NCBI GenBank assembly: GCA_963667915.2
Contig: CAXXNN010000003.1
Coordinates: 482,014 to 546,013 of the forward strand
Length of the DNA: 64,000 bases
Source of the DNA: Vicinamibacterales bacterium
GTDB lineage: Bacteria > Acidobacteriota > Vicinamibacteria > Vicinamibacterales > UBA823
Reading direction: 5' to 3'
Below the pieces are notes generated by a model. That model was not told where the DNA came from and did not search any database. It was given only the letters and a program-made list of their open reading frames with translations. The translations under genes were made by a program, and so were the position numbers. Position 1 is the stretch's first letter, and each line of letters starts with the position of its first letter. Positions 1 to 64,000 of this stretch are shown piece by piece.

Positions 1-534
1 GAGCGCATCGAGCACTTGATGCGTGTCCGCGACCTGCAGGACGAGACTGGCGGCTTCACGGCGTTCATTACGTGGAGCTTCCAGCCGCTGCATACCGAAC
101 GCGGTGGCGACGAAGCCACTGCGGTGGAGTACCTGCGCATACTCGCTGTGGCGCGGATCGTGCTGGACAACGTCGACAATCTGCAGGCCTCGTGGGTGAC
201 GCAAGGCGGCAAGGTTGGCCAGCTCAGTCTGGCGTACGGCGCCAACGACATGGGCAGCGTCATGATCGAAGAAAACGTCGTGCGGGCCGCGGGCGCTGTC
301 TTCTGCATGGATGAGCTGGAGATCGTGCGCAGCGTCGAGAACGCCGGATTCGTGCCGAAGCGGCGCAACATGCACTACGACGTGCTGGGCGACCCGATCG
401 TGCGCGAGCGCGATCTTCCGAGGATGACGTCACTCGCCGAGGCCCGGGCCGACGACGACCGCTCCGTCCCGGAAGAGCTGGCGCGGTATCGCGCCCGGAC
501 CCCGGCCGGGAAGCGCCGACGCGCGTCCCACTGA
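1..534 (+). CDS. mqnC: Radical-SAM futalosine-pathway menaquinone enzyme, MqnC-like (cyclic dehypoxanthine futalosine synthase); 5' end outside window
   Basis: Frame open from nt 1 to TGA 532-534. C-terminal block ASWVTQGGKVGQLSLAYGANDMGSVMIEENVVRAAG matches my memory of MqnC/CofH-family C-termini. Followed by UbiA/UbiX/UbiE-type genes. Confidence 0.6.
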   Translation, partial: ERIEHLMRVRDLQDETGGFTAFITWSFQPLHTERGGDEATAVEYLRILAVARIVLDNVDNLQASWVTQGGKVGQLSLAYGANDMGSVMIEENVVRAAGAVFCMDELEIVRSVENAGFVPKRRNMHYDVLGDPIVRERDLPRMTSLAEARADDDRSVPEELARYRARTPAGKRRRASH

Positions 535-541
535 CGGGCGG

Positions 542-1753
542 ATGCGTCGTTTCAGGGCGGCTTGGGTCCTCCCGATCGCATCCCCCCCTCTGGCCGACGC
601 CACCGTCACGGTGGACCGGGGCCGGATTCTGGCCGTCGAGCCGGCCGGCGCGGGACCTCGACACCCGGACGAGGTCGACCTCGGATCGGTCGCCGTGCTC
701 CCAGGGCTCGTCAACGCGCACACGCATCTCGAACTGTCGGGTCTGCGTGGCCGGGTGCCGCGCGCGGAGTCGATGCCGGCCTGGGTCGAGGGCGTGCTCG
801 CGCAGCGGTCCGCGGACACGGCGGGCGATTCGGCCGCCGTCGAGGCGGCGATCGCCGAGCTGCGGCGGGCCGGGACGGCACTCGTTGGCGACATCACGAA
901 CTCGCTGTCGACCGTCGGCCCGCTCGGCCGTGGCCCGGTGTCCGCCGTCGTGTTCCATGAGCTGATCGGATTCGCTCCGGCCGAGGTGGAGGTGACAGCC
1001 CACCGCGCCGTGGCCGATGCGCGCGGGGCTGAGACGGCCGCGCACGTGCGCCGTCGCGTGGCAGCGCATGCACCCTACTCGGTCGCGCCGTCGTTGTTCG
1101 CGGCGATTCAGCGCCACAGGACGGCGCACCGTCTCGAGGGTCCGCTGGCCGTCCACCTGGGGGAGTCGAGCGAGGAAATCCAGTTTCTGAAGGACGGGAC
1201 CGGTCCGTGGCGCCAGCTGTTGGAGCGGCTCGGCGTCTGGGATCCCGACTGGCGGCCGCCCCGGTGCGGTCCCGTGGAGTTCCTGGCCCGGGTCGGCTGG
1301 CTGGACCCTGGCGTCGTGGTTGTGCACGGCGTGCAGCTCACGATGGAAGAGCTCCGTCGGCTGGCGCGCCACGGCCTCACCCTGGTGGTCTGTCCGCGGA
1401 GCAACGCCTGGACGGGTGCGGGGCAGGCCCCGGTCCGGCCCGCCCTCGAGGCTGGTGTCCGATTGGCGATCGGCACCGATAGCCTCGCCAGCGCCCCGGA
1501 TCTCAATCTCTTCGCGGAGCTCGCGGCGCTACGGGCCCAGGCACCCGAGATACCGGCGCGCACGCTGCTTGCCGCCGCCACGTCGGGCGGTGCGCGGGCG
1601 CTCGGCTGGGCCGAGGCATACGGCACCGTCGAGCCTGGCAAGCGGAGCGAGCTGATTGCCGTCACGCTGCCGGACGAGGTTGCAGATGTGGAAGAATACC
1701 TGCTGAGCGGCATCACGCCGCGGGCCGTGCGTTGGCTCGAGGAGTGCGCATGA
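542..1753 (+). CDS. Amidohydrolase-superfamily metal hydrolase; by context possibly aminodeoxyfutalosine deaminase
   Basis: 403-aa ORF with VNAHTHLELS HxH metal motif and AIGTDSLAS near the C-terminus. Embedded in the menaquinone cluster. Stop overlaps the next start (ATGA 1750-1753). Confidence 0.6.
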   Translation: MRRFRAAWVLPIASPPLADATVTVDRGRILAVEPAGAGPRHPDEVDLGSVAVLPGLVNAHTHLELSGLRGRVPRAESMPAWVEGVLAQRSADTAGDSAAVEAAIAELRRAGTALVGDITNSLSTVGPLGRGPVSAVVFHELIGFAPAEVEVTAHRAVADARGAETAAHVRRRVAAHAPYSVAPSLFAAIQRHRTAHRLEGPLAVHLGESSEEIQFLKDGTGPWRQLLERLGVWDPDWRPPRCGPVEFLARVGWLDPGVVVVHGVQLTMEELRRLARHGLTLVVCPRSNAWTGAGQAPVRPALEAGVRLAIGTDSLASAPDLNLFAELAALRAQAPEIPARTLLAAATSGGARALGWAEAYGTVEPGKRSELIAVTLPDEVADVEEYLLSGITPRAVRWLEECA

Positions 1754-2658
1754 CCGGACGCCCGGCGTCGGGTCGGCGGCGGCGAGCGCCTTCGGCGAGT
1801 ATCATGTTGACCCGCATCCGGACGTACGCCGCATTCGTCAGGTTCAGCCATTCGGTGTTCGCGCTGCCGTTCGCGCTGGCGGGCGCGCTTCTGGCGTCGC
1901 GCCACGCGCCGGTGACGCTTGCGCGGGTCGGCTGGATCGTGGCCGCGATGGTAGCCGCCCGCGCCGCAGCCATGGGGTTCAATCGGCTGGCTGACGCGCA
2001 TCACGATGCCCTCAACCCCCGCACCGCTAATCGCGAGATGCCACGCGGGGTGGTGTCACGCGGACAGGCTGTGGCGTTCGTCACGGTGTGGTCGGTCACG
2101 TTCGTAGCCGTCACGGCGCAGATTTCGACGCTCTGCTTCGCCTTGTCGCCCGTGGCGCTTGCCATCGTCTTCTGGTATTCCGTGGCCAAACGCTATACGG
2201 CGTACACTCAAATGTTTCTGGGTGTGGCCATGGCCGTGGCGCCGGTGGGCGGCTGGATCGCCGCGGGCGGGCACCCGGCGTGGGAGCCGTGGTTGCTGGG
2301 TGTCGCAGTCGGGGCGTGGGTCGGGGGATTTGACGTGCTCTACGCCTGTCAGGATGTCGAGTTCGATCGGGCTCATGGGCTTCGGTCGATTCCTGCGCGG
2401 TTCGGCGTGACCGCCGCGTTAAGGATTTCTCGCGCGATGCACGTCGTGGCGATCGCCACCCTCGCGGCGCTGGCAGTCGTGACGGCGCTCGGTCCCATCT
2501 ACCTCACCGGCGTCGCGGCCGTTGCGGCGCTGCTCGTCTACGAGCAGTCGCTCGTACGCGCCGACGACCTGTCGCGGGTCAAGCAGGCGTTCGATCTGAA
2601 TGGCTACGTCGGGTTCTTGTATCTCTTCACGACGGCGGTTGCAGTGTATGTCGGATGA
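1750..2658 (+). CDS. UbiA-family aromatic prenyltransferase (MqnP-like)
   Basis: Multi-TM protein with NRLADAHHDALNPRT and YACQDVEFD Asp-rich UbiA motifs. Start chosen at the ATGA overlap; alternatives at 1732 and 1804. Confidence 0.75.
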   Translation: MTGRPASGRRRRAPSASIMLTRIRTYAAFVRFSHSVFALPFALAGALLASRHAPVTLARVGWIVAAMVAARAAAMGFNRLADAHHDALNPRTANREMPRGVVSRGQAVAFVTVWSVTFVAVTAQISTLCFALSPVALAIVFWYSVAKRYTAYTQMFLGVAMAVAPVGGWIAAGGHPAWEPWLLGVAVGAWVGGFDVLYACQDVEFDRAHGLRSIPARFGVTAALRISRAMHVVAIATLAALAVVTALGPIYLTGVAAVAALLVYEQSLVRADDLSRVKQAFDLNGYVGFLYLFTTAVAVYVG

Positions 2659-3259
2659 ACCGCGGTCCCTGGCCGTCGCCATTACCGGGGCGAGTGGTGC
2701 GCTGTACGCCGTCCGGACCGTTGCGGCCCTGCTGGAGCGGGGATACCGGATTGAGCTCGTCGTGAGTGACTTCGGACGTCGGCTGCTGCTGGAGGAGCTG
2801 GGCCGTGACGCCGCGGTCGATCGCTTGATGCCCTACCTTGTCCGGACCTACGGCGCGCAAGTCGAGCAGGGCGCGCTGCACCTGCATTCCAACAAGGATC
2901 TGGGTGCGGGAATCGCCAGCGGCAGCCACGGTTGCGACGGGATGGTCATCGTGCCATGCTCGATGAAGACGCTCGCCGGCGTCGCTCACGGTCTCTCCCG
3001 GACTCTCGTCGAGCGGGCCGCCGATGTCATGCTCAAGGAGCGTCGCCGGCTCGTGCTCGTGCCGCGCGAGACGCCCATGAGCCTGCCGCAACTGCGAAAC
3101 ATGGTGCTGTGTGCGGAGGCTGGCGCGACGATGCTGCCGGCCATGCCGGCGTTCTATCAGGGACCTGAGCGCCTGCCCGACCTGGCGGATTTCATGGCTG
3201 GCAAGATCCTGGCCGCCCTCGGGGTGGAGCACGACCTGTATCCGCCGTGGAAGGGATGA
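2648..3259 (+). CDS. ubiX: Flavin prenyltransferase UbiX (MqnL-like)
   Basis: LAVAITGASGALYAV N-terminus, VPCSMKTLAGVAHG and RETPMS motifs typical of UbiX/Pad1. Confidence 0.85.
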   Translation: MSDEPRSLAVAITGASGALYAVRTVAALLERGYRIELVVSDFGRRLLLEELGRDAAVDRLMPYLVRTYGAQVEQGALHLHSNKDLGAGIASGSHGCDGMVIVPCSMKTLAGVAHGLSRTLVERAADVMLKERRRLVLVPRETPMSLPQLRNMVLCAEAGATMLPAMPAFYQGPERLPDLADFMAGKILAALGVEHDLYPPWKG

Positions 3260-4005
3260 CGCGCCCGCCGGGTCCCATCCAGAAAGATGCCGCCCGCATC
3301 GCGGGCATGTTCGACGCGATCGCGCCCCGCTACGACGCCCTCAACCGACTGCTGAGCGCCGGGTTCGACCGGCGGTGGCGGGCGCGCGCTATCGATGCGC
3401 TCCAGCTGCGGGGTGACGAAACGGTCGTCGATCTGTGCACCGGCACGGCCGATCTGGCCCTGGCCGCCGTTCGGGCGCGCCCGGCCGGGGCCCGACGCGT
3501 GGTTGGCCTCGACTTTGCGGCCGAGATGCTGCGGCATGGCGCGAGAAAGCTCGGCCGTGACCCTGCGGGGAGCCGGGTGCGGCTGCTGCGTGGGGACGCA
3601 TCGCGGCTGCCCCTTGCCGACCGGTCTGTCGATGCGGTGACGATCGGCTTCGGGATCCGCAATATCGAGAACCCGCGCGCGGCATGCGCCGAGATGCGGC
3701 GAGTGCTCCGGCCGGGTGGCCGTGTGGCGATTCTCGAATTCGGGATGCCGTCTTCCACGCTGCTCCGCGGCCTGTATCAGTGGTATTTCACGCAGGTGCT
3801 GCCCCGCGTGGGTCGAGCCGTGTCGCGTCACTCGGATGCCTATGACTACCTGCCGGGGTCGGTCCTGGCGTTCTTGTCTCCGGCGGCCCTGTCGAACCTG
3901 CTCGGCGCGTCGGGGTTCACGCAGGTGCGGTGTATGTCCCTGACGTTCGGTGTGGTCTACCTGCATCTAGCAGTCCGTGGTGAAGCCTCGCTCGCTTCAG
4001 TCTAG
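3256..4005 (+). CDS. ubiE: Demethylmenaquinone/ubiquinone C-methyltransferase UbiE/MenG
   Basis: MFDAIAPRYDALNRLLS and VDLCTGTADL SAM motif. ATGA overlap with the ubiX stop. The last ~12 codons run through a repeat-derived sequence (see findings). Confidence 0.85.
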   Translation: MTRPPGPIQKDAARIAGMFDAIAPRYDALNRLLSAGFDRRWRARAIDALQLRGDETVVDLCTGTADLALAAVRARPAGARRVVGLDFAAEMLRHGARKLGRDPAGSRVRLLRGDASRLPLADRSVDAVTIGFGIRNIENPRAACAEMRRVLRPGGRVAILEFGMPSSTLLRGLYQWYFTQVLPRVGRAVSRHSDAYDYLPGSVLAFLSPAALSNLLGASGFTQVRCMSLTFGVVYLHLAVRGEASLASV

Positions 4006-4041
4006 GGCTCCGAGCGCGGGACGCTCACCACGAACGGCAGG
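3967..4041. repeat. Miniature derivative: two TIR-like arms only
   Basis: ctagcagtccgtggtgaagcc (3967-3987) and gctcaccacgaacggcagg (4023-4041), with the shared core cgtggtga/tcaccacg. Confidence 0.5.
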
Positions 4042-4075
4042 CCGTTCGCCCGCGCAGGAGTGCAGACCGATGAGC

Positions 4076-4084
4076 TGCTATAAT
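4076..4084 (+). promoter_or_regulatory. Extended -10 TGcTATAAT upstream of the tonB-like gene
   Basis: gagcTGCTATAATcgtctaacccactgATG. Confidence 0.35.
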
Positions 4085-4098
4085 CGTCTAACCCACTG

Positions 4099-5154
4099 AT
4101 GTACTTCCAGTTCGAGGACTTGCGCCCGGACACACCGTCCCTGGACGGTGCGATGTCACGCCGAGAAGGCTTCTTGATCTCGGTGGTCGGGCATGCGGTG
4201 GCCCTCGTGCTGCTGCTGCTGATTTCGACGCTCCCGGCGGTTCGGGCGGCAACCGAGCGCCGTGCGGAGGAAGCACTGCTTCGCCAGGCCCGGCTGCTGG
4301 AGCAGCGGCAAGCCCAGGAGCGACAGGTGCGCCGTTTCGTGTTCGTGCAGCCGCTCATCGACATCGAGGCGCTAGCTCCGCCGGACGCCGGGTTCCTGTC
4401 CGACCTCGACCGCGTGGCGAGCGCGCCCGAGCGCGCGGAGGACCCTACGAATCCACTGCCGTTCGCCAGAGGAAATTCTCCCGAGCTGGTGATCGCGCCG
4501 GAGACCGTGGAGACACCGCGCGGTGATGGCCCGGCGCCGGATCCGGCCGAGGGCGACCCGGCCGGTGAGGTGGCGGAGACCGAGCCGGCCGAGGCGTTGG
4601 ACCGGAGCGAGGTGGCGGAAGCGGCTGACGCGGCGCCGGGCGAGGCGGTTGGTCGTCTGGAACCAGACGGGGCGGCGGCGCCGGATGCCGTGGCGCCCCG
4701 GGTCGCGGTGCGCACCCTGCCACCGCGGTCGCTGTCGGGCGGCGCACTGGGGGACGCGATCCGCAATCTGCGACGCTACGTGGACCAGGAGAGCTTCAGC
4801 AATCTACGTGGCGACGGTGGCCAGTTCGGGCCGTCGATACAGTTCGATACGAAGGGGGTCGAGTTTGGCCCGTGGATTCGCCGCTTCATCGCACAAATCA
4901 AGCGTAATTGGCTCCTGCCATACGCCGCCATGGCGTTCAAGGGGCACACGGTCATTACGTTCAACGTGCACAAGAGCGGCGCGTTGACTGACGTGACCGT
5001 CCTCGCTCCGTCGACGGTCAGTTCCTTCAACTTGTCGGCCCGGAACGCGCTGCTGGCGTCGAATCCGACGCAGCCGCTGCCGCCGGAGTATCCGTCGGAC
5101 AAGGCGTTCTTCACGGTCACCTTCTACTACAACGAGCGGCCGCCGACGTACTAG
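4099..5154 (+). CDS. TonB-family energy transducer
   Basis: N-terminal TM helix (ISVVGHAVALVLLLLI), acidic/Pro-Ala-rich spacer, C-terminal TonB-type domain (GHTVITFNVHKSGALTDVTVL...FFTVTFYYN). Alternative start at 4153. Confidence 0.7.
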   Translation: MYFQFEDLRPDTPSLDGAMSRREGFLISVVGHAVALVLLLLISTLPAVRAATERRAEEALLRQARLLEQRQAQERQVRRFVFVQPLIDIEALAPPDAGFLSDLDRVASAPERAEDPTNPLPFARGNSPELVIAPETVETPRGDGPAPDPAEGDPAGEVAETEPAEALDRSEVAEAADAAPGEAVGRLEPDGAAAPDAVAPRVAVRTLPPRSLSGGALGDAIRNLRRYVDQESFSNLRGDGGQFGPSIQFDTKGVEFGPWIRRFIAQIKRNWLLPYAAMAFKGHTVITFNVHKSGALTDVTVLAPSTVSSFNLSARNALLASNPTQPLPPEYPSDKAFFTVTFYYNERPPTY

Positions 5155-5192
5155 GCCGGCTCACACCCTGGCCGGGCGCTTGACCATAGTGG

Positions 5193-5290
5193 TTTTCGGC
5201 TCCTGTCTCTCGGCTCTTGGCTTTCGCACGATCCCAAGACAGCGGAAAAGGGTCAGCCGGCTCTTCCCTACCAGGCCCAGAGCCGAGCGC
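5193..5290. repeat. Second locus with GGCTCT/CGGCTCT-type arms
   Basis: ttttcggctcctgtctctcggctcttggctttcgcacgatcc resembles the reverse complement of 54581-54622. Opposing arm ggcccagagccgagcg at 5274-5289. Confidence 0.5.
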
Positions 5291-5333
5291 CGGGCAGCGG
5301 CGTGTGAGCGGCGGCCGGTCGCTGGGATGGGGG

Positions 5334-5400
5334 CGCGCCTTGCGGAACGGGCACCTCGACGGTCTCGGTGCGACGCGGAACTTCCACCACGGGCTGCTAG
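5334..5400 (-). repeat. Partial copy (right ~67 bp) of the same element family
   Basis: gcgccttgcggaacgggcacctcgacggtctcggtgcgacgcggaacttccaccacgggctgctag aligns with the right end of copy C. Confidence 0.7.
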
Positions 5401-5403
5401 ACT

Positions 5404-5505
5404 ATGAGGCAGATGGCGTGGCTTACCTGGACGCAGCTTGTGGGACTGACCGTGGTGCTGGGGCTGTTAGTCCTCGTCATGCTGGTGGGCTGGGCGACCG
5501 GCTAG
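5404..5505 (+). CDS. Candidate 33-aa single-TM micro-protein (not in ORF track)
   Basis: ATG 5404 to TAG 5503-5505; MRQMAWLTWTQLVGLTVVLGLLVLVMLVGWATG. High third-position GC. Stop abuts the miaA GTG. No SD. Confidence 0.2.
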   Translation: MRQMAWLTWTQLVGLTVVLGLLVLVMLVGWATG

Positions 5506-6558
5506 GTGATGAGCGTCGCATCCGGACGGCGGATCGAACGGGATACCGAACCGCGCGCCCCGGCGCGCGCCGTGCCGCTGGTCGCCATCGTCGGGCCGAC
5601 CGCGACCGGAAAGAGCGAGCTTGCCATCTGCTTGGCCGAACGGCACGGCGGCGAGGTTGTGAGCTGCGATTCGACTGCGGTGTATCGCGGGTTCGACATC
5701 GGGACCGACAAGGTGTCGCCGGCCGGGCGGCGCGGCGTGCCGCACCATCTGATCGACGTTGCCGATCCGCGCGAGGGCTATTCCGCCGCCCGGTATGCCA
5801 CCGCCGCGGCTGAGGTGATCCGTGGCGTGACGCACCGCGGCCGATTGCCGATTCTTGTGGGAGGCACCGGACTCTACTATCGCGCGCTGACGCGAGGCCT
5901 GTTTCCTGGGCCCGGTCGCGACGCCCGCCTGCGCGAGCGGTTGACCGGTCTGGCTCGACGGTACGGGGTCGACCGCCTGCATCGCGTCGTGCGGCGCGTC
6001 GATCCGGCGTCAGCCGATCGCATTGAGCCGCGAGACGAGAAGCGCATAGTTCGGGCGCTGGAGGTGTACTTTCTGACAGGGCGGCCGCTCACGGCGCATT
6101 TCCGGGAGACGCGGTCACCGCTGATCGGATACGACATCATCGGCGTCGGTTTGCGTCAGGCGAGCGAGACCACGGCGGTGAAGGTGGCGCAGCGCGTCGA
6201 CGCCCAGTTCGCGGCTGGCTTGCTGGATGAGATTCGCGGCCTCCGGGCCTCCGGCGTGCCGGACGCCGCGCCGCCGTTCACCGGCATGGTCTATCGACAG
6301 GCGCTCGCGTTCCTGAAGGGTGCCGGCGACGCGGCGAGCATGCGCGAGGAGATCGTTCGCGCGAATCGTCGCTACGCGCGCCGTCAGTTGATCTGGTTCC
6401 GAAAAGAGCCTAACCTACACTGGATCGAGGTCGACGATGGGCCAGCTCAGACGCTGGCGGCCGCCGACCGCAGCGTGCGCGAGCGCCTGGACTTGATGCG
6501 CGCGCGTCCGTCGGTGAGCACCGCGGCGTCTGCAACCGTGAGCCCCGGCGTTCCATAG
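5506..6558 (+). CDS. miaA: tRNA dimethylallyltransferase
   Basis: P-loop GPTATGKS, CDSTAVYRGFDIGTDK, LVGGTGLYYRAL motifs. Confidence 0.9.
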   Translation: MMSVASGRRIERDTEPRAPARAVPLVAIVGPTATGKSELAICLAERHGGEVVSCDSTAVYRGFDIGTDKVSPAGRRGVPHHLIDVADPREGYSAARYATAAAEVIRGVTHRGRLPILVGGTGLYYRALTRGLFPGPGRDARLRERLTGLARRYGVDRLHRVVRRVDPASADRIEPRDEKRIVRALEVYFLTGRPLTAHFRETRSPLIGYDIIGVGLRQASETTAVKVAQRVDAQFAAGLLDEIRGLRASGVPDAAPPFTGMVYRQALAFLKGAGDAASMREEIVRANRRYARRQLIWFRKEPNLHWIEVDDGPAQTLAAADRSVRERLDLMRARPSVSTAASATVSPGVP

Positions 6559-6576
6559 CTGCTAGCCCGAAAGTCG

Positions 6577-7785
6577 GTGCGACCCTCGCCTCTTCGAGTT
6601 TCCCGCGCGATCGTCATCGTGCTCGATGGTGCTGGCGTCGGCGCGTTGCCGGACGCCGCGCAGTACGGCGACGCGAGCAGCAATACCCTGGGCCACGTTG
6701 CTAGCCGGGTGCCGCTCGAGGTGCCCACGCTGCGTGCCCTGGGTCTCGGGCGGGTCGTGGAGATCGGGGGCGCGACGCCGACAGCCCCGCTCGCCGCGTT
6801 CGGACGAATGGCCGAAGCCTCGCCCGGCAAGGACTCGGTCACCGGGCACTGGGAACTGACGGGGGTCACCCTGGCGCAGCCGTTTCCCCTGTTCCCCGCG
6901 GGGTTTCCGGCTGATGCGGTCTTGGCGCTGGAGCGGCGAATCGGCCGGCCGACGATCGGGAACGTGGCGGCGTCGGGCACGGAGATCATCGAACGCCTGG
7001 GCCGCGAGCATCTCCGGACCGGCGCGCCGATCGTGTACACCTCGGCCGACAGCGTCTGTCAGATCGCCGTCCACGACTCGGTGGCGCCGGTGGAGGAACT
7101 CTACCGGTTCTGCCAGGCAGCGTTCGAGGTCATGGCCGAAGGGTTGGGGGTGGGCCGAGTCATCGCGCGGCCGTTCGTCGGCGAGCCCGGTGCGTTTCGC
7201 CGGACGACGGAACGTCGGGATTTTACTCGGGCCGCGCCGGGAGAGACACTGCTCGACCGCGCGGTGGCGGCCGGGCTGCCCGTCGTGGCTATCGGAAAAA
7301 TCGACGACCTCTTCGCCGGACGCGGCATCTCGAGCGTGATTCACACGACGTCGGACGCCCAGGGCCTCGACGAGCTGGAGCGCGCGCTGGCCGAGCAGGC
7401 CGAGGGGCTGATGCTGACGAACCTGGTGGACTTCGATACCGTCTACGGCCACCGGAACGACGTCGCGGGATACGCCGCCAATCTGGAGGCCTTCGATCGA
7501 CGGCTGGCGGCGCTGTTGCCGCGCCTCGGGAACGATGACCTGTTCGTCATCACGGCAGACCACGGCAACGACCCGACGATGTCGAGCACGGACCATTCGC
7601 GCGAGTACGTCCCGATCCTCATGGTTGGTGCGTCTGTGCAGCCCGGCGTCGATGTGGGGACCCGGTCGAGCTTCGCGGACTTGGGCCAGACGTTGGCCGA
7701 GGCGCTGGGCGTGGCGCCGCTGGCGTGTGGGACGAGTTTTCTGGACCACATCGCCGCCGGTGCCGTCGAAGGGCGGAGTGTCTGA
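6577..7785 (+). CDS. deoB: Phosphopentomutase
   Basis: IVIVLDGAGVGALPDA, KDSVTGHWE, ITADHGNDPT motifs. Confidence 0.9.
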   Translation: MRPSPLRVSRAIVIVLDGAGVGALPDAAQYGDASSNTLGHVASRVPLEVPTLRALGLGRVVEIGGATPTAPLAAFGRMAEASPGKDSVTGHWELTGVTLAQPFPLFPAGFPADAVLALERRIGRPTIGNVAASGTEIIERLGREHLRTGAPIVYTSADSVCQIAVHDSVAPVEELYRFCQAAFEVMAEGLGVGRVIARPFVGEPGAFRRTTERRDFTRAAPGETLLDRAVAAGLPVVAIGKIDDLFAGRGISSVIHTTSDAQGLDELERALAEQAEGLMLTNLVDFDTVYGHRNDVAGYAANLEAFDRRLAALLPRLGNDDLFVITADHGNDPTMSSTDHSREYVPILMVGASVQPGVDVGTRSSFADLGQTLAEALGVAPLACGTSFLDHIAAGAVEGRSV

Positions 7786-7791
7786 CGACCG

Positions 7792-8841
7792 ATGAGCAGC
7801 CGCAGTATCAGAGAAGATCTCGAGGCCCGCGAGCGGGAATTCCTGGCGCCGCAAGCCTCGAAGAGCGCCGAGAGCCGAGGGCGGTTGCAGCCGGAGGAAG
7901 CTGATCCTATCCGGCCGGCCTTCCAGCGAGATCGGGATCGGATCGTGCACTGCAAGGCCTTTCGCCGGCTGAAGCACAAGACCCAGGTGTTCTTCTCGCC
8001 GGCTGGCGATCATTATCGGACGCGCCTGACGCACACGCTCGAGGTGTCGCAGATCGCCAGAACGATCGCGAAAGTCCTGCGGCTGCACGAGGAGCTCACC
8101 GAGGCCATTGCCCTTGGCCACGACCTCGGGCACACGCCGTTCGGGCATGCCGGAGAGCGCGTCTTGCGCGAGCTGATTCCGGGGGGATTCAACCATTACG
8201 AACAAAGTCTGCGGATCGTGGATCGCCTCGAGGACGAAGGGCGCGGCCTCAATCTGTCGTGGGAGGTCCGGGATGGCATCGCCACTCACTCCAAGGGCAA
8301 GCGGGGCGCGCCGGTTGGCGCCGAGGAGGCGCACCGGGCAACGACTCTCGAAGGCCAGGTCGCCCGCGTGGCCGACATCATTGCCTATGTCAATCACGAC
8401 ATCGACGACGCGCTGCGCGCCGGGCTGTTGGCGGTCGCGGACCTGCCGGCGGAGTCGATCCAGTTACTGGGACAGACGACCTCGATGCGGATCGGCCGAC
8501 TGGTCACGGACGTCGTGCTGCAGACGCTGGAGGCCGGGCTCGATCAGGTGAGGATGGGCGACCCCGTGCTGGATGCGCTGCTGGACCTGCGCGCCTTTCT
8601 GTTCGAGACGGTGTACGAGAACAGCGACGCCACGAGCGAATTCCACAAGGCGTCCGGCATCCTCGGCGGGCTCTGGGACAAGGTCCATGAACAACCCGAG
8701 GCATTTCTAGACGAACGGACCGTCGCGGACGAGGGAGTCGACGCCGCGGCTCGGGATTTTCTGGCCGGCATGACCGATCGATTCGCCGTCGGGCTGTACG
8801 AGCGGCTGTTCATTCCGAAACCGTGGGTCGAGATGGGCTGA
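7792..8841 (+). CDS. dgt: dGTPase-like HD-domain triphosphohydrolase
   Basis: RTRLTHTLEVSQIAR and ALGHDLGHTPFGH HD motifs. Confidence 0.8.
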   Translation: MSSRSIREDLEAREREFLAPQASKSAESRGRLQPEEADPIRPAFQRDRDRIVHCKAFRRLKHKTQVFFSPAGDHYRTRLTHTLEVSQIARTIAKVLRLHEELTEAIALGHDLGHTPFGHAGERVLRELIPGGFNHYEQSLRIVDRLEDEGRGLNLSWEVRDGIATHSKGKRGAPVGAEEAHRATTLEGQVARVADIIAYVNHDIDDALRAGLLAVADLPAESIQLLGQTTSMRIGRLVTDVVLQTLEAGLDQVRMGDPVLDALLDLRAFLFETVYENSDATSEFHKASGILGGLWDKVHEQPEAFLDERTVADEGVDAAARDFLAGMTDRFAVGLYERLFIPKPWVEMG

Positions 8842-8920
8842 TCCGGCCGCGCCGACCGGCGTGCTGGTCACATCCGTGCTAGAATTGTGGGTTCGGAGTT
8901 GCCTGACCGAGCCTGCTTGA

Positions 8921-9442
8921 ATGCTGCTAGACCTGCGGATGCTGGCGGAGCCGCGCGAACGACTCGAGCGGACGTATCCTGCCTCCGACTTCGAGGCGAC
9001 GGACGATTTCACGGTCGCGGCCGATGTGGCGTTCTCGTGCGACGTCGATCGACTTCACGACGGGTACCGGTTGGTCGGCCGCCTGGCGACACGGTTGCGG
9101 GTGCTGTGCTGTCGGTGCGCGGAACGGTGCGAGACGCCGGTGGACACGGCATTCGATCTGCGCTATTTGCCGCAAGGTCGAAACACGGGCGACGGCGAAT
9201 CGGAGATTGGCGATGACGATCTGTCGACGGCGTTCTATCGGGACGAGCAGATTGATTTGGGACAGCTCATGCGCGAGCAGTTTTACCTGGCGCTGTCGAT
9301 GAAACCGCTGTGCCGCGCGGAGTGCCGGGGACTGTGCTCGGTGTGCGGCAGGAATCTCAACGTGTCCCAGTGCGGGTGTTCGGCCGAGTGGCAGGATTCG
9401 AAATTGGATACCCTGAAAGGGCTGCTGGATCGCAAGACATGA
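8921..9442 (+). CDS. yceD: YceD/DUF177 family protein
   Basis: C-terminal CRAECRGLCSVCGRNLN motif; canonical position directly upstream of rpmF. Confidence 0.75.
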   Translation: MLLDLRMLAEPRERLERTYPASDFEATDDFTVAADVAFSCDVDRLHDGYRLVGRLATRLRVLCCRCAERCETPVDTAFDLRYLPQGRNTGDGESEIGDDDLSTAFYRDEQIDLGQLMREQFYLALSMKPLCRAECRGLCSVCGRNLNVSQCGCSAEWQDSKLDTLKGLLDRKT

Positions 9443-9470
9443 CGGGGAGTCTGGAGACGAGGAATCGACG

Positions 9471-9653
9471 ATGCCGAATCCCAAACGGAGACATTCGAAG
9501 TCGCGTACGGCCAAGCGACGGACGCATCAGGTGCTGCAACCGACGCCGCTCGGTGAGTGTCCGCAGTGTCATGAGATGAAGCGGCCGCACCAGGTGTGTT
9601 CGCACTGCGGCTACTACAAGGGGCGGCAGGTGCGTGAGGTCGAGGAGGTGTAG
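9471..9653 (+). CDS. rpmF: 50S ribosomal protein L32
   Basis: MPNPKRRHSKSRTAKRR plus CPQC...CSHCG zinc ribbon. The TAG stop lies in the end of repeat copy A. Confidence 0.95.
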   Translation: MPNPKRRHSKSRTAKRRTHQVLQPTPLGECPQCHEMKRPHQVCSHCGYYKGRQVREVEEV

Positions 9654-9827
9654 CCTCCCGTGGAGGGCGTCCGGCGTCGCACCGAGGGTCCCTGATATTG
9701 AAGCCGCGGTCCGCCCGAGCCAGGCGCGACGAGTAAACATCTCGGGAATATGTGAATGAGCAGCCACGCCGCCCGCGGGGATGCAGCGCCGGCCGACTGC
9801 GGCCGGACTTCCACCACGGGCGGCTAG
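9651..9827 (+). repeat. CTAG-ended inverted-repeat element, copy A (MITE-like, ~177 bp)
   Basis: Ends tagcctcccgtgg... and ...ccaccacgggcggctag. Alignable by eye over its whole length with copy B. Confidence 0.8.
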
Positions 9828-9839
9828 CCGTTACGCGCC

Positions 9840-10826
9840 ATGTACGTTGCGATCGACGCGATGGGCGGCGACGCGGCCCCCCGCGCCATCGTCGACGGCG
9901 CGATGGTGGCGGCGCGGTATCTGAACGTCGGGTTGATTCTCATCGGCCGCGCAGACAGCTTGCGCGCGGATCTCGACCGGCATGCCGACGGCGCCTCAGT
10001 CGACGTCCGGGTCGTCGAGACGGACGATGCCGTCGGAATGGACGAATCGCCCGCCGCCGCGCTGCGGCGCAAGCCGCGCGCGTCGGTCCGGATCGCGGCC
10101 GACCTGGTGGCGTCAGGCGACGCCGGCGCGATGTTCAGTGCCGGGAATACGGGTGCCACGCTGCTCGCGGCCCACAGCGCCTTCGGCATGCTCTCCGGTG
10201 TTGACCGGCCTGCGCTCGCGACGACGATTCCGACCCTTCGGCAGGAAGCGGTGCTCCTGGATTCCGGTGCGAACGCGGCGTGCCGTCCGCAGCACCTCGT
10301 GCAGTTCGGGGTGATGGGCTCGGCGTATGCGCAGTTGGCGCTGCAGGTCGAGCGACCGAGAATCGGCCTGCTCTCGACCGGTGAGGAGGCGTCGAAGGGC
10401 AACGAGCTGACCCGTGAAGCGCACCGCTTGCTGTCGGCGGCCCTGCCGGAGTTCATCGGCAACGTGGAGGGCCGGCAAGTCTACGCCGGGCTGGCCGACG
10501 TGGTCGTGTGCGATGGATTCACGGGTAATGTCGCGCTGAAGATCAGCGAAGGATTGGTCGAGATGGTGGAGAAGTTGCTGCGAGACGAGCTGTCACGTAC
10601 GTTCAGCACACGCGTGGGATATTTGCTGTCGCGGCGGGCGTTTCGCCGCTTTCGGAAGCGGGTCGACTATTCGGAGTACGGTGGTGCCCCGCTGCTCGGC
10701 GTCGCCGGGCTGTGCGTGGTGGGCCACGGTCGGTCGTCGGCAAAAGCGGTTCGCAACGCGGTGGTGATGGCGTCCCGTCTCGCCGATGCGCGAATCGTCG
10801 AGCGGCTGGGCGAGCGGATGGCCTAG
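9840..10826 (+). CDS. plsX: Phosphate acyltransferase PlsX
   Basis: IAIDAMGGDAAP N-terminus, VCDGFTGNVALK motif; rpmF-plsX-fab linkage. Confidence 0.9.
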   Translation: MYVAIDAMGGDAAPRAIVDGAMVAARYLNVGLILIGRADSLRADLDRHADGASVDVRVVETDDAVGMDESPAAALRRKPRASVRIAADLVASGDAGAMFSAGNTGATLLAAHSAFGMLSGVDRPALATTIPTLRQEAVLLDSGANAACRPQHLVQFGVMGSAYAQLALQVERPRIGLLSTGEEASKGNELTREAHRLLSAALPEFIGNVEGRQVYAGLADVVVCDGFTGNVALKISEGLVEMVEKLLRDELSRTFSTRVGYLLSRRAFRRFRKRVDYSEYGGAPLLGVAGLCVVGHGRSSAKAVRNAVVMASRLADARIVERLGERMA

Positions 10827-11000
10827 CAGCCCGTGGTGAAAGTCCGGCGCCGCACCGAGGGCCCCTGATATTGAAGCCGCGGTTCGCCCGAGCGAGGCGT
10901 GACGAGTGAGCATATCGGAAATATTTGAATGAGGAGCAACGCGGCCAGCGGGGATGCATCGCCGGCCGAATGCAGCCCGACTTTCACCACGGGCTGCTAG
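10823..11000 (+). repeat. CTAG-ended inverted-repeat element, copy B (178 bp, perfect 22-bp TIR)
   Basis: ctagcagcccgtggtgaaagtc ... gactttcaccacgggctgctag. Confidence 0.85.
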
Positions 11001-11003
11001 GCT
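10995..11003 (+). promoter_or_regulatory. Candidate extended -10 TGcTAGGCT formed by the repeat end plus flank, 7 nt before the fabD ATG
   Basis: gggcTGCTAGGCTgacatcgATG. Confidence 0.25.
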
Positions 11004-11010
11004 GACATCG

Positions 11011-11937
11011 ATGCTGGCATTCATCTTTCCGGGGCAGGGTTCACAGCGGGTCGGGATGGGCCGGGCGCTCGTCGACGCCTATCCCGAATGCCGCGCCACG
11101 TTCGACGAGGCGGACGCGGCGCTCGGCGAGTCACTGTCCTCGCTGTGTTTCGAGGGACCCGCGGATCGGCTCACACTGACCGAGAATGCACAGCCCGCGA
11201 TCCTGGCGACCAGCGTCGCCATGTATCGCGTGCTGGCGGCGCGCGGCCTCGCGCCGGCTATCGTCGCGGGCCACAGTCTCGGCGAGTATTCTGCGCACGT
11301 CGCGGCAGGGACGCTGGCGTTTGCCGACGCGCTGGGCATCGTCAGACGGCGGGGACGGTACATGCAGGACGCGGTGCCGGTCGGGGATGGCGCCATGGCC
11401 GCGCTGGTGGGACTGGATGCCGATGCGGTGCGTCGTGCCTGTGCGGAGGCGGCCAACGGCGACGTGGTTGCTCCAGCCAATCTGAACGCGCCAGGCCAGA
11501 TCGTGATTGCCGGCGCGCGGGCGGCCGTGGCGCGGGCGGGAGAGGCCGCGAAGCGGCTCGGCGCGAGGCGCGTGATCCCGTTGGCGGTCAGCGCGCCGTT
11601 CCACTGCGCGCTGATGCAGCCGGCCGCGGATCGGCTGGCGCCAGAATTGCGCGCCGCGCGCACGGCCAATCCGCGGGTGCCGGTCGTCGCCAACGTCGAT
11701 GCGGAGCCCAAGCGGGACGGGCCGGCCGCCGTGGAGGCGCTCATCGGGCAGATCACCTCACCGGTGCTCTGGGAACAAGTCGTCCGGCGCCTTGCATCGG
11801 AGGGCGCGCGCACGTATGTTGAGGTGGGGCCGGGGTCGGTGCTCACCGGATTGATGAAGAGGATCGACCGCTCGCTGAAGGCGGTCTCGGCGGATAGCCT
11901 GCCCACGCTGGATCACGTCAAGGAATCGATTGGATAG
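11011..11937 (+). CDS. fabD: Malonyl-CoA:ACP transacylase
   Basis: FIFPGQGSQ and GHSLGEYSA active-site motifs. The upstream 57 nt of the tracked ORF is repeat sequence. Confidence 0.9.
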   Translation: MLAFIFPGQGSQRVGMGRALVDAYPECRATFDEADAALGESLSSLCFEGPADRLTLTENAQPAILATSVAMYRVLAARGLAPAIVAGHSLGEYSAHVAAGTLAFADALGIVRRRGRYMQDAVPVGDGAMAALVGLDADAVRRACAEAANGDVVAPANLNAPGQIVIAGARAAVARAGEAAKRLGARRVIPLAVSAPFHCALMQPAADRLAPELRAARTANPRVPVVANVDAEPKRDGPAAVEALIGQITSPVLWEQVVRRLASEGARTYVEVGPGSVLTGLMKRIDRSLKAVSADSLPTLDHVKESIG

Positions 11938-11991
11938 CAGAGCCCCGAGGGTCGGGGCCGCGGAGGGCCGCCGGTCCGTCGGGAGACGCGC

Positions 11992-12732
11992 ATGACCGAT
12001 GTGAACGGACGCGTGGCGATCGTGACGGGCGCGTCGCGCGGGATCGGCCGGGCGGTGGCCGAGCAACTCGCGGCGGCGGGATGCACGGTGGTCGCGGTGG
12101 CCCGGGCGCGCAACGCCGAGGAGACGGTGGCGGCGATCACGGCGGCGGGCGGCCGGGCCGAGCCGGCGAGCGTCGACGTGACCGACGCCGAGCGCGTCTC
12201 GCAGCTCGTCGGCGACGTGGTCGATCGCCTCGGACGGATTGACGTGCTGGTCAACAACGCTGGCATCGCGCGAGACCAGCTCCTCCTACGGTTGAAGCGG
12301 TCCGACTGGGATGACGTGCTGTCGACCAACCTCACCGCGGCGTTCACCTGCACCCAGGCGGTGCTACGATCGATGGTGCGGCAGCGGTCCGGCCGGATCA
12401 TTGCGATCAGCTCGGTCGTCGGACAGATGGGCAATGCCGGTCAGGCGAACTACGCTGCGTCCAAGGCTGGTCTCATCGGCTTCACGAAGGCGGTTGCCAG
12501 GGAGGTGGCGTCACGCGGGGTCACCGTGAACGTGGTGGCGCCGGGTCTGATCGACACCGACATGACGCGGACGCTGACCGCCGGCGGTCGCGACCAGTGG
12601 CAGTCGCTGGTCCCCCTCGGCCGGCTCGGCACGCCGGCCGACGTCGCCCACGCAGTATGTTTTCTCGCATCGGACGCGGCGTCGTATATTACTGGGCAAG
12701 TCTTGGGTGTCAACGGTGGCATGTACATGTAG
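11992..12732 (+). CDS. fabG: 3-oxoacyl-ACP reductase
   Basis: TGASRGIG Rossmann motif, NYAASKAG catalytic motif, fab cluster context. Confidence 0.9.
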   Translation: MTDVNGRVAIVTGASRGIGRAVAEQLAAAGCTVVAVARARNAEETVAAITAAGGRAEPASVDVTDAERVSQLVGDVVDRLGRIDVLVNNAGIARDQLLLRLKRSDWDDVLSTNLTAAFTCTQAVLRSMVRQRSGRIIAISSVVGQMGNAGQANYAASKAGLIGFTKAVAREVASRGVTVNVVAPGLIDTDMTRTLTAGGRDQWQSLVPLGRLGTPADVAHAVCFLASDAASYITGQVLGVNGGMYM

Positions 12733-12741
12733 GAGGCGCGA

Positions 12742-12984
12742 ATGGCCGTCACAGACAAAGTCAAAGGCATCATTATGGAGCAGCTGGGCGTCGACGAGGA
12801 GGAAGTGACTCCGGATGCCTCCTTTGTGGACGATCTCGGCGCGGATTCACTCGATACGGTCGAGTTGGTCATGGCGTTCGAGGAAGAATTCAACCTCGAG
12901 ATTCCGGATGAGGATGCCGAGAAAATCACGCGCGTGAAAGAGGCGGTGGAGTACATCGAGTCGCACGCCAAGGCCAAGAAGTAA
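12742..12984 (+). CDS. acpP: Acyl carrier protein
   Basis: [20 protein letters not shown] phosphopantetheine-attachment motif. Confidence 0.95.
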
Positions 12985-13009
12985 CGCGTTTGGCAGCTTG
13001 GAGGCTGGG

Positions 13010-14251
13010 GTGCAGAGGCGAGTCGTTGTCACTGGGGTCGGTCTGGTGTCGCCGTTGGGCATCGGAACGGACGCGAACTGGGAAGCGCTGTGCGCGGGGC
13101 GGAACGGGATCGAGCCGATCACGAGGTTCGATGCGTCGAAGTTCTCGGCCCGCATTGCGGGCGAGGTGAAGAACTTCGATCCGCTGCGGTTCGTCCCGAA
13201 GAAGGACGTCAAGAAGATGGACCCCTTCATCCAGTTCGCCATCGCGGCCTCTGAATTCGCCGTGCGCGACGCCGGGCTGGAAGTGACGCCGGACATCGCT
13301 CCGCGCGTCGGCGTGTTCATCGCATCCGGCATCGGCGGATTCAGTTCGATCGAGCGTGAGCATCGCGCGTTGCTCGAGCACGGGCCGCGTCGAATTTCGC
13401 CGTTCTTCATCCCGTCGGCCATCATTAATCTCGCGGCCGGTCAGGTGTCCATCCGGTTTGGTGCCAAGGGGCCGAACTCCGCGACCTGTACGGCCTGCTC
13501 GGCATCCGCGCATGCGATTGGAGATGCCTTTGAAATCATCAGCCGCGGGGATGCCGATGCCATGATCGCCGGCGGATCGGAGGCGGCCATCACCCCGCTG
13601 GGCGTGGGCGGGTTCGCCGCGATGCGCGCCCTGTCGACCCGGAACGACGAGCCGAGCCGGGCGAGCCGCCCGTTCGACAAGGATCGTGACGGTTTCGTCA
13701 TCGGCGAGGGCTCCGGCGTGGTCGTGCTCGAAGAATACGCGCGCGCGCGCGCCCGGCAGGCGCGGATCTACGCGGAGTTGGTCGGGTACGGCATGTCGAG
13801 CGATGCGTTCCATGTCACCGCGCCGGCCGAGGATGGCGACGGTGCCGCGCGGGCGATGCGGGCGGCGCTGGCGCGCGCGCAGTGTCGGCCAGAGCAGATC
13901 GAGTACATCAACGCGCATGGGACCTCGACGCCTTACAACGACAAGCTCGAGACCCTGGCCATCAAGAACGTGTTCGGTGCCCACGCCCGACGGCTCGCCG
14001 TGTCGTCCACGAAGTCGATGACCGGGCACCTGCTCGGGGCGGCGGGCGGCTTGGAAGCGGGGATCGCCGTCCTGGCCTTGCGTCACCAGAGACTGCCGCC
14101 CACCATCAATCTGGACACGCCAGACCCGGAGTGCGATCTCGACTACGTGCCTGGCACCGCACGCGCCGCCACGATTACCCACGTGATGTCGAACTCGTTC
14201 GGGTTCGGAGGCACGAACGGCGTGCTCCTGTTCAAGCGGTACGACGCCTAA
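13010..14251 (+). CDS. fabF: 3-oxoacyl-ACP synthase II
   Basis: [11 protein letters not shown] active-site Cys, [16 protein letters not shown] motifs. GTG 13010 sits 5 nt after GGAGG; the tracked TTG is at 12998. Confidence 0.9.
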
Positions 14252-14285
14252 CGGCCCGGATTCGCGCGGGTCATCCGTTGAGCCG

Positions 14286-15047
14286 ATGAATATCATCGTT
14301 TGCATCAAACAGGTCGTCACCCGCGAGTGGCCGGTACGGGTCGACGACGCGGGCGCCTGGATTCGCGAGCAAGACGCCAGTTTCGAGATGAACGAGCCGG
14401 ATGCCTATGCGCTGGAAGCGGCATTGCGACTGAAGGAAGCGCAGGGCGGCGAGGTCGCCGTGTGTTCGGTCGGTCCGCAGCGGGTGACCCAGGTCATCCG
14501 AGAAGCGCTCGCCCGGGGGGCGGACCGCGCGATCCACGTCGTGGATGACGCTGGGGTGTGCGTCGATGCGTTCACGGTCGCGTCGGCGATGGCCTCGGCG
14601 ATCAAGGATGAGCCGGTCGATCTCGTGCTCACCGGGTTGCAGTCCGACGACCAAGGATTCGCGCAGACCGGCGTCGTGCTGTCGGCACTGATGGGCCTCC
14701 CGCACGCGACCATCATCATGGATGTGGAGGTCGGCGCCGGTCGCGTGCGCGTGAAACGCGAGCTGGAGGGCGGCTGGTTTCAATGGGTGACGCTGCCGAC
14801 GCCAGCGCTTCTGACAGTGCAGAGCGGTATCAACCAGCTTCGCTACGCCACGCTGAAGGGCATCATGGGCGCGAAGAAGAAAGAGGTGCGCACCGTATCC
14901 GTGGCGGACACGTCCGGGGCGCGTCAGCGGATCGTGGCGCTCTATCCGCCAGAAAAAGGGAAGCACACCCACTTCATTGAGGGCCCGGCGCCCGCGGCGG
15001 CCAAGGAGTTGGTGCGGTTGCTCCGGGAGGAGGCGCACGCGTTATGA
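14286..15047 (+). CDS. etfB: Electron transfer flavoprotein beta subunit
   Basis: MNIIVCIKQV N-terminus, LRYATLKGIMGAKKK motif. Confidence 0.85.
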   Translation: MNIIVCIKQVVTREWPVRVDDAGAWIREQDASFEMNEPDAYALEAALRLKEAQGGEVAVCSVGPQRVTQVIREALARGADRAIHVVDDAGVCVDAFTVASAMASAIKDEPVDLVLTGLQSDDQGFAQTGVVLSALMGLPHATIIMDVEVGAGRVRVKRELEGGWFQWVTLPTPALLTVQSGINQLRYATLKGIMGAKKKEVRTVSVADTSGARQRIVALYPPEKGKHTHFIEGPAPAAAKELVRLLREEAHAL

Positions 15048-15069
15048 GGCCGGCCGGTGTGGAGCTTCG

Positions 15070-16044
15070 ATGATTCTGGTCGTCGCGGAACAGCGTCAGG
15101 GCGAGTTGAGCCACACGAGCTGGGAGGCCGTGGCGGCAGCGCAGCAGATCGACGCGCCGGTCACGGCTGCGGTCATCGGGTCGGGTGTCGGCGCGGCGGC
15201 CGAGGCGCTCGCGGTTGCCGATCTCGCGGAAGTGCTCGTGCTCGACGCGCCGGCGCTGTCCGCCTACACGGCCGATGGCTGGGTGCAGGCGTTGACCGGG
15301 ATCATCCAGGCCGAGCAGCCGACGCTCGTCATCCTCCCGCATACCTACCAGACGCGTGATTTTGTCCCCGCGCTGGCCGTCTCACTCGACCGGGCGCTGT
15401 TGACCGATTGCACGCGCAGTGTGCGGCGCGACGGGGAGTTGGCGTTCAGCCGCCAGATGTTTCAAGGCAAGTTGATGGCCGACGTCGTGCCACTCGGCCC
15501 GCCGCCTCATCTGGTGACCTTCCAGAGCGGCGCGGTCAGTGCCGACGCCGTCGTCAAGGGCGCCAGCCCCGCGGCGACGCGTGCCGTGTCCGTCGCGGTC
15601 GATGCGGCCGCGATCCGGCAGCGCCCGGAGCCGGCCTTCCAGGAGGCCCGGAACGCGGTCGATCTGTCGAAGGCCGAGCGCATCGTGGCGGTGGGTCGCG
15701 GGATCAAGGGCGAAGAACATCTCGAGTCCGTGCGGCGATTGGCGGCGGCCATGGGCGCCGAGGTGGCGGCGTCACGGCCGATCTGCGATGCCGGGTGGCT
15801 GCCGATGGACCGGCAGGTGGGCAGCTCCGGCCAAACAGTGACGCCCACGCTCTACCTCGCGCTCGGCATCTCCGGTGCGATCCAGCATGTCGTTGGCATG
15901 AAGGGGGCGCGAACGATCGTCGCCGTTAACAAGGACGCGGACGCGCCGATTTTCGAGATCGCCGACTACGGCTTCGTCGGCGACCTATTCGAGATCGTGC
16001 CGGCCATGATCGCCGAGCTGGAAGGCGAGAAAACGGCCTGCTAG
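15070..16044 (+). CDS. etfA: Electron transfer flavoprotein alpha subunit
   Basis: [34 protein letters not shown]-binding motif; ATG 15070 chosen (MILVVAEQ). Confidence 0.85.
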
Positions 16045-16046
16045 CG

Positions 16047-17720
16047 TTGACCCCGAACCCTGAGGTGGAGCGCGAGACGCTCGACGTCGACGTGCTGATC
16101 GTCGGCGGCGGACCGGCCGGTCTGTCGGCCGCGCTCCATCTGGCACGGCTGCGGAAATCGTGCGGTGGCGAGCCCCTCGCCATCGCCGTGCTCGAGAAGT
16201 CCCGCGAGAGCGGGTCGCACATGCTGTCTGGCGCGGTGTTCGATCCCAGCGCGCTGCAGGATCTATTGCCAGACTTCGAAGCGCGCGGGGCGCCCCTCGG
16301 GCCGTCGGTCCGTGAGGACCGCCTGCTGTTCCTCACGGAGCATCGGGCCCTCCGGTTTCCCTTCACCCCGCCGCCGCTCGACAACCACGGGTGCTACGTC
16401 ATGTCGCTCAACCGGTTCGTGCGCTGGCTGGCCGAGCAGGCCGAGGCGGAGGGCGTCGACGTGTTCAACGGGTTCGCGGCGACGGAGGTGCTGTATGACG
16501 GCGATCGGGTCGTCGGCGTCCGCACCGGCGACCGGGGCGTCAGTCGGCGCGGCGAGCGCAGGGCCACCTTCGAGCCGGGTGTCGACATCAAGGCGTCCGT
16601 GACGATCCTCGCCGACGGCGTGCGAGGGAACCTCACGAAAACCGTGTTGCGGCGGATGCGCCTGGATGCGGCGTCCCAGCCGCAGACCTATGCGCTCGGC
16701 ATCAAGGAGCTGTGGGACGTGCCGTCCGGACGGCTTGAGCCCGGAACGGTCGTCCACACGATGGGCTATCCGCTGCGGTTCGAGGAATTCGGCGGCGGGT
16801 TCATCTACGCGCTCACTCCGGAGCGCCTGTCCGTCGGGTTTGTCACCGGCCTGGACTATCGGGACCCGCTGTTCGATCCGCACGCGATGTTCCAGCGCTT
16901 CAAGCGCCATCCCCGCGTCGCGGCGCTCCTCGCCGACGGACAGCTCGTGGGCTACGGCGCGAAAGCGCTGCCCGAAGGGGGCTGGCACGCCCTGCCGCGT
17001 CCCTATCTGGACGGGGCGCTGATCATCGGAGATGCCGCGGGGTATCTGAATTCGCTCCGCTTGAAGGGCATCCATCTGGCGATGCGCACCGGCATGTATG
17101 CGGCCGAGACGGCGCTCGAGGCGCTCCGGACGGGCGACGCCTCGGCGTCGCAGCTGCGGATGTTTCAGGCGAAGGTCGATGACGGAGAGGTCCGTCGTGA
17201 GCTCTATCCGGTGCGGAACGTGCACCAAGGCTTCGGGCACGGGCTGCTGGCCGGGCTGGCCTATGCGGGCCTGTCGATCCTCACGCACGGCTGGTGGATT
17301 CGCGATCCGATGCCCGGCCATGCCGGGCACGAACGTATGGCGACCGTGTCGGCGTACCATGGCCACCGGGCCGCGCGCCATGCCGCGGCCGACGTGCCAA
17401 TCGACCGCACGTTGACCTTCGATCGCCTGACGAACGTTCATTTTTCCGGCACGCGGCATGACGAAGACCAGCCGGTTCACCTGCTCGTCCACGATCTGGA
17501 TCTCTGCCGAACGCGATGCCGTGAGGAGTATGCGAATCCGTGCCTGCGCTTCTGTCCGGCGAACGTGTACGAGATGATCGAGTCTCCGGATGGCCCGCGG
17601 CTGCAGATCAACGCGTCGAACTGCGTGCATTGCAAGGCGTGCGACATCATGGATCCGTACCAGATCATCGACTGGGTGCCACCGGAGGGCGGCGGCGGAC
17701 CGCAGTACGACGGCATGTGA
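16047..17720 (+). CDS. Electron transfer flavoprotein:quinone oxidoreductase
   Basis: VLIVGGGPAGLSAA FAD motif, C-terminal 4Fe-4S region (CPANVYE...NCVHCKACD); TTG start as tracked. Confidence 0.85.
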   Translation: MTPNPEVERETLDVDVLIVGGGPAGLSAALHLARLRKSCGGEPLAIAVLEKSRESGSHMLSGAVFDPSALQDLLPDFEARGAPLGPSVREDRLLFLTEHRALRFPFTPPPLDNHGCYVMSLNRFVRWLAEQAEAEGVDVFNGFAATEVLYDGDRVVGVRTGDRGVSRRGERRATFEPGVDIKASVTILADGVRGNLTKTVLRRMRLDAASQPQTYALGIKELWDVPSGRLEPGTVVHTMGYPLRFEEFGGGFIYALTPERLSVGFVTGLDYRDPLFDPHAMFQRFKRHPRVAALLADGQLVGYGAKALPEGGWHALPRPYLDGALIIGDAAGYLNSLRLKGIHLAMRTGMYAAETALEALRTGDASASQLRMFQAKVDDGEVRRELYPVRNVHQGFGHGLLAGLAYAGLSILTHGWWIRDPMPGHAGHERMATVSAYHGHRAARHAAADVPIDRTLTFDRLTNVHFSGTRHDEDQPVHLLVHDLDLCRTRCREEYANPCLRFCPANVYEMIESPDGPRLQINASNCVHCKACDIMDPYQIIDWVPPEGGGGPQYDGM

Positions 17721-17752
17721 CCGGGGCCCCGCGGACGCAGCGTATGGAGAAC

Positions 17753-18427
17753 CCAGTACGCCGGCAGCTGACGCGATGGCAGCGCGCCCAGGCGGCGAGT
17801 ATCGCGGCGGTGGGGTATCCGCTCGTGGCACTGCTGGGTGCGACGCTCCGCTGGCGGGTGAGCGGCCTCGATCACCTGGATCGGCTCCATCGTGACGGCA
17901 CGCCACCGGTGATGGCGTTCTGGCACGGGCGCATCCTGGCGGCGACCTACTATTTCCGCCGCCGCGGCATTGTGGTCATCACGAGCGAGAACTTCGACGG
18001 GGAGTGGGTCGCACGGATCATCGAGCGCTTCGGGTACGGGACGGCCCGCGGGTCTACCTCGCGGAGCGGGCGGCGGGCACTCCTCCAACTGAAGCGGGCC
18101 GTGGCCCAGGGGCGCCCGGCGGGGTTCACGGTGGACGGGCCCCGCGGCCCGGCGGAGCAAGCGCAGCCGGGCGCGGTCTGGTTGGCCGGTGCGACGGGGA
18201 GCCCGTTGCTGCCGTTTCACCTGGAGGCAGCCCACAGCTGGACGGCTCGCAGCTGGGATCGGACGCAGGTACCCAAACCGTTCAGCCGGGTGGCGCTGGT
18301 GGTCGGGGCGCCGATCGAGGTGCCGCGAGATCCGGCCCCGGACACGCTCGAAGCCAAGCGACTCGAGCTCGAACGGACGTTGCAAAGACTGGGCGGCGAG
18401 GCTGTTCGCCTGCTGGAGGCTCCATGA
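17753..18427 (+). CDS. DUF374-domain (lysophospholipid acyltransferase-like) protein
   Basis: FWHGRIL...ITSENFDGEW...FTVDGPRGP pattern as I recall for DUF374; ATG 17753. Confidence 0.6.
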   Translation, partial: PVRRQLTRWQRAQAASIAAVGYPLVALLGATLRWRVSGLDHLDRLHRDGTPPVMAFWHGRILAATYYFRRRGIVVITSENFDGEWVARIIERFGYGTARGSTSRSGRRALLQLKRAVAQGRPAGFTVDGPRGPAEQAQPGAVWLAGATGSPLLPFHLEAAHSWTARSWDRTQVPKPFSRVALVVGAPIEVPRDPAPDTLEAKRLELERTLQRLGGEAVRLLEAP

Positions 18428-19464
18428 CCGACTCTGCCCTGGCGTTGTTTGCGTCAGAACGCTTCGCCGACCACGTCACGCCGCCTGGCCATCCCGAACG
18501 CGTGGGGCGCGCGGAGGTCATGCAGACGGTTGCGGCGGGGTGGGCCCGCGGCGGTGGTGAGCTGATCGAGCCCGCGCCGGCCAGCGACGCGCAGCTGACC
18601 GCTGTGCATGCGGACGGCTACGTCGCCTCGATTGCGGCCACGGCGGGCCAAGCAGTCGGGCTCGACCCGGATACGTTCACGTCGCCGCAGTCGCACGAGG
18701 TGGCGCGACTGGCGGCCGGCGCGATCGTGCAGGCCGTGGATCGGACGCTCGCGGGTCGGGGGCGGAGCCTGGCCCTGGTGCGGCCGCCGGGGCACCATGC
18801 GGAAGCCGACCGTGCCATGGGCTTCTGTCTGTTCAACAATGTCGCCATCGCCGCCGCGCACGCCCTGGCCAGCGGGTTGTCGAAGGTGGCAATCGTCGAC
18901 TACGACGTCCATCACGGCAACGGGACGCAGTGGGCGTTCTACGACGATCCACGGATCCTCTACGTGTCGGCGCATCAGTATCCGTTCTATCCGGGCACGG
19001 GCGCGGCCGGGGATGTCGGACGGGACGCCGGCGCCGGGTTTACGCTGAACGTGCCGCTGGCGGCCGGCGCCACCGATGGAGATTACGACCTCGTGTACAC
19101 CCGTCTGATCGTGCCGGCCGTGACTGCGTTCGCGCCCGAGCTGCTGCTGGTGTCCGCCGGCTACGACGCGCACGAACGCGACCCGCTCGCCGGCATGCGT
19201 GTAACGACCGAGGGCTACCGGGCGATGACCCGGCATCTGCGCGGGGTTGCCGACACGGTGTGCGGGGGCCAGATGGCGGTCGTCACCGAAGGTGGCTACG
19301 ACCTGCAGGCGCTCGCGGCCTGCCTCGTGTCGACCATCGATGTGCTGGGCGGCGAGTCGGCCGGTGAGGCGCCCGCGTTCGGCGACGTCACCGAACGCGC
19401 CCAGACGGCGGTCGACGCGGCCCGGGAGGCCCACCGTCCCTACTGGGCGAGTGACGCGTGGTGA
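18424..19464 (+). CDS. Histone deacetylase-family (acetoin utilization/AcuC-like) deacetylase
   Basis: RPPGHHAE, DYDVHHGNGTQ, GGYD motifs. ATGA overlap with the previous gene. Confidence 0.8.
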   Translation: MTDSALALFASERFADHVTPPGHPERVGRAEVMQTVAAGWARGGGELIEPAPASDAQLTAVHADGYVASIAATAGQAVGLDPDTFTSPQSHEVARLAAGAIVQAVDRTLAGRGRSLALVRPPGHHAEADRAMGFCLFNNVAIAAAHALASGLSKVAIVDYDVHHGNGTQWAFYDDPRILYVSAHQYPFYPGTGAAGDVGRDAGAGFTLNVPLAAGATDGDYDLVYTRLIVPAVTAFAPELLLVSAGYDAHERDPLAGMRVTTEGYRAMTRHLRGVADTVCGGQMAVVTEGGYDLQALAACLVSTIDVLGGESAGEAPAFGDVTERAQTAVDAAREAHRPYWASDAW

Positions 19465-19472
19465 CGCAGACG

Positions 19473-20666
19473 ATGGCATTCGAGAAAACATTCATTCCGT
19501 ATGGGGCCTACTGGAGCACGCCGTTCTGCCGATGGCAGGGCAGCCTCGCCGGCGAGCACTCCCTGAAGCTGGCCGCCCGGGTCGCCCGCCAGGCGCTTGG
19601 CGCCGGCCCCGTCACGCCCGAGTCCCTCGACGCCATCGTCTTGGGCATCACGGTGATGCAGCGGCAGAGCTTCTACGGCGCCCCCTGGCTCGCCGGCCTG
19701 CTCGGGGCTGCCGGGATCAGCGGCCCGACGATCTCGCAGGCCTGTGCCACCTCCGCGGCCACCGTCGCTCACGCCGCCCTGCAGATCGAGGCCGGTCAGC
19801 GAGACTGCGTGCTCGCGATCGCCTGCGACCGCACGAGTAACGGTCCGCATGTCTACTATCCGGACCCGTCGGGTCCGGGCGCCCTGGGGGAGGTTGAAAA
19901 CCCGGTCTGGGACAGCTTCAACCGGGACCCGTGGGCCGGCAACGCCATGATCGAGACGGCGGAGAACGTCGCGCGCGAGGCCGGAATCACGAGGGAGGAG
20001 CAGGAGGCGATGGCGCTGCTCCGGAGCGAACAGTACCAGGCGGCGCTTGTCGCCGACCGCACGTTTCAGAAACGCTACATGCTGCCGGTCGTGCTGAACG
20101 CCGGCAAGAAGAACGAGCGTGTCGTCGAGGAAGACGAAGGCGTCTTCGGGACGACGGCCGAGGGGCTGGCGAGGCTCGAGCCCGTGCGGGACGGCGGGAC
20201 GGTGACCTATGGGACGCAGACCTACCCGGCCGACGGCAACGCGGGCGTCGTCCTCTGCACCCGCGCGGGCGCGGAGCGGCTCACGAAACGGACCGGAGTA
20301 CGCGTGCAGGTCTTGAGCGTCGGCTCGGCCAGAGCGAAGAAAGGCTTCATGCCGATGGCGGTCGTGCCGGCCGGTCGACACGCCCTGGAAGAGGCCGGTG
20401 TGGGGATCGCGGATTGCGCCGCGGTCAAGACCCACAATCCGTTCGCCGTCAACGATGTGTATCTGTGCAGAGAGCTGGCGTTGGATCCCGAGCAGGTGAA
20501 CCGCTACGGGTCGTCGCTCGTCTACGGTCATCCGCAAGCGCCCACGGGGCTGCGGGCGATGATCGAGCTCATTGAGGAATTGGTCGAACGCGGTGGCGGC
20601 CTGGGACTGTTCGCCGGCTGCGCGGCGGGGGACACCGCCATGGCGGTGGTGTTCAGGGTTGGTTGA
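19473..20666 (+). CDS. Thiolase-family acetyl-CoA acyltransferase
   Basis: ISQACATSAATV active-site Cys region; C-terminal CAAGDTAMAVVF. Confidence 0.75.
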   Translation: MAFEKTFIPYGAYWSTPFCRWQGSLAGEHSLKLAARVARQALGAGPVTPESLDAIVLGITVMQRQSFYGAPWLAGLLGAAGISGPTISQACATSAATVAHAALQIEAGQRDCVLAIACDRTSNGPHVYYPDPSGPGALGEVENPVWDSFNRDPWAGNAMIETAENVAREAGITREEQEAMALLRSEQYQAALVADRTFQKRYMLPVVLNAGKKNERVVEEDEGVFGTTAEGLARLEPVRDGGTVTYGTQTYPADGNAGVVLCTRAGAERLTKRTGVRVQVLSVGSARAKKGFMPMAVVPAGRHALEEAGVGIADCAAVKTHNPFAVNDVYLCRELALDPEQVNRYGSSLVYGHPQAPTGLRAMIELIEELVERGGGLGLFAGCAAGDTAMAVVFRVG

Positions 20667-20689
20667 AGGCGCATCAGTGACCCTTCGTG

Positions 20690-22420
20690 CTAGTACTTGG
20701 CTCTTGCGATCTGGGTCGACCAGTTACAGCCTGACAGACCCGGGACTTTCTTCGAGAATTCACCCGCAATCCAGAAGCTCAAGTTACCCAAGGGGTCGGC
20801 TTGCGCGCCGACATAATCCCCGGTGCGGTTGAGGCCACTCCCGTCGATGTCTTGCAGGTTGCACCTGCCCCTGGCGAGGCTCACGACGGCATCCATGTTC
20901 TTCGCCCGCGCCTTCTTGCCGTTGTACGCGGTGCTCAGAAACATCTGGCGGCTGCTGCGCTGGAAGGGGACCACAACATCGCCCAGCCTGTTCACGGCAA
21001 TCCCCGGGTTCCAGAAATATTCATTGTTGCGTCCGAACGTTGCTTGGAAGTCGATCGTCCCGGAGAGCGCCGAGGTCGCGCCTGGAGTGATCCGCAGTAC
21101 GTGGATGCAGCTTTCGTTCGGTCCCCCTCCCAGGCGGCATCCTGTGGTCTGGGTAGCCCAGAGCTCGCCGTCGCGGAACGCAGCCTGCAGGATGTCATCC
21201 AGGCCGGTATCGAGGCGAACTCCACCGCCCTTCTGGAACGCGCTGGGTGGAAGGCTGTGGTCGTCACCACGCAGCGTGATCCTGCTGAGGCGCGGCCTTT
21301 TCACGGCCGCGCTGCTGGGTCCTGCGGTGATCTGCCAGAGACCATATTCGTCGCTCGACACGAAGCGGGCGTCCGAGCTGACAAAGAACAGCGGATCTCC
21401 GGGAATGTTGCTTTCGGTGTAGTGCTCAGCCGGCTGGACCGTGAACGCCTTGCCTCCCGCAGCTTCCTGCGGTGCTTTGAATACGAACAGCTTCAGGTTG
21501 GGGCATAACGAGGCGTTGTCCACCAACGAGATCTTGTCCATCACAAAGAGGTAGACATTGAAGAAGGCTCCCCCCCCGTTCGCGAACCGGAAGTTGTTCG
21601 CGCTGATGGCCAGCCAACTTCCGTTCATCCCGAAGCCCGGGAAGTCTGCCCAGGAGTTGCTGCGCTTGCCCCCAATCCGGTAGTTGCACCAGCCCTCTTC
21701 CAGGCTCAAGACGCTGCTGCTTCGAGAGACTGAAAGGTAGATGAAGGATTGGTTGGGCCCGTCGTTCTGGTGTAACGCCATGATGAAGAAGCGGTTCGAC
21801 AGCCGATCGAAGTACACCTTCGGGTCGAACAGATCGCCGGCCAGGCGGGCGCTGCCGCTGCGGCGAGGCGGTGCAGATGAGGCGACCCCAAAGTGGTTGT
21901 TCAGGCTCTGAATCTCGACGTCCCGGTTGGCTCGTGAAGACAGCCGCAACGCGCTGTTCGTGGCTTCGAGCACCTCATTCGGGCCCGCGGCTACGATGGT
22001 GTCCGGTGGGGCAAAGCCGCCGGCTTCGTTCGCATCGAGCCCTTCGAACCTTGAGCGGGCTCGGGGTGCGGAAGGCAACAGGCGAGGGTCTTCGGCAAGC
22101 CCCACCTCGGAACCGGTCGGCATCCTTGGGTCGAAATCCGCCTGCTGCTTCAATCTCCGATACGTGGCAGGATCGACCCTCCGGCCTCTGGGTACCTCGA
22201 CTCTGCCTCGGACTCTTGCCGTCTGCCGATCGGAGCGCCTGCTGCGGCAGCACGGCTCGAGCTCCTCGACCGCGATGGGAGCGAACGTCTCGCCCGCCGT
22301 CCCGCGTTGTGAGCTCCCTCCGGAGTCCTGAACCGCACTGGTCGTCTTCGACGTCGTGCCCACGCCGACGATGAGCACGATGGCCGTGGCCCACAGCAGC
22401 AGGCTGGTTCTCATCCACAT
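20690..22420 (-). CDS. Orphan secreted hypothetical protein (possibly beta-propeller/sialidase-like fold), atypically low GC
   Basis: Signal/TM segment MWMRTSLLLWATAIVLIVGVG. PPDTIVAAGPNEVLEATN and C-terminal NRTGDYVGAQADP...FWIAGEF motifs. Sampled windows are about 53-55% GC against about 70% in the neighbours. Start at 22420 sits downstream of the predicted promoter. Confidence 0.6.
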   Translation of the reverse strand: MWMRTSLLLWATAIVLIVGVGTTSKTTSAVQDSGGSSQRGTAGETFAPIAVEELEPCCRSRRSDRQTARVRGRVEVPRGRRVDPATYRRLKQQADFDPRMPTGSEVGLAEDPRLLPSAPRARSRFEGLDANEAGGFAPPDTIVAAGPNEVLEATNSALRLSSRANRDVEIQSLNNHFGVASSAPPRRSGSARLAGDLFDPKVYFDRLSNRFFIMALHQNDGPNQSFIYLSVSRSSSVLSLEEGWCNYRIGGKRSNSWADFPGFGMNGSWLAISANNFRFANGGGAFFNVYLFVMDKISLVDNASLCPNLKLFVFKAPQEAAGGKAFTVQPAEHYTESNIPGDPLFFVSSDARFVSSDEYGLWQITAGPSSAAVKRPRLSRITLRGDDHSLPPSAFQKGGGVRLDTGLDDILQAAFRDGELWATQTTGCRLGGGPNESCIHVLRITPGATSALSGTIDFQATFGRNNEYFWNPGIAVNRLGDVVVPFQRSSRQMFLSTAYNGKKARAKNMDAVVSLARGRCNLQDIDGSGLNRTGDYVGAQADPLGNLSFWIAGEFSKKVPGLSGCNWSTQIARAKY

Positions 22421-22476
22421 GTCAAGTCCTGTAGATCGCTTAGCCGTCTCATGGAGGGCAAGCCGTTTCTGCTGAG

Positions 22477-22505
22477 TGAGTAACACCCCGGTATTTGATT
22501 GTCAA
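22477..22505 (-). promoter_or_regulatory. Promoter TTGACA-N17-(TGt)TACTCA for the low-GC orphan gene
   Basis: Minus strand reads TTGACAatcaaataccggggTGtTACTCA. This places the transcription start site (TSS) near 22470, downstream of the tracked ATG 22486. Confidence 0.45.
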
Positions 22506-22569
22506 CGTCGTGCGCCGTCTTCTAGCCACTGATGGTCGTGTCCTCGGTCCTCAGCCCGGACGGCTACGC

Positions 22570-22575
22570 TATAAT
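22570..22575 (+). promoter_or_regulatory. -10 box TATAAT about 120 nt upstream of leuS
   Basis: A perfect hexamer in a 70% GC context, correctly oriented in the divergent intergenic region. Confidence 0.3.
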
Positions 22576-22696
22576 GAACGCCGTGGCAGCTTCGCCGTCG
22601 CCACGGCTGTCGGCCGCCAACCGACCCAACGATTTTCACGTTCACCCCGCCCGTCGAGGAGCCGTCGGCGACACGGTCCGCCGGGCGGACGCGCAG

Positions 22697-25234
22697 ATGG
22701 CCTCACCCGTGTCCGACTACACGCCCCAGGCGATCGAGAAGAAGTGGCAGCGGCGCTGGACCGAGCAGCGGGTCTTCGAGGTGGCCGAGGACCCCGCGCG
22801 GCCGAAGTTCTACTGTCTCGTGATGTTCGCCTACCCGTCCGGGCACGCGCACGTCGGTCACGTCCGAAACTATATGATCGGCGACGTCGTCGCGCGGATG
22901 AAGCGCCTGCGCGGCTTCCACGTGATGCATCCGTTCGGGTGGGACAGCTTCGGTCTGCCGGCGGAGAACGCCGCGATCGAGCACCACGTCCACCCGAGGA
23001 CGTGGACGCTCGACAACATCGCCCATATGAAAGGGCAGCTGCAGCGCCTCGGCATCAGCTACGCCTGGGAGCGTGAAATCGCGACCTGCCTGCCCGAGTA
23101 CTACCGCTGGAACCAGTGGATCTTCCTGAAGATGTTCGAGCGGGGGCTGGCCTACCGCCGCCGGTCGACGGTCAACTGGTGTCCGAGCTGTCAGACCGTC
23201 TTGGCCAACGAGCAGGTGGTCGACGGGCAGTGCTGGCGCTGCGCCTCCGATGTCGACGCGCGCGCGCTGGAACAATGGTTTCTGCGGATTACCGAGTACG
23301 CCGAGCAGCTCCTGGACGGGATCGAGCGCCTCTCGGACTGGCCCGAGAAAGTGCTGACGATGCAGCGCAACTGGATCGGCCGGTCGGAGGGTGCGCAGGT
23401 CAGGTTTCCACTAGCCGGGGCACAGGGCGAGGCGATCGAGGTGTTCACGACCCGGATTGACACGATTTTCGGCGGCACGTTCGTCCTCCTGGCACCAGAG
23501 CACGAGCTGGTGGACCGGATGGCCGAGGCGTCCGAGGATCCGGGCGGCTTCCGCGCGCGCGCCCGGCGATTCCTCGCCCAGGATCGCACGGGCAGGCTGA
23601 CCGGTGAGATCGAGAAAGAAGGCTTCGACACGGGCCGCGTGGCCACGAATCCGTTCACCGGGGAGTCGGTGCCGGTCTGGGTGGCCAACTTCGTCCTCGG
23701 CGAGTACGGCACGGGTGCGGTGATGGGTGTGCCGGCGCACGATCAGCGCGACCTCGAATTTGCCCGCAAGTACGATCTGCCCGTCCGCGTGGTCATTCAA
23801 CCGGACGACGGGTCGTCGCCCCTGTCGGCCGAGGCGCTGTCGGAGGCCTATGCGGGACCGGGCCGCCTCGTGGATTCAGGGGAATTTTCCGGGCTGTCGT
23901 GGCAAGCGGCGCTCGCCAAGATGACCGAGGCCGCGGCGGCGCGCGGGATCGGGCAGGGCACGGTCCAGTATCGGCTCAGGGATTGGGGGATCTCGCGCCA
24001 GCGGTACTGGGGCACGCCGATTCCGATCATTCACTGCCAGGCTTGCGGTCTCGTCCCTGTGCCCTACGAGGATCTGCCGGTGGAGTTGCCAGACGTGACG
24101 GCATTCAGCGGACAAGGTGACTCGCCGCTGGCGCAGGTGCCGGAGTTCGTCAACACGACGTGCCCGTCGTGCGGCGGTGCCGCCAGGCGGGAGACCGACA
24201 CGATGGACACGTTCGTCGATTCCTCCTGGTACTTCTACCGGTACTGCGATCCGAACAACACCGAGCTGCCGTTCGACCCCGATGCTGTGCGGTACTGGGC
24301 GCCGGTGGATTTCTATAGTGGCGGGGTGGAACATGCCATCCTGCACCTGATCTACTCGCGCTTCTTCTGCAAGGTGCTGCACGACCTCGGTCTCGTCGAG
24401 CACGACGAGCCCTTCTCACGGCTGCTGACCCAAGGGATGGTGCTCAAGGGCGGCGCCGTCATGTCCAAGTCGAAGGGCAACGTCGTGGATCCGGATGACA
24501 TGATGGCGACCTACGGGGCGGACACGCTGCGGCTGTACGAGACGTTCGTGGCGCCGCCGGAGAAGGAGATCGAGTGGGCGGACACCGGCCTCGAAGGCAG
24601 CTTCCGGTTCCTCGGGCGGGTCTGGCGTCTCGTCGAGCCCCTGGCCGCGCGGTTGGCACAGGCGCCACCGATCGAGTCCGTCGAGACGCTGGACGACGGC
24701 GAGCGCGCCATGCGCCGGAAGACGCACGGGACGATCAAGCGCGTGTCGACGGACGTCTACCCGCGGGTGCACCTGAACACGGCCGTGTCGGCGCTCATGG
24801 AACTGGTCAACGAGCTGTACGTCTTCTGCGACACGGCCGGCTGCGGGCCCGGTGCGCCCGCGACCGGGACGGCCGGTCGAATCCAGACCTGGGCCGTGCT
24901 GCGGGAAGCGATCGAGGCGCTGGTGCTGATGCTGTCGCCGTTCACGCCGCACCTGGCCGAGGAGCTCTGGGAACGGCTCGGGCATGCGGACGGCCTGACG
25001 GCCGCCCGATGGCCGGAGTTCGATCCGGCCGTGGCGAAGGCCGAGACGCTGGTGATCCCGGTGCAGGTCAATGGCAAGGTGCGAGCCAGGCTGACTGTGG
25101 GTGCGGACAGCGATGACGCGGCGCTGGAAGCGCAGGCGCTCGCCGATCGACAGGTCGCATCGCATCTTGCCGGGAAAACGGTGACGAAAGTGGTCGTGGC
25201 GAGAGGCCGTCTTGTCAGCATCGTCGCGAAGTGA
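22697..25234 (+). CDS. leuS: Leucyl-tRNA synthetase
   Basis: [10 protein letters not shown] (HIGH-type) and VMSKSKGN (KMSKS) motifs; KKWQRRW N-terminus. Confidence 0.95.
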
Positions 25235-25259
25235 TGCGCGTGAAGAGTGAGGCACGCAC

Positions 25260-25820
25260 ATGATGCGTACATCAGTGTTCGGCGGGCGGGCCGGCCGCCT
25301 CGTCACGATCGCGCTGCTCGTCGGCGCGCTCACAGCGGGGTGCGGCTACTCGCTTGCGGGCCGGGGATCGTTTCTTCCGGAGTACATCGAGACGATCGGC
25401 ATCCCGCTCTTCGTGAACAACACCTCCTTCTTCGAGGTCGAACAACTCCTGACCCAGTCGGTGCGCAGCGAGTTCATCGGGCGGGGGAACTACCAGGTCG
25501 TGCCGGACGCGACCGGCGTCGACGCAGTCATCGAAGGCCGGATTGTGTCGATTCAGCTGCGTCCGTCGAGCTTCACCGACCAGCAGCAGGCGTCGCGGTA
25601 CAGCTTCACGCTGACCGCCAGCATCATCATGCGCGATCTGCAAGCCGACGAGATCGTCTGGGAGAACCAGGCGCTGACCTTCATCGAGGAGTACGACGTC
25701 GTCACCGACAGTGGCAACGTCAGTGCCAGTGCATTCTTCGGCCAGGATACGAACGCGCTCGAGCGGATGGCCCGCGATTTCGCGACCACGGTCGTCAGCT
25801 CGATCCTCGAGGCATTCTAG
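25260..25820 (+). CDS. lptE: LPS-assembly lipoprotein LptE-like
   Basis: Lipobox LTAGC; conserved leuS-lptE-holA order. Confidence 0.65.
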   Translation: MMRTSVFGGRAGRLVTIALLVGALTAGCGYSLAGRGSFLPEYIETIGIPLFVNNTSFFEVEQLLTQSVRSEFIGRGNYQVVPDATGVDAVIEGRIVSIQLRPSSFTDQQQASRYSFTLTASIIMRDLQADEIVWENQALTFIEEYDVVTDSGNVSASAFFGQDTNALERMARDFATTVVSSILEAF

Positions 25821-26749
25821 TGGCGGCTGCCAGCCCCGCTGCCGTTCGCAAGCAGATTGCCGCCGGCCAGACCGATCCCCTGTACCTGATCCTGGGCGAG
25901 GATGAAGAGGAGAAATCTCGGCTGGTGACCCAGTTTGCCGAGCTCGTCGAGGAAGACCTGCGACCGTTCAACATCGAACGGCTGTACGGTGACGAGACGA
26001 CGCTTGGCGCCGTCATGGAGTCGGCGCGAACGCTCCCGGTGCTCGCCCCGCGGCGCGTGGTGACGGTGTTGCGGGCCGAGCGCTTGCTGATGCCGAAGCG
26101 GGAGAGCCTCCAGGCCACGCGTGATCTCGAGGCGTTCGACGCGTTCATCAAGGCGCCCGAGCCACACGCGACGGTCGTGCTCGTAGCGGGCCCACTCGAT
26201 CGCCGGCGCCGGATCGTCGCAGCGTTGTTCAAGCGAGCCACGGTCGTCGAGTTCGAGGGCCTCGATGACGCGGGTGACGCGGCCCGGTGGGTGCGTGCGG
26301 AGCTGAAGCGACAGCGCGTCACGATGGAGCCGGACGCCATTCGTCTGTTGATTGCCAGGGCCGGGCCGGACATTGTCCGGCTCCGCGCCGACTTCGAGCG
26401 GGTCGTACTCTACGCGATGGGTCAGCCGACCGTGCACCGGAGCGACGTGGAAATGGTGGTCGGGCCGGCCGAGTCGCAGGACGAGTGGGCGATCGCCCGA
26501 GCCATCGAGCGGGGAGCGGCAGACGTGGCGTTGCGCGAACTGGCGCTGGCGTTCGACGCGGGTGCCGTGCCGGTGATGATTCTCGGCCAGCTAGGGTGGG
26601 TGGCGCGGACGAAGTTCCCGGCCCCGAGAGTGCCGGCCGCGGTCGAGGCGCTCTATCGGACCGACCTGGCCCTCAAGACCTCGGGGGGGGACCCGCGCGT
26701 GTTGCTCGAGCGCCTTGTAGTCGATCTCTGTCGAATGCCAGGGAGCTGA
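25820..26749 (+). CDS. holA: DNA polymerase III delta subunit
   Basis: PLYLILGEDEEEK N-terminal motif. GTG 25820 overlaps the lptE TAG. The upstream part of the tracked 500-aa ORF overlaps lptE out of frame. Confidence 0.75.
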   Translation: MAAASPAAVRKQIAAGQTDPLYLILGEDEEEKSRLVTQFAELVEEDLRPFNIERLYGDETTLGAVMESARTLPVLAPRRVVTVLRAERLLMPKRESLQATRDLEAFDAFIKAPEPHATVVLVAGPLDRRRRIVAALFKRATVVEFEGLDDAGDAARWVRAELKRQRVTMEPDAIRLLIARAGPDIVRLRADFERVVLYAMGQPTVHRSDVEMVVGPAESQDEWAIARAIERGAADVALRELALAFDAGAVPVMILGQLGWVARTKFPAPRVPAAVEALYRTDLALKTSGGDPRVLLERLVVDLCRMPGS

Positions 26750-26784
26750 TGCCGCAAGAAGTGCCGGGCGAAGCCCCACAGGAA

Positions 26785-27048
26785 TTATGCCAGCTTGGCG
26801 ACGTGGCGGGTCAGGCGAGACTTGTATCGGCCAGCCGTGTTGTCGTGGATCAGGCCCTTGCCGGCCATCTTGTCGATCAGGGAGACGGCGCTCCGCAGTT
26901 CCGTTTTGGCCGCCGCCGCGTCGCCCGAGTCCAAGGTGGCGCGAATCGACTTGAGCGCCGAGCGCAGCCGGGTGCGCGCCTGCCGGTTTTGCTCGCGCTG
27001 CTTCACGTTCTGCCGATGCGCCTTCAGCGCCGATTTGTGGTTCGCCAC
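26785..27048 (-). CDS. rpsT: 30S ribosomal protein S20
   Basis: MANHKSALKAHRQNVKQREQNR signature. Confidence 0.95.
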   Translation of the reverse strand: MANHKSALKAHRQNVKQREQNRQARTRLRSALKSIRATLDSGDAAAAKTELRSAVSLIDKMAGKGLIHDNTAGRYKSRLTRHVAKLA

Positions 27049-27096
27049 GGTCGTCGTCCCTCATGCGCCGGCGGTCGCGGGTGCCGACAAACCACC

Positions 27097-27105
27097 ATTG
27101 TAACA
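27097..27105 (-). promoter_or_regulatory. Extended -10 TGtTACAAT upstream of rpsT
   Basis: Minus strand reads ctggTGTTACAATggtgg, about 49 nt before ATG 27048. Confidence 0.35.
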
Positions 27106-27136
27106 CCAGATGACGCGGAGCACCGCGGACGGGCGC

Positions 27137-27556
27137 CTAGTCATCCAGACCCTTCAGCCGTCGGAGCGTCCGACGCTCGCGCTTGCCCGGGGCCGTGCGC
27201 CGGCGGGCCACCGATCGGTCCGCACGGCTCGCCAAGCGCACCAGTTCGCGCAGCTGCGCCTCCTCCGGCGACGGCGGCGGCGTCACATCCTCGTACAGCG
27301 CCCGGGCGTCCGCCTTCGCGACATGGTGCGCGGCGAGCGCCCGCACGACGACCTGCTGCCGACCGCCGAGTCCCCTGGTGATCGTGATGCGGTCCCCCAA
27401 GCCGATTTCCCGGTGCGGTTTGGCCCGCTGGCCGTTGACGTCCACCTTGCCGCCCTTGCAGCCCTTCTGCGCCTCGGATCGGGTCTTGAACAGACACGCG
27501 ACGTCGAGCCAGACGTCGAGTCGGAGTCGTGGGGATGGCGGGGTCCGGTCGCTCAC
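27137..27556 (-). CDS. S4-domain RNA-binding protein (Hsp15-like)
   Basis: RLDVWLDVACLFKTRSEAQKGCKGGKVDVNG S4 motif. ATGA overlap with the upstream transglycosylase. Confidence 0.65.
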   Translation of the reverse strand: MSDRTPPSPRLRLDVWLDVACLFKTRSEAQKGCKGGKVDVNGQRAKPHREIGLGDRITITRGLGGRQQVVVRALAAHHVAKADARALYEDVTPPPSPEEAQLRELVRLASRADRSVARRRTAPGKRERRTLRRLKGLDD

Positions 27557-28266
27557 GGTGTCGAGCGCGGGCGGTCGGCGACCTCGTAGTCGCGGCTGGC
27601 CGGCTGGACGTTGGAGTAGCGCGGGATGCGGCGCCCGCCGACGACATCGTAAGTCTTGTAGATGGTCGTGCCGGTCACCGACACCGTCGTGATCTCGGCC
27701 CGGTCGCGGATGCGCCCGATGAATTGCTGGGTCTCGCGGTAGGGCGGGACCTGGTTGCCGTAGCGCTCGACGGCGCTCGGGCCGGCGTTGTACGCGGCGA
27801 GGGCCAACTCTTCGTTGTCGCCGTACCGATCGAGGAGTCGGCGCAGATAGGTCACGCCGCCGCGGATGTTCTGGTCGGGATCGAACGGGTCGGTCACGCC
27901 CAGGTCGCGGGCGGTAACCGGCATGAGCTGCATGAGGCCCTGCGCGCCTTTCGAGGAGACGGCGCGGGAGTTGAAGGCCGACTCCACCTGGATGACGGCA
28001 CGCACGAGATCCGGGCGGACGCCGATTGCGTGGGCGTGGCGATCGATGAGCGCGCCGTACCGCCGGGCGCCACGCGACAGGACGGCGCGCGTCGTCCGCA
28101 CCGCGCCCGAGCGCCCCACCCCGACGGTGAGCGCGTGGGGGTCCTCGGGTCGATCGGACAGCACGAGTCGCCCCTGCGCGTCCCGCCAGGAATAGATCTG
28201 GGCCTCGGCCGCGCTAGCGGCCACCACCCACAACAGGCCCGCGATCAGAACGGCTCTAAGTCCCAT
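27553..28266 (-). CDS. Lytic transglycosylase (SLT domain) with N-terminal DUF4124-like region
   Basis: Signal peptide; IYSWRDAQGRLVLSD; catalytic IQVESAFNSRAVSSKGAQGLMQLMP motif. Confidence 0.8.
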   Translation of the reverse strand: MGLRAVLIAGLLWVVAASAAEAQIYSWRDAQGRLVLSDRPEDPHALTVGVGRSGAVRTTRAVLSRGARRYGALIDRHAHAIGVRPDLVRAVIQVESAFNSRAVSSKGAQGLMQLMPVTARDLGVTDPFDPDQNIRGGVTYLRRLLDRYGDNEELALAAYNAGPSAVERYGNQVPPYRETQQFIGRIRDRAEITTVSVTGTTIYKTYDVVGGRRIPRYSNVQPASRDYEVADRPRSTP

Positions 28267-28380
28267 CTCTAGTAACTCTAACGTGCCAAGTAGTTTATCC
28301 CGGCGCTGTCGCCAACGGCAAACAGCAGGACCACCGGTCGGGCACGGCCCGTGTTCAGCGGGCTGAATGCAGCGGGACTG

Positions 28381-31080
28381 TTACCTCGGGCTGCTCGAGC
28401 GCCGCAGCAACTGGCGGACGACCCCCGGGGTCTCGGCGAGCATTGTGTCGATCCGTGCAAGGTCCTTACCGCCGGCTTCGGCGAACTCCGCCCGCCCGCC
28501 GCCGCCGCCGCCCACCAGCGGCGCCAGGGCCTTGACGACCTGTCCGGCCGGGACGCGGGTCGTGAGGTCGTCGGTCACGTTCACGACGATGGCGACGCGT
28601 CCGGCGTCGGTCGCCGACGCCAGGACGACCAGGCCGGACGCCAGCTCGCCCTTCAAGGAGTCCGAGAGTGTTCGCAGGGCGCGCCGGTCCAGGCTGTCGG
28701 CGCGCCGCGTGACGAGCCTGATGCCGTCGATGTCCATCTGGCCGCCCGCGGCCGCGCCGGTTCCGGCCGCGAGCTTGAGCTTCAGATCGCGCACCTCGCG
28801 TGTCAGTTGCTTCACCCGCGCCTGCTGTTGGGCGAGCGCGTCGGCCGCTTGGTCTTCGGAGGTGGCCAAGGCGTGGAGGAGCTGTCGTAGCACCGCGCGG
28901 CGAGCCTGGGCCCGATCCAGTGCGGCCGTGCCGGTCACGGCCTCGACCCGCCGGATGCCGGCCGCGGTCCCCGTTTCCTGTTCGATCGAGAACGCGCCGA
29001 TCTCGCCCGTCGACCGGCAGTGCGTGCCCCCGCATAGTTCCTTGCTGAATCCGGAAATCGAGACGACCCGCACGCGCTCGCCGTACTTCTCTCCGAACAG
29101 GGCGATTGCCCCGGCGGCGATCGCCTCCTGCGGCGTCTGTTCGAGCGTCTCGACCGGGGCCGCGTTCAGGATCTGCCGGTTGACCAGTCGCTCGACTTCC
29201 TCGATCTCGCCGGGAGACACCGGCGCCGGATGCGCGAAGTCGAAGCGCAATCGGTCCGGCGCGACCAGCGACCCGGCTTGCTTCGCGTGGGTGCCGAGTA
29301 CCTGCTGCAGCGCTGCATGCAAGAGATGGGTTGCCGTGTGGTTACGCCGGATCGCGTCGCGACGGTCGGTATCGACTGCCGCCGCGACGACGTCGCCGCG
29401 GCTCAACGTTCCGGCCGTGACCCGGACCTTGTGTAGCCTGGGGTGCCCGCCCCAGCCGGTCATGCCGAGGACGGTCGCGCGGCGCGTGCCGTCACCGCTC
29501 ACGATCGTGCCCGTATCGGAGACCTGCCCTCCCGATTCGAGGTAGAAGGGCGTCCGGTCCAGCGCCAGGTAGCCGGTATCGCCCTCATGGAGCTGTTCTC
29601 GGGCCGCCGGTGCGTCGTTCCAGATCATCAGGATCGTCGCGCCGTCGACCGCCGTTCGGTCGTAGCCCTCGAAGCGGTCGCCGGCGGTTTCGAGCTCGGG
29701 CGCCAACTCCGCCGGGACGCCAAAACTCGGCGCATCGACGGCTTTGGCTTTGAACCTGCTTGCGGCTCGGGCCCGCTCGCGCTGGTCCGTCATCAGACGC
29801 TCGAAGCCTTCCCAGTCGATCGCCAGGTGCCGTTCACTCGCCAGATCCTCCACGAAATCAGCCGGCAGGCCGAGCGAATCGTACAACCGGAAGACGTCCT
29901 CGCCGGCGATTCGCTGATCGCCGGCCGCGGCGCGGGCCAGCACCTCCTCGAGTTTGGGCAGCCCGGCCGTGAGCACCGCGTCGAACCGGTCCTCCTCCCG
30001 GCGCACCGCGACCGCGATCGACGGGCAGTCCCGCGCGAGCGTCGGATAGGCGTGCTGCATCTCGTTGACGACGACGTCGACCAGGCGGTGGAGGAACGGC
30101 TCGGTGAGGCCCAGTCGCTTCCCATGGCGCATGGCGCGCCGCATGATCTTTCTGAGGACGTATCCTCGCCACTCGTTCGACGGCGTCACCGAATCGCCGA
30201 TCAGAAAGGTCGTCGCGCGGACGTGGTCGGCGACGACCCGCATCGACACATCGGTCTCGGACCCGGCGCCGTAGCGCGTGCCGGCCATGTCGGCGATAGC
30301 GCGGAGCAGTGGTTGAAACAGATCCGTGTCGTAGCTGGACTGCACGCCCTGCAGAACGGTCGCCGCGCGCTCCAGGCCCATGCCGGTGTCAATCGAGGGG
30401 GTCGGCAGTGGCACGAGCGAGCCGTCGTCCTGCCGGTCGAATTCCATGAACACGATGTTCCACAACTCGATGTAGCGGTCGCAGTCGCAGGCGGGTCCCA
30501 GGCAGGTTGGTGCGGCGCACGGTTGGTCATCGCCCTGATGAAAATGAATCTCCGAGCATCGGCCGCAGGGGCCGGTGTCGCCCATCGCCCAGAAGTTGTC
30601 GACGGCGCCCAGGGCGTCGATTCGGTCGGCCGGCAGGAACCGGCGCCAGAGATCGTAGGCCTCATCGTCCCGCGGCGTGCGCGCGTCACCCTCGAACACG
30701 GTAGCTCGGAGACGATCGGCCGGGAGCCCCCACTCGTCGACCAGCAGCGTCCAGGCCATGGCGGTCGCTTTGTCCTTGAAGTAGTCGCCGAACGAGAAGT
30801 TCCCGAGCATCTCGAAGAAGGTGTGGTGCCGCAACGAGCGGCCGACCATGTCGAGGTCGTTGTGCTTTCCACTGACGCGCATGCATTTCTGCGTCTTCGC
30901 CGCGCGCGTGTAGTCGCGGCGCTCGCGGCCCTGGAACACCGCCTTGAACTGATTCATCCCGGCGTTGGTGAAGAGCAGCGTGGGGTCGTCTTCGGGGACG
31001 AGCGACGCGCTGTCGACAATGCGGTGACCGAGCCGCTCGAAGTAGTCGAGGAAGCTGCGCCGGGTGTCGCGGGCGTTCAT
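28381..31080 (-). CDS. alaS: Alanyl-tRNA synthetase
   Basis: RHHTFFEMLGNFSFGDYFK motif, editing-domain HTATHLLH, C-terminal GGGGGR motif. Confidence 0.95.
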   Translation of the reverse strand: MNARDTRRSFLDYFERLGHRIVDSASLVPEDDPTLLFTNAGMNQFKAVFQGRERRDYTRAAKTQKCMRVSGKHNDLDMVGRSLRHHTFFEMLGNFSFGDYFKDKATAMAWTLLVDEWGLPADRLRATVFEGDARTPRDDEAYDLWRRFLPADRIDALGAVDNFWAMGDTGPCGRCSEIHFHQGDDQPCAAPTCLGPACDCDRYIELWNIVFMEFDRQDDGSLVPLPTPSIDTGMGLERAATVLQGVQSSYDTDLFQPLLRAIADMAGTRYGAGSETDVSMRVVADHVRATTFLIGDSVTPSNEWRGYVLRKIMRRAMRHGKRLGLTEPFLHRLVDVVVNEMQHAYPTLARDCPSIAVAVRREEDRFDAVLTAGLPKLEEVLARAAAGDQRIAGEDVFRLYDSLGLPADFVEDLASERHLAIDWEGFERLMTDQRERARAASRFKAKAVDAPSFGVPAELAPELETAGDRFEGYDRTAVDGATILMIWNDAPAAREQLHEGDTGYLALDRTPFYLESGGQVSDTGTIVSGDGTRRATVLGMTGWGGHPRLHKVRVTAGTLSRGDVVAAAVDTDRRDAIRRNHTATHLLHAALQQVLGTHAKQAGSLVAPDRLRFDFAHPAPVSPGEIEEVERLVNRQILNAAPVETLEQTPQEAIAAGAIALFGEKYGERVRVVSISGFSKELCGGTHCRSTGEIGAFSIEQETGTAAGIRRVEAVTGTAALDRAQARRAVLRQLLHALATSEDQAADALAQQQARVKQLTREVRDLKLKLAAGTGAAAGGQMDIDGIRLVTRRADSLDRRALRTLSDSLKGELASGLVVLASATDAGRVAIVVNVTDDLTTRVPAGQVVKALAPLVGGGGGGRAEFAEAGGKDLARIDTMLAETPGVVRQLLRRSSSPR

Positions 31081-31136
31081 GCGGCCATTGTACAGTGGTC
31101 CAGCGAGTCCGCCCCTGTCGGCTGCCGCCGAGGGCG

Positions 31137-31622
31137 TCAGGATCCGCGGTCGTCGTCGTCGAGTGACGGTGCCGCGTCGAGCGCGCGGACGATCGAGGAC
31201 GAGGGGAAGCCCTGACGCTCCAACGCGCTATGCAGGCGCCGGCGCTGCGCCGCATCGCGGATCGGCCCATCGAGCCGCGTGTCGAGTGCGCGGGCGAGGC
31301 GCGCCGCGTCGTCCACCTCGGCAAACGCTGCGTCGACCGCCTCCCGCGCCAGGTCGCCGTCGATGCCGCGTGCGGCCAGCTCCTGGAGGACACGGCGTTG
31401 TCCTCGTGTCGTGAGCCGCACGGCGGTGCGGGCGTAGGCGAAGGCGGTCCGCCGGTTGTCCAGCGCGCCGACTTGTCGCAGCCGGGTCATCGCCTGGTCG
31501 ATGTGGGCGGGTGCGACCCGGCGCGTGCGGAGACGCTGACGGAGCTGCTGCTCGGTCAATTCCCGGCGGGCGAGCCAGGCCAGTCCGAGCGCGTAGGGAT
31601 TGGCGGGGATGTGAGAGGCCAC
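31137..31622 (-). CDS. recX: RecX regulatory protein
   Basis: Helical-repeat protein with the LARRELTEQQLRQRL pattern; recX-alaS adjacency. Confidence 0.7.
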   Translation of the reverse strand: MASHIPANPYALGLAWLARRELTEQQLRQRLRTRRVAPAHIDQAMTRLRQVGALDNRRTAFAYARTAVRLTTRGQRRVLQELAARGIDGDLAREAVDAAFAEVDDAARLARALDTRLDGPIRDAAQRRRLHSALERQGFPSSSIVRALDAAPSLDDDDRGS

Positions 31623-31655
31623 GCGGTGGATCCGGGGTGACGGAGCACCCGTCGC

Positions 31656-32825
31656 TCAGAAGCGGATGATCTCCGACGAGCTGTCGTCCGGCGCCGACTG
31701 CGCCATGTCATCCTGCGCCATGTCGCTCGTCGTGGCGATGCCCTGGACCTTCAGCTTGAACTCGTCGACGTTGGTCGCCCAGCGTAAGGCCTCTTCGTAG
31801 GACACGAGGCCGCGCTGATGCAGTCCAAAGATCGACTGGTCGAACGTCTGCATGCCGTACTGAGACGTGCCCGAGGCGATGGCGCCGGCGATCAGGTGGG
31901 TCTTGTCCCTTTCGACGATGCAGTCGCGAATGAAGGCGGTCGAGATGAGCACCTCGACGGCGGGGCACCGTCCCTGGCCGTCCACGCGGGGCACGAGCCG
32001 CTGCGAGACGACCGCCTTCAGCACCGCCGCCAGCTGCAGCCGGACCTGCCGCTGCTGGTGCGGTGGGAAGACCGCGATGATCCGATTGATCGTCTCGGTG
32101 GCGTCGACCGTGTGGAGTGTCGACAACACGAGGTGCCCGGTTTCCGCGGCCAGCAGCGCGGTGTCGACCGTTTCCAGATCGCGCATCTCGCCGACGAGAA
32201 TGACGTCCGGGTCCTGCCGCAGCGCGCTCCGCAGCGCCTGCGCGAACGACTGGGTGTCGACCGCCACCTCACGCTGATTGATGATCGAGCTCTTGTCGCG
32301 GTGCAGGAATTCGATCGGATCCTCGATCGTCATCACGTGCGCTGCCCGCGTCGTATTGATGTGGTCGATCATCGCGGCCAGGGTCGTGCTCTTGCCGCTG
32401 CCGGTCGTGCCGGTGACCAGCACCAGCCCGCGCTCCTGTTCGGCCACCGACGTCAGTACCGCGGGGAGCTCCAGTTCGGCGATCGTTCTGATTGTTGTCG
32501 GGATGACGCGGAACACCATGCCGATCGTGCCCCGCTGCTGGAACACGTTACAGCGAAAGCGGCCCAGGCCCGGAACGCTGTAGGCCAGGTCCACTTCCTG
32601 GACTTCCTGGAACCGCTCGCGAAGCGACGGCGTGAGGGTCGCCGCCGCAAACGCCTCGGTGTCGGCCCGGTCGAGTTTGGCCTCCGCGGCGGGGATCAGG
32701 TGCCCGTTCAGCCGAAGCATTGGCTGGCATCCGGCCTTCAGATGAAGGTCGGAGGCTCCCTGCTCGACCGCCAGTTTCAGGAGATCGTTGATGTCCATGG
32801 CCCGTTTCTGCCGTGTGTCGGCCAT
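31656..32825 (-). CDS. pilT: Type IV pilus retraction ATPase PilT
   Basis: Walker A GTTGSGKST, GEMRDLET, LSTLHT motifs. The ATG overlaps the ilvE TGA (TGATG on the minus strand at 32823-32827). Confidence 0.85.
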   Translation of the reverse strand: MADTRQKRAMDINDLLKLAVEQGASDLHLKAGCQPMLRLNGHLIPAAEAKLDRADTEAFAAATLTPSLRERFQEVQEVDLAYSVPGLGRFRCNVFQQRGTIGMVFRVIPTTIRTIAELELPAVLTSVAEQERGLVLVTGTTGSGKSTTLAAMIDHINTTRAAHVMTIEDPIEFLHRDKSSIINQREVAVDTQSFAQALRSALRQDPDVILVGEMRDLETVDTALLAAETGHLVLSTLHTVDATETINRIIAVFPPHQQRQVRLQLAAVLKAVVSQRLVPRVDGQGRCPAVEVLISTAFIRDCIVERDKTHLIAGAIASGTSQYGMQTFDQSIFGLHQRGLVSYEEALRWATNVDEFKLKVQGIATTSDMAQDDMAQSAPDDSSSEIIRF

Positions 32826-33802
32826 CAGCCGGTCGCCTTCACGGCCGCGCGGCCGGGAGGCGGCGCGACCGGATCGTTCGGGTAGACGGACGTCAGCCAT
32901 CCATACTGATCCGGTACCCGGCCGTTGACGACGTCGAAGAACGCCCGCTGGATGGCCTCGGTGACTGGACCGCGCACGCCCGGGCCTATCACGACCTTGT
33001 CGACCGATCGGATCGGTGTGACCTCGACGGCCGTGCCCACGAAGAACAACTCGTCCGCGATGTAGAGCAGTTCCCGCGGGATGGCCCGTTCGACGACCGT
33101 GAACCCGAGGTCGCGCGCGATCGTCATGACCGAATCTCTCGTGATGCCAGGCAGAATCGATGACGTCACCGACGGTGTGTACAGTGTGTTATCGCGCACG
33201 ATGAAGAGATTCTGGCCGCTGCCTTCGCTCACCGTGCCAGCCGTGTCGAGCGCGATCGCCTCGCTGTAGCCGTGGGCCACGGCGTCCATCTTGATGAGCT
33301 GGGCGTTGGCGTAGTTGGCGGTCGATTTCGCCAGGGCCGGCAACGTATTGGGAGCGATGCGTGCCCAGGAACTGACGCAGACGTCCACGCCTCGGGCCAG
33401 GGCCTCCTCCCCGAGGTAGGCTCCCCATTCCCACAGCATGATGGCCGTGTCGACCGGGCAGGGTAGCGGGCTCACGCCGAGCGAGTCGTAGCCCCGGTAG
33501 ATGAGTGGACGGATGTAGCACGCGCGGAACTCATTGGCCCGAATCGTGTCGAGCGCCGCTGCCTCCAGCTGTTCCCGTGAGCGCCCGCAGTCCATCCGAT
33601 AAATCTTGGCGGAATCGATCAGACGGCGCATGTGCGCGTCGAGCCGGAAGCAGGCCGGACCACGTTCGGTGTCGTAGCAGCGGGCACCCTCGAAGACGCC
33701 GCTGCCGTAGTGCACGACGTGCGACCCGATATGGATCTTGGCGTCGGCCCAGTCGACCAACGACCCGTTCATCCAGATCTTGCCGGTGCCGGAAAACGCC
33801 AT
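32825..33802 (-). CDS. ilvE: Branched-chain amino acid aminotransferase
   Basis: KIWMNGSLVDWADAKIHIGSHVVHYGSGVFEG N-terminus. GAGGAG SD 5 nt before ATG 33802. Confidence 0.9.
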   Translation of the reverse strand: MAFSGTGKIWMNGSLVDWADAKIHIGSHVVHYGSGVFEGARCYDTERGPACFRLDAHMRRLIDSAKIYRMDCGRSREQLEAAALDTIRANEFRACYIRPLIYRGYDSLGVSPLPCPVDTAIMLWEWGAYLGEEALARGVDVCVSSWARIAPNTLPALAKSTANYANAQLIKMDAVAHGYSEAIALDTAGTVSEGSGQNLFIVRDNTLYTPSVTSSILPGITRDSVMTIARDLGFTVVERAIPRELLYIADELFFVGTAVEVTPIRSVDKVVIGPGVRGPVTEAIQRAFFDVVNGRVPDQYGWLTSVYPNDPVAPPPGRAAVKATG

Positions 33803-33863
33803 GGAGACTCCTCGTGCGGGGCAGCGGAGGCGGCGGATGAGCGTAGCACGCCCGAAAACCGCC

Positions 33864-34027
33864 TTAACCCCAGAACTCACTTGTGTTGCCACGCCTGGCG
33901 TGTTCTGCCCGGCGAGGGCGGCGTTGCTCCTCAGTCATTTGGGCCCACCAAACTCCTTCGTCGCGCCTTGCCCTCACCGTCCAGCCCGGTGCCAGCCGTT
34001 GTCAACACAAGTGAGTTCTGGGGTTAA
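33864..34027. repeat. 164-bp element bounded by perfect 25-bp inverted repeats (MITE-like or long hairpin)
   Basis: ttaaccccagaactcacttgtgttg (33864-33888) and caacacaagtgagttctggggttaa (34003-34027). Confidence 0.85.
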
Positions 34028-34046
34028 ATCAAGGCCAATTCTAGCA

Positions 34047-35000
34047 CTACTGCAGTTCGCGGCAAAACGGACAGCGGTCGGTTCGCGCTTGCAGCGGCTT
34101 CCGGCAGTGCCAGCAGAAGCGAGGTGGCGGGCTCACTCGGCCGGCCGCCGGAGCGGCACCGGTCACGGAGCGCTCGCGGCGTGCAGCTGCCCGGAGCGGC
34201 GCGCGCGGTCGCTCGGCGATCAGGTCGTCCAGCAGGTCGCTGGCGCGCTGATAGCGCTGGGCGATGTCCGGCGCCATTGCCCGCATCACGATGTCGCTGA
34301 TCCGGGTCGGAATCTTCCGGTTCTTCAGGCGGGGCGCCGTCACCAGCGTGCCGCGCATGAGTTTCTCGAGATCGGCTGGGGTGGGCGTGTCGTACGGCAG
34401 CATCCCCGTGAGCATCTGGTACATCGTGACGCCGAGCGAATAGATGTCCGAGGCGAAGACCACCCTTCCGTGAAACTGCTCGGGTGCCATGTACGGCGGA
34501 CTGCCGATGATTGTCGTGCCGTGCGCCGCGATTTCGAGAAAGCGCGACGTGCCGAAGTCGGCGACCTTCACCACGCCGCTCGAGGAGACCAGCACGTTCG
34601 CCGGACGCAGATCGCGATGCAGGACGCCCTGCCGATGGGCGTGGTCGACGGCGTTGCAAATCTGGCACGTGAAGTCGAGCGCGCGGCTCAGGTCCACGGC
34701 GCCGCTCGTGGCGATGATCTGCTCGAGGGTCTCCCCGGGCACGTATTCCATCACGATAAAGAACACGCTGTCCTGCTTTTCGGCCGTCGTGATGGACACG
34801 ACGTTGGGATGGTTCAGGCTCGCGAGCAGCCGCGGTTCGCGCAGCAACTCTCCGAAGTCCAGGTTCTGACGGTGGGGAACCTTGAGGGCGACCTGCTTGT
34901 CGATCCAGGTGTCGGTGGCCAGGTAGACCGTGCCGAAGCCTCCGCTGCCAAGGGGTTCGATGACCTTGTACTTGCCGAGGGTCTGACCGCGAACCAGCAC
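34047..35000 (-). CDS. Ser/Thr protein kinase (canonical catalytic motifs) with C-terminal zinc-ribbon
   Basis: GSGGFGTVY, VALKV, HRDLRPANVL, DFG, APE motifs; CWHCRKPL...CPFC tail; GTG start. Confidence 0.85.
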   Translation of the reverse strand: MLVRGQTLGKYKVIEPLGSGGFGTVYLATDTWIDKQVALKVPHRQNLDFGELLREPRLLASLNHPNVVSITTAEKQDSVFFIVMEYVPGETLEQIIATSGAVDLSRALDFTCQICNAVDHAHRQGVLHRDLRPANVLVSSSGVVKVADFGTSRFLEIAAHGTTIIGSPPYMAPEQFHGRVVFASDIYSLGVTMYQMLTGMLPYDTPTPADLEKLMRGTLVTAPRLKNRKIPTRISDIVMRAMAPDIAQRYQRASDLLDDLIAERPRAPLRAAARRERSVTGAAPAAGRVSPPPRFCWHCRKPLQARTDRCPFCRELQ

Positions 35001-35011
35001 GGCGTTGAGTA

Positions 35012-35070
35012 TAGCAGCCCGTCGTGAAAGGCCGGCCGCGTTCGGCCCGCGATGTTGCGGGTGGGCGACT
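35012..35070 (-). repeat. Truncated copy (left TIR plus ~35 bp) of the same family
   Basis: tagcagcccgtcgtgaaaggccggccgcgttcggcccgcgatg... aligns with the start of copy C. Confidence 0.55.
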
Positions 35071-35124
35071 AGCCCGAATGCGGGTCGGTCCGGGTGCGGA
35101 TCGGCTGGCGCGCGCGGCCCGTCC

Positions 35125-35130
35125 TATAAT
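35125..35130 (+). promoter_or_regulatory. -10 box TATAAT, 7 nt before the rsmE ATG (leaderless type)
   Basis: gtccTATAATctccggcATG. Confidence 0.4.
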
Positions 35131-35137
35131 CTCCGGC

Positions 35138-35875
35138 ATGCCGCGCTTCTATGCGCCCGGCGTCGAGCGGGTCGGCGCTCCCGTCGCGCTGCCGGAGACG
35201 GAAGCCCATCACCTGCGTCATGTCCTCCGGCTTGACGTGGGGGCGCGTGTGTTGGTGTTCGATGGCCGAGGACGCGAGTACGTGGCCGCGGTTGACCGGG
35301 TGTCGCGTGAGGCGGTGGTCGTGCGACCCCTGGAGGCGACCCAGTCGGCACCGGAGGCGTCGGTCGCCGTGTCGCTCGCGCCGGCCGTTCTGAAGGGAAG
35401 GGCCTTCGACGGAGTGATTCGGGACGCCGTGATGCTCGGGGTCGTCGCGGTGCAGCCGCTGCTCGCCGCCCAACTGGCCGTCCACGGTCCCACAGTGCGC
35501 CGGCCAGGCGGCGTGGCACGCTGGCGGCGGATCGCCGTGTCGGCCGTGAAGCAGAGCGGTCGGGCGGTCGTGCCGGTGGTCCACGACCCGGTGGACGCGA
35601 ACCGATTCGCCGCCGGCGACCGCTCCGCGCTTCGCCTCGTGCTGGTGGAGCCTGCCGCCGGCCGGGAGGCGATCAGACTGCGTGCCCTGGCGGCGGCGCG
35701 ACCGGCGACGATCGCGGTTGCGGTGGGGCCGGAAGGCGGATGGACGCCGGCCGAAATCGACGCGTTCATGCGGCACGGCTTTCAGCCGGTCACGCTCGGG
35801 GGGCGGACGCTCCGCGCCGAGACCGTGCCGATCGCGGCGCTCGCCGCGCTGCTCTGCCTGTGGGACGAGACGTGA
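35138..35875 (+). CDS. rsmE: 16S rRNA (uracil1498-N3)-methyltransferase RsmE
   Basis: MPRFYAP...EAHHLRHVLRL N-terminus and GPEGGWTPAE motif. Confidence 0.85.
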   Translation: MPRFYAPGVERVGAPVALPETEAHHLRHVLRLDVGARVLVFDGRGREYVAAVDRVSREAVVVRPLEATQSAPEASVAVSLAPAVLKGRAFDGVIRDAVMLGVVAVQPLLAAQLAVHGPTVRRPGGVARWRRIAVSAVKQSGRAVVPVVHDPVDANRFAAGDRSALRLVLVEPAAGREAIRLRALAAARPATIAVAVGPEGGWTPAEIDAFMRHGFQPVTLGGRTLRAETVPIAALAALLCLWDET

Positions 35876-35903
35876 GGCCGATCTCGTCTCTATGCGTCAG
35901 GCG

Positions 35904-37034
35904 TCAGCCAAAGATGTCTTTGACGCGCTCGAAGAATGGCCGATCGGATTCTGCGGCACCTTGGGTTCGCGGCTCGGCCTTGTGATCGTGCATCGTGCTG
36001 GCGAGTTGCTCGAGCAGCGCGCGCTGGTCCTTCGAGACCTGACGTGGCGTGTCGACCATCAGCTCCACGAAGAGGTCGCCGCGGCCTCGGCCGCTGACGT
36101 TCGGCATGCCCTTGCCCTTCAGGCGGACCCGCGTGCCGGCCTGCGTGCCTTTCGGGACGGCGACTCGCGCGTCGCCGTTCAGCGTCGGTATCGAGACGTC
36201 GCCGCCAAGGACCATCGTCGGGTAGGGCACTGGAACGGCGCACAGGAGATCGTCACCGTCCCGCCGGAAGAATTCGTGCTCGCCGACGTGGATGACCACA
36301 TAGAGGTCGCCGGGCGGGGCGCCGCGGTCGCCCAATTCGCCCTCGCCCTGCAGGCGCAATCGCTGGCCGGTCGAAATGCCCGCCGGGATCTTCACCGTGA
36401 GCTTGCGCTCGTGGGGCGTACGTCCGGCGCCCCGGCAGGTGTCGCAGGGCTTGGTGATCACGCGGCCGCGGCCGCGGCATTGCCCACACGTGCGTGCCAC
36501 CGTGAGGAAGCCCTGCTGATACCGGAGCTGCCCCCTCCCGCCGCACTGGGGGCAGGTTTCCGGCCTACTGCCGGGCGCCGCGCCCGAACCCTGACAGGTC
36601 TGGCACGGCTCTTCGCGGGGCAGCTGCAGCGTCGTCTCCGCGCCGCGCGCCGCATCCTCGAAGGGAATCTCGAGGTCGTACCGCAGGTCGGCGCCGGGCC
36701 GCGGCCCCGAGCGCCGCCGGCCGCCGAAGCCGAAGATGTCGCCCAGCCCGCCGAGGATGTCGCCGAAATCCTCGAAGATCGTCGGGTCGACGCCGCCGCC
36801 CGGTGTGGCACCAAGCCCCGCGTGGCCGAAGCGGTCGTACATGCCCCGTTTCTGATCGTCGGCGAGCACGGCGTACGCCTCCGCCGCTTCTTTGAACCGT
36901 TCCTCGGCGGCGGTGTCGTCGGGATTGCGGTCAGGGTGGTACTTGAGGGCGAGCTTGCGGTAGGCGCTCTTGATGTCCTGGGCACGCGCGTCCCGGCCGA
37001 CGCCCAGCACGTCATAGTAGTCACGTTTACTCAC
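35904..37034 (-). CDS. dnaJ: Chaperone DnaJ
   Basis: J-domain KYHPDRNP, Gly-rich linker, four CxxCxG zinc motifs. Confidence 0.95.
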
Positions 37035-37581
37035 GCTTCGCCACCTTCACCATGGCCGGGCGGAGCAGGCGATCGCCGATCATGTAGCCGCGACGCAGTT
37101 CCGTGGTGATCTCGCCGTCGCGGTGCGAGGTGCTGGGTTCGTGCGCGACCGCCTGGTGGACGTGGGGATCGAAGTCTGCGCCGACGGCCGTCATCGGTGT
37201 CACCCGGTGCTTGCGCAGGAGCTCCAAGAGCTGCCGATGGATGATCTCGACGCCTCGTCGATAGGCCGCTGTCGTCGCGCCATCGGCATCCGCCTCGAGG
37301 GCGCGCTCGAGACCGTCGATGATCGGGAGCAGTTCCTCGAGGACGTCCGCGCCGGCGCTCTCCAGGAGCTCCCGACGCTCGCGCTCGACGCGCTTTCGGT
37401 AGTTGTCGAACTCGGCCGTCTTGCGAAGGAGCAGGTCGTAGTACTCGTCACGCGCGCGCCGGACGTCGCTTTCGCTCTCGTCGTCGGCCGACTCCTCTGG
37501 TGCCTGGTCGGGCGCTTCGTCGGGTGCCGCCTCGACGTCGGTCGCCTCCTCGGATGGTGCCGGGTGTGCGTTATCGGTCAT
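37027..37581 (-). CDS. grpE: Nucleotide exchange factor GrpE
   Basis: AEFDNYRKR motif; position between hrcA and dnaJ. Confidence 0.9.
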
Positions 37582-37595
37582 GGGTCACGGGTCGA

Positions 37596-38690
37596 TCAAT
37601 TGGCCCAGGCGCCGCCGCCCTCAGAACCGAGGAGGCGGCTGACGCTGTGTGAGAGGCTGTCGACCGCGGCGATCGTTCGCGAGTAACGCATCCGCCGCGG
37701 GCCGATGATGCCGACACATCCCGTCTGGTGACCGTCGAAGTAGGTCGACGTGACCAGGCTGAGGGTCTGCAGCGTCTGCGTGCGGTGCTCGGTGCCAATC
37801 GTGATCGTCAGGCCCGGGTCGTCGATGTACTTGCTCAGCAGGTGCACCAGCCGGTCCTTCTCCTCGATTAAGCCAAAGAGCGCCCGGAGGGATGCCATCG
37901 ACAGTGACGCATCGCCGTCGTCTGCGTCATCCAGCAGTAGCGAAGCGCCTTGCACGAACAGCGGGCCGTCGGGCGGCATGTCGGCGAACGTGTCGCGCGC
38001 CAACCGCAGCGCGCGGGCACGCAGCGCATCGTAGAGCGTGCGCTCCTCCTCGAGCCGTTCGACGATTGCGGCCCGGACGTCCTGCAGCGGCATGCCCGCG
38101 AATTCCTGATTGAGGTAGTTGGTGGCCTGAGTGAGATCGGCCGGCCGCAACGCGTCGGCGACGCCGACGACCTTATGCGAGACATGCCCGGTGGCCGAGA
38201 CGACCACCACCATGACACGCTGGCGATCGAGCGCGACGAAGTCGATGTGTCGAAAGGCGACTGCGCCGCTCGACGGCGCCAGGGCGAAGCCGAGATGGTG
38301 CGAGGCCCGCGACAGCTCGCGCGAGACGGTGCTCAGCAGATCCTCCACCGTGGCCGCCCGACGCAGCCGTGCTTCGACGGTGCGGGATGAGCGCGCCGGC
38401 CGTCGTCCAACGAGCAGCAGATCCACGTAGCAGCGGTATCCGAGATCGGTCGGCACGCGGCCGGACGACGCATGCGGCTGGCGCACGTAGCCGAGGTGCT
38501 CCAGTTCGGTCATCGTCTTTCGCAGTGTCGCCGACGACATGCCGAAGCGGGCGTGCCGTGTCAGCCAGAGCGATGACACCGGCTCGCCGTGCTCGATGTA
38601 GGTTCGCACCACTGCCGACAGAATCGCGCGCGAGCGGTCGGAGAGCGGGGGGCTCGGCGTGGCTCGTCGGCCTTTTGAAACCGGTGTCAT
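37596..38690 (-). CDS. hrcA: Heat-inducible transcription repressor HrcA
   Basis: LSDRSRAILSAVVRTYIEHGEPVSS winged-helix N-terminus. ATG 38690 chosen; the tracked 503-aa ORF extends into xdhC-like. Confidence 0.85.
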   Translation of the reverse strand: MTPVSKGRRATPSPPLSDRSRAILSAVVRTYIEHGEPVSSLWLTRHARFGMSSATLRKTMTELEHLGYVRQPHASSGRVPTDLGYRCYVDLLLVGRRPARSSRTVEARLRRAATVEDLLSTVSRELSRASHHLGFALAPSSGAVAFRHIDFVALDRQRVMVVVVSATGHVSHKVVGVADALRPADLTQATNYLNQEFAGMPLQDVRAAIVERLEEERTLYDALRARALRLARDTFADMPPDGPLFVQGASLLLDDADDGDASLSMASLRALFGLIEEKDRLVHLLSKYIDDPGLTITIGTEHRTQTLQTLSLVTSTYFDGHQTGCVGIIGPRRMRYSRTIAAVDSLSHSVSRLLGSEGGGAWAN

Positions 38691-38740
38691 GAGTGCGCCC
38701 GCGTTCGTGGGAAAGCCATCGCGAATGCAGGGAATGTCAG

Positions 38741-39586
38741 TCAGCGTGTCTCGACGCTCTTCGGCGACCATCGTAGCGAGCGAACCGCGGGCTCGGCTCC
38801 AGTCCCGCCGGCCTTCCCGTACTTGACCGCGACCAGTTCGGCCAAGATACTCACGGCGATCTCCTGCGGGGTTACCGCGCCGATGTCGAGCCCGATCGGC
38901 GCGTGCACCCGTCGGAGGGACTCGGCCGGCATCGATTCTTCCAGCAGGGCCTCGAAGATCCGCGCGACTTTCGCGCGGCTGCCGATGAGTCCCAGGTATC
39001 GAAGGTCCCGAGCGGCCAGCGCGCGCAGCGCGTCCAGATCGTGCCGGTGGCCTCTCGTCACGATCACCGCGTAGGCATGAGGCGGAATATCCGCCCGGTG
39101 CAGCCACTCCGGAATCGGCTCGACGACAATCTCGGCCGCATCCGGAAATCGTTCGGCGTTCGCGAACTTTTCGCGATCGTCGACGACGTGGACGCGGAAC
39201 CCCACCCCGGCCGCGATGACGGCAAGGTGATGGGCCACGTGCCCCGCCCCCACGATGTACAGCGGTGGCGTCGGTTCGAGCGGCTCAATGTAGACTTCCA
39301 TCTGTCCACCACAAACGAGGCCGCTTTCCTCGGCGAAATCGTCGGTCAACTCGTAGTTGGCCAGGAGCGGCCGCCGGGTTTCCAGCGCCTCGCGTGCCTT
39401 CCAGAACGCGTCGTTCTCGTAGCAGCCGCCGCCGATGGTGCCGACCGTCCGGCCGTCCGCGTACACGAGCATCTTCGCGCCGACGCGCTGCGGTGTCGAT
39501 CCCTCGGTCTTGACGATCGTGACGAGAGCCGCCGACTCGCCGGCAGCCAGCGCCTTGGAGACGGCCGCGAAAACTTCCTGATTCAT
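38741..39586 (-). CDS. XdhC/CoxI-family accessory protein
   Basis: VKTEGSTPQRVGAKMLV...GTIGGGC and Rossmann-like IVGAGHVA motifs. Confidence 0.7.
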   Translation of the reverse strand: MNQEVFAAVSKALAAGESAALVTIVKTEGSTPQRVGAKMLVYADGRTVGTIGGGCYENDAFWKAREALETRRPLLANYELTDDFAEESGLVCGGQMEVYIEPLEPTPPLYIVGAGHVAHHLAVIAAGVGFRVHVVDDREKFANAERFPDAAEIVVEPIPEWLHRADIPPHAYAVIVTRGHRHDLDALRALAARDLRYLGLIGSRAKVARIFEALLEESMPAESLRRVHAPIGLDIGAVTPQEIAVSILAELVAVKYGKAGGTGAEPAVRSLRWSPKSVETR

Positions 39587-39650
39587 CGAGACGTTCGGGC
39601 CACCGGCGGATCGCACCGCCGGCCTGCGGTGCCGATTCCTTTGATTCTTG

Positions 39651-39659
39651 ATTATAGCA
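39651..39659 (-). promoter_or_regulatory. Extended -10 TGcTATAAT upstream of the xdhC-like gene
   Basis: Minus strand reads accCTGCTATAATcaag. Confidence 0.35.
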
Positions 39660-39700
39660 GGGTCGACTGATGGCTCGGGGCCGGGGTGAGCGGTGGGCTG

Positions 39701-42001
39701 CTAGGGCCGGTGTAGATGGCAATACACGACCGGCTCGCTGCCGGTCAGGAAGCTCTCGGTGAGGACTGCCGGACACTCCGGGCGGGCCAGCTCACCCGTC
39801 GTCGGATCGATCGCCACGAACCCGATGCCGATCGGCACGTCGAACGTTTTGGCCCGCTGGCCGGCGAGCGCGCTCGCCATGAAGGTCGTCCAGATCGGCA
39901 GCGCGGCCTGACTCCCGGAGAGTCCGAGTGGCTGGTTGTCATCCAGGCCGACCCAGACGACGGTCAGTAGGTCGGGCGTGAAGCCGACGAACCAGGCGTC
40001 GCGCAGGTCGTTGGTGGTCCCAGACTTTCCGGCGGCGTCGAGCCAGAAGCCGGCGGCGCGAACCGCCGCCGCCGTGCCGTCGCGCAGGACGCTCCGCATC
40101 ATATTGGTCACGAGATAGGTCACGTCCGGACGGGCGACCCGCCGAGGTTGTGCGGCGGGTGTCTCGATGTCGCGGTCGCCGTCGCGGATCGACCGGATGA
40201 CCCGCAATGGACGATGCACGCCGTTTGTCGCCAGGACGCCGTACGCGCTGGCCATTTCAAGCGGCGTGGTTTCGAAAGCGCCGAGTGCGATTGATGGATA
40301 GGGATCGATTGGACTGCCGCCGACGCGCTGCCAAAGCGCGGCCAGCCGGTCGTAGCCGGCCATTTCGGCGACCTTGACGGCGGCGACGTTGCGCGAGCGG
40401 GCCAGCGCCTGGCGCAGCGTGATCGGACCGTCGTACTGGCCGCCGTAGTTGTCGGGGCGCCAGAGTCGCGCGTCGTCGATGAACGTCGTCGGCTCGTCGT
40501 AGACAACCGTGGCCGGGGTGAAGTCGGTGCGATGGTCGAGGAACGCGCGCTCGAAGGCCGCCAGGTAGACGAATGGCTTGAACACCGAGCCGGGCTGGCG
40601 CCGAGCGTGTGTCGCCCGGTTGAACTGCGACTGGCCGTACGCGCGGCCGCCGACGAGCGCCAGGATCTCCCCCGTGCGGGGATTGGTGGCGATCAGCGCT
40701 GCCTGGGCGGTGCGCCCATTCGCCGTGAGCCGTCGATCCACGGCATCGAGCCCGTCGCGGACCGCCCGCTGGGCGAGGCGCTGCAGGTGGAGGTCGAGCG
40801 TCGTCCGGACGACGACCGGCGCGGTCGAGCGCATCAACTCCGGGTGTCGGTCCGATATCACCTGGCCGACGACGTCTACGAAGTAGGGGGCTTCGTCTTC
40901 GAGGGCGAAGGACGTGACGACGAGCGGCTGGACTATCGCCGCGCTCATCGCAGCCGCCGAGACGAAGCCGGCGTCGCTCATCGCCTGCAGGACGACGTCC
41001 CGTCGTGCCCGGGCGCGATCGGGATGCCGGAACGGCGAGTAGGTCTGGGGCGCCTGGATGACGCCGGCGATTGTCGCGGCCTCGGGCAGCGACACATTGG
41101 CGACATCCTTGCCGAAGAAGATCCGGGCCGCTTCGGCGACGCCGTGAATGGCGAATGATCCGCGGTGACCGAGGTACACTTCGTTCACATACAGCTCGAG
41201 GATTTCGGCCTTCGTGAGCCGCTGCTCCAAGCTCACCGACAACAGTTGTTCCGTGATCTTCCGGCGAAGCGTCTTCTCAGGCGTCAACAGCGTGTTCTTG
41301 ACGAGCTGCTGGGTGAGCGTGCTGCCGCCGACGAGGTACGGCCGGTCACCGATCAGGTTCGTGACGAGTGCGCCCACCATCCTGAGCGGGTCCACACCGG
41401 CGTGCTCGTAGAACCGGCGATCCTCGATCGCAAGCACGGCGTGAATCATCGGCTCCGGAATGTCGTCGAGCGCCGTGGGCCGCCGCTTCTGCCTGGCGGC
41501 CTCGCCGAGCGACGTGAGGAGCGGCGCTTCGAGGTCGAGCCGGCTCAGTCGTTCGCCGCCGACGATCTGCAGCCGGCGCACCCGCGGGTCGGCCAGTCTC
41601 CGCGTGAAGTGAATCCGGACGATCTGTCCGGCGTAGGTGCCGCCGCTGGGGGCGAGGACGACCGTGTCCGGACCGATCGTGAATTGTCTTGGCTGGCTGG
41701 CGCGGGGTCGCTCCTTATACCCCAGCACGTTCAGTCGGGCCACCAGCTGCGCCGGCGTCATCGCTTGCCCTTCCCAGAGCTCGAGGGGTCGAGCGAACAC
41801 CTGGAGCCTAGGTGGGTGTCGGTCGGGGCGCAGCCGGTCGTCGAGATCCGCGGCCAGGCGAATGACTCCGTAACCAAACGTGACGCCGCCTGCGACCAGG
41901 ACCAGGCCGGTCGAGACGAGGAGGGCGCGCAGCGTCGACCGTCGGTGCCGGGCCGGTCGGCGGCGCCGCCGGCGTACGCGAATCCGGAGTGGTTTGGGCA
42001 T
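39701..42001 (-). CDS. mrcA: Class A penicillin-binding protein (transglycosylase/transpeptidase, PBP1A-type)
   Basis: IEDRRFYEH and GGSTLTQQL glycosyltransferase motifs, SVFKP (SxxK) and KSGTTND (KTG-type). Start at 42001; the upstream 46 codons of the tracked ORF are repeat-element sequence. Confidence 0.85.
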   Translation of the reverse strand: MPKPLRIRVRRRRRRPARHRRSTLRALLVSTGLVLVAGGVTFGYGVIRLAADLDDRLRPDRHPPRLQVFARPLELWEGQAMTPAQLVARLNVLGYKERPRASQPRQFTIGPDTVVLAPSGGTYAGQIVRIHFTRRLADPRVRRLQIVGGERLSRLDLEAPLLTSLGEAARQKRRPTALDDIPEPMIHAVLAIEDRRFYEHAGVDPLRMVGALVTNLIGDRPYLVGGSTLTQQLVKNTLLTPEKTLRRKITEQLLSVSLEQRLTKAEILELYVNEVYLGHRGSFAIHGVAEAARIFFGKDVANVSLPEAATIAGVIQAPQTYSPFRHPDRARARRDVVLQAMSDAGFVSAAAMSAAIVQPLVVTSFALEDEAPYFVDVVGQVISDRHPELMRSTAPVVVRTTLDLHLQRLAQRAVRDGLDAVDRRLTANGRTAQAALIATNPRTGEILALVGGRAYGQSQFNRATHARRQPGSVFKPFVYLAAFERAFLDHRTDFTPATVVYDEPTTFIDDARLWRPDNYGGQYDGPITLRQALARSRNVAAVKVAEMAGYDRLAALWQRVGGSPIDPYPSIALGAFETTPLEMASAYGVLATNGVHRPLRVIRSIRDGDRDIETPAAQPRRVARPDVTYLVTNMMRSVLRDGTAAAVRAAGFWLDAAGKSGTTNDLRDAWFVGFTPDLLTVVWVGLDDNQPLGLSGSQAALPIWTTFMASALAGQRAKTFDVPIGIGFVAIDPTTGELARPECPAVLTESFLTGSEPVVYCHLHRP

Positions 42002-42051
42002 CAGTGTCGGCGGCGGACGGCCAGTCGCTGCTATCTGGGCCGGTGGGGCGC

Positions 42052-42229
42052 CGACCAGCCCGTGGTGAAAGTCCCGCTGCATTCGACCGCCGATGCATCC
42101 CGCCATGGGCGGCGCTGGGCTTTGTTCACGATGGGTCAAATACTCCCGGTATTTTCCCTCCTCGCGCCTTGCGGGGTGGGCGCCTCGGCGGCCTCGGTGC
42201 CACGCTGGACTTTCACCACGGACTGCTAG
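42052..42229 (-). repeat. CTAG-ended inverted-repeat element, copy C (inverted orientation)
   Basis: cagcccgtggtgaaagtc ... gactttcaccacggactgctag. Interior matches the reverse complement of copies A and B. Confidence 0.8.
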
Positions 42230-42230
42230 C

Positions 42231-42993
42231 CCTACTTATCGGTCGATGGCGGCAGGCCGCGCACGGCGCGGCCCGCGCGGAAGCGGTGCGGGGCGTTTGG
42301 GGTCCCCGCGAGCGCCCGAGCCGGGGTGTGGGGGGTTGGGCCTGCTGATCGGTCGATGGCGGCAGGCCGCGCACGGCGCGGCCCGCGCGGAAGCGGTGCG
42401 GGGCGTTTGGGGTCCCCGCGAGCGCCCGAGCCGGGGTGTGGGGGGTTGGGCCTGCTGATCGGTCGATGGCGGCAGGCCGCGCACGGCGCGGCCCGCGAGG
42501 GCGCGGTGCGGGGCGTTTGGGGTCCCCGCGAGCGCCCGAGCCGGGGTGTGGGGGGTTGGGCCTGCTGATCGGTCGATGGCGGCAGGCCGCGCACGGCGCG
42601 GCCCGCGCGGAAGCGGCGCGGGGCATTCGGGGTCCCCGCGAGCGCCCGAGCCGGGGTGTGGGGGGTTGGGCCTGCTGATCGGTCGATGGCGGCAGGCCGC
42701 GCACGGCGCGGCCCGCGAGGGCGCGGTGCGGGGCGTTTGGGGTCCCCGCGAGCGCCCGAGCCGGGGTGTGGGGGGTTGGGCCTGCTGATCGGTCGATGGC
42801 GGCAGGCCGCGCACGGCGCGGCCCGCGAGGGCGCGGTGCGGGGCGTTTGGGGTCCCCGCGAGCGCCCGAGCCGGGGTGTGGGGGGTTGGGCCTGCTGATC
42901 GGTCGATGGCGGCAGGCCGCGCACGGCGCGGCCCGCGAGGGCGCGGTGCGGGGCGTTTGGGGTCCCCGCGAGCGCCCGAGCCGGGGTGTGGGG
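42231..42993. repeat. Tandem satellite, 110-bp unit x ~6.9
   Basis: Unit starts at 42241, 42351, 42461, 42571, 42681, 42791 and 42901. Units are nearly identical, with two haplotypes differing at 3 positions. Confidence 0.95.
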
Positions 42994-43005
42994 CAGAGCC
43001 CCACT

Positions 43006-44703
43006 CTAAGGAGTGATGAGCCAGTGGTGACGCGGATCGAGGGGCAGCTCGGCGAGCAGGCGCTCGACGAGGCCCGGGCCGTAGCGGTTCAGGAAGCCGA
43101 TGGAGCCCAGCGTGCGTTCCTGCGGATGGCCGTCGGGAAAGGCCTGGGTGCGGGCGCGCGTGAACTGGCGGCGCAGTGTTTCGTCGCGACGTTTCGCCGC
43201 CTGGAGAACCTTGTGGTGGAGCGTCTTCAGGTCCTTCTCCATGCGCCCGAGCGTCGAGCGGGCCGCGCCCGCCAACGTCGGATCGACCGCGGGTACCACG
43301 TTGGCGATCGTGCCGAGCCGCTCCTGGAGCGCGCGGCGGGCGTCGTCGATCGCTTGCTCGACCGACGGGGGCAGCTGCGCCTCCAACAGACGGTTGAGGG
43401 CGGCTTCGTCCTGCGGCTGGAGCGCTTCGAACGGCAGGTGGTGGCGGGTCAAGAACTTGAAGCTGGCCGAGTCGACGAGCGTGGCGCTGTCGCGCGCGTG
43501 AATGAGCGGCATCGGCAGCTCGAAGTGCTCGTAGACGGTCTTCAGCTGGGCGAGGTAGGCGAGCTCGCTCGGTCCGGCCACGTAGCAGACCGTCGGAAAC
43601 AAGCTGTCCTGGACCAGCGGCCGCAGCAGGACGTTCGGACTGAACTGCCCCGGGTGACGCTCGAGCAGGCCGAGCAATTCGTTGCCGTCAGTTGGACGGT
43701 CACCGACGGTGAATCCGTCGGCCGTTCGCCGGATGGCGGCCCTGGCGCCGTCGACATGAAACAGCGCCACGCTGTCCGGGTGCGGCGTCACCTGGGCGTG
43801 GTACCCCTCTGCCGTCAGGGCCGCGCCGGCCTCGGTGGCCAGTGTCGCGGTGCGAACGTCACGCAGCTCACGCTCGAAGAGGCCCCGCACGAACGGCTTG
43901 GCGGCCGGATCGTACGAGTCGAAGACGATCAGACCGTGCCGCCCGAGGACCGCTTCCAGCCAGCGCCCGAAGGCGTCGGCCATGCCGGCGCCGCGCGGGT
44001 ACGCGCGGCGAAGCTGGTCGAGGACCGGGCCCGTGAATTCGGTCGGCGGGAGCGTCCCACCGAGCGCGTCCAGCACCTGCTCGACGTCCTGGCCGATCTT
44101 CAAGGCTCCGATCGGCGCGGCGCCGGCACCGGGCGGCGGGCTCAGCGTCAGGCGCTGGAGCTGCCCGTCGGCGTCGAGCACCGCGCACGAGGCCACCTCC
44201 TCCCAGTCGTGGTCCTCCGCGTCGATCCAGAACACCGGCACGGCGGGGACGCCGTACGTCTGGGTGGCCCGCGCCGCGAGCTGGATAGCGGTCAGGGCTT
44301 TCAACAGCGTGTAGAGGGGGCCGCCGAACAGGCCGGCCTGCTGGCCGGTGACGATCGCAACCGTGTCGGGCGATCGAAGCCGCTCGACCGCGGCGGCCGC
44401 CTCGGGCGGCGCCTCGCGTCCGTGCTGCTGCGCGACAAGGACGTCGGCGAATTCGGCGGGCGGGCGCACCGTCGTGCGACGGGCGATCGCGGCGCGCCAG
44501 TCCGACGCGTCCGAGGGATCACCGGCGAAGAACGGGGCGAGCGTCGAGAAATCGGTGGCGTAGTCGGCAGCCAGACGGCGGATCCAGGGGAACCGACTGA
44601 TGTCGATCGCGTGTTGCACCGACGTGTCTGAGGGAATCACGAATCCGGAGAGTACCGTGGTCTGATTAGACTGTCTCAGAGCCCCGCGCGACCTGTCAAG
44701 CAA
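43006..44703 (-). CDS. bshC: Bacillithiol biosynthesis cysteine-adding enzyme BshC
   Basis: TGQQAGLFGGPLYTLLKALTAIQLA signature. True start uncertain (alternative GTG 44640). Confidence 0.75.
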   Translation of the reverse strand: MLDRSRGALRQSNQTTVLSGFVIPSDTSVQHAIDISRFPWIRRLAADYATDFSTLAPFFAGDPSDASDWRAAIARRTTVRPPAEFADVLVAQQHGREAPPEAAAAVERLRSPDTVAIVTGQQAGLFGGPLYTLLKALTAIQLAARATQTYGVPAVPVFWIDAEDHDWEEVASCAVLDADGQLQRLTLSPPPGAGAAPIGALKIGQDVEQVLDALGGTLPPTEFTGPVLDQLRRAYPRGAGMADAFGRWLEAVLGRHGLIVFDSYDPAAKPFVRGLFERELRDVRTATLATEAGAALTAEGYHAQVTPHPDSVALFHVDGARAAIRRTADGFTVGDRPTDGNELLGLLERHPGQFSPNVLLRPLVQDSLFPTVCYVAGPSELAYLAQLKTVYEHFELPMPLIHARDSATLVDSASFKFLTRHHLPFEALQPQDEAALNRLLEAQLPPSVEQAIDDARRALQERLGTIANVVPAVDPTLAGAARSTLGRMEKDLKTLHHKVLQAAKRRDETLRRQFTRARTQAFPDGHPQERTLGSIGFLNRYGPGLVERLLAELPLDPRHHWLITP

Positions 44704-44738
44704 GCCGATCCGCAGGTATCGGTCGATGACCTATCGCG

Positions 44739-44767
44739 TTGAAGCCTCGAAGCTTCCATGCTAGCAT
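44739..44767 (+). promoter_or_regulatory. Promoter TTGAAG-N17-(TGc)TAGCAT for the pseudokinase gene
   Basis: -35 at 44739-44744, extended -10 at 44759-44767, followed by GGAGGA 44781-44786 and CTG 44795. Confidence 0.4.
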
Positions 44768-44794
44768 TCTGCTACCTGCCGGAGGATACCTGCA

Positions 44795-47407
44795 CTGACG
44801 CCCGACGAAGCGAGCTCGTTTCCGCAGCCCGGTGCGTTCGGCCCCTATCGGGTCCTGCACCAGATCGGGGTGGGCGTCCTTGGTCCCGTCTTCCGCACCT
44901 ACGATCCCGAGCGCGACCGCCTGGTCGCGGTGAAAGTCTTTCGGCTCGACATCACTCCTGAACAAGCGCGCACGCTGGCCGAGTCCCTGAACCGCATGTC
45001 CGAGATCGGGCTGTCCGAGCCCGGGCTGGTGACGCCGCTCAAGGCCGGGGTCCAGGAAACGGTCGCCTACCTCGCCCAGGAGTACGTCACCGCCGAGTCG
45101 CTCGACGTCGCGATGCGCAACTACGCACCGGCGACGATCGACCGGGCCGCGCCGTTCGTGTCTCAGCTCGCCGGCGCCATCGACGGGGCACGCGCGGCCG
45201 GCGTGCTTCACGGCGCGCTGCATCCCAGGGATATTTTCATTACGCCAGATTCCGCGCAGGCGACCGGGTTCGGCGTCGTGTCTGCGCTGGAGGAAGTGGG
45301 CCTGCGTGGGCCGGTACGGCGACCGTACACGGCGCCGGAGCGTGTCGCCGGGACCGACTGGGGGCCGGGCGCCGACATCTTTTCGCTTGCGGTAATTACC
45401 TACGAGTTGCTCACGGGAAAACGGCCGGCGGGAACGGGCGCGGAGGCCGCACGCGAGCTGCGGGAGAGCCCGGCGTCGAGCAGTTCCGAGTTGGAACAGC
45501 TGTTCGCGGCGGCGCTGGCCGAGCGCCCCGAAGACCGGCCCCGGACGGCGCAGGAATTCGCGTCGGCGTTCGAAGCGTTGGGGTCGGGCGCCGGCACGGG
45601 TGACGTGACACAGGTGCCCGCGCCGCCGCCCGGGCTGGCCAAGGCCGGGCCGGACGAGCCGGCAGTGGACGAGCCGGTGGCTCCCGGGGATACGCCGTCG
45701 GGCGGCGGTGTGGCCGCGGATCTCGTCGTCGAGCCGACGGCCGTCTTCGAGCAGGACGATTCGGCTCCCGAGGCATGGGACAGCGAGGCTCAGCAACCGA
45801 CGACGTGGCGGATCGGGTCGGAGACGACCGACAGCGCCAAGGCGCCCGAGCCGCCGCCGGATTCGGAGTCGGCGGATGTCGCGTCGGATCCGCCGGCGGT
45901 CGTCGACGAAGTGCCGGCCCCACCCGCGTCGGCGCAGCCCGCGACCCCGGTGGATGAGGCCCCCCCCGACGAACTGGCGGCCTGGCTCACGTCGGTCGAG
46001 TTGGCTGATGGACAGCAACCGCCAAGGCGTCCAGACTCCGGCGAGATCGATCGCCTGCTGAGCACGCCGGAGGCGAGCGAGGCGCTGACCGAGCCGTCGG
46101 ATCCCGAGGCCGAGCAGCCACCTGCACCGGAGCGGCCGGCGCCGCCCCAGCCGCGCCGGTCGTTGTTCGATACCGAGCCGGTCGTGATGCCGGGGGCGTC
46201 GGGGTCCGAGCCTGCCGCGGCGGCTGCTCCGGAGCCTCCGGAGGTGCGGGCGCCGGCGCCGGAGCCCGAGATCGAGCCAGAGGTGGACCAGGCGGTCGAG
46301 GATGTATCGCCGATGTTTCAGAGTGCTCCTCGCTCGGCCGCGCCGGAGGCGCCGTCGCTGTCGTCCGCGGGTGCGAACGAGTCAGTGCCCGTCACCTCCG
46401 AGTCCAGGTCGTTCTTCGGCTCGGGGGCCGCATCGGATGCGGAGTCCGAAGTGGCTGGCAGTCGTTCGGGCAGCTTGCTGTTGGACAACGGCGACATCGA
46501 CCAGGAGATCGAGGCCGAGTTGACTACAGAGGCGCCGACGAAGTGGACCCCGACGTTGCCCTTCGCGCTGGCGCTCATTCTTGGCATTCTGGTCGCCTTC
46601 GTCGCCGGCTACGGCCTAGGGTCGCGGGGAACGGAGTCTGCGCCGGCAGAGTCGGCCGGCGCGCCGCCGGTTCCGGCGGCCGGGCCGGCGCCGCCGCCCG
46701 CGCCTGAGCCTGATGCGACGAACGACGCGGAGGCCGCCGCGGCCGAGGCGGCACCTGAACTGGTTCCGGTCACCGAGTCTATGCCGGAAGCGATTCCCGA
46801 GCCCGAACCGGTGACGCCGGCGCCGGCGCCGCCCGAACTGGTCGATGCCCCGGGGTTGGTCGCCGAGGCGCCGTCCGCGGACGTATTGCCGGCCCCGACA
46901 CCACCGGTGGCGGTCGGCCGGCTCTTGATTCGATCGAGTCCACCCGGCGCCCAGGTCGTCTTCAACGACCGGGCGGCCGGCATCACGCCGCTGGCGGTGG
47001 GCGACCTGCCGTATGGCGACTACATGATCCGAATCAGCCGCGCCGGGTACCGCGTCGAGTTGCTCAGCGTATCGATCACGGCGGGCAGCCCGGTGGCCGC
47101 CGTGGAATTGGCGCTGATCGAATTGGGTGACACGTCACCGCCGGCGGCAGCGCCCGCCGCGCAGCCGGCGCCGTCCGCCGTCGCGGTCGAGACGGGTACG
47201 GTCATGGTGAACACCCGGCCGGGCGGGGCGGAGGTCTACGTCGACGGCCGGCTGGTCGGCGCCACGCCTCTGACCCTTGTCGACGTGGCTCCTGGTTCGC
47301 ACGCCATCCGTCTCGTGCGCGCGGGCTACCGCGAGTGGACGACGACGATCGATGTCGCGGCCGGTCAGGAGGTGCTCGTGGCGGCGTCTCTCGAGGGTAC
47401 GCCGTGA
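44795..47407 (+). CDS. Kinase-like (predicted catalytically dead) protein with TM segment and two C-terminal PEGA domains; probable CTG start
   Basis: G-loop [16 protein letters not shown] and APE are present, but HRD is replaced by HGALHPRD and DFG by GFG. PEGA-like [16 protein letters not shown] and [22 protein letters not shown] sits 8 nt before in-frame CTG 44795; the first canonical start (GTG 44870) would delete the G-loop. Confidence 0.7.
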
Positions 47408-48549
47408 CGAAAGCGATCCTCGCGCTGGAGAGCGGCGCGTGGTTCGAGGGGATCTCGGTCGGTGCGGTTGGCGAGGCGGGCGGAGAAGTCGTCTTCAACA
47501 CCAGCATGACCGGGTACCAGGAAGTGCTGACCGACCCGTCCTATGCGGGGCAGGTCGTCACGATGACCTGCCCTGAGATTGGCAACTACGGGGTCGGTGA
47601 GGAGGACGTCGAGTCACGCGCCCCGCAGGTGGCCGGATTCATCGTCCGGGAGGTCTCTCCGGTCGCCAGCAACTGGCGAGCCACCGGCACCCTGCAGGAA
47701 TATCTCACCACGCACGGCATCGTCGCCATCTCGGAGGTCGACACCCGGGCGCTGACGCGGACGCTTCGGTCAGGCGGCGTGCTGCGGGGCGTGATCGCGA
47801 CGGCCGATGTCGATCCGGACCGTGCGGTCGCGCGTGCACGAGGCGTCCTCCCGATGGAGGGGGCAGACCTGGTGACCCGGGTAACCTGCCGGGCACCGTT
47901 CGACTGGCCGCCCGAGGCGGCCGATCCTGGCATGCACACGCCGGAGGAGTTCGGCCTCGACCCCGAGCGGCGGGTGAGCCGGCGCCTTCGGGTCGCCGCC
48001 TACGACTTCGGGATGAAATGGAACATCCTGCGCCGATTGCGCGCCTACGGCTGCGACGTGCGAGTGTTTCCCGCGACAGCGCCGGCCAGCGACCTCCTCG
48101 CCATGGATCCTGACGGCGTCTTCCTGAGCAACGGTCCGGGAGATCCGTCGGCGCTCGACTATGCGGTGGCGAACGTGCGTGCGTTGGTGGCGGCTGACGT
48201 GCCGACGTTCGGGATCTGCCTCGGCCATCAGCTGCTGGGCCTGGCGCTGGGCGGGAAGACCTTCAAGATGAAGTTCGGCCATCGCGGCGTCAATCATCCG
48301 GTCAAGCATCTGGCGACGGGCAAGATCGAGATCACCTCGCAGAACCACGGGTTCGCCATAGATCCCGACTCGCTGCCAGCCGACGTGCAGGTCACGCACA
48401 TCAACTTGTACGACGGCACCGTCGAGGGGCTGCGGCACACGTCACGGCCAGTGACTGCCGTCCAGTATCATCCGGAGGCGTCGCCCGGTCCGCACGACGC
48501 CGACTACCTGTTCGGACTCTTTCGCGACGCGATGGAGGCCCGGCGCTGA
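47404..48549 (+). CDS. carA: Carbamoyl-phosphate synthase small subunit
   Basis: [23 protein letters not shown] amidotransferase Cys. GTG overlaps the upstream TGA. Confidence 0.9.
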
Positions 48550-48586
48550 CGACCGCACGACACCGGCACGCGGGAATGCTCGGACG

Positions 48587-48604
48587 GGCTCCTAGCTAGG
48601 AGCC
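48587..48604. repeat. Perfect 18-bp palindrome ggctcctag|ctaggagcc between carA and carB
   Basis: Read directly. Each half resembles the outer ~12 nt of the family TIR. Confidence 0.8.
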
Positions 48605-48622
48605 GGTGATCGGCGAAGACCC

Positions 48623-51868
<3,246 letters not shown>

Positions 51869-51974
51869 ACCGATCGACGATTCTGCACTCCTGACGGGCT
51901 GACGGCCGGCCGCGTGCGAAACCGGTCGCGTTTCACATCCTCCCAAGCCCACGAATTTTGCAACGGGTGCGTTC

Positions 51975-54446
51975 GTGACTCACCCCTCGTCGCTGCTCGC
52001 GATTGCGGTGCTGGCCGGCGTGGTGATCGGCTCGTTGGCGCCGTTCCTCTGCGCCTGGACCGTGGTGCCAGCGATGGTCGCCGCCTGGATCGGGGTGGGG
52101 CTCGGGTTCACCAGGCGCTCCCGCGCGTTGGGGTCGATAGCGCTGACGATCGGCTTTGTCGCATTCGGGCTGTGGGCGGGCGCGCGTGAGGTGGGACGGG
52201 CCGAGGCGCCGCCGCTGAAACGCCTGTTCGATCGTCGGGCCGCCGAGGGGCGGGACGGCTCGCCGGTCGTGATCATCGGCCGCCTCCGACGTGATGCGGC
52301 GGAGACGCCGTACGGCGCGACGCTGAGCCTCGCGGTCGAGCAGGTGATCGAGGCGGGTCGTCCCAGACCCGCGCCCGGCGGCCTCCGGGTGAGCGTCGGG
52401 GGAACGCAGGTGCCGGCGCACGTCGCCGCATGGCGCGCCGGCCGTCGTCTGCGTCTGCCCGTCACGCTCCGCCGTCCGCAGCGCTATCTAAATCCAGGCG
52501 TGGCCGATCAGGAGCGGCGGTTTGCCCGGCGCGGGAGCGCCCTGCGCGGATCGGTCAAGAGCGCATTGGTCGTCGAGGTCGTCGAGTCGGGTACCCGCCC
52601 GGCTGAGTGGGCGGCCACGGCGCGAGCGTGGATTCGCCGGGCGATCGCCCGCGACGTGGGGCGCGTGAGCGCGCGGTCTGGTGGCATCGTGACCGCCATC
52701 CTGATCGGTGACCGGAGCGGGCTCGACCCGGAGACGCAGCGGCGGCTGCGCGAGGCCGGCACGTATCACGTCATCGCCATCTCGGGCGGGAACATCGCCA
52801 TCCTGGGCGCGCTCGTCCTGGTTGCGCTCCGCGTGGTGCGTTGCAGCACGCGCGTAGCGAGCGTGGTGACCGCCGCGACGCTGGGCGGCTATGCCTATCT
52901 GGTCGGGTCGGACGCCTCAGTCATACGTGCCACGCTCGGGGCCGCGGTGTTCCTGGCGGCGCGGGCTGCGGACCACCGGCCGCCACCGTTGAACACGCTC
53001 GCGCTGGTGGCCGCCATCATGCTGGTCGCGACGCCGCTCACGATCTTCGACGCGGGCTTTGCGCTCACGTTCGGTGCGACTCTCGCGATTCTCATCGGGG
53101 TGCCTCGGATCTACGAGGTGTGGCGCCGGTGGATGTCCGACGCGACCGGCCGGGCGTGGGGCGGGGTGCGCGCGCTCGTGCTGCTGGGTGCCGCGACGGT
53201 GTGTGCGGAAGCTGCCCTCTTTCCGATCAGTGCCTACGCGTTCTCGCGAATCAGCGTCGCCGGACTCATCCTGAACTTTGCGGCGATTCCCTTGATGAGT
53301 GTCATTCAGGTGGCGGGAATGGTGGTGGTCGTCGTCTCGGCCGCCTGGCCCGCGCTGGCGGCACTGGCCGGGCTGGTGGCGCACGGGGCGGCGACCGGCC
53401 TCGTCGAGTCGGCGGCGCTCGTCGAGTGGATGCCGTGGACGAGTCAGCGGGTTCCTCCGCCTCCCGTGGCACTCATGGCCGTCTACTACGGCGGCTGGAT
53501 CGTCTGGCTGTCCGCGCGCCGCATCCCGCGGCTCCGGTGGGCGGCGGCGGGCGTGACCGCGGCGGCGGGCGCGCTCGTCATCCTCGCTCCGGCCTGGCCG
53601 TCACCCGGTCCGGTTCCGCGGTGGCGGCCGGCGGACCTGCGCGTGACCTTCCTCGACGTGGGCCAGGGCGACGCGACCGTGGTGCAGTTGCCCGATCGGT
53701 CCAGCCTGCTGGTGGATGCCGGCGGTATTCCCGGAAGTACGTTCGACATGGGGGAGCGGGTCGTCGTGCCGGCGCTGTGGGCGCTGGGGCTCCGGCGTCT
53801 CGACTGGCTAGTTCTGAGCCACGGACACCCGGACCACCTCGGCGGCGCCGCCGCCGTGGTGCGCGATCTGAGGCCGCGAGAGATCTGGGAAGGGGTCCCG
53901 GTCGCCGGATACGCGCCGCTCGGCGAGCTGCGTCGGCTGGCGGCGGTTGAGCGCACGGCGTGGCGGACGGTGCAATCGGGCGACCGCGTCCGCGTGGGTG
54001 GTCTGGAGCTTCGTGTGTGGCATCCCCCGGCACCCGACTGGGAGCGGCCGCGCGTGCGTAACGACGACTCGGTGGTGCTCGAAATTCGCTGGGGAGACGT
54101 CTCGGTGCTGCTGCCCGGTGATATTGGCGCGGAGGTGGAGCGCGATCTCACGGCTGGCGCGGAGCCGGCTGCCCTGCAGGTCGTGAAGGTGCCGCATCAC
54201 GGGAGCGCGGCCTCCAGCTCGGCCCGCTTCGTGGAGGCGTGGCGGCCGGACGTGGCGATCGTCAGCGCCGGGCGCGCCAACCGGTTCGGGCATCCGGCAC
54301 CCGACGTGGTGCGCCGCTACCTCGACGCCGGTGCGGCGGTGTTCAACACGGCCGAGGAGGGAGCGATCACGCTGGTCACCGACGGCCACACGATCGACAT
54401 TCGGACGATGAGTGGTCGCCAGCTGCGCCTGAAGGCCAACCGATAG
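51975..54446 (+). CDS. comEC: ComEC/Rec2 DNA internalization protein with metallo-beta-lactamase domain
   Basis: Polytopic membrane core (HVIAISGGNIAIL), C-terminal MBL domain (FLDVGQGDA, SHGHPDH). Confidence 0.8.
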   Translation: MTHPSSLLAIAVLAGVVIGSLAPFLCAWTVVPAMVAAWIGVGLGFTRRSRALGSIALTIGFVAFGLWAGAREVGRAEAPPLKRLFDRRAAEGRDGSPVVIIGRLRRDAAETPYGATLSLAVEQVIEAGRPRPAPGGLRVSVGGTQVPAHVAAWRAGRRLRLPVTLRRPQRYLNPGVADQERRFARRGSALRGSVKSALVVEVVESGTRPAEWAATARAWIRRAIARDVGRVSARSGGIVTAILIGDRSGLDPETQRRLREAGTYHVIAISGGNIAILGALVLVALRVVRCSTRVASVVTAATLGGYAYLVGSDASVIRATLGAAVFLAARAADHRPPPLNTLALVAAIMLVATPLTIFDAGFALTFGATLAILIGVPRIYEVWRRWMSDATGRAWGGVRALVLLGAATVCAEAALFPISAYAFSRISVAGLILNFAAIPLMSVIQVAGMVVVVVSAAWPALAALAGLVAHGAATGLVESAALVEWMPWTSQRVPPPPVALMAVYYGGWIVWLSARRIPRLRWAAAGVTAAAGALVILAPAWPSPGPVPRWRPADLRVTFLDVGQGDATVVQLPDRSSLLVDAGGIPGSTFDMGERVVVPALWALGLRRLDWLVLSHGHPDHLGGAAAVVRDLRPREIWEGVPVAGYAPLGELRRLAAVERTAWRTVQSGDRVRVGGLELRVWHPPAPDWERPRVRNDDSVVLEIRWGDVSVLLPGDIGAEVERDLTAGAEPAALQVVKVPHHGSAASSSARFVEAWRPDVAIVSAGRANRFGHPAPDVVRRYLDAGAAVFNTAEEGAITLVTDGHTIDIRTMSGRQLRLKANR

Positions 54447-54622
54447 GCTCTCGGCTCTCGGACGGAACCGTTGACGCCCAGCAGAGCTCACAGAGCTTAC
54501 GTCCTGCCTTTCACATCCTGCCAGGTGGCTTCCAATTCCTCCAGCGCGGCCTGGCCGAGAGAGTGGCCACGGTCGGAAAGAAGGAGGATCGTGCGAGAGC
54601 CGAGAGCCAAAAGCCGAGAGCC
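54446..54622. repeat. Intergenic segment bounded by GGCTCTCGGCTCT-type inverted arms, enclosing a mazG 3'-end ghost copy
   Basis: ggctctcggctctcgg (54446-54461) against gcgagagccgagagcc (54593-54608), plus a second agccgagagcc (54612-54622). Confidence 0.7.
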
Positions 54623-55467
54623 TACGTCCTGTCCTTCACGTCCTGCCAGGCGGCTTCCATCTCCTCCGGCGTGGCGTCGCCCAGGGCGCGGCCACCGTCC
54701 TTCAGGCGCCGCTCGAGCTCATCGAACCGTTCGCAGAATTTCCGGTTGGCGCGCCTCAGTGCCGCTTCCGGCTCGATGCCGAGCTTGCGCGCCAGGTTGG
54801 CGATCGAGAAGAGCAGGTCACCCATTTCCTCCTCCTGGTACCCGGCCGTGCCGTCTTCCACGGCCTGCCGCAGCTCCGTCACCTCTTCCTCGATCTTGTC
54901 CACCACATCGGCGCCGGTCGGCCAATCGAACCCGACAGTCGACACGCGCGATCCGATCTCGTAGGCGCCCAGGAGCGACGGCAGCGTGGCGGGGACGCCG
55001 CCGAGGAGGCCGTCCGCGCGGCCGGCGCCGGCCCGTTCCGCAGCCTTGAGCTCCTCCCACCGCCCGCGCACCTCACCCGAGGTCGTAGGCCGAGTGCCCG
55101 CCACACGGTCGTCGGGGTCGCCGAAGACGTGCGGATGGCGCCGCACGAGCTTGGCGCTGATCGCGTCGAGGGCGTCGTCAATCGTGAAGTCGTTCGATTC
55201 CGCCGCGAGCTGCGACAAGAAGATCACCTGGAAGAGGAGATCGCCCAGCTCACCCTTTAGGTCGACGAGATCTTCGCGATCGAGCGCGTCCAGCACTTCG
55301 TAGGTCTCTTCCAGCACAAACGGGCGCAGGGTCGCGAGCGTCTGGACGCGATCCCACGGGCAGCCCTCGGGGCCTCGTAGCGTGCGCATGATCTCGACGA
55401 GCCGCTCGAAGCGGTCGCCGGTCGTGCGGGGAGGACGATCGGGCGGAGGCGTGGTGGGCTTGGGCAT
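54622..55467 (-). CDS. mazG: Nucleoside triphosphate pyrophosphohydrolase MazG
   Basis: CPWDRVQT, EETYEVLDA, two EE(x)GDLLF(x) MazG repeats. Confidence 0.85.
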   Translation of the reverse strand: MPKPTTPPPDRPPRTTGDRFERLVEIMRTLRGPEGCPWDRVQTLATLRPFVLEETYEVLDALDREDLVDLKGELGDLLFQVIFLSQLAAESNDFTIDDALDAISAKLVRRHPHVFGDPDDRVAGTRPTTSGEVRGRWEELKAAERAGAGRADGLLGGVPATLPSLLGAYEIGSRVSTVGFDWPTGADVVDKIEEEVTELRQAVEDGTAGYQEEEMGDLLFSIANLARKLGIEPEAALRRANRKFCERFDELERRLKDGGRALGDATPEEMEAAWQDVKDRT

Positions 55468-55501
55468 CGTCGATGCGCGGCGCCGGTCGCGTCGCCCGTC
55501 T

Positions 55502-55511
55502 ATGCTAGCAT
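55502..55511. promoter_or_regulatory. Palindrome ATGCTAGCAT: TGcTAGCAT extended -10 on both strands (mazG / DUF1844 divergent pair)
   Basis: The plus-strand -10 ends 6 nt before ATG 55518. The identical palindrome occurs at 44758-44767. Confidence 0.35.
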
Positions 55512-55517
55512 CGCCGG

Positions 55518-55796
55518 ATGGGCGCGCCGTTGGGAGCCGTGTCGTTCGACATGCTCGTCAGGTCGTTGGCGGCGTCGGCCGCCGTGCACTTCGGCGATGC
55601 TGCGAATCACGGGAGCGGCGCCCGGACGCCGCCGAACCTCCAGGCGGCGGCGCAGATGATCGACTTACTGGCGCTGCTCGAGGAGAAGACGCGGGGGAAT
55701 CTCACCGACCCCGAGGTGCAGTGCCTGGCCGAGACGCTCCGCGCCGTGCGCGCCAGACTCGTAGAGGTCCGCCGCGCCGCCGCGCCGCCGCCCTGA
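55518..55796 (+). CDS. DUF1844-like small protein
   Basis: FDMLVRSLAASAAVHFG...PNLQAAAQMIDLLALLEEKTRGNLT pattern, recalled from the DUF1844 family. Confidence 0.6.
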   Translation: MGAPLGAVSFDMLVRSLAASAAVHFGDAANHGSGARTPPNLQAAAQMIDLLALLEEKTRGNLTDPEVQCLAETLRAVRARLVEVRRAAAPPP

Positions 55797-55826
55797 ATCA
55801 CACCCCCCGCGAACGGACTTTTCACG

Positions 55827-56597
55827 GTGCGCATCACGTTCCTGGGGACAGGCACTTCAACCGGTGTGCCGGCGATTGGCTGCGACTGTGCCGTCTGCCG
55901 GTCAGACGATCCGCGCGACCGGCGCTGGCGACCGTCGATCTTCATCGAGCTGGCGAACGGCACGTCGGTCCTGGTGGACGCGGCCACCGACTTGCGAGCG
56001 CAGGCGCTCAGGTTCGGCGTGCGCCGAATTGACGCGATTCTCTTCACCCACAGCCATGCCGATCACGTGCTCGGCCTCGACGAGGTGCGGCGCTACAATC
56101 ATCTTCAGCGAGCCACCATCCCGTGCTACGGCGACGCCCGTACGATCGTCGATGTTCGGCGCATGTTTGCGTACGTGTTCGAGCCGGCTGACCAGCCGGG
56201 CGGCGGGCTGCCGCAGCTGGCGACGTTCACGCTGGCCGGCTCGTTCTCGCTCGGCCACGCGACGTTCGTCCCGGTGCCGGTCTGGCACGGGAAGCGCTCG
56301 ATTCTGGGGTTTCGGGTGGGCGCGTTCGCCTATCTGACCGACTGCAACGCCATTCCCGACGCGTCGTGGCCGCTGCTCGAGGGCGTCGACGTCCTCGTGA
56401 TCGACGCGCTGCGTCGGCGGCCGCACTCGACGCATTTTTCGCTCGACCAAGCGGTCGATGCCGCCTCGCGGATCGGGCCGTCCCGGACCTACTTCACCCA
56501 CATGTGCCACGACCTGCCGCATGCGGCCACCTGTGAGAGCCTGCCGGCGCACATGCAACTGGCATATGATGGCCTGAGGTTGGACCTGCCGGAGTGA
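55827..56597 (+). CDS. MBL-fold metallo-hydrolase (PhnP/GPMBL-like)
   Basis: ITFLGTGTSTGVP, CxCxxC, HSHADH motifs. Confidence 0.75.
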   Translation: MRITFLGTGTSTGVPAIGCDCAVCRSDDPRDRRWRPSIFIELANGTSVLVDAATDLRAQALRFGVRRIDAILFTHSHADHVLGLDEVRRYNHLQRATIPCYGDARTIVDVRRMFAYVFEPADQPGGGLPQLATFTLAGSFSLGHATFVPVPVWHGKRSILGFRVGAFAYLTDCNAIPDASWPLLEGVDVLVIDALRRRPHSTHFSLDQAVDAASRIGPSRTYFTHMCHDLPHAATCESLPAHMQLAYDGLRLDLPE

Positions 56598-56654
56598 GAC
56601 CCTGCCGGTCGCAAGGCCGGCCCCGCCGGTCTTCCGTGCGCGATTCCCGTAGCC

Positions 56655-57590
56655 GTGGACATCATTCATTTTCCTGACGACGACTGTCCGGCGCAGTGGC
56701 GCCAGGGTGTCCTGGCGCTCGGAAACTTCGACGGGCTGCACCGGGGGCACGTGGCAATCGTGGAGTGCGTGCGACAGGCCGCCGACGAGCGGGGGACCAT
56801 GCCGCTCGCGCTGACCTTCGATCCGCATCCGCCGCGGATCGTTCGTCCCGACAAGGCGCCCTCCTTGCTGATGACCCCGGCCCAGAAGCTGGAGGCGCTG
56901 GCGCGGGCCGGCATCGCGGGCGTCGCCGTGGTGCGGTTCACGCGCGAGCTGTCGCAGTGGGACCCCGAGCGGTTCGTGGCCGAGGTCCTGGTCGAGTGGC
57001 TGCAGGTGAGCGAAGTCTGGGTGGGGGCGAATTTTCTGTTCGGACGCGACCGCGGCGGGAACTTCTCGTTGCTGCGCGCCCTGGGCGGTCGGTGTGGATT
57101 TCGAACTGAGAAGATCGAGCCGGTGCGCTACAAGGAGTTCGTCGTCAGCAGTACGCGCGTCCGCCGCCTGGTGGCCGAGGGACGCGTGGACGAGGCCGGA
57201 GTCCTGCTCGGCCATCATTACTTTCTGGACGGCTCGGTCGTTCGCGGTGAGGGCCGGGGTCGGCAGATCGGCGTGCCGACCGCTAACATCCAGACCGACA
57301 ATGAGCTCGTCCCCCTCGATGGCGTCTACGCCACGTTGGTCACGCTCGACGGGGTCGTGCATTCGGCCGTGACCAACGTCGGCGTCCGGCCCACCTTCGG
57401 CGAGGGTGAACGGGTCATCGAAACCCACGTGTTCGACCTTGCGGAGGACCTGTACGGGAGGACCTTCCGGCTGTCGTTCATCAGCCGCTTGCGAGGTGAG
57501 CGGCAGTTCGCCGACATCGAGGCGCTGCGCGCCCAAATCGACGCCGATTGCCGGCAGGCCAGGGATCTCTTCAGCCGGATTTCGCTGTAG
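56655..57590 (+). CDS. ribF: Bifunctional riboflavin kinase/FAD synthetase
   Basis: GNFDGLHRGH, GRQIGVPTAN, ETHVFD motifs. Confidence 0.9.
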   Translation: MDIIHFPDDDCPAQWRQGVLALGNFDGLHRGHVAIVECVRQAADERGTMPLALTFDPHPPRIVRPDKAPSLLMTPAQKLEALARAGIAGVAVVRFTRELSQWDPERFVAEVLVEWLQVSEVWVGANFLFGRDRGGNFSLLRALGGRCGFRTEKIEPVRYKEFVVSSTRVRRLVAEGRVDEAGVLLGHHYFLDGSVVRGEGRGRQIGVPTANIQTDNELVPLDGVYATLVTLDGVVHSAVTNVGVRPTFGEGERVIETHVFDLAEDLYGRTFRLSFISRLRGERQFADIEALRAQIDADCRQARDLFSRISL

Positions 57591-57627
57591 AATTTTGCTG
57601 GGACAGGACATTAGCCGCGAAGACGCC

Positions 57628-58083
57628 ATGGCCGAGTCCGAGAAACGTTCGCCATCCGTCACGCCACCGTTCGAGCTCAGGCTCTCCGGCGATCGGCGCT
57701 TTCACCGGATCGTCGGCGATCTCTACGCGCGCGCGGCGGAGCAGGTGGGCTACGGCGCCGAGGACGCGCGCGAGATCGGCCGGTCGATCGAGCGGGCCGT
57801 GCTGGGTATCATGGAGCACGGATTTCCCGATCAGGCCTGCGAGCACATCGACATCCGGTTCGCCATCAACGCGCACGTCATGAACGTCAGCCTGCGCTAT
57901 CACGCCGGCGCGGGAGAGCCGGCGCCGGTGGCGGCCGTCGAGGTGGAGCGCGCCCTCGCCGAGCCCCGCGACGGCGAGGTGCCGCTGGACGTCATCCGCC
58001 GCGCGATGCCGGAGATCGAATTCGGACGCGACGGCGACATCGAGTATTGCCGGTTGTCCAGGAAGCTTCCCGGGACGGCCTGA
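57628..58083 (+). CDS. Hypothetical protein (possibly anti-sigma/HATPase-like fold)
   Basis: 151-aa ORF from ATG 57628 with high third-position GC. No motif I can name with certainty. Confidence 0.4.
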   Translation: MAESEKRSPSVTPPFELRLSGDRRFHRIVGDLYARAAEQVGYGAEDAREIGRSIERAVLGIMEHGFPDQACEHIDIRFAINAHVMNVSLRYHAGAGEPAPVAAVEVERALAEPRDGEVPLDVIRRAMPEIEFGRDGDIEYCRLSRKLPGTA

Positions 58084-58109
58084 CACCGGTCGCGTCGCGC
58101 GCCAGCCGC

Positions 58110-59525
58110 ATGCAGCTCTACAACACCCTGACACGCCGCCAGGAGCCGTTCGCCCCGGTGCGGGGGCGGCAGGTGCGGATGTACACCTGCGGCCTGACGG
58201 TCTACGCGAGAGGGCACATCGGAAACTTCCGCACATTCGTCTGCCTCGACGTGCTCCGTCGAGCTCTGAAGTACCTCGAGGGCTACGAGGTTCGGCAGGT
58301 GATGAACTACACCGATGTCGACGACCGCACGATTGTCGAGTCGCGGAAGGCCGGCGTGCCGCTGCGGGAGTACACCGATCAGTACATCACGGCGTTTCGG
58401 GAAGATGCGGCGCGGCTCGGCCTGGAATCGGTCGAAGAGACGCCGCGCGCGACCGACGAGGCGAACTTGGCGGCGATGACCGACATGATCCAGGCGCTGG
58501 AGCGGAACGGCCATACCTACCGGAGCGACGGATCGATCTATTTCAAGATCTCGACGCTGCCGCAGTACGGGCGGCTCGCGCGCCTCGACCACGAGGGCAT
58601 CAAGCCGGGTGCGCGGATCGACTCGGACCGCTACGACAAGGAGAATGCCCGCGACTTTGTCCTCTGGAAGGCGACGAAGCCGGACGAGCCGACCTGGGAT
58701 CTCGGGGTCGGGCCGGGGCGGCCGGGGTGGCACATCGAGTGCTCCGCGATGGCGCTCCGGTTGCTCGACGGACCGCCGATCGATATCCATGCCGGCGGGG
58801 TGGACCTCGTGTTCCCGCATCACGAGAACGAGATCGCGCAGAGTGAAGGCGCGACCGGCGCGCAGTTCTCGCGGTTCTGGGTGCACGTGGAGCATCTGCT
58901 GCTGGGCGAGGGCACGAAGATGTCGAAGTCGCTCGGCAACGTCTTTTCCGTCCAAGACGTGTTGGAGAAGGGCTTCCGTGCGTCGGCGCTCCGCTACGGG
59001 CTGCTCTCGGTGCACTACCGCAAGCAGTTGAAGTTTTCCTGGGACACCCTCGCGCAGGCGGACGAGGCGCTGACCCGCGTGATGGACTGTTTGGCGCGAC
59101 TCGACGGCGTGACGCGCGACGGCGCGCACGCAGAGTTGATCCGGAAGGTGGATACGGCGCGCGCGGGTTTCGGCGAGATGATGGCGTCCGACCTCAACAC
59201 GCCGGGCGCGCTCGGCGTGATGTTCGAGCTGGTGCGCGCGGTCAACGCCGCCGTCGATGCCGGTGGGATCGGGCGGGCGGACGTCGGCGCGATTCGGGCG
59301 GCGTTCGACTTCTTCGACCAGATGCTCGGCGTCATCGTCCTCCGGCGAGCGGAGGACGCGGCGCCGCCGGTGCCGGTCGAGGAAATCGATCGCCTCATCG
59401 GGGAGCGGCGCGCGGCCCGCAGCCGGCGCGAGTTCGCCGAAGCCGATCGCATCCGAGACGAGTTGGCGGGGCGGGGCATCATCCTCGAGGACGGTGCCGC
59501 CGGCACCCGCTGGAAACGCAAGTGA
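58110..59525 (+). CDS. cysS: Cysteinyl-tRNA synthetase
   Basis: GHIGNFR (HIGH-type), GWHIECS, KMSKSLGN motifs. Confidence 0.95.
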   Translation: MQLYNTLTRRQEPFAPVRGRQVRMYTCGLTVYARGHIGNFRTFVCLDVLRRALKYLEGYEVRQVMNYTDVDDRTIVESRKAGVPLREYTDQYITAFREDAARLGLESVEETPRATDEANLAAMTDMIQALERNGHTYRSDGSIYFKISTLPQYGRLARLDHEGIKPGARIDSDRYDKENARDFVLWKATKPDEPTWDLGVGPGRPGWHIECSAMALRLLDGPPIDIHAGGVDLVFPHHENEIAQSEGATGAQFSRFWVHVEHLLLGEGTKMSKSLGNVFSVQDVLEKGFRASALRYGLLSVHYRKQLKFSWDTLAQADEALTRVMDCLARLDGVTRDGAHAELIRKVDTARAGFGEMMASDLNTPGALGVMFELVRAVNAAVDAGGIGRADVGAIRAAFDFFDQMLGVIVLRRAEDAAPPVPVEEIDRLIGERRAARSRREFAEADRIRDELAGRGIILEDGAAGTRWKRK

Positions 59526-59540
59526 TCAAGGAGCGCCCCC

Positions 59541-59574
59541 AACTTCTAACTTCTAACTTCTAACTCCTAACGTC
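59541..59574 (+). repeat. Heptamer tandem repeat (aacttct x3, then aactcct, aacgtc)
   Basis: Read directly from the sequence. Lies between an AAGGAG motif (59528-59533) and the aminotransferase ATG (59575). Confidence 0.9.
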
Positions 59575-60906
59575 ATGACCGGCCCCAATATCAAGACCGC
59601 ACTCCCTGGCCCGAAGGCGACGGCGCTCATCGATCGCGACGCGACGGTCGTGTCGCCCTCCTACACGCGCGCCTACCCGCTCGTGATGGCACGCGGCGAG
59701 GGGGCACTGGTCGAGGATGTCGACGGCAATATTTTCTTGGACTGCGCCGCCGGCATCGCGGTGAACTCGACGGGCCACTCACACCCGGACGTGGTCCGCG
59801 CCATCGTCGACCAGGCGCAGCGGTTCCTGCACATGTCGGGGACCGACTTCTACTACGAGCCGCAGGTGCGGCTGGCCGAGGAGATGGCGTCGATCGTGCC
59901 CATTCCCGGTCCGGTCAAGTCGTTCTTCGGCAACTCCGGTGCCGAGGCGATCGAGGCGGCGATCAAGCTCGTGCGCCACGCGACCGGCCGGCAGAACGTC
60001 ATCGCGTTTCTCGGTTCGTTCCACGGGCGAACGCTCGGCGCGGTCGCGCTGACGGCGAGCAAGGCGATCCAGCGAACAGGCTTCGGACCGCTCACGCCGG
60101 GCGTCTATCACGCGCCGTACGCCGACTGCTATCGATGTCCGCTGAAGTTGCGGCCCGAGACGTGCGCGGCCGAGTGTCTCGACTTCATCGAGGATCAGAT
60201 TCTGCTGCATCTCGTCTCGCCCGACGAGGTGGCGGCAATCGTCGTCGAGCCGATTCAGGGGGAAGGCGGTTACATCGTGCCGCCGACGCAGTTCCTGCAG
60301 CGGCTGCGCGCGCTGACCTCCCGGTACGGGATGCTGCTCGTGGCCGACGAAGTGCAATCGGGGATGGGCCGGACCGGGCGCATGTTCGCCTGCGAGCACT
60401 TCGATCTCGAGGCGGATGTCGTCACGGTGGCGAAGGGCGTCGCCTCCGGGATGCCGCTCGGCGTGACCTCGGCGCGGGCCGACGTCATGCGCTGGCCCCC
60501 GGGATCGCACGCAAGCACGTTCGGGGGCAACCCGGTCTGTTCCGCCGCCGCGCTCGCGACGATCACGCTGCTGCGCGATCAGTTGATCGCCAATGCCGCC
60601 GCGGTCGGTGCGCACCTGATGGCCGGCTTGCGTGACCTGGCCGATCGCCACCGGCTGATCGGCGACGTCCGCGGCAAGGGTCTCATGATTGGCGTGGAGC
60701 TGGTGCGCGACCGCGAGACCAAGGAGCGGGCGATCGCCGAGCGCGAGGCGGTCGTCGAGGCGGCGTTCCGCCGGGGCGTCCTGCTGCTCGGCGCCGGGCC
60801 GAACGCCATCCGGTTCTCGCCGCCGCTGGTGCTCACCCAGGCGCAGGCCGACATCGCACTGTCGGTGTTCGATGAAGCGCTGAGCGAGGTGGAGCGGGCC
60901 GAGTAG
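59575..60906 (+). CDS. Class-III PLP aminotransferase (4-aminobutyrate/acetylornithine type)
   Basis: LPGPKA N-terminus, GNSGAEAIEAAIK, DEVQSGMGRTG, TFGGNP motifs. Confidence 0.8.
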   Translation: MTGPNIKTALPGPKATALIDRDATVVSPSYTRAYPLVMARGEGALVEDVDGNIFLDCAAGIAVNSTGHSHPDVVRAIVDQAQRFLHMSGTDFYYEPQVRLAEEMASIVPIPGPVKSFFGNSGAEAIEAAIKLVRHATGRQNVIAFLGSFHGRTLGAVALTASKAIQRTGFGPLTPGVYHAPYADCYRCPLKLRPETCAAECLDFIEDQILLHLVSPDEVAAIVVEPIQGEGGYIVPPTQFLQRLRALTSRYGMLLVADEVQSGMGRTGRMFACEHFDLEADVVTVAKGVASGMPLGVTSARADVMRWPPGSHASTFGGNPVCSAAALATITLLRDQLIANAAAVGAHLMAGLRDLADRHRLIGDVRGKGLMIGVELVRDRETKERAIAEREAVVEAAFRRGVLLLGAGPNAIRFSPPLVLTQAQADIALSVFDEALSEVERAE

Positions 60907-60908
60907 AT

Positions 60909-61121
60909 TTCTCCCTCTCCCTCCGGGAGAAGGTTGGGGTGAGGGCGAAGACGATCGCCCTCCCCGTCCCCCTCTCCCTCTGGGAGAGGGTTGGGGTGAG
61001 GGGCGAAGACGATCGCCCTCCCCGTCCTCCCTCTCCCTCCGGGAGAGGGTTGGGGTGAGAGACGAAGACGATCGCCCTCCCCGTCCCCCTCTCCCTCTGG
61101 GAGAGGGTTGGGGTGAGGGCG
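60909..61121. repeat. Tandem ~58-bp double-hairpin repeat x ~3.6
   Basis: Unit ccctctccctc[c/t]gggagagggttggggtgagggcgaagacgatcgccctccccgtc. Hairpins ccctctcc/ggagaggg and gagggcg/cgccctc. Confidence 0.9.
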
Positions 61122-61153
61122 CCACCCGGCGCGGGCTTTGCACCTGGCGGAGC

Positions 61154-61528
61154 GTGCATCGTCATCATCTCGGGAAACGGGGCGAGGATCTGGCGTGCCG
61201 GGCGCTGCGGCGCCGGGGGTACGAGATTTTCGATCGCCGTTATCGCACGCGCATAGGCGAATTGGACATCGTCGCGCGGGACGGCGACACGCTGGTCTTC
61301 ATCGAGGTCAAGACGCGGGCGACCGAGTCGTTCGGCTCGGCCTTCGAAGCGATCACCAGGTCAAAGCGGCGCGTCATCGTCCAAATGGCCTGCGACTACA
61401 TGACCAGGCGACGGAACTGGAACGGTCCGTGCCGCTTCGACGTCGTGGCCGTCACGATTCCGGACGCCGGGCGGCCCACGATCAGCATCGTCACCGGCGC
61501 GTTCGGCGCGCAACTCGACGAGGCGTGA
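61154..61528 (+). CDS. yraN: YraN-family (UPF0102) endonuclease-like protein
   Basis: GKRGEDLACRALRRRGYEI...GELDIVA...LVFIEVKTR motifs. GTG 61154 chosen; upstream codons of the tracked ORF are tandem-repeat sequence. Confidence 0.7.
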   Translation: MHRHHLGKRGEDLACRALRRRGYEIFDRRYRTRIGELDIVARDGDTLVFIEVKTRATESFGSAFEAITRSKRRVIVQMACDYMTRRRNWNGPCRFDVVAVTIPDAGRPTISIVTGAFGAQLDEA

Positions 61529-61548
61529 GGCGCGGCTCGTGCGCCGTC

Positions 61549-61578
61549 TTGAAGGGCTCCGGACGGCTATGCTAAGGT
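61549..61578 (+). promoter_or_regulatory. Promoter TTGAAG-N18-(TGc)TAAGGT for the tRNA-Gly/tRNA-Cys pair
   Basis: -35 at 61549-61554 and -10 at 61573-61578, about 20 nt before the tRNA-Gly 5' end. Confidence 0.3.
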
Positions 61579-61609
61579 GGCAAGGTTCGGCTGGGTGAGC
61601 GGGAGTAAC

Positions 61610-62961
<1,352 letters not shown>

Positions 62962-62965
<4 letters not shown>

Positions 62966-63159
62966 TTGCCGCCCTTCTTCTGCTGAACGCGGCGCTCACG
63001 GACTTCTGGCGGCAACTCGACTCTCGCGTTCTCGAGCCAATCGGTAATGGCACGGCGGAGCTGCTCAGCTTCGGGGATGCCGTCCCGGTCCTTCACGGTT
63101 TTCAGTGCAGCATCCTGCCATCTGTCGATCCAGAAGGTCACACGCCTGCGCTCAGGCAT
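62962..63159 (-). CDS. Small ribbon-helix-helix-type DNA-binding protein (excisionase/repressor candidate)
   Basis: 66 aa, MPERRRVTFWIDRWQDAALKTVKDRDGIPEAEQLRRAITDWL (beta-strand then two helices). Its stop overlaps the integrase start. Repeated operator-like sites lie upstream. Confidence 0.55.
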
Positions 63160-63188
63160 ATACAGCATTATACAGGAATTCCTGTATA
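63159..63188. promoter_or_regulatory. Operator-like site: tatacag direct repeat plus 20-bp palindrome tatacaggaattcctgtata
   Basis: Palindrome 63169-63188 overlaps a minus-strand TATAAT (63172-63167). A third tatacag sits at 63159-63165. Immediately upstream of the RHH gene. Confidence 0.5.
63167..63172 (-). promoter_or_regulatory. -10 box TATAAT, 7 nt before the RHH ATG (leaderless type)
   Basis: Minus strand reads cctgTATAATgctgtatATG. Confidence 0.4.
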
Positions 63189-63335
63189 CCAGACACAATA
63201 ATCCTCTTGGCGCGATACGAGAGATGTAACCGCTGTTTGAGCATGTGTTTGCCGCCACCAACGAAGGGCGTATGCTCAGTTCCTCACCGGCCCAACCGCC
63301 CCTGAGGAAGACCGAAGAGGAGCGAGAACTTACAG

Positions 63336-63692
63336 GTGACGAACCTAAAGCCAAACCTCATCGTGAAGGGCTCGATTCTCCCGGAACCGATCAAGATTAT
63401 TGCGATCGTCCCGATGGGCGACTCGCTCAAGCTCATCGGTGAGGGGCTTGCGTCCGGAAAAGTCCACCAGCCCGTTCTCACGAAGGAGCAGCTCGCCGAG
63501 CTCGAGGTGGCCCCTGACAAGCCACCCTTTGACGGCGACTCTGGGCGCTTTCGTCTTGGAATCGAGGCTATGCGCCTTGCTCTCGCGTACGAATACGACC
63601 CCTACTTCAGCCTTTCCATTGCCCGCATTGACCCGTTGCCGCACCAGCTTGAGGCAGTCTACGAGTACTTTCTTCGACTGCCAGAGATATAA
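63336..63692 (+). pseudogene. 5' fragment of an SF2 (SNF2/DEAD-like) helicase gene, truncated by IS insertion
   Basis: 118 codons ending ...SIARIDPLPHQLEAVYEYFLRLPEI*. The PHQ-type Q-motif region stops just before where Walker A (GxGKT) is expected. IS256-like end and transposase follow immediately. Confidence 0.6.
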
Positions 63693-64000
63693 CCGAAAGT
63701 TGTGTTTGAGGTTTTGAACAGGCGGCGTACCCTGGGTGTTGCTAACGCACCCCCCTCACCCGAAGGGCAAGGAGGTACGCCACCATGCCGGAGCCTAACG
63801 AAAAGCTGGTCCAGTTCCCACAAGAATCGTCCCGAGATGTCCTGACCGAGGTGCTGCACCGCGGAGCGCAACAGATGTTGCTGACGGCGATCGAGGCCGA
63901 GGTGGACGACTACCTTGCGGCCCGGGCGGCGACGATGGACGCGGCCGGGCGCCGGCGCGTCGTTCGCAACGGCCACTTGCCCACTCGGGCGATTCAAACG
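63685..64000 (+). mobile_element. Left end of an IS256-family insertion sequence (continues beyond window)
   Basis: Sequence gatataaccgaaagttgtgtttga resembles the IS256 left inverted repeat as I recall it. AAGGAGG 63769-63775, then transposase ATG 63785. Confidence 0.6.
63785..64000 (+). CDS. IS256-family (Mutator-type) transposase, N-terminal 72 codons (3' end outside window)
   Basis: My own translation: MPEPNEKLVQFPQESSRDVLTEVLHRGAQQMLLTAIEAEVDDYLAARAATMDAAGRRRVVRNGHLPTRAIQT. The AIEAEV...GRR.VVRNGHLP.R.I.T pattern is typical of IS256-family N-termini. Confidence 0.75.
   Translation, partial: MPEPNEKLVQFPQESSRDVLTEVLHRGAQQMLLTAIEAEVDDYLAARAATMDAAGRRRVVRNGHLPTRAIQT

Follow-up and report, generated by a model that had tools for sequence, protein, structure and literature searches.

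The two repeats that flank plsX in the window (the whole 64-kb stretch of DNA analyzed here) are very probably non-autonomous transposons (MITEs) that have the same ends as an IS1182/IS5-like insertion sequence (IS) and insert at the TA of YTAR sites, which would account for their position on stop codons. We observed a family of such repeats, a terminal inverted repeat (TIR) that it shares with transposase-bearing IS, a YTA...TAR bias in the flanking bases, and sites that are filled in some close relatives and empty in others. MITEs are ordinary as a class; what stands out in these is an unusually conserved, strand-specific folded core. Literature searches found no description of this family. 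The features at the locus are as follows.

9471..9653, + strand: rpmF (ribosomal protein L32, 60 aa); orthologues match Pfam Ribosomal_L32p; the stop overlaps the left junction of copy A
9651..9827, + strand: MITE copy A; element proper 9653-9824, TA at 9651-9652 and 9825-9826; core model R1, 58.6 bits
9840..10826, + strand: plsX, 328 aa, ending ...MA
10823..11000, + strand: MITE copy B; element proper 10826-10997, TA at 10824-10825 and 10998-10999; R1 65.3 bits
11011..11937, + strand: fabD; its ATG lies 10 nt past the right junction of copy B

Copies A and B are members of a dispersed family

Copy A (9651-9827) and copy B (10824-11000) point the same way and align without gaps at 85.3% identity (151/177), in agreement with the sequence-only reading, which had described the two as alignable end to end and roughly 80-85% identical. 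The perfect 22/22 TIR reported for copy B was confirmed (CTAGCAGCCCGTGGTGAAAGTC / GACTTTCACCACGGGCTGCTAG), and the match runs on to 27/28; TIRs were also conserved in 70 paired elements. The CTAG ends attributed to both copies hold for copy B but not for copy A, where the left end reads GTAG and the TIR is degraded (~20/25). The element proper of copy B is 172 bp with TA on both sides, which places it within the size range of MITEs (about 50-800 bp, no transposase gene). Both copies had been described as free of internal ORFs. Minus-strand ORFs of 55-67 codons are in fact present in each, but they look non-coding: the 26 differences between A and B are spread 7/8/10 over codon positions and hence give no coding signal, and the frames are kept neither in a third copy (copy C) nor in the relative L121. 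A coding role for these ORFs was rejected on this basis.

Elsewhere in the window, we located the following related features.

3967..3984, + strand: short TIR remnant, CTAGCAGTCCGTGGTGAAG
5364..5400, + strand: solo right-end MITE fragment, ending ...CCACCACGGGCTGCTAG
28358..28395, + strand: degenerate right-end MITE remnant, ~82% identity over 38 nt
33864..34027, − strand: 164-bp element with the MITE core and unrelated 25-bp TIRs (TTAACCCCAGAACTCACTTGTGTTG); R1 75.8 bits, E = 9e-20
35012..35054, + strand: truncated left-end MITE fragment, TATAGCAGCCCGTCGTGAAAGGCCGG...
42055..42229, − strand: full-length MITE copy C, ~68% identity to A and B; R1 32.9 bits

The window thus holds three full copies and at least four fragments, and the TIR core GCNGYCCGTGGTGRAAGT was matched 7 times, versus 0.07 expected by chance. 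By sequence comparison, copy C is nearer to the general family consensus than A or B; it shares 84% identity with a copy in L085, and its left flank is degenerate, with GA in place of TA. In the best-holding sample, X1, single-copy depth was ~58, while the summed depth over the two TIR bins was 27,000-41,000, and dozens of contigs parted exactly at 10823 and at 11000. Copies therefore occur at unrelated loci in the window, next to distinct flanks in X1, and in many genomes; PlsX or RpmF was encoded at none of 120 TIR-bearing loci from other genomes. The sequence-only reading would have given up a mobile repeat had no further copies existed or had the same sequence been conserved at these loci in relatives; additional copies were found, and the sites are not conserved. 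A, B, C, and the fragments are one family of roughly 160-172-bp non-autonomous transposons, abundant in Vicinamibacterales-like Acidobacteriota. This family accounts for spurious extensions at protein N-termini (the FHHG peptides, for example), for odd gene ends in Vicinamibacteria-like genomes, and for short-read assembly breaks at the plsX repeats.

Insertion sites are filled or empty in close relatives

Among close relatives whose PlsX is 92-96% identical, every combination of filled and empty sites A and B was observed. The rpmF-plsX-fabD loci of relatives had been proposed as a place to look for empty sites, and L125 provides a clean one: site A reads GGTT-TA-GCTATTACC (GTT-TA-GCTATTAC), with site B filled by a different subfamily member. 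In L122, site A is filled by an element cut down to 91 nt (GTT-TA-[element]-TA-GCTATTAC) and site B is empty. L121 likewise has A filled and B empty, and both sites are empty in L123. Site B is also empty in L124, as it is in contigs of runs X9 and X28, so that empty-site alleles are present in environmental contigs too. Target-site duplication is directly visible at site A, where the empty GTT-TA-GCT of L125 corresponds to TA-[element]-TA in L122 and in the window. The pair at site B is not clean: ATGGC-GGCGG-GCTGA in relatives corresponds to ATGGC-CTA[...]TAG-GCTGA in the window. Either a CTAG-bearing allele predated the insertion or the event was non-canonical.

The orthologue of copy A in L121 is only 78.7% identical, versus 95-98% for the flanking genes, a rapid decay consistent with little or no constraint on this sequence. 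Copy A is the older insertion, common to some relatives at 92-96% PlsX identity and now decaying, and copy B is younger, limited to the closest lineage of the window.

Flanks of the 70 paired elements were CTA..TAG in 34 cases, CTA..TAA in 7, TTA..TAG in 5, and TTA..TAA in 1. Together with the filled/empty pair at site A, these YTA...TAR flanks bear out the earlier proposal of a TA duplication in a CTAG-type target. The elements probably insert at the TA inside 5'-YTAR-3' (mostly CTAG) and duplicate TA. Terminal 4-mers differ in 13 of the 47 YTA...TAR-flanked elements, which favors a 2-bp TA duplication around an element reading G...C and disfavors a 4-bp (IS5-like) one. An asymmetric 3-bp (CTA) duplication is contradicted by just one element. 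From these flanks, we infer that the duplication is probably 2 bp rather than 3-4 bp.

Elements coincide with existing stop codons

According to the sequence-only reading, the elements supply the stop codons of rpmF and plsX. The TAG codons of rpmF (9651-9653) and plsX (10824-10826) are indeed made up of the flanking TA and the G that opens the element, but the elements did not donate stops to open-ended genes. PlsX is 330 aa and ends in MAAG in 15 close relatives (331 aa in one more); its C-terminus ends in ...MA in the window because of the copy B junction, which trims two residues. The ancestral plsX stop, TGA, survives 3' of copy B at 11003-11005. Across the wider collection, 23 of 149 TA-flanked element ends coincided with the stop of a probable gene, versus 2.5% for other YTAR sites, and CTAG occurred 36 times in the window versus 65 expected. 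A simple mechanistic reason can be given for this position. YTAR contains the stop codons TAG and TAA, in a GC-rich genome in which CTAG is otherwise depleted; since the first base of the element is G, insertion into a stop codon restores TAG at the upstream junction, and such insertions are therefore harmless and persist. The elements thus appear to have landed in or beside existing stops.

Copy B had also been described as filling the slot of fabH. However, plsX and fabD are adjacent without fabH in relatives ranging from 96% to 71% PlsX identity (gaps of 0-99 nt), and in none does fabH lie between them, so copy B fills no such slot. The absence of fabH from the plsX-fabD arrangement is ancestral in the lineage and not the doing of the insertion.

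The ends are shared with an IS1182/IS5-like insertion sequence

The TIR TAGCAGCCCGTGGTGAAAGTC also bounds IS of 1.44-1.54 kb in more than 20 other genomes, in each case with a transposase composed of DUF772 and DDE_Tnp_1 domains. Twelve of these IS are complete and more than 20 partial, and homologous transposases adjoin the TIR at more than 20 loci, of which several belong to Vicinamibacterales. L062, for example, carries two 1.54-kb copies (CTAGCAGCCCGTGGTGAAAGTC...GACTTTCACCACGGGCTGCTAG), each encoding a DUF772 + DDE_Tnp_1 protein of 462 aa, and an end of the same kind, flanked by TA, is found in a relative on plasmid pLB1. No full-length IS was detected within the 64-kb window. The transposase has the domain layout of the IS1182 type, with an N-terminal DUF772 followed by the DDE_Tnp_1 catalytic domain; its best NCBIfam match was IS1182, at 157-174 bits against a curated cut-off of 270, followed by IS5. 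The MITEs have in common with this widespread 1.45-1.54-kb IS only its outermost ~20 bp (5'-GCAGCCCGTGGTGAAAGTC), so they are not a simple deletion derivative of it. An IS1182/IS5-type DDE transposase presumably mobilizes the MITEs in trans, as the shared ends suggest. These data link the family to an IS1182/IS5-like transposase and define for this IS clade an end sequence and a target, YTAR with TA duplication.

The sequence-only reading had favored a MITE, and the small size, TIRs, dispersed copies, IS-shared ends, and filled/empty sites support that class. Its attribution to IS630 did not survive. It had called for a full-length IS630/Tc1-like element with the same TIRs, and full-length IS were indeed found in other genomes, but they are not IS630. 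IS630 targets CTAG and duplicates TA, as the earlier reading stated. Its target has been given as NTAN (PMC5678879); TA duplication at NTAN/CTAG is thus common to IS630 and to this family, and agreement on this point is not diagnostic. Derivation from IS630/Tc1-mariner elements could also draw on an IS630-type (DDE_3) transposase gene that adjoins the IS copies in L062, but this gene lies outside the TIR-bounded units, every full-length TIR-bounded element (12 complete, >20 partial) encodes DUF772 + DDE_Tnp_1, and a domain search detected no DDE_3/IS630-type domain in the partner transposase. We consider such an origin very unlikely.

A folded core is conserved across terminal-repeat classes

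In 28 copies from different genomes, the family folds as one long hairpin with heavy compensatory change. Paired cells made up 93.9%, versus 82.7% in shuffled alignments and 32-44% with partners slid; compensatory cells numbered 154 versus 50.6 in shuffles, and both sides had changed in 29 of 56 pairs. The structure is strand biased, with 118 G·U pairs versus 21 A·C pairs and a consensus fold of -80.4 kcal/mol on the forward strand versus -40.7 on the reverse. The forward strand was the more stable in 25 of the 28 copies and in 62 of 69 in a wider set. Within the hairpin, a core of roughly 60 nt (AAGGCGCGACGA ... AGGAGCAACGC) is near-invariant even in a set selected by TIR only. It comprises a covarying outer stem, a purine-rich internal loop, and a covarying apical hairpin; the internal loop is invariant and pseudo-symmetric, containing AGGNGCNACG twice in direct orientation, with the potential for tandem G·A pairing. 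Conservation is higher in the core than at the termini, and the core recurs in elements of at least six other terminal-repeat classes, from soil and marine metagenomes; among these elements, the TTAA-ended one at 33864-34027 gives the highest-scoring core match of the window. By eye, K-turn, IHF-site, attC, and REP/RAYT readings of the core were each rejected, as none fits the defining consensus.

The conserved interior, the compensatory changes, and the G·U bias exceed what a passive MITE needs. We tentatively raise the possibility that the selected unit is the roughly 60-100-nt core and not the TIRs, as a so far uncatalogued module of functional RNA or folded single-stranded DNA. It could be a one-strand transposition cofactor site or a structure that binds a host factor or the transposase, and such a binding structure could have co-diversified with a clade of YTAR-targeting IS. 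Were the core needed for transposition or active as RNA, bacterial MITEs would have in it a cargo or cofactor of a new kind. A related reading, in which the elements chiefly carry a functional structured RNA or single-stranded DNA and the terminal repeats are interchangeable vehicles, would explain the covariation across genomes, the G·U bias with its stabler forward strand, the near-invariance of the core, and its recurrence with several terminal-repeat classes. Nevertheless, we judge it unlikely. No match to an Rfam family was found, promoter and terminator consensus sequences were absent, and the elements showed no orientation preference relative to neighboring genes (on the 5' side, 12 same and 10 opposite). 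Individual copies look unconstrained, given the fast divergence of copy A from its orthologue and the finding that A and B in the window fold no better on the "sense" strand; moreover, the same covariation could arise if "master" copies were selected for their competence to transpose.

A different role for structure was the sequence-only reading's own alternative of a conserved structured intergenic RNA. This idea fared differently at its two scales: the structure of the family is strongly covarying and strand biased, but the sites that are empty in close relatives refute a locus-specific RNA. A cis-regulatory RNA of the rpmF-plsX-fab operon, such as an attenuator or processing site duplicated around plsX, would suit the sense orientation of both copies within one operon and the very stable fold of copy B (-98.5 kcal/mol, z = -6.9). 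However, the fold of copy A is no more stable than that of shuffled sequence (z = -0.64), the same element occurs at unrelated loci in both orientations in the window and in other genomes, and one or both copies are missing from relatives whose PlsX is 87-96% identical, with spacers of 12-25 nt between rpmF and plsX and 0-5 nt between the plsX stop and the fabD ATG. We therefore regard this explanation as extremely improbable. Rfam covariance models reached the gathering score in the window only for two tRNAs, and within 9400-11300 they gave nothing relevant at E ≤ 10; a promoter/terminator consensus scan of the same interval found none. The sequence-only reading had suggested that a possible extended -10 at the right end of copy B drives a leaderless fabD. 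Among Logan contigs of depth 2-5, a weak, possibly RNA-derived one at 10996-11146 begins upstream of that proposed fabD start; because contigs ending at repeats are assembly breaks, it is not decisive on that start. Any effect of the elements on operon expression would be conjectural.

Comparison with known elements

The MITE family resembles several known systems in part. IS5 of Escherichia coli has the target consensus (C/T)TA(G/A). It shares with the family this YTAR/CTAG target and a related transposase superfamily (DDE_Tnp_1, weak NCBIfam IS5 matches), but duplicates 4 bp, whereas our data favor 2-bp TA. The IS1182 family, including IS1272, gave the best NCBIfam model and has the DUF772 + DDE architecture of the partner, although the partner scores below its cut-off (see above). 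It is heterogeneous, and some members target palindromes (PMC5678879). IS1272 makes no duplication and replaces stem-loops, in contrast to the duplicated TA seen here. RUP (repeat unit of pneumococcus)/IS630-Spn1 is likewise non-autonomous and roughly 100-170 bp, with TIRs matching a resident IS, insertion at TA, and many intergenic copies (PMC2229807). Its partner is IS630-Spn1 rather than a DUF772 + DDE_Tnp_1, IS1182/IS5-like element, and RUP has no known internal motif, unlike the conserved, covarying interior of our family. The Correia/NEMIS elements of Neisseria are about 105-155 bp with TIRs of about 24-26 bp, TA termini, and a long stem-loop transcript; they lie near or within operons and are polymorphic for presence among strains (PMC2229807). 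Similar size, TIRs, TA termini, a long stem-loop, operon-side sites, and presence/absence polymorphism are thus shared, but no autonomous partner has been identified for the Correia elements, which also contain an IHF site and promoter elements, undergo RNase III processing, and are unrelated in sequence. Finally, the ERIC/IRU elements of enterobacteria are imperfect palindromes of about 127 bp with TA ends, as in the MITE family, and are transcribed within operons with secondary structure kept across copies. The TIRs of ERIC measure 7 bp and no transposase is known for it, whereas in the MITE family the TIR is 20 bp long and of IS type, and full-length relatives exist among IS.

Repeats flanking plsX belong to a dispersed MITE family

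The repeats flanking plsX, copy A after rpmF and copy B between plsX and fabD, are direct repeats identical at 151/177 positions (85.3%) without gaps, as the sequence-only reading of this DNA had noticed by eye. We consider it very likely that they belong to a MITE family mobilized in trans by an IS1182/IS5-like transposase, targeting TA within YTAR and polymorphic among close relatives, with copy A being old and copy B recent. Beyond this pair, one more full-length copy and four fragments were detected in the window.

Members of the MITE family (window positions)
9651-9827, + strand: copy A, after rpmF, degraded
10824-11000, + strand: copy B, between plsX and fabD
42055-42229, strand opposite to A and B: copy C, full-length
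5364-5400: fragment
35012-35054: fragment
3967-3984: fragment
28358-28395: fragment

Copy B ends in the perfect 22-bp terminal inverted repeat (TIR) reported earlier (CTAGCAGCCCGTGGTGAAAGTC ... GACTTTCACCACGGGCTGCTAG); the element proper (10826-10997) begins with G, ends with C, and has TA on either side. The CTAG ends ascribed to both copies hold for copy B but not for copy A, whose left end is GTAG and whose arms match at ~20/25 positions. The fold of copy A is no better than that of shuffled sequence (z = -0.64); that of copy B reaches -98.5 kcal/mol (z = -6.9). Both had also been described as free of internal ORFs: minus-strand ORFs of 55 and 67 codons do run across them, but the 26 A/B differences are spread evenly over codon positions (7/8/10), giving no sign of coding. 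The 18-nt TIR core, our scan query, has 7 occurrences in the window, where chance predicts 0.07. Sequencing sample X1, which best holds the window, shows that the repeat family is very large: single-copy depth was ~58, summed contig depth over two TIR bins was 27,000 and 41,000 (a sum over all organisms in the sample, not a copy number), and positions 10823 and 11000-11002 are exact points of divergence for dozens of contigs.

A tandem array of ~110-bp GC-rich units (42230-42993) begins 1 nt past the right end of copy C and has no similarity to the MITE core. Over 10 consecutive bases, the TIR segment GTGAAAGTCCGG (10833-10848 and equivalent positions in other copies) is similar to GAGGAAAGUCCGGGC, which is universally conserved in RNase P RNA; since Rfam gave no RNase P match, this likeness is probably coincidental.

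Full-length insertion sequences share the terminal repeats

Scanning one genome per prokaryotic species with the TIR core returned at least 120 loci, those listed being mostly from Acidobacteriota and Vicinamibacterales metagenome-assembled genomes. TA precedes nearly all matches listed, usually as CTA or TTA. Among these matches were two kinds of TIR-bounded unit: short elements, many of 159-163 bp, which align to copy B over their full length at 70-78% identity, and insertion sequences (IS) of 1.44-1.54 kb, the full-length relatives that had been proposed as a search target, here found in other genomes. The two kinds are unrelated past ~20 terminal bp, and the left end of 12 complete IS copies (TAGCAGCCCGTGGTGAAAGTC) is almost invariant. 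Locus L062 holds two identical 1.54-kb IS, both delimited by CTAGCAGCCCGTGGTGAAAGTC / GACTTTCACCACGGGCTGCTAG and both with a gene for a 462-aa transposase. This protein and its homologue in locus L041 carry the Pfam domains DUF772 and DDE_Tnp_1; among NCBIfam models, IS1182 scores highest (157-174 bits, under the cut-off of 270), with IS5 models next. By tblastn, the transposase adjoins a TIR in more than 20 of the loci listed, including several Vicinamibacterales. The proteobacterial plasmid pLB1 carries a 50%-identical relative, there annotated as an IS5 family transposase, in an element with the same type of ends and TA flanks (CTA|ACAGGCCGTTGACGAAGTC ... GACTTCGTCACCGCGCTGC|TAA). Judged from the transposases within TIR-bounded units, the MITE partner is an IS1182/IS5-like element and not IS630, the source suggested earlier. 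The sole IS630-type gene seen lies outside such units: in L062, a DDE_3 transposase gene stands on the other strand immediately downstream of the two IS, which are in tandem 207 bp apart (1426-4712), in what looks like an IS-rich hotspot.

Insertion sites are filled or empty among close relatives

Contigs from a graded series of PlsX homologues were compared at sites A (after rpmF) and B (after plsX).

Occupancy of sites A and B in relatives
L121 (PlsX 96%): A filled; B empty, plsX ...MAAG-TGA-CATCG-ATG fabD
L122 (PlsX 92%): A with 91-nt remnant; B empty
L123 (PlsX 87%): A empty, 25-nt spacer; B empty, plsX and fabD abut
L124 (PlsX 81%): A with 37-nt fragment, opposite element end; B empty
L125 (PlsX 96%): A cleanly empty, GAGGTT-TA-GCTATTACC; B filled by a different subfamily member, left junction ATGGCC-TAG

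Site A gave the clean comparison that the proposed ortholog alignment was meant to find, with TA duplicated in the textbook pattern (GTT-TA-GCT in L125 versus GTT-TA-[element]-TA-GCT in L122). In L124 (2961-3010), the rpmF stop lies inside CTAG with the opposite-end fragment directly after it, which points to an independent insertion at this stop, oppositely oriented. The L124 plsX ATG lies within the conserved GCGATGCA motif of the element, so this start may be element derived. Environmental contigs included an empty-A allele in X1 and empty-B alleles in samples X9 and X28 (a metatranscriptome), the X28 contig carrying plsX and fabD on one molecule. Orthologous copies of A in the window and L121 are 78.7% identical versus 95-98% for flanking genes; single copies thus diverge far faster than their neighbors, in keeping with weak or absent constraint.

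Site B is both empty and filled among relatives but is not a clean pair, reading ATGGC-GGCGG-GCTGA in relatives versus ATGGC-CTA[...]TAG-GCTGA in the window, where PlsX has lost its last two residues (328 aa versus 330 in the closest relatives). The window and L125 share a derived ATGGCCTAG junction, but their elements differ. Most simply, an allele with CTAG would have come first and later received an independent insertion in each; alternatively, a resident copy was replaced through recombination with another copy. In L125 (1544-1596), the ATGGCC-TAG junction holds a subfamily member unlike copy B. In the relatives examined, with PlsX identities as low as 71%, no fabH separates plsX from fabD; contrary to what had been supposed, copy B therefore does not fill a fabH slot.

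Target preference and stop codons

Flanks of 70 paired elements among the matches listed were CTA ... TAG (34/70), CTA ... TAA (7/70), TTA ... TAG (5/70), or TTA ... TAA (1/70), the remainder being degenerate; the predicted target is thus YTAR, broader than the CTAG first put forward. Because the terminal 4-mers differ in 13/47 YTA...TAR-flanked elements, an IS5-style 4-bp duplication is unlikely. Duplication of TA, as already anticipated, together with invariant G...C element ends fits best, and only one element speaks against an asymmetric 3-bp duplication.

CTAG is depleted in the window (36 observed, 65 expected). Of 149 TA-flanked ends among the matches listed, 23 fall exactly on the stop codon of a long ORF rich in GC3, compared to 2.5% of other YTAR sites; this is a lower bound, since the ORF filter excludes short genes, rpmF among them. 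The plsX (10824-10826) and rpmF (9651-9653) stops each consist of the flanking TA plus the first G of copy B or A, respectively. The elements thus contribute to these stops, as the sequence-only reading held, but do not give stops to genes lacking them: YTAR includes TAG and TAA, and the first base of the element restores TAG. The association is attributable to target preference and purifying selection against insertions within genes. Another member in L121 (1821-2011) lies exactly on the stop of an HD-domain gene upstream of yceD, where TGA has become TAA; this member has a degenerate right end, and neither the window (8839-8845) nor L122 has an insertion at that site.

The proposal that TGCTAGGCT followed by a leaderless fabD is an element-borne promoter is a guess; a promoter consensus scan found nothing. 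A low-depth, possibly RNA-derived contig starts at 10996, upstream of the proposed fabD start, and this end coincides with the repeat boundary where assemblies break. Widening of the plsX-fabD spacer from 5 to 184 nt may have cost these genes their tight coupling, and the operon might also be affected by the perfect 24-bp stem that immediately precedes the fabD start.

A folded core is shared across terminal-repeat classes

An alignment of 28 full copies, picked solely by their TIRs, folds into one long irregular hairpin. Paired cells amounted to 93.9%, versus 82.7% in shuffles and 32-44% with partners slid; both sides changed in 29/56 pairs, with 154 compensatory cells versus 50.6 in shuffles. 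In the internal loop, the unpaired bases hardly vary (GCA-CCGA-GACC opposite GGTC-GAA-TGC). The fold is strand biased: there are 118 G·U pairs to 21 A·C pairs, one strand has a consensus energy of -80.4 kcal/mol against -40.7 for its complement, and the forward strand is more stable in 25/28 copies. The bias is located partly in the TIR, where it mirrors the left/right-end difference of the full-length IS, and otherwise in the interior. Copies showed no orientation preference relative to neighboring genes.

The core, GGC-AAGGCGCGACGA-N4-hairpin-N4-AGGAGCAACGC-GCC, is found in combination with unrelated ends as well: in L065 (CTAAGGGTCCGCGCAAGAATAAG ends), in L090, and in a window element whose TIRs are unrelated to the CTAG family (33864-34027, 164 bp, perfect 25-bp TTAA-ended TIRs). 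A metagenome scan with the core pattern returned at least 120 loci, of which 84 analyzable elements comprised at least six further terminal-repeat classes, including CTAGTGTCCCGTC..., CTAGTGCCGTCCG..., CTAAGTG..., TTAGGGTCCG..., TAGAGAGCC..., and AGAGTCTGTG...; among the matches listed, most of these classes end in YTAR. Across this wider set, the outer stem and apical hairpin covary freely, and the forward strand is more stable in 62/69. Both invariant strands read AGGNGCNACG, as direct copies, and when they are paired with each other, G·A mismatches (a tandem GA/AG among them) alternate with Watson-Crick pairs. Four copies in the window are found by a covariance model built on the core (R1).

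R1 matches in the window
33886-33997: 75.8 bits, best in window
Copy B: 65.3 bits
Copy A: 58.6 bits
Copy C: 32.9 bits

Assignment to the MITE class, already favored earlier, is borne out by TIRs shared with full-length IS, dispersed copies, and filled and empty sites in relatives; this account is ordinary in kind and the best supported. Out of the ordinary is an interior that, across the wider element set, is more conserved than the ends and strand biased. The core could be conserved through selection on actively transposing "master" copies, for a cofactor site or for folding as a single strand, a view also compatible with the degeneration seen in individual residents; alternatively, it may function as an RNA in its own right. 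Rfam gave no match to core or element, and our literature search found no description of either the family or the core, which has a moderate chance of being something new. The closest analogues are RUP with IS630-Spn1, Correia/NEMIS, and ERIC, 100-170-bp TA-flanked hairpin-forming repeats in operons (PMC2229807). All three are similar in size, TA flanks, hairpin, and operon setting; the present family differs from RUP in the family of its partner transposase, from Correia/NEMIS and ERIC in its IS1182/IS5-like partner, and from each in its YTAR target and a core common to terminal-repeat classes.

The metagenome core loci also include ~100-nt forms without YTAR-type TIRs. Seven of these (L161, L166, L174, L185, L199, L233, and L243; core +/- 60 nt) have GTTGCG...CGCAAC or GCTAAGC...GCTTAGC ends followed by a small CCC-GNA-GGG hairpin.

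Follow-up and report, generated by a model that had tools for sequence, protein, structure and literature searches.

A length-variable, non-coding tandem array flanked by bshC and a class A PBP gene in a Vicinamibacterales bacterium, and its relation to a dispersed three-hairpin repeat family of Acidobacteriota

The window considered here, viz. the whole stretch of 64,000 nucleotides of DNA that was analysed, contains a tandem array in the spacer between two genes of the minus strand. The gene for BshC, the bacillithiol biosynthesis cysteine-adding enzyme (43006..44703; Pfam PF10079, 3.7e-87, and PF24850), ends in the stop codon TAG at 43006-43008, and the gene on the other side (39701..42001) encodes a class A PBP with Pfam Transgly and Transpeptidase matches, in agreement with the identities which a sequence-only reading of this DNA had given to the two flanks. 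The array itself (42231..42993, plus strand), as delimited by TRF, by an in-register comparison and by the repeat finder (family D1), is antisense to both genes. TRF reports a period of 110, 6.9 copies, 97% matches, zero indels and a score of 1428, which bears out the seven-copy, 110-bp array that had been described earlier; the units lie head to tail and start at 42231, 42341, 42451, 42561, 42671, 42781 and 42891. The G-rich strand of the array is the plus strand of the window (GC skew +0.26), and its G+C content of 80.5%, compared with 68.0% for the window, is very close to the earlier hand count of about 80%.

When the units are compared in register, with unit 2 as the reference, they differ from one another at 0-3 positions, and their variants occur in the order A A B A' B B B, both as had been read from the letters alone. 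Each of the units also contains the perfect hairpin that had been reported in it (referred to below as P1), of the form GGCCGCGC-ACG-GCGCGGCC, which is located at 42255..42273 in unit 1 and, through the 110-nt repetition, at 42365, 42475, 42585, 42695, 42805 and 42915 in units 2-7. Exactly 7 matches of this hairpin are found in the window, all of them in the array, against an expectation of 0.06 in shuffled sequences, and it aligns with the hairpin GGCGCGC-loop-GCGCGCC of the repeat family described below. It is followed by a bipartite stem, P2 (42276..42323 in unit 1), assigned on the basis of motif matches and of the covariation of its outer part in the family, which consists of a variable outer stem (P2a) and an inner stem GCGGGG/CCCCGC with the loop C(G/A)UU(U/C)GGGGU inside. 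A core motif, GGGGCRTTYGGGGTCCCCGCG, present at 42290-42310 in unit 1, is repeated at 110-nt steps. Read from the sequence, variant B, in which AGGGC replaces CGGAA, restores a perfect 6-bp P2a stem (GGGCGC/GCGCCC), and variant A' has the family-consensus loop CATTC, in which it agrees with the units of a conspecific contig, L004. A third hairpin, P3 (GTGGGGC-AGA-GCCCCAC, 42988..43004), which aligns with the family sequence CGGGGC-GCA-GCCCCG followed by TCTGA, is complete only in the last unit, nearest to bshC, where it lies 1 nt from the bshC stop codon and is followed by a tail, TCTAA, that overlaps this codon. The last copy does not, as was supposed earlier, simply break off near 42993, but runs into this terminal hairpin; it is a complete element and forms the top covariance-model match of the window (42903-43023, 74 bits). 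The internal P3 sequences of the window lineage are reduced to GTGGGGGGTTGGGCCTGCTGATC. An interpretation of P3 as an intrinsic terminator was rejected, as the U-tract that should come after it is missing.

At its other end the array adjoins a MITE-like element of ~177 bp (42053..42229) with the terminal inverted repeats (C)CAGCCCGTGGTGAAAGTCC ... GGACTTTCACCACGGACTGCTAG, which was recognized from repeat matches within the window, where further copies are present at 5334-5405, 9648-9827 and 10818-11002 (inverted and direct repeat matches). As noted previously, the CTAG end of this element (42226-42229) stands immediately before the array. Comparison with the MITE-free allele in L004 shows that the MITE sits inside the leftmost partial unit and splits the left edge of the array, with a remnant of this unit, GGTGGGGCGCC, corresponding to a degenerate P3 arm, stranded at 42042..42052 on the plus strand; therefore, the array only appears to begin right after the CTAG. 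The upstream flank in L004, GGTGGGGCGCC-AGCCCTACTATCGG, aligns with that contig's own unit junctions (GTGGGGCGCCTCGCCCAGCTGATCGG...), which comprise a P3-like hairpin and the family tail CTGAT and share homology with the flank that precedes the first unit. Because the junctions are a degenerate P3 plus tail, the repeating unit is the whole element together with a linker of ~15-20 nt, and an origin of the array by slippage between two GTGGGG repeats was dropped for this same reason. The public gene call puts the start of the PBP gene at 42082, within the MITE. Judged from the sequence, however, the gene probably begins with the ATG at 42001-41999, which recurs with its surroundings in the MITE-free L004, where the crude gene call is an ORF of the same length (766 aa).

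That standard annotation does not account for the array was correctly surmised, as no Pfam or Rfam model matches it. A gathering scan of the window against Rfam 15 yielded two tRNAs only, an E-value scan of 41900-43200 gave chance-level matches (E = 0.5 and 6.3), and a scan of nine loci with members of the family produced nothing at E <= 1. The sequence-only reading had also considered the ORFs in the array to be artefacts, remarking that all six frames stay open. This is essentially so for the three minus frames; however, within the array 2 stops interrupt each plus frame, due to the TGA of CTGATC, which rotates through the frames and closes each of them every 330 nt. The non-coding character of the array is upheld, since its two long ORFs have no Pfam match, the plus frames are closed, the bshC-PBP spacer has no gene call on any of the three contigs in which it was compared, and the period is 110 in the window versus 111 in a sister strain (L004). 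A coding array was, hence, rejected. Two other candidates were likewise set aside. The hallmarks of integron attC sites are R and L boxes and a cassette array, and no R/L boxes or cassette array are found here. For a hammerhead ribozyme, the core follows the pattern CUGANGA; the tail CUGAGUA does not fit this pattern and Rfam is negative.

The locus is available on three conspecific contigs (viz. the window, L043 and L004), whose flanks are 97.5-99% identical and which carry three different alleles. The window allele consists of 7 regular units of 110 bp with the MITE present. The L043 allele (ERZ28669063 ctg49628) also has the MITE and is made up of window-type units, with 6 cores at spacings of 28, 95, 110, 119 and 73 nt. 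The L004 allele (ERZ28669063 ctg10935) has 3 units, each 111 bp long, whose junction sequence differs, and represents an empty site for the MITE. The suggestion that the array is a variable-number tandem repeat (VNTR) is thus supported by the presence of 7, ~6 (irregular) and 3 units in these contigs, where the counts are derived from the assemblies and the irregular L043 allele could be partly an assembly error. Synteny around the locus is kept (kinase, bshC, PBP, xdhC, hrcA, grpE, dnaJ). The only exact source of the BshC and PBP proteins of the window is the ENA metagenome contig ERZ28763718 ctg74713 (177 kb). The public ENA record of the window's contig likewise has 7 units and differs from the window by three substitutions, 2 of them within the array, and by two homopolymer indels, which break dnaJ and a kinase gene and are of the error type typically seen in long-read assembly. 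Among more distant relatives, the spacer next to bshC is 124 nt long and element-free in L005 (BshC identity 90%) and 94-172 nt long in L045-L047 (73%), and a covariance-model search of ~20 kb around bshC in these contigs gave zero matches. In L006/L007 (75%), another MITE is present in the spacer together with two related elements, and the latter are inverted relative to bshC. The named BshC homologues come from MAGs of Vicinamibacterales or Acidobacteriota.

The 21-mer GGGGCRTTYGGGGTCCCCGCG is common to the window, L004 and L006, and a motif scan with it identified 34 JGI metagenome loci, in which homology reaches 80-100 nt around the motif. The membership of the unit in a dispersed and structurally conserved family is the key point by which the present analysis goes beyond the sequence-only reading, in which a single array was seen. 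In a MAFFT alignment of 38 copies, the family element is ~100 nt long and has on its G-rich strand the order P1, P2, P3 and an A/T-rich tail. P1 is GGCGCGC-loop-GCGCGCC. In P2, the variable outer stem P2a (~9 bp) is separated by purine-rich internal loops (GGA/GGA or GGA/GA) from P2b (GYGGGG/CCCCGC), which closes a conserved 10-nt loop, CAUUCGGGGU. Then come a G-tract, UGGGGUU, the P3 hairpin CGGGGC-GCA-GCCCCG and the tail TCTGAGTAA.... The three-hairpin structure pairs 86% of the alignment cells, compared with 37-59% when the partners are slid, and changes on both sides are seen in 15 pairs versus 7.2 in shuffles, with none of 500 shuffles reaching 15; in P2a, 8 of the 9 pairs change on both sides. 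These compensatory changes in the aligned sequences support the three-hairpin fold predicted for the family. At the paired positions G.T is found 49 times and A.C 21 times; when one conserved wobble pair is left out, the numbers are 28 and 21, and because the excess shrinks in this way, the G-rich strand is only weakly favoured as the strand which folds. The conservation of the 21-nt core should be interpreted with similar care, as it is partly an artefact of discovery, the scan having used that very pattern; the extra copies recovered by the covariance model do vary in this core.

A covariance model of the family, R1, gave 47 strong matches in a search space of 342 kb, on ~35 Acidobacteriota metagenome contigs. 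Judging from their sequences, the carriers of the family are Vicinamibacterales-like Acidobacteriota; the RF-1 protein encoded beside one marine-type copy, for example, shares 95% identity with a protein of an Acidobacteriota MAG and 84% with that of a Vicinamibacterales MAG. Several copies, on both strands, are present on some contigs (three on L021 and four on L032), and two copies lie within 21 kb of a 4.5-Mb contig; copies that share one contig are diverged. In the window outside the array, R1 with its filters off found zero copies, the runner-up scoring 12.6 bits (E = 0.76). All family copies are intergenic, mostly single and sometimes tandem, and with respect to the neighbouring genes 17 of them are oriented same/same, 9 opposite/opposite, 7 convergent and 3 divergent, these calls being those of a crude GC3-based gene caller. 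The neighbours are unrelated housekeeping genes (thioredoxin-like, subtilase, sigma factor, cytochrome c, RF-1, TrkA), and a Pfam scan of 10 neighbouring ORFs revealed no transposase. Within one family copy in L054, a 33-aa 'gene' has been called. At the junction of ThiS and prfA, a copy is present in L019 and 1.5 copies in L039; the junction is empty in L051/L052, where a 9-nt spacer is left, and in L053/L054. The presence of the element at orthologous sites is thus patchy, which would be expected if it is gained and lost at single sites. Comparison of filled and empty sites (ThiS-prfA and bshC-PBP) revealed neither terminal inverted repeats nor a target-site duplication of the element, and the possibility that it is itself a MITE was rejected on this account. 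Tandem copies are also found at independent loci (period 111 in L020, period 124 in L033, and also in L024), the periods at such loci spanning 98-124 nt. L014 and L020 represent the same locus at 99.8% identity, and the L020 contig ends inside its array. A 21-mer from the edge of the linker and P1, ATCGGTCGATGGCGGCAGGCC, had in species-representative genomes two chance matches (a Planctomycetota MAG and Bradyrhizobium), neither of which could be extended; a scan of viral contigs for GGGGCRTTYGGGGTCCCCGCG gave zero loci and a plasmid search for the element zero matches. A full-text literature search for the core sequence returned unrelated matches only.

Of the known systems with which the array may be compared, the closest in behaviour, by analogy, are MIRU-VNTR loci, and REP/BIME elements are also close. 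The MIRUs of Mycobacterium tuberculosis are tandem repeats of 46-101 bp at 41 loci, of which 12 are variable (PMC3914561). The likeness to these lies in intergenic units of tens to ~100 bp at many loci in a GC-rich genome, in head-to-tail tandems at several loci (7 x 110 bp in the window and 2-3 copies in L020, L033, L024 and L039), and in a copy number which varies between strains, here 7, ~6 and 3. However, the 110-bp unit is slightly above the MIRU size range, the host belongs to another phylum, the acidobacterial copies are mostly single and occur in both orientations to neighbouring genes, and the unit has a three-hairpin structure supported by covariation; the distinction from MIRUs is drawn from these descriptive features. 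MIRUs are reportedly (Supply et al. 1997) accompanied by small, translationally coupled ORFs that overlap the flanking stop and start codons; nothing comparable exists here, because a period of 110 bp is not divisible by 3. REPs are single imperfect palindromes of 20-40 bp with an unpaired GTAG or CGTC tetranucleotide as a tag at one end and are thought to work as DNA or RNA hairpins (PMC3733652). The acidobacterial element resembles REPs and BIMEs in being extragenic, GC-rich, hairpin-forming and multi-copy, in occurring in both orientations and often right after stop codons, in its differing abundance between related genomes, and in the occasional clustering of its copies. Unlike a REP, however, it is ~100 nt long, forms three different hairpins and has a core that is not palindromic; a conserved GTAG is missing, and CGTC, which neither the window nor the soil-type copies contain, is found only within CCCCG-TCTGA of one subfamily. 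Further, REPs are often linked to a RAYT, whereas no RAYT is present among 10 neighbouring ORFs of the acidobacterial copies, and REPs mostly form head-to-head dimers, with alternating orientation in the clusters known as BIMEs, whereas the 7 units here are all head-to-tail on one strand.

The cyanobacterial NsiR1 repeats, each of which is said (Ionescu et al. 2010) to have its own promoter and terminator and to be transcribed as a discrete sRNA, are similar in being direct, intergenic tandem repeats of a short structured unit, but differ in that no signals resembling sigma-70-type promoters or intrinsic terminators were found here and that the present family is dispersed over many loci. Regularly spaced, hairpin-containing repeats are also characteristic of CRISPR; however, the units here abut without unique spacers, as had been argued earlier, and no cas genes are nearby. 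Assignment to the MIRU family proper, to REPs, BIMEs or CRISPR, or to any Rfam 15 family was rejected, as defining features of each are lacking. Since the architecture is not that of MIRUs or REPs and the behaviour matches theirs, the family is grouped with interspersed, structured repeats that form minisatellites.

The array is real, non-coding, built of family copies and polymorphic in length between conspecific strains, and the family has a conserved fold and a patchy, orientation-independent intergenic distribution. Taken together, we consider it probable that a single member of the dispersed three-hairpin family has been copied head to tail, the array being a hypervariable minisatellite without coding function. 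The best reading of the family as a whole is that it is REP/MIRU-like, i.e. gained and lost per intergenic site, in both orientations, and able to fold as a single strand of DNA or RNA. According to this proposal, an element is placed in this species tail-on against the stop codon of bshC, antisense to bshC and to the PBP gene, and the element plus its linker of ~15-20 nt, together 110-111 bp, has been amplified in tandem. Replication slippage or unequal recombination between units may account for the changes in copy number, and the same processes may homogenize the units, resulting in concerted evolution, while the internal P3 hairpins would have decayed in the window lineage. The most likely local effect of the array, and at most this, is a passive one, in which stable stem-loops, putatively stacked along the 1 kb between bshC and the PBP gene, would impede read-through of the bshC transcript or its exonucleolytic decay from the 3' end. 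The sequence-only reading had held that variability between near-identical strains with no expression signal would mark the array as a neutral VNTR only; by that criterion, the variability observed here favours a neutral VNTR, although a function is conceivable in view of the structure conserved in the family. A more far-reaching reading, which we put forward tentatively and regard as unlikely, is that the family is not junk but a functional RNA or ssDNA module of ~100 nt, in which a protein dedicated to this task would recognize the conserved P2 loop CAUUCGGGGU and the internal loop GGA/GGA. This protein could then be a mobilizing enzyme or a post-transcriptional regulator, the arrays would be multivalent binding platforms or insulators between genes, and the family would constitute a new class of repeat-borne regulatory or mobile element in Acidobacteriota.

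The near-constant period of 98-124 nt could also mean that the way in which the element itself inserts, and not slippage, gives rise to the tandem copies. In an explanation of this kind, which we view as quite unlikely, the array was built by a transposase, the element being a non-autonomous ssDNA element that is moved in trans by an IS200/IS605- or RAYT-like enzyme and inserts preferentially beside the tail of a copy already resident, so that head-to-tail arrays result. The alike periods at independent loci (110/111, 111 and 124) and the family tail CTGAT kept at every unit junction are in accordance with this, as are the patchy presence at orthologous sites, the orientation that varies between species, and the conserved structure expected of a substrate recognized through its hairpins. 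However, no tyrosine/HUH transposase was found among the 10 neighbouring ORFs scanned with Pfam, and there is no GTAG and no consistent CGTC tag; further, the partial-unit alleles (1.5 copies in L039 and truncated units in L043) resemble products of slippage or deletion, and the divergence of copies on the same contig speaks against recent bursts.

A very unlikely explanation is that the array consists of small structured RNA genes, or specifies a multivalent RNA, with transcription from the plus strand, and hence antisense to bshC, in the manner of NsiR1, and with a functional P2 loop. An array of small-RNA genes was among the roles suggested earlier, and it is not favoured here because no sigma-70-type promoter or terminator accompanies the units and the fold energies of single units lie near those of shuffled controls. 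For these signals, the search of 41800-43300 gave zero sigma-70-type promoters and zero intrinsic terminators, with a consensus that may not fit acidobacterial promoters, and for the fold energies the z-scores were an unremarkable +0.5 to -2.4. The covariation-supported structure, the conserved U.G wobble and the preponderance of G.T over A.C on the G-rich strand would suit an RNA, and purine-rich internal loops with a conserved 10-nt loop are typical of protein- or RNA-binding RNA motifs. However, no Rfam family corresponds to the element, its orientation to neighbouring genes is mixed across the family, and the units vary from 3 to 7 between near-identical strains, with internal deletions in one allele.

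We attach only a slight probability to the array being a feature of double-stranded DNA, viz. a set of sites for a regulator or nucleoid protein, such as the near-palindrome CGGGGTCCCCG within the conserved core, or G-quadruplex DNA that modulates transcription or replication. In each unit the G4Hunter score peaks at 1.88, along with the GC skew of the array noted above, and 10% of the 25-nt windows exceed 1.5. The G-quadruplex potential inferred earlier from the G-runs is thus present to a moderate degree, but a strong G-quadruplex array is not indicated, as the array contains no canonical G3+ motif when loops of up to 12 nt are allowed, and most of its G-tracts are tied up in strong hairpins. 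Compensatory changes also keep an intramolecular pairing which double-stranded binding sites would not need, and the members of the family adjoin unrelated genes with no common regulon. Lastly, inflation of a single element into an array by mis-assembly, for which the metagenomic source and the imperfect base-level quality indicated by the homopolymer indels of the public record might be cited, is scarcely credible and was rejected on account of the order A A B A' B B B of the variants inside the array and of the tandem state in independent assemblies, the locus being tandem also on two contigs from another sample, both versions of the window's contig having 7 units, and tandems of the family being found in unrelated JGI assemblies.

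The minisatellite built from a dispersed family thus remains the preferred explanation. Vicinamibacterales-type Acidobacteriota, which abound in soils and in the deep ocean, have hardly been studied genetically, and what is new for them is a repeat family with a consensus, a covariation-supported three-hairpin structure and a working covariance model. The family was previously uncatalogued, being absent from Rfam 15, and none of the papers searched contains its core sequence. Its arrays are strain-level markers suited to VNTR typing of uncultured populations and a likely source of contig breaks in short-read assemblies, as in the case of L020. The arrays and the MITE also yield spurious ORF calls, such as the short 'gene' in L054 and the PBP start inside the MITE. 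Furthermore, if the loop binds a protein, or if the element moves as ssDNA, the family would give access to a new system, mobile or regulatory, in the phylum Acidobacteriota.

The miniature inverted-repeat element (MITE) that adjoins the seven-unit array between bshC and the class A PBP gene, at positions 42053-42229, belongs to a family of ~180 bp whose terminal inverted repeats of ~23 nt read CTAGCAGCCCGTGGTGAAAGTCC, and other copies of this family are found in the window at 9648-9827 and 10818-11002, with partial copies at 5334-5405, 28365-28397 and 34994-35036. The CTAG ends of these elements are, as we take it, reminiscent of the targets of IS630/Tc1-mariner-type elements. The copy beside the array represents an insertion polymorphism, as the site is filled in the window and in the same-species contig L043, whereas it is empty in L004, another contig of this species. 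In the public gene call, the start of the PBP gene is placed at 42082, i.e. within the MITE. Because the ATG at 42001 and its sequence context are also found in the MITE-free strain L004, it is more likely, judging from these sequences, that the gene begins at this ATG rather than at 42082.

Other differences at this locus were also observed. At the edge of the array in L043 (positions 2785-2817 of that contig), a 15-bp segment, CTCCTTAGAGTGGGG, which includes the bshC stop codon, is duplicated in tandem, and this duplication is either a further sign of local slippage or else assembly noise. In L004, an insertion sequence encoding a 464-aa transposase (DDE_Tnp_1/DUF772) is present between the PBP gene and xdhC (10393-11787), which is lacking in both the window and L043. 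The bshC-PBP spacer of L006, a relative with 75% BshC identity, contains at 7640-7850 a MITE-like element that is unlike the MITE of the window, its terminal inverted repeats being CTAGAACCGGTTTCA(T/C)AACTG.

The public ENA record of the contig (L001) differs from the window in homopolymer runs by one additional C and one missing G (window positions 36526 and 34736), and due to these indels the genes for dnaJ and a Ser/Thr kinase are split in the public gene calls, whereas both are intact in the window, which in this region is 100% identical to L043 across 3.6 kb. In L054, a related contig of 4.5 Mb, a 373-aa ORF is present in three copies within 21 kb (viz. 1602-2723, 8785-9906 and 12678-13799), one of which sits between thiS and prfA. 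This ORF showed no Pfam match and might represent an insertion sequence that lacks annotation; close to these copies there is also a group II intron reverse transcriptase.

A second tandem array, with a period of 58 and 3.6 copies that are 93% identical, is present at positions 60913-61119, ~480 nt upstream of the genes for tRNA-Gly and tRNA-Cys (61599-61767). Its unit is based on the hairpin CCCTCTCCC-TCYG-GGAGAGGG followed by GGTTGGGGTGAGGG, and this array is another REP-like repeat in the genome from which the window derives.
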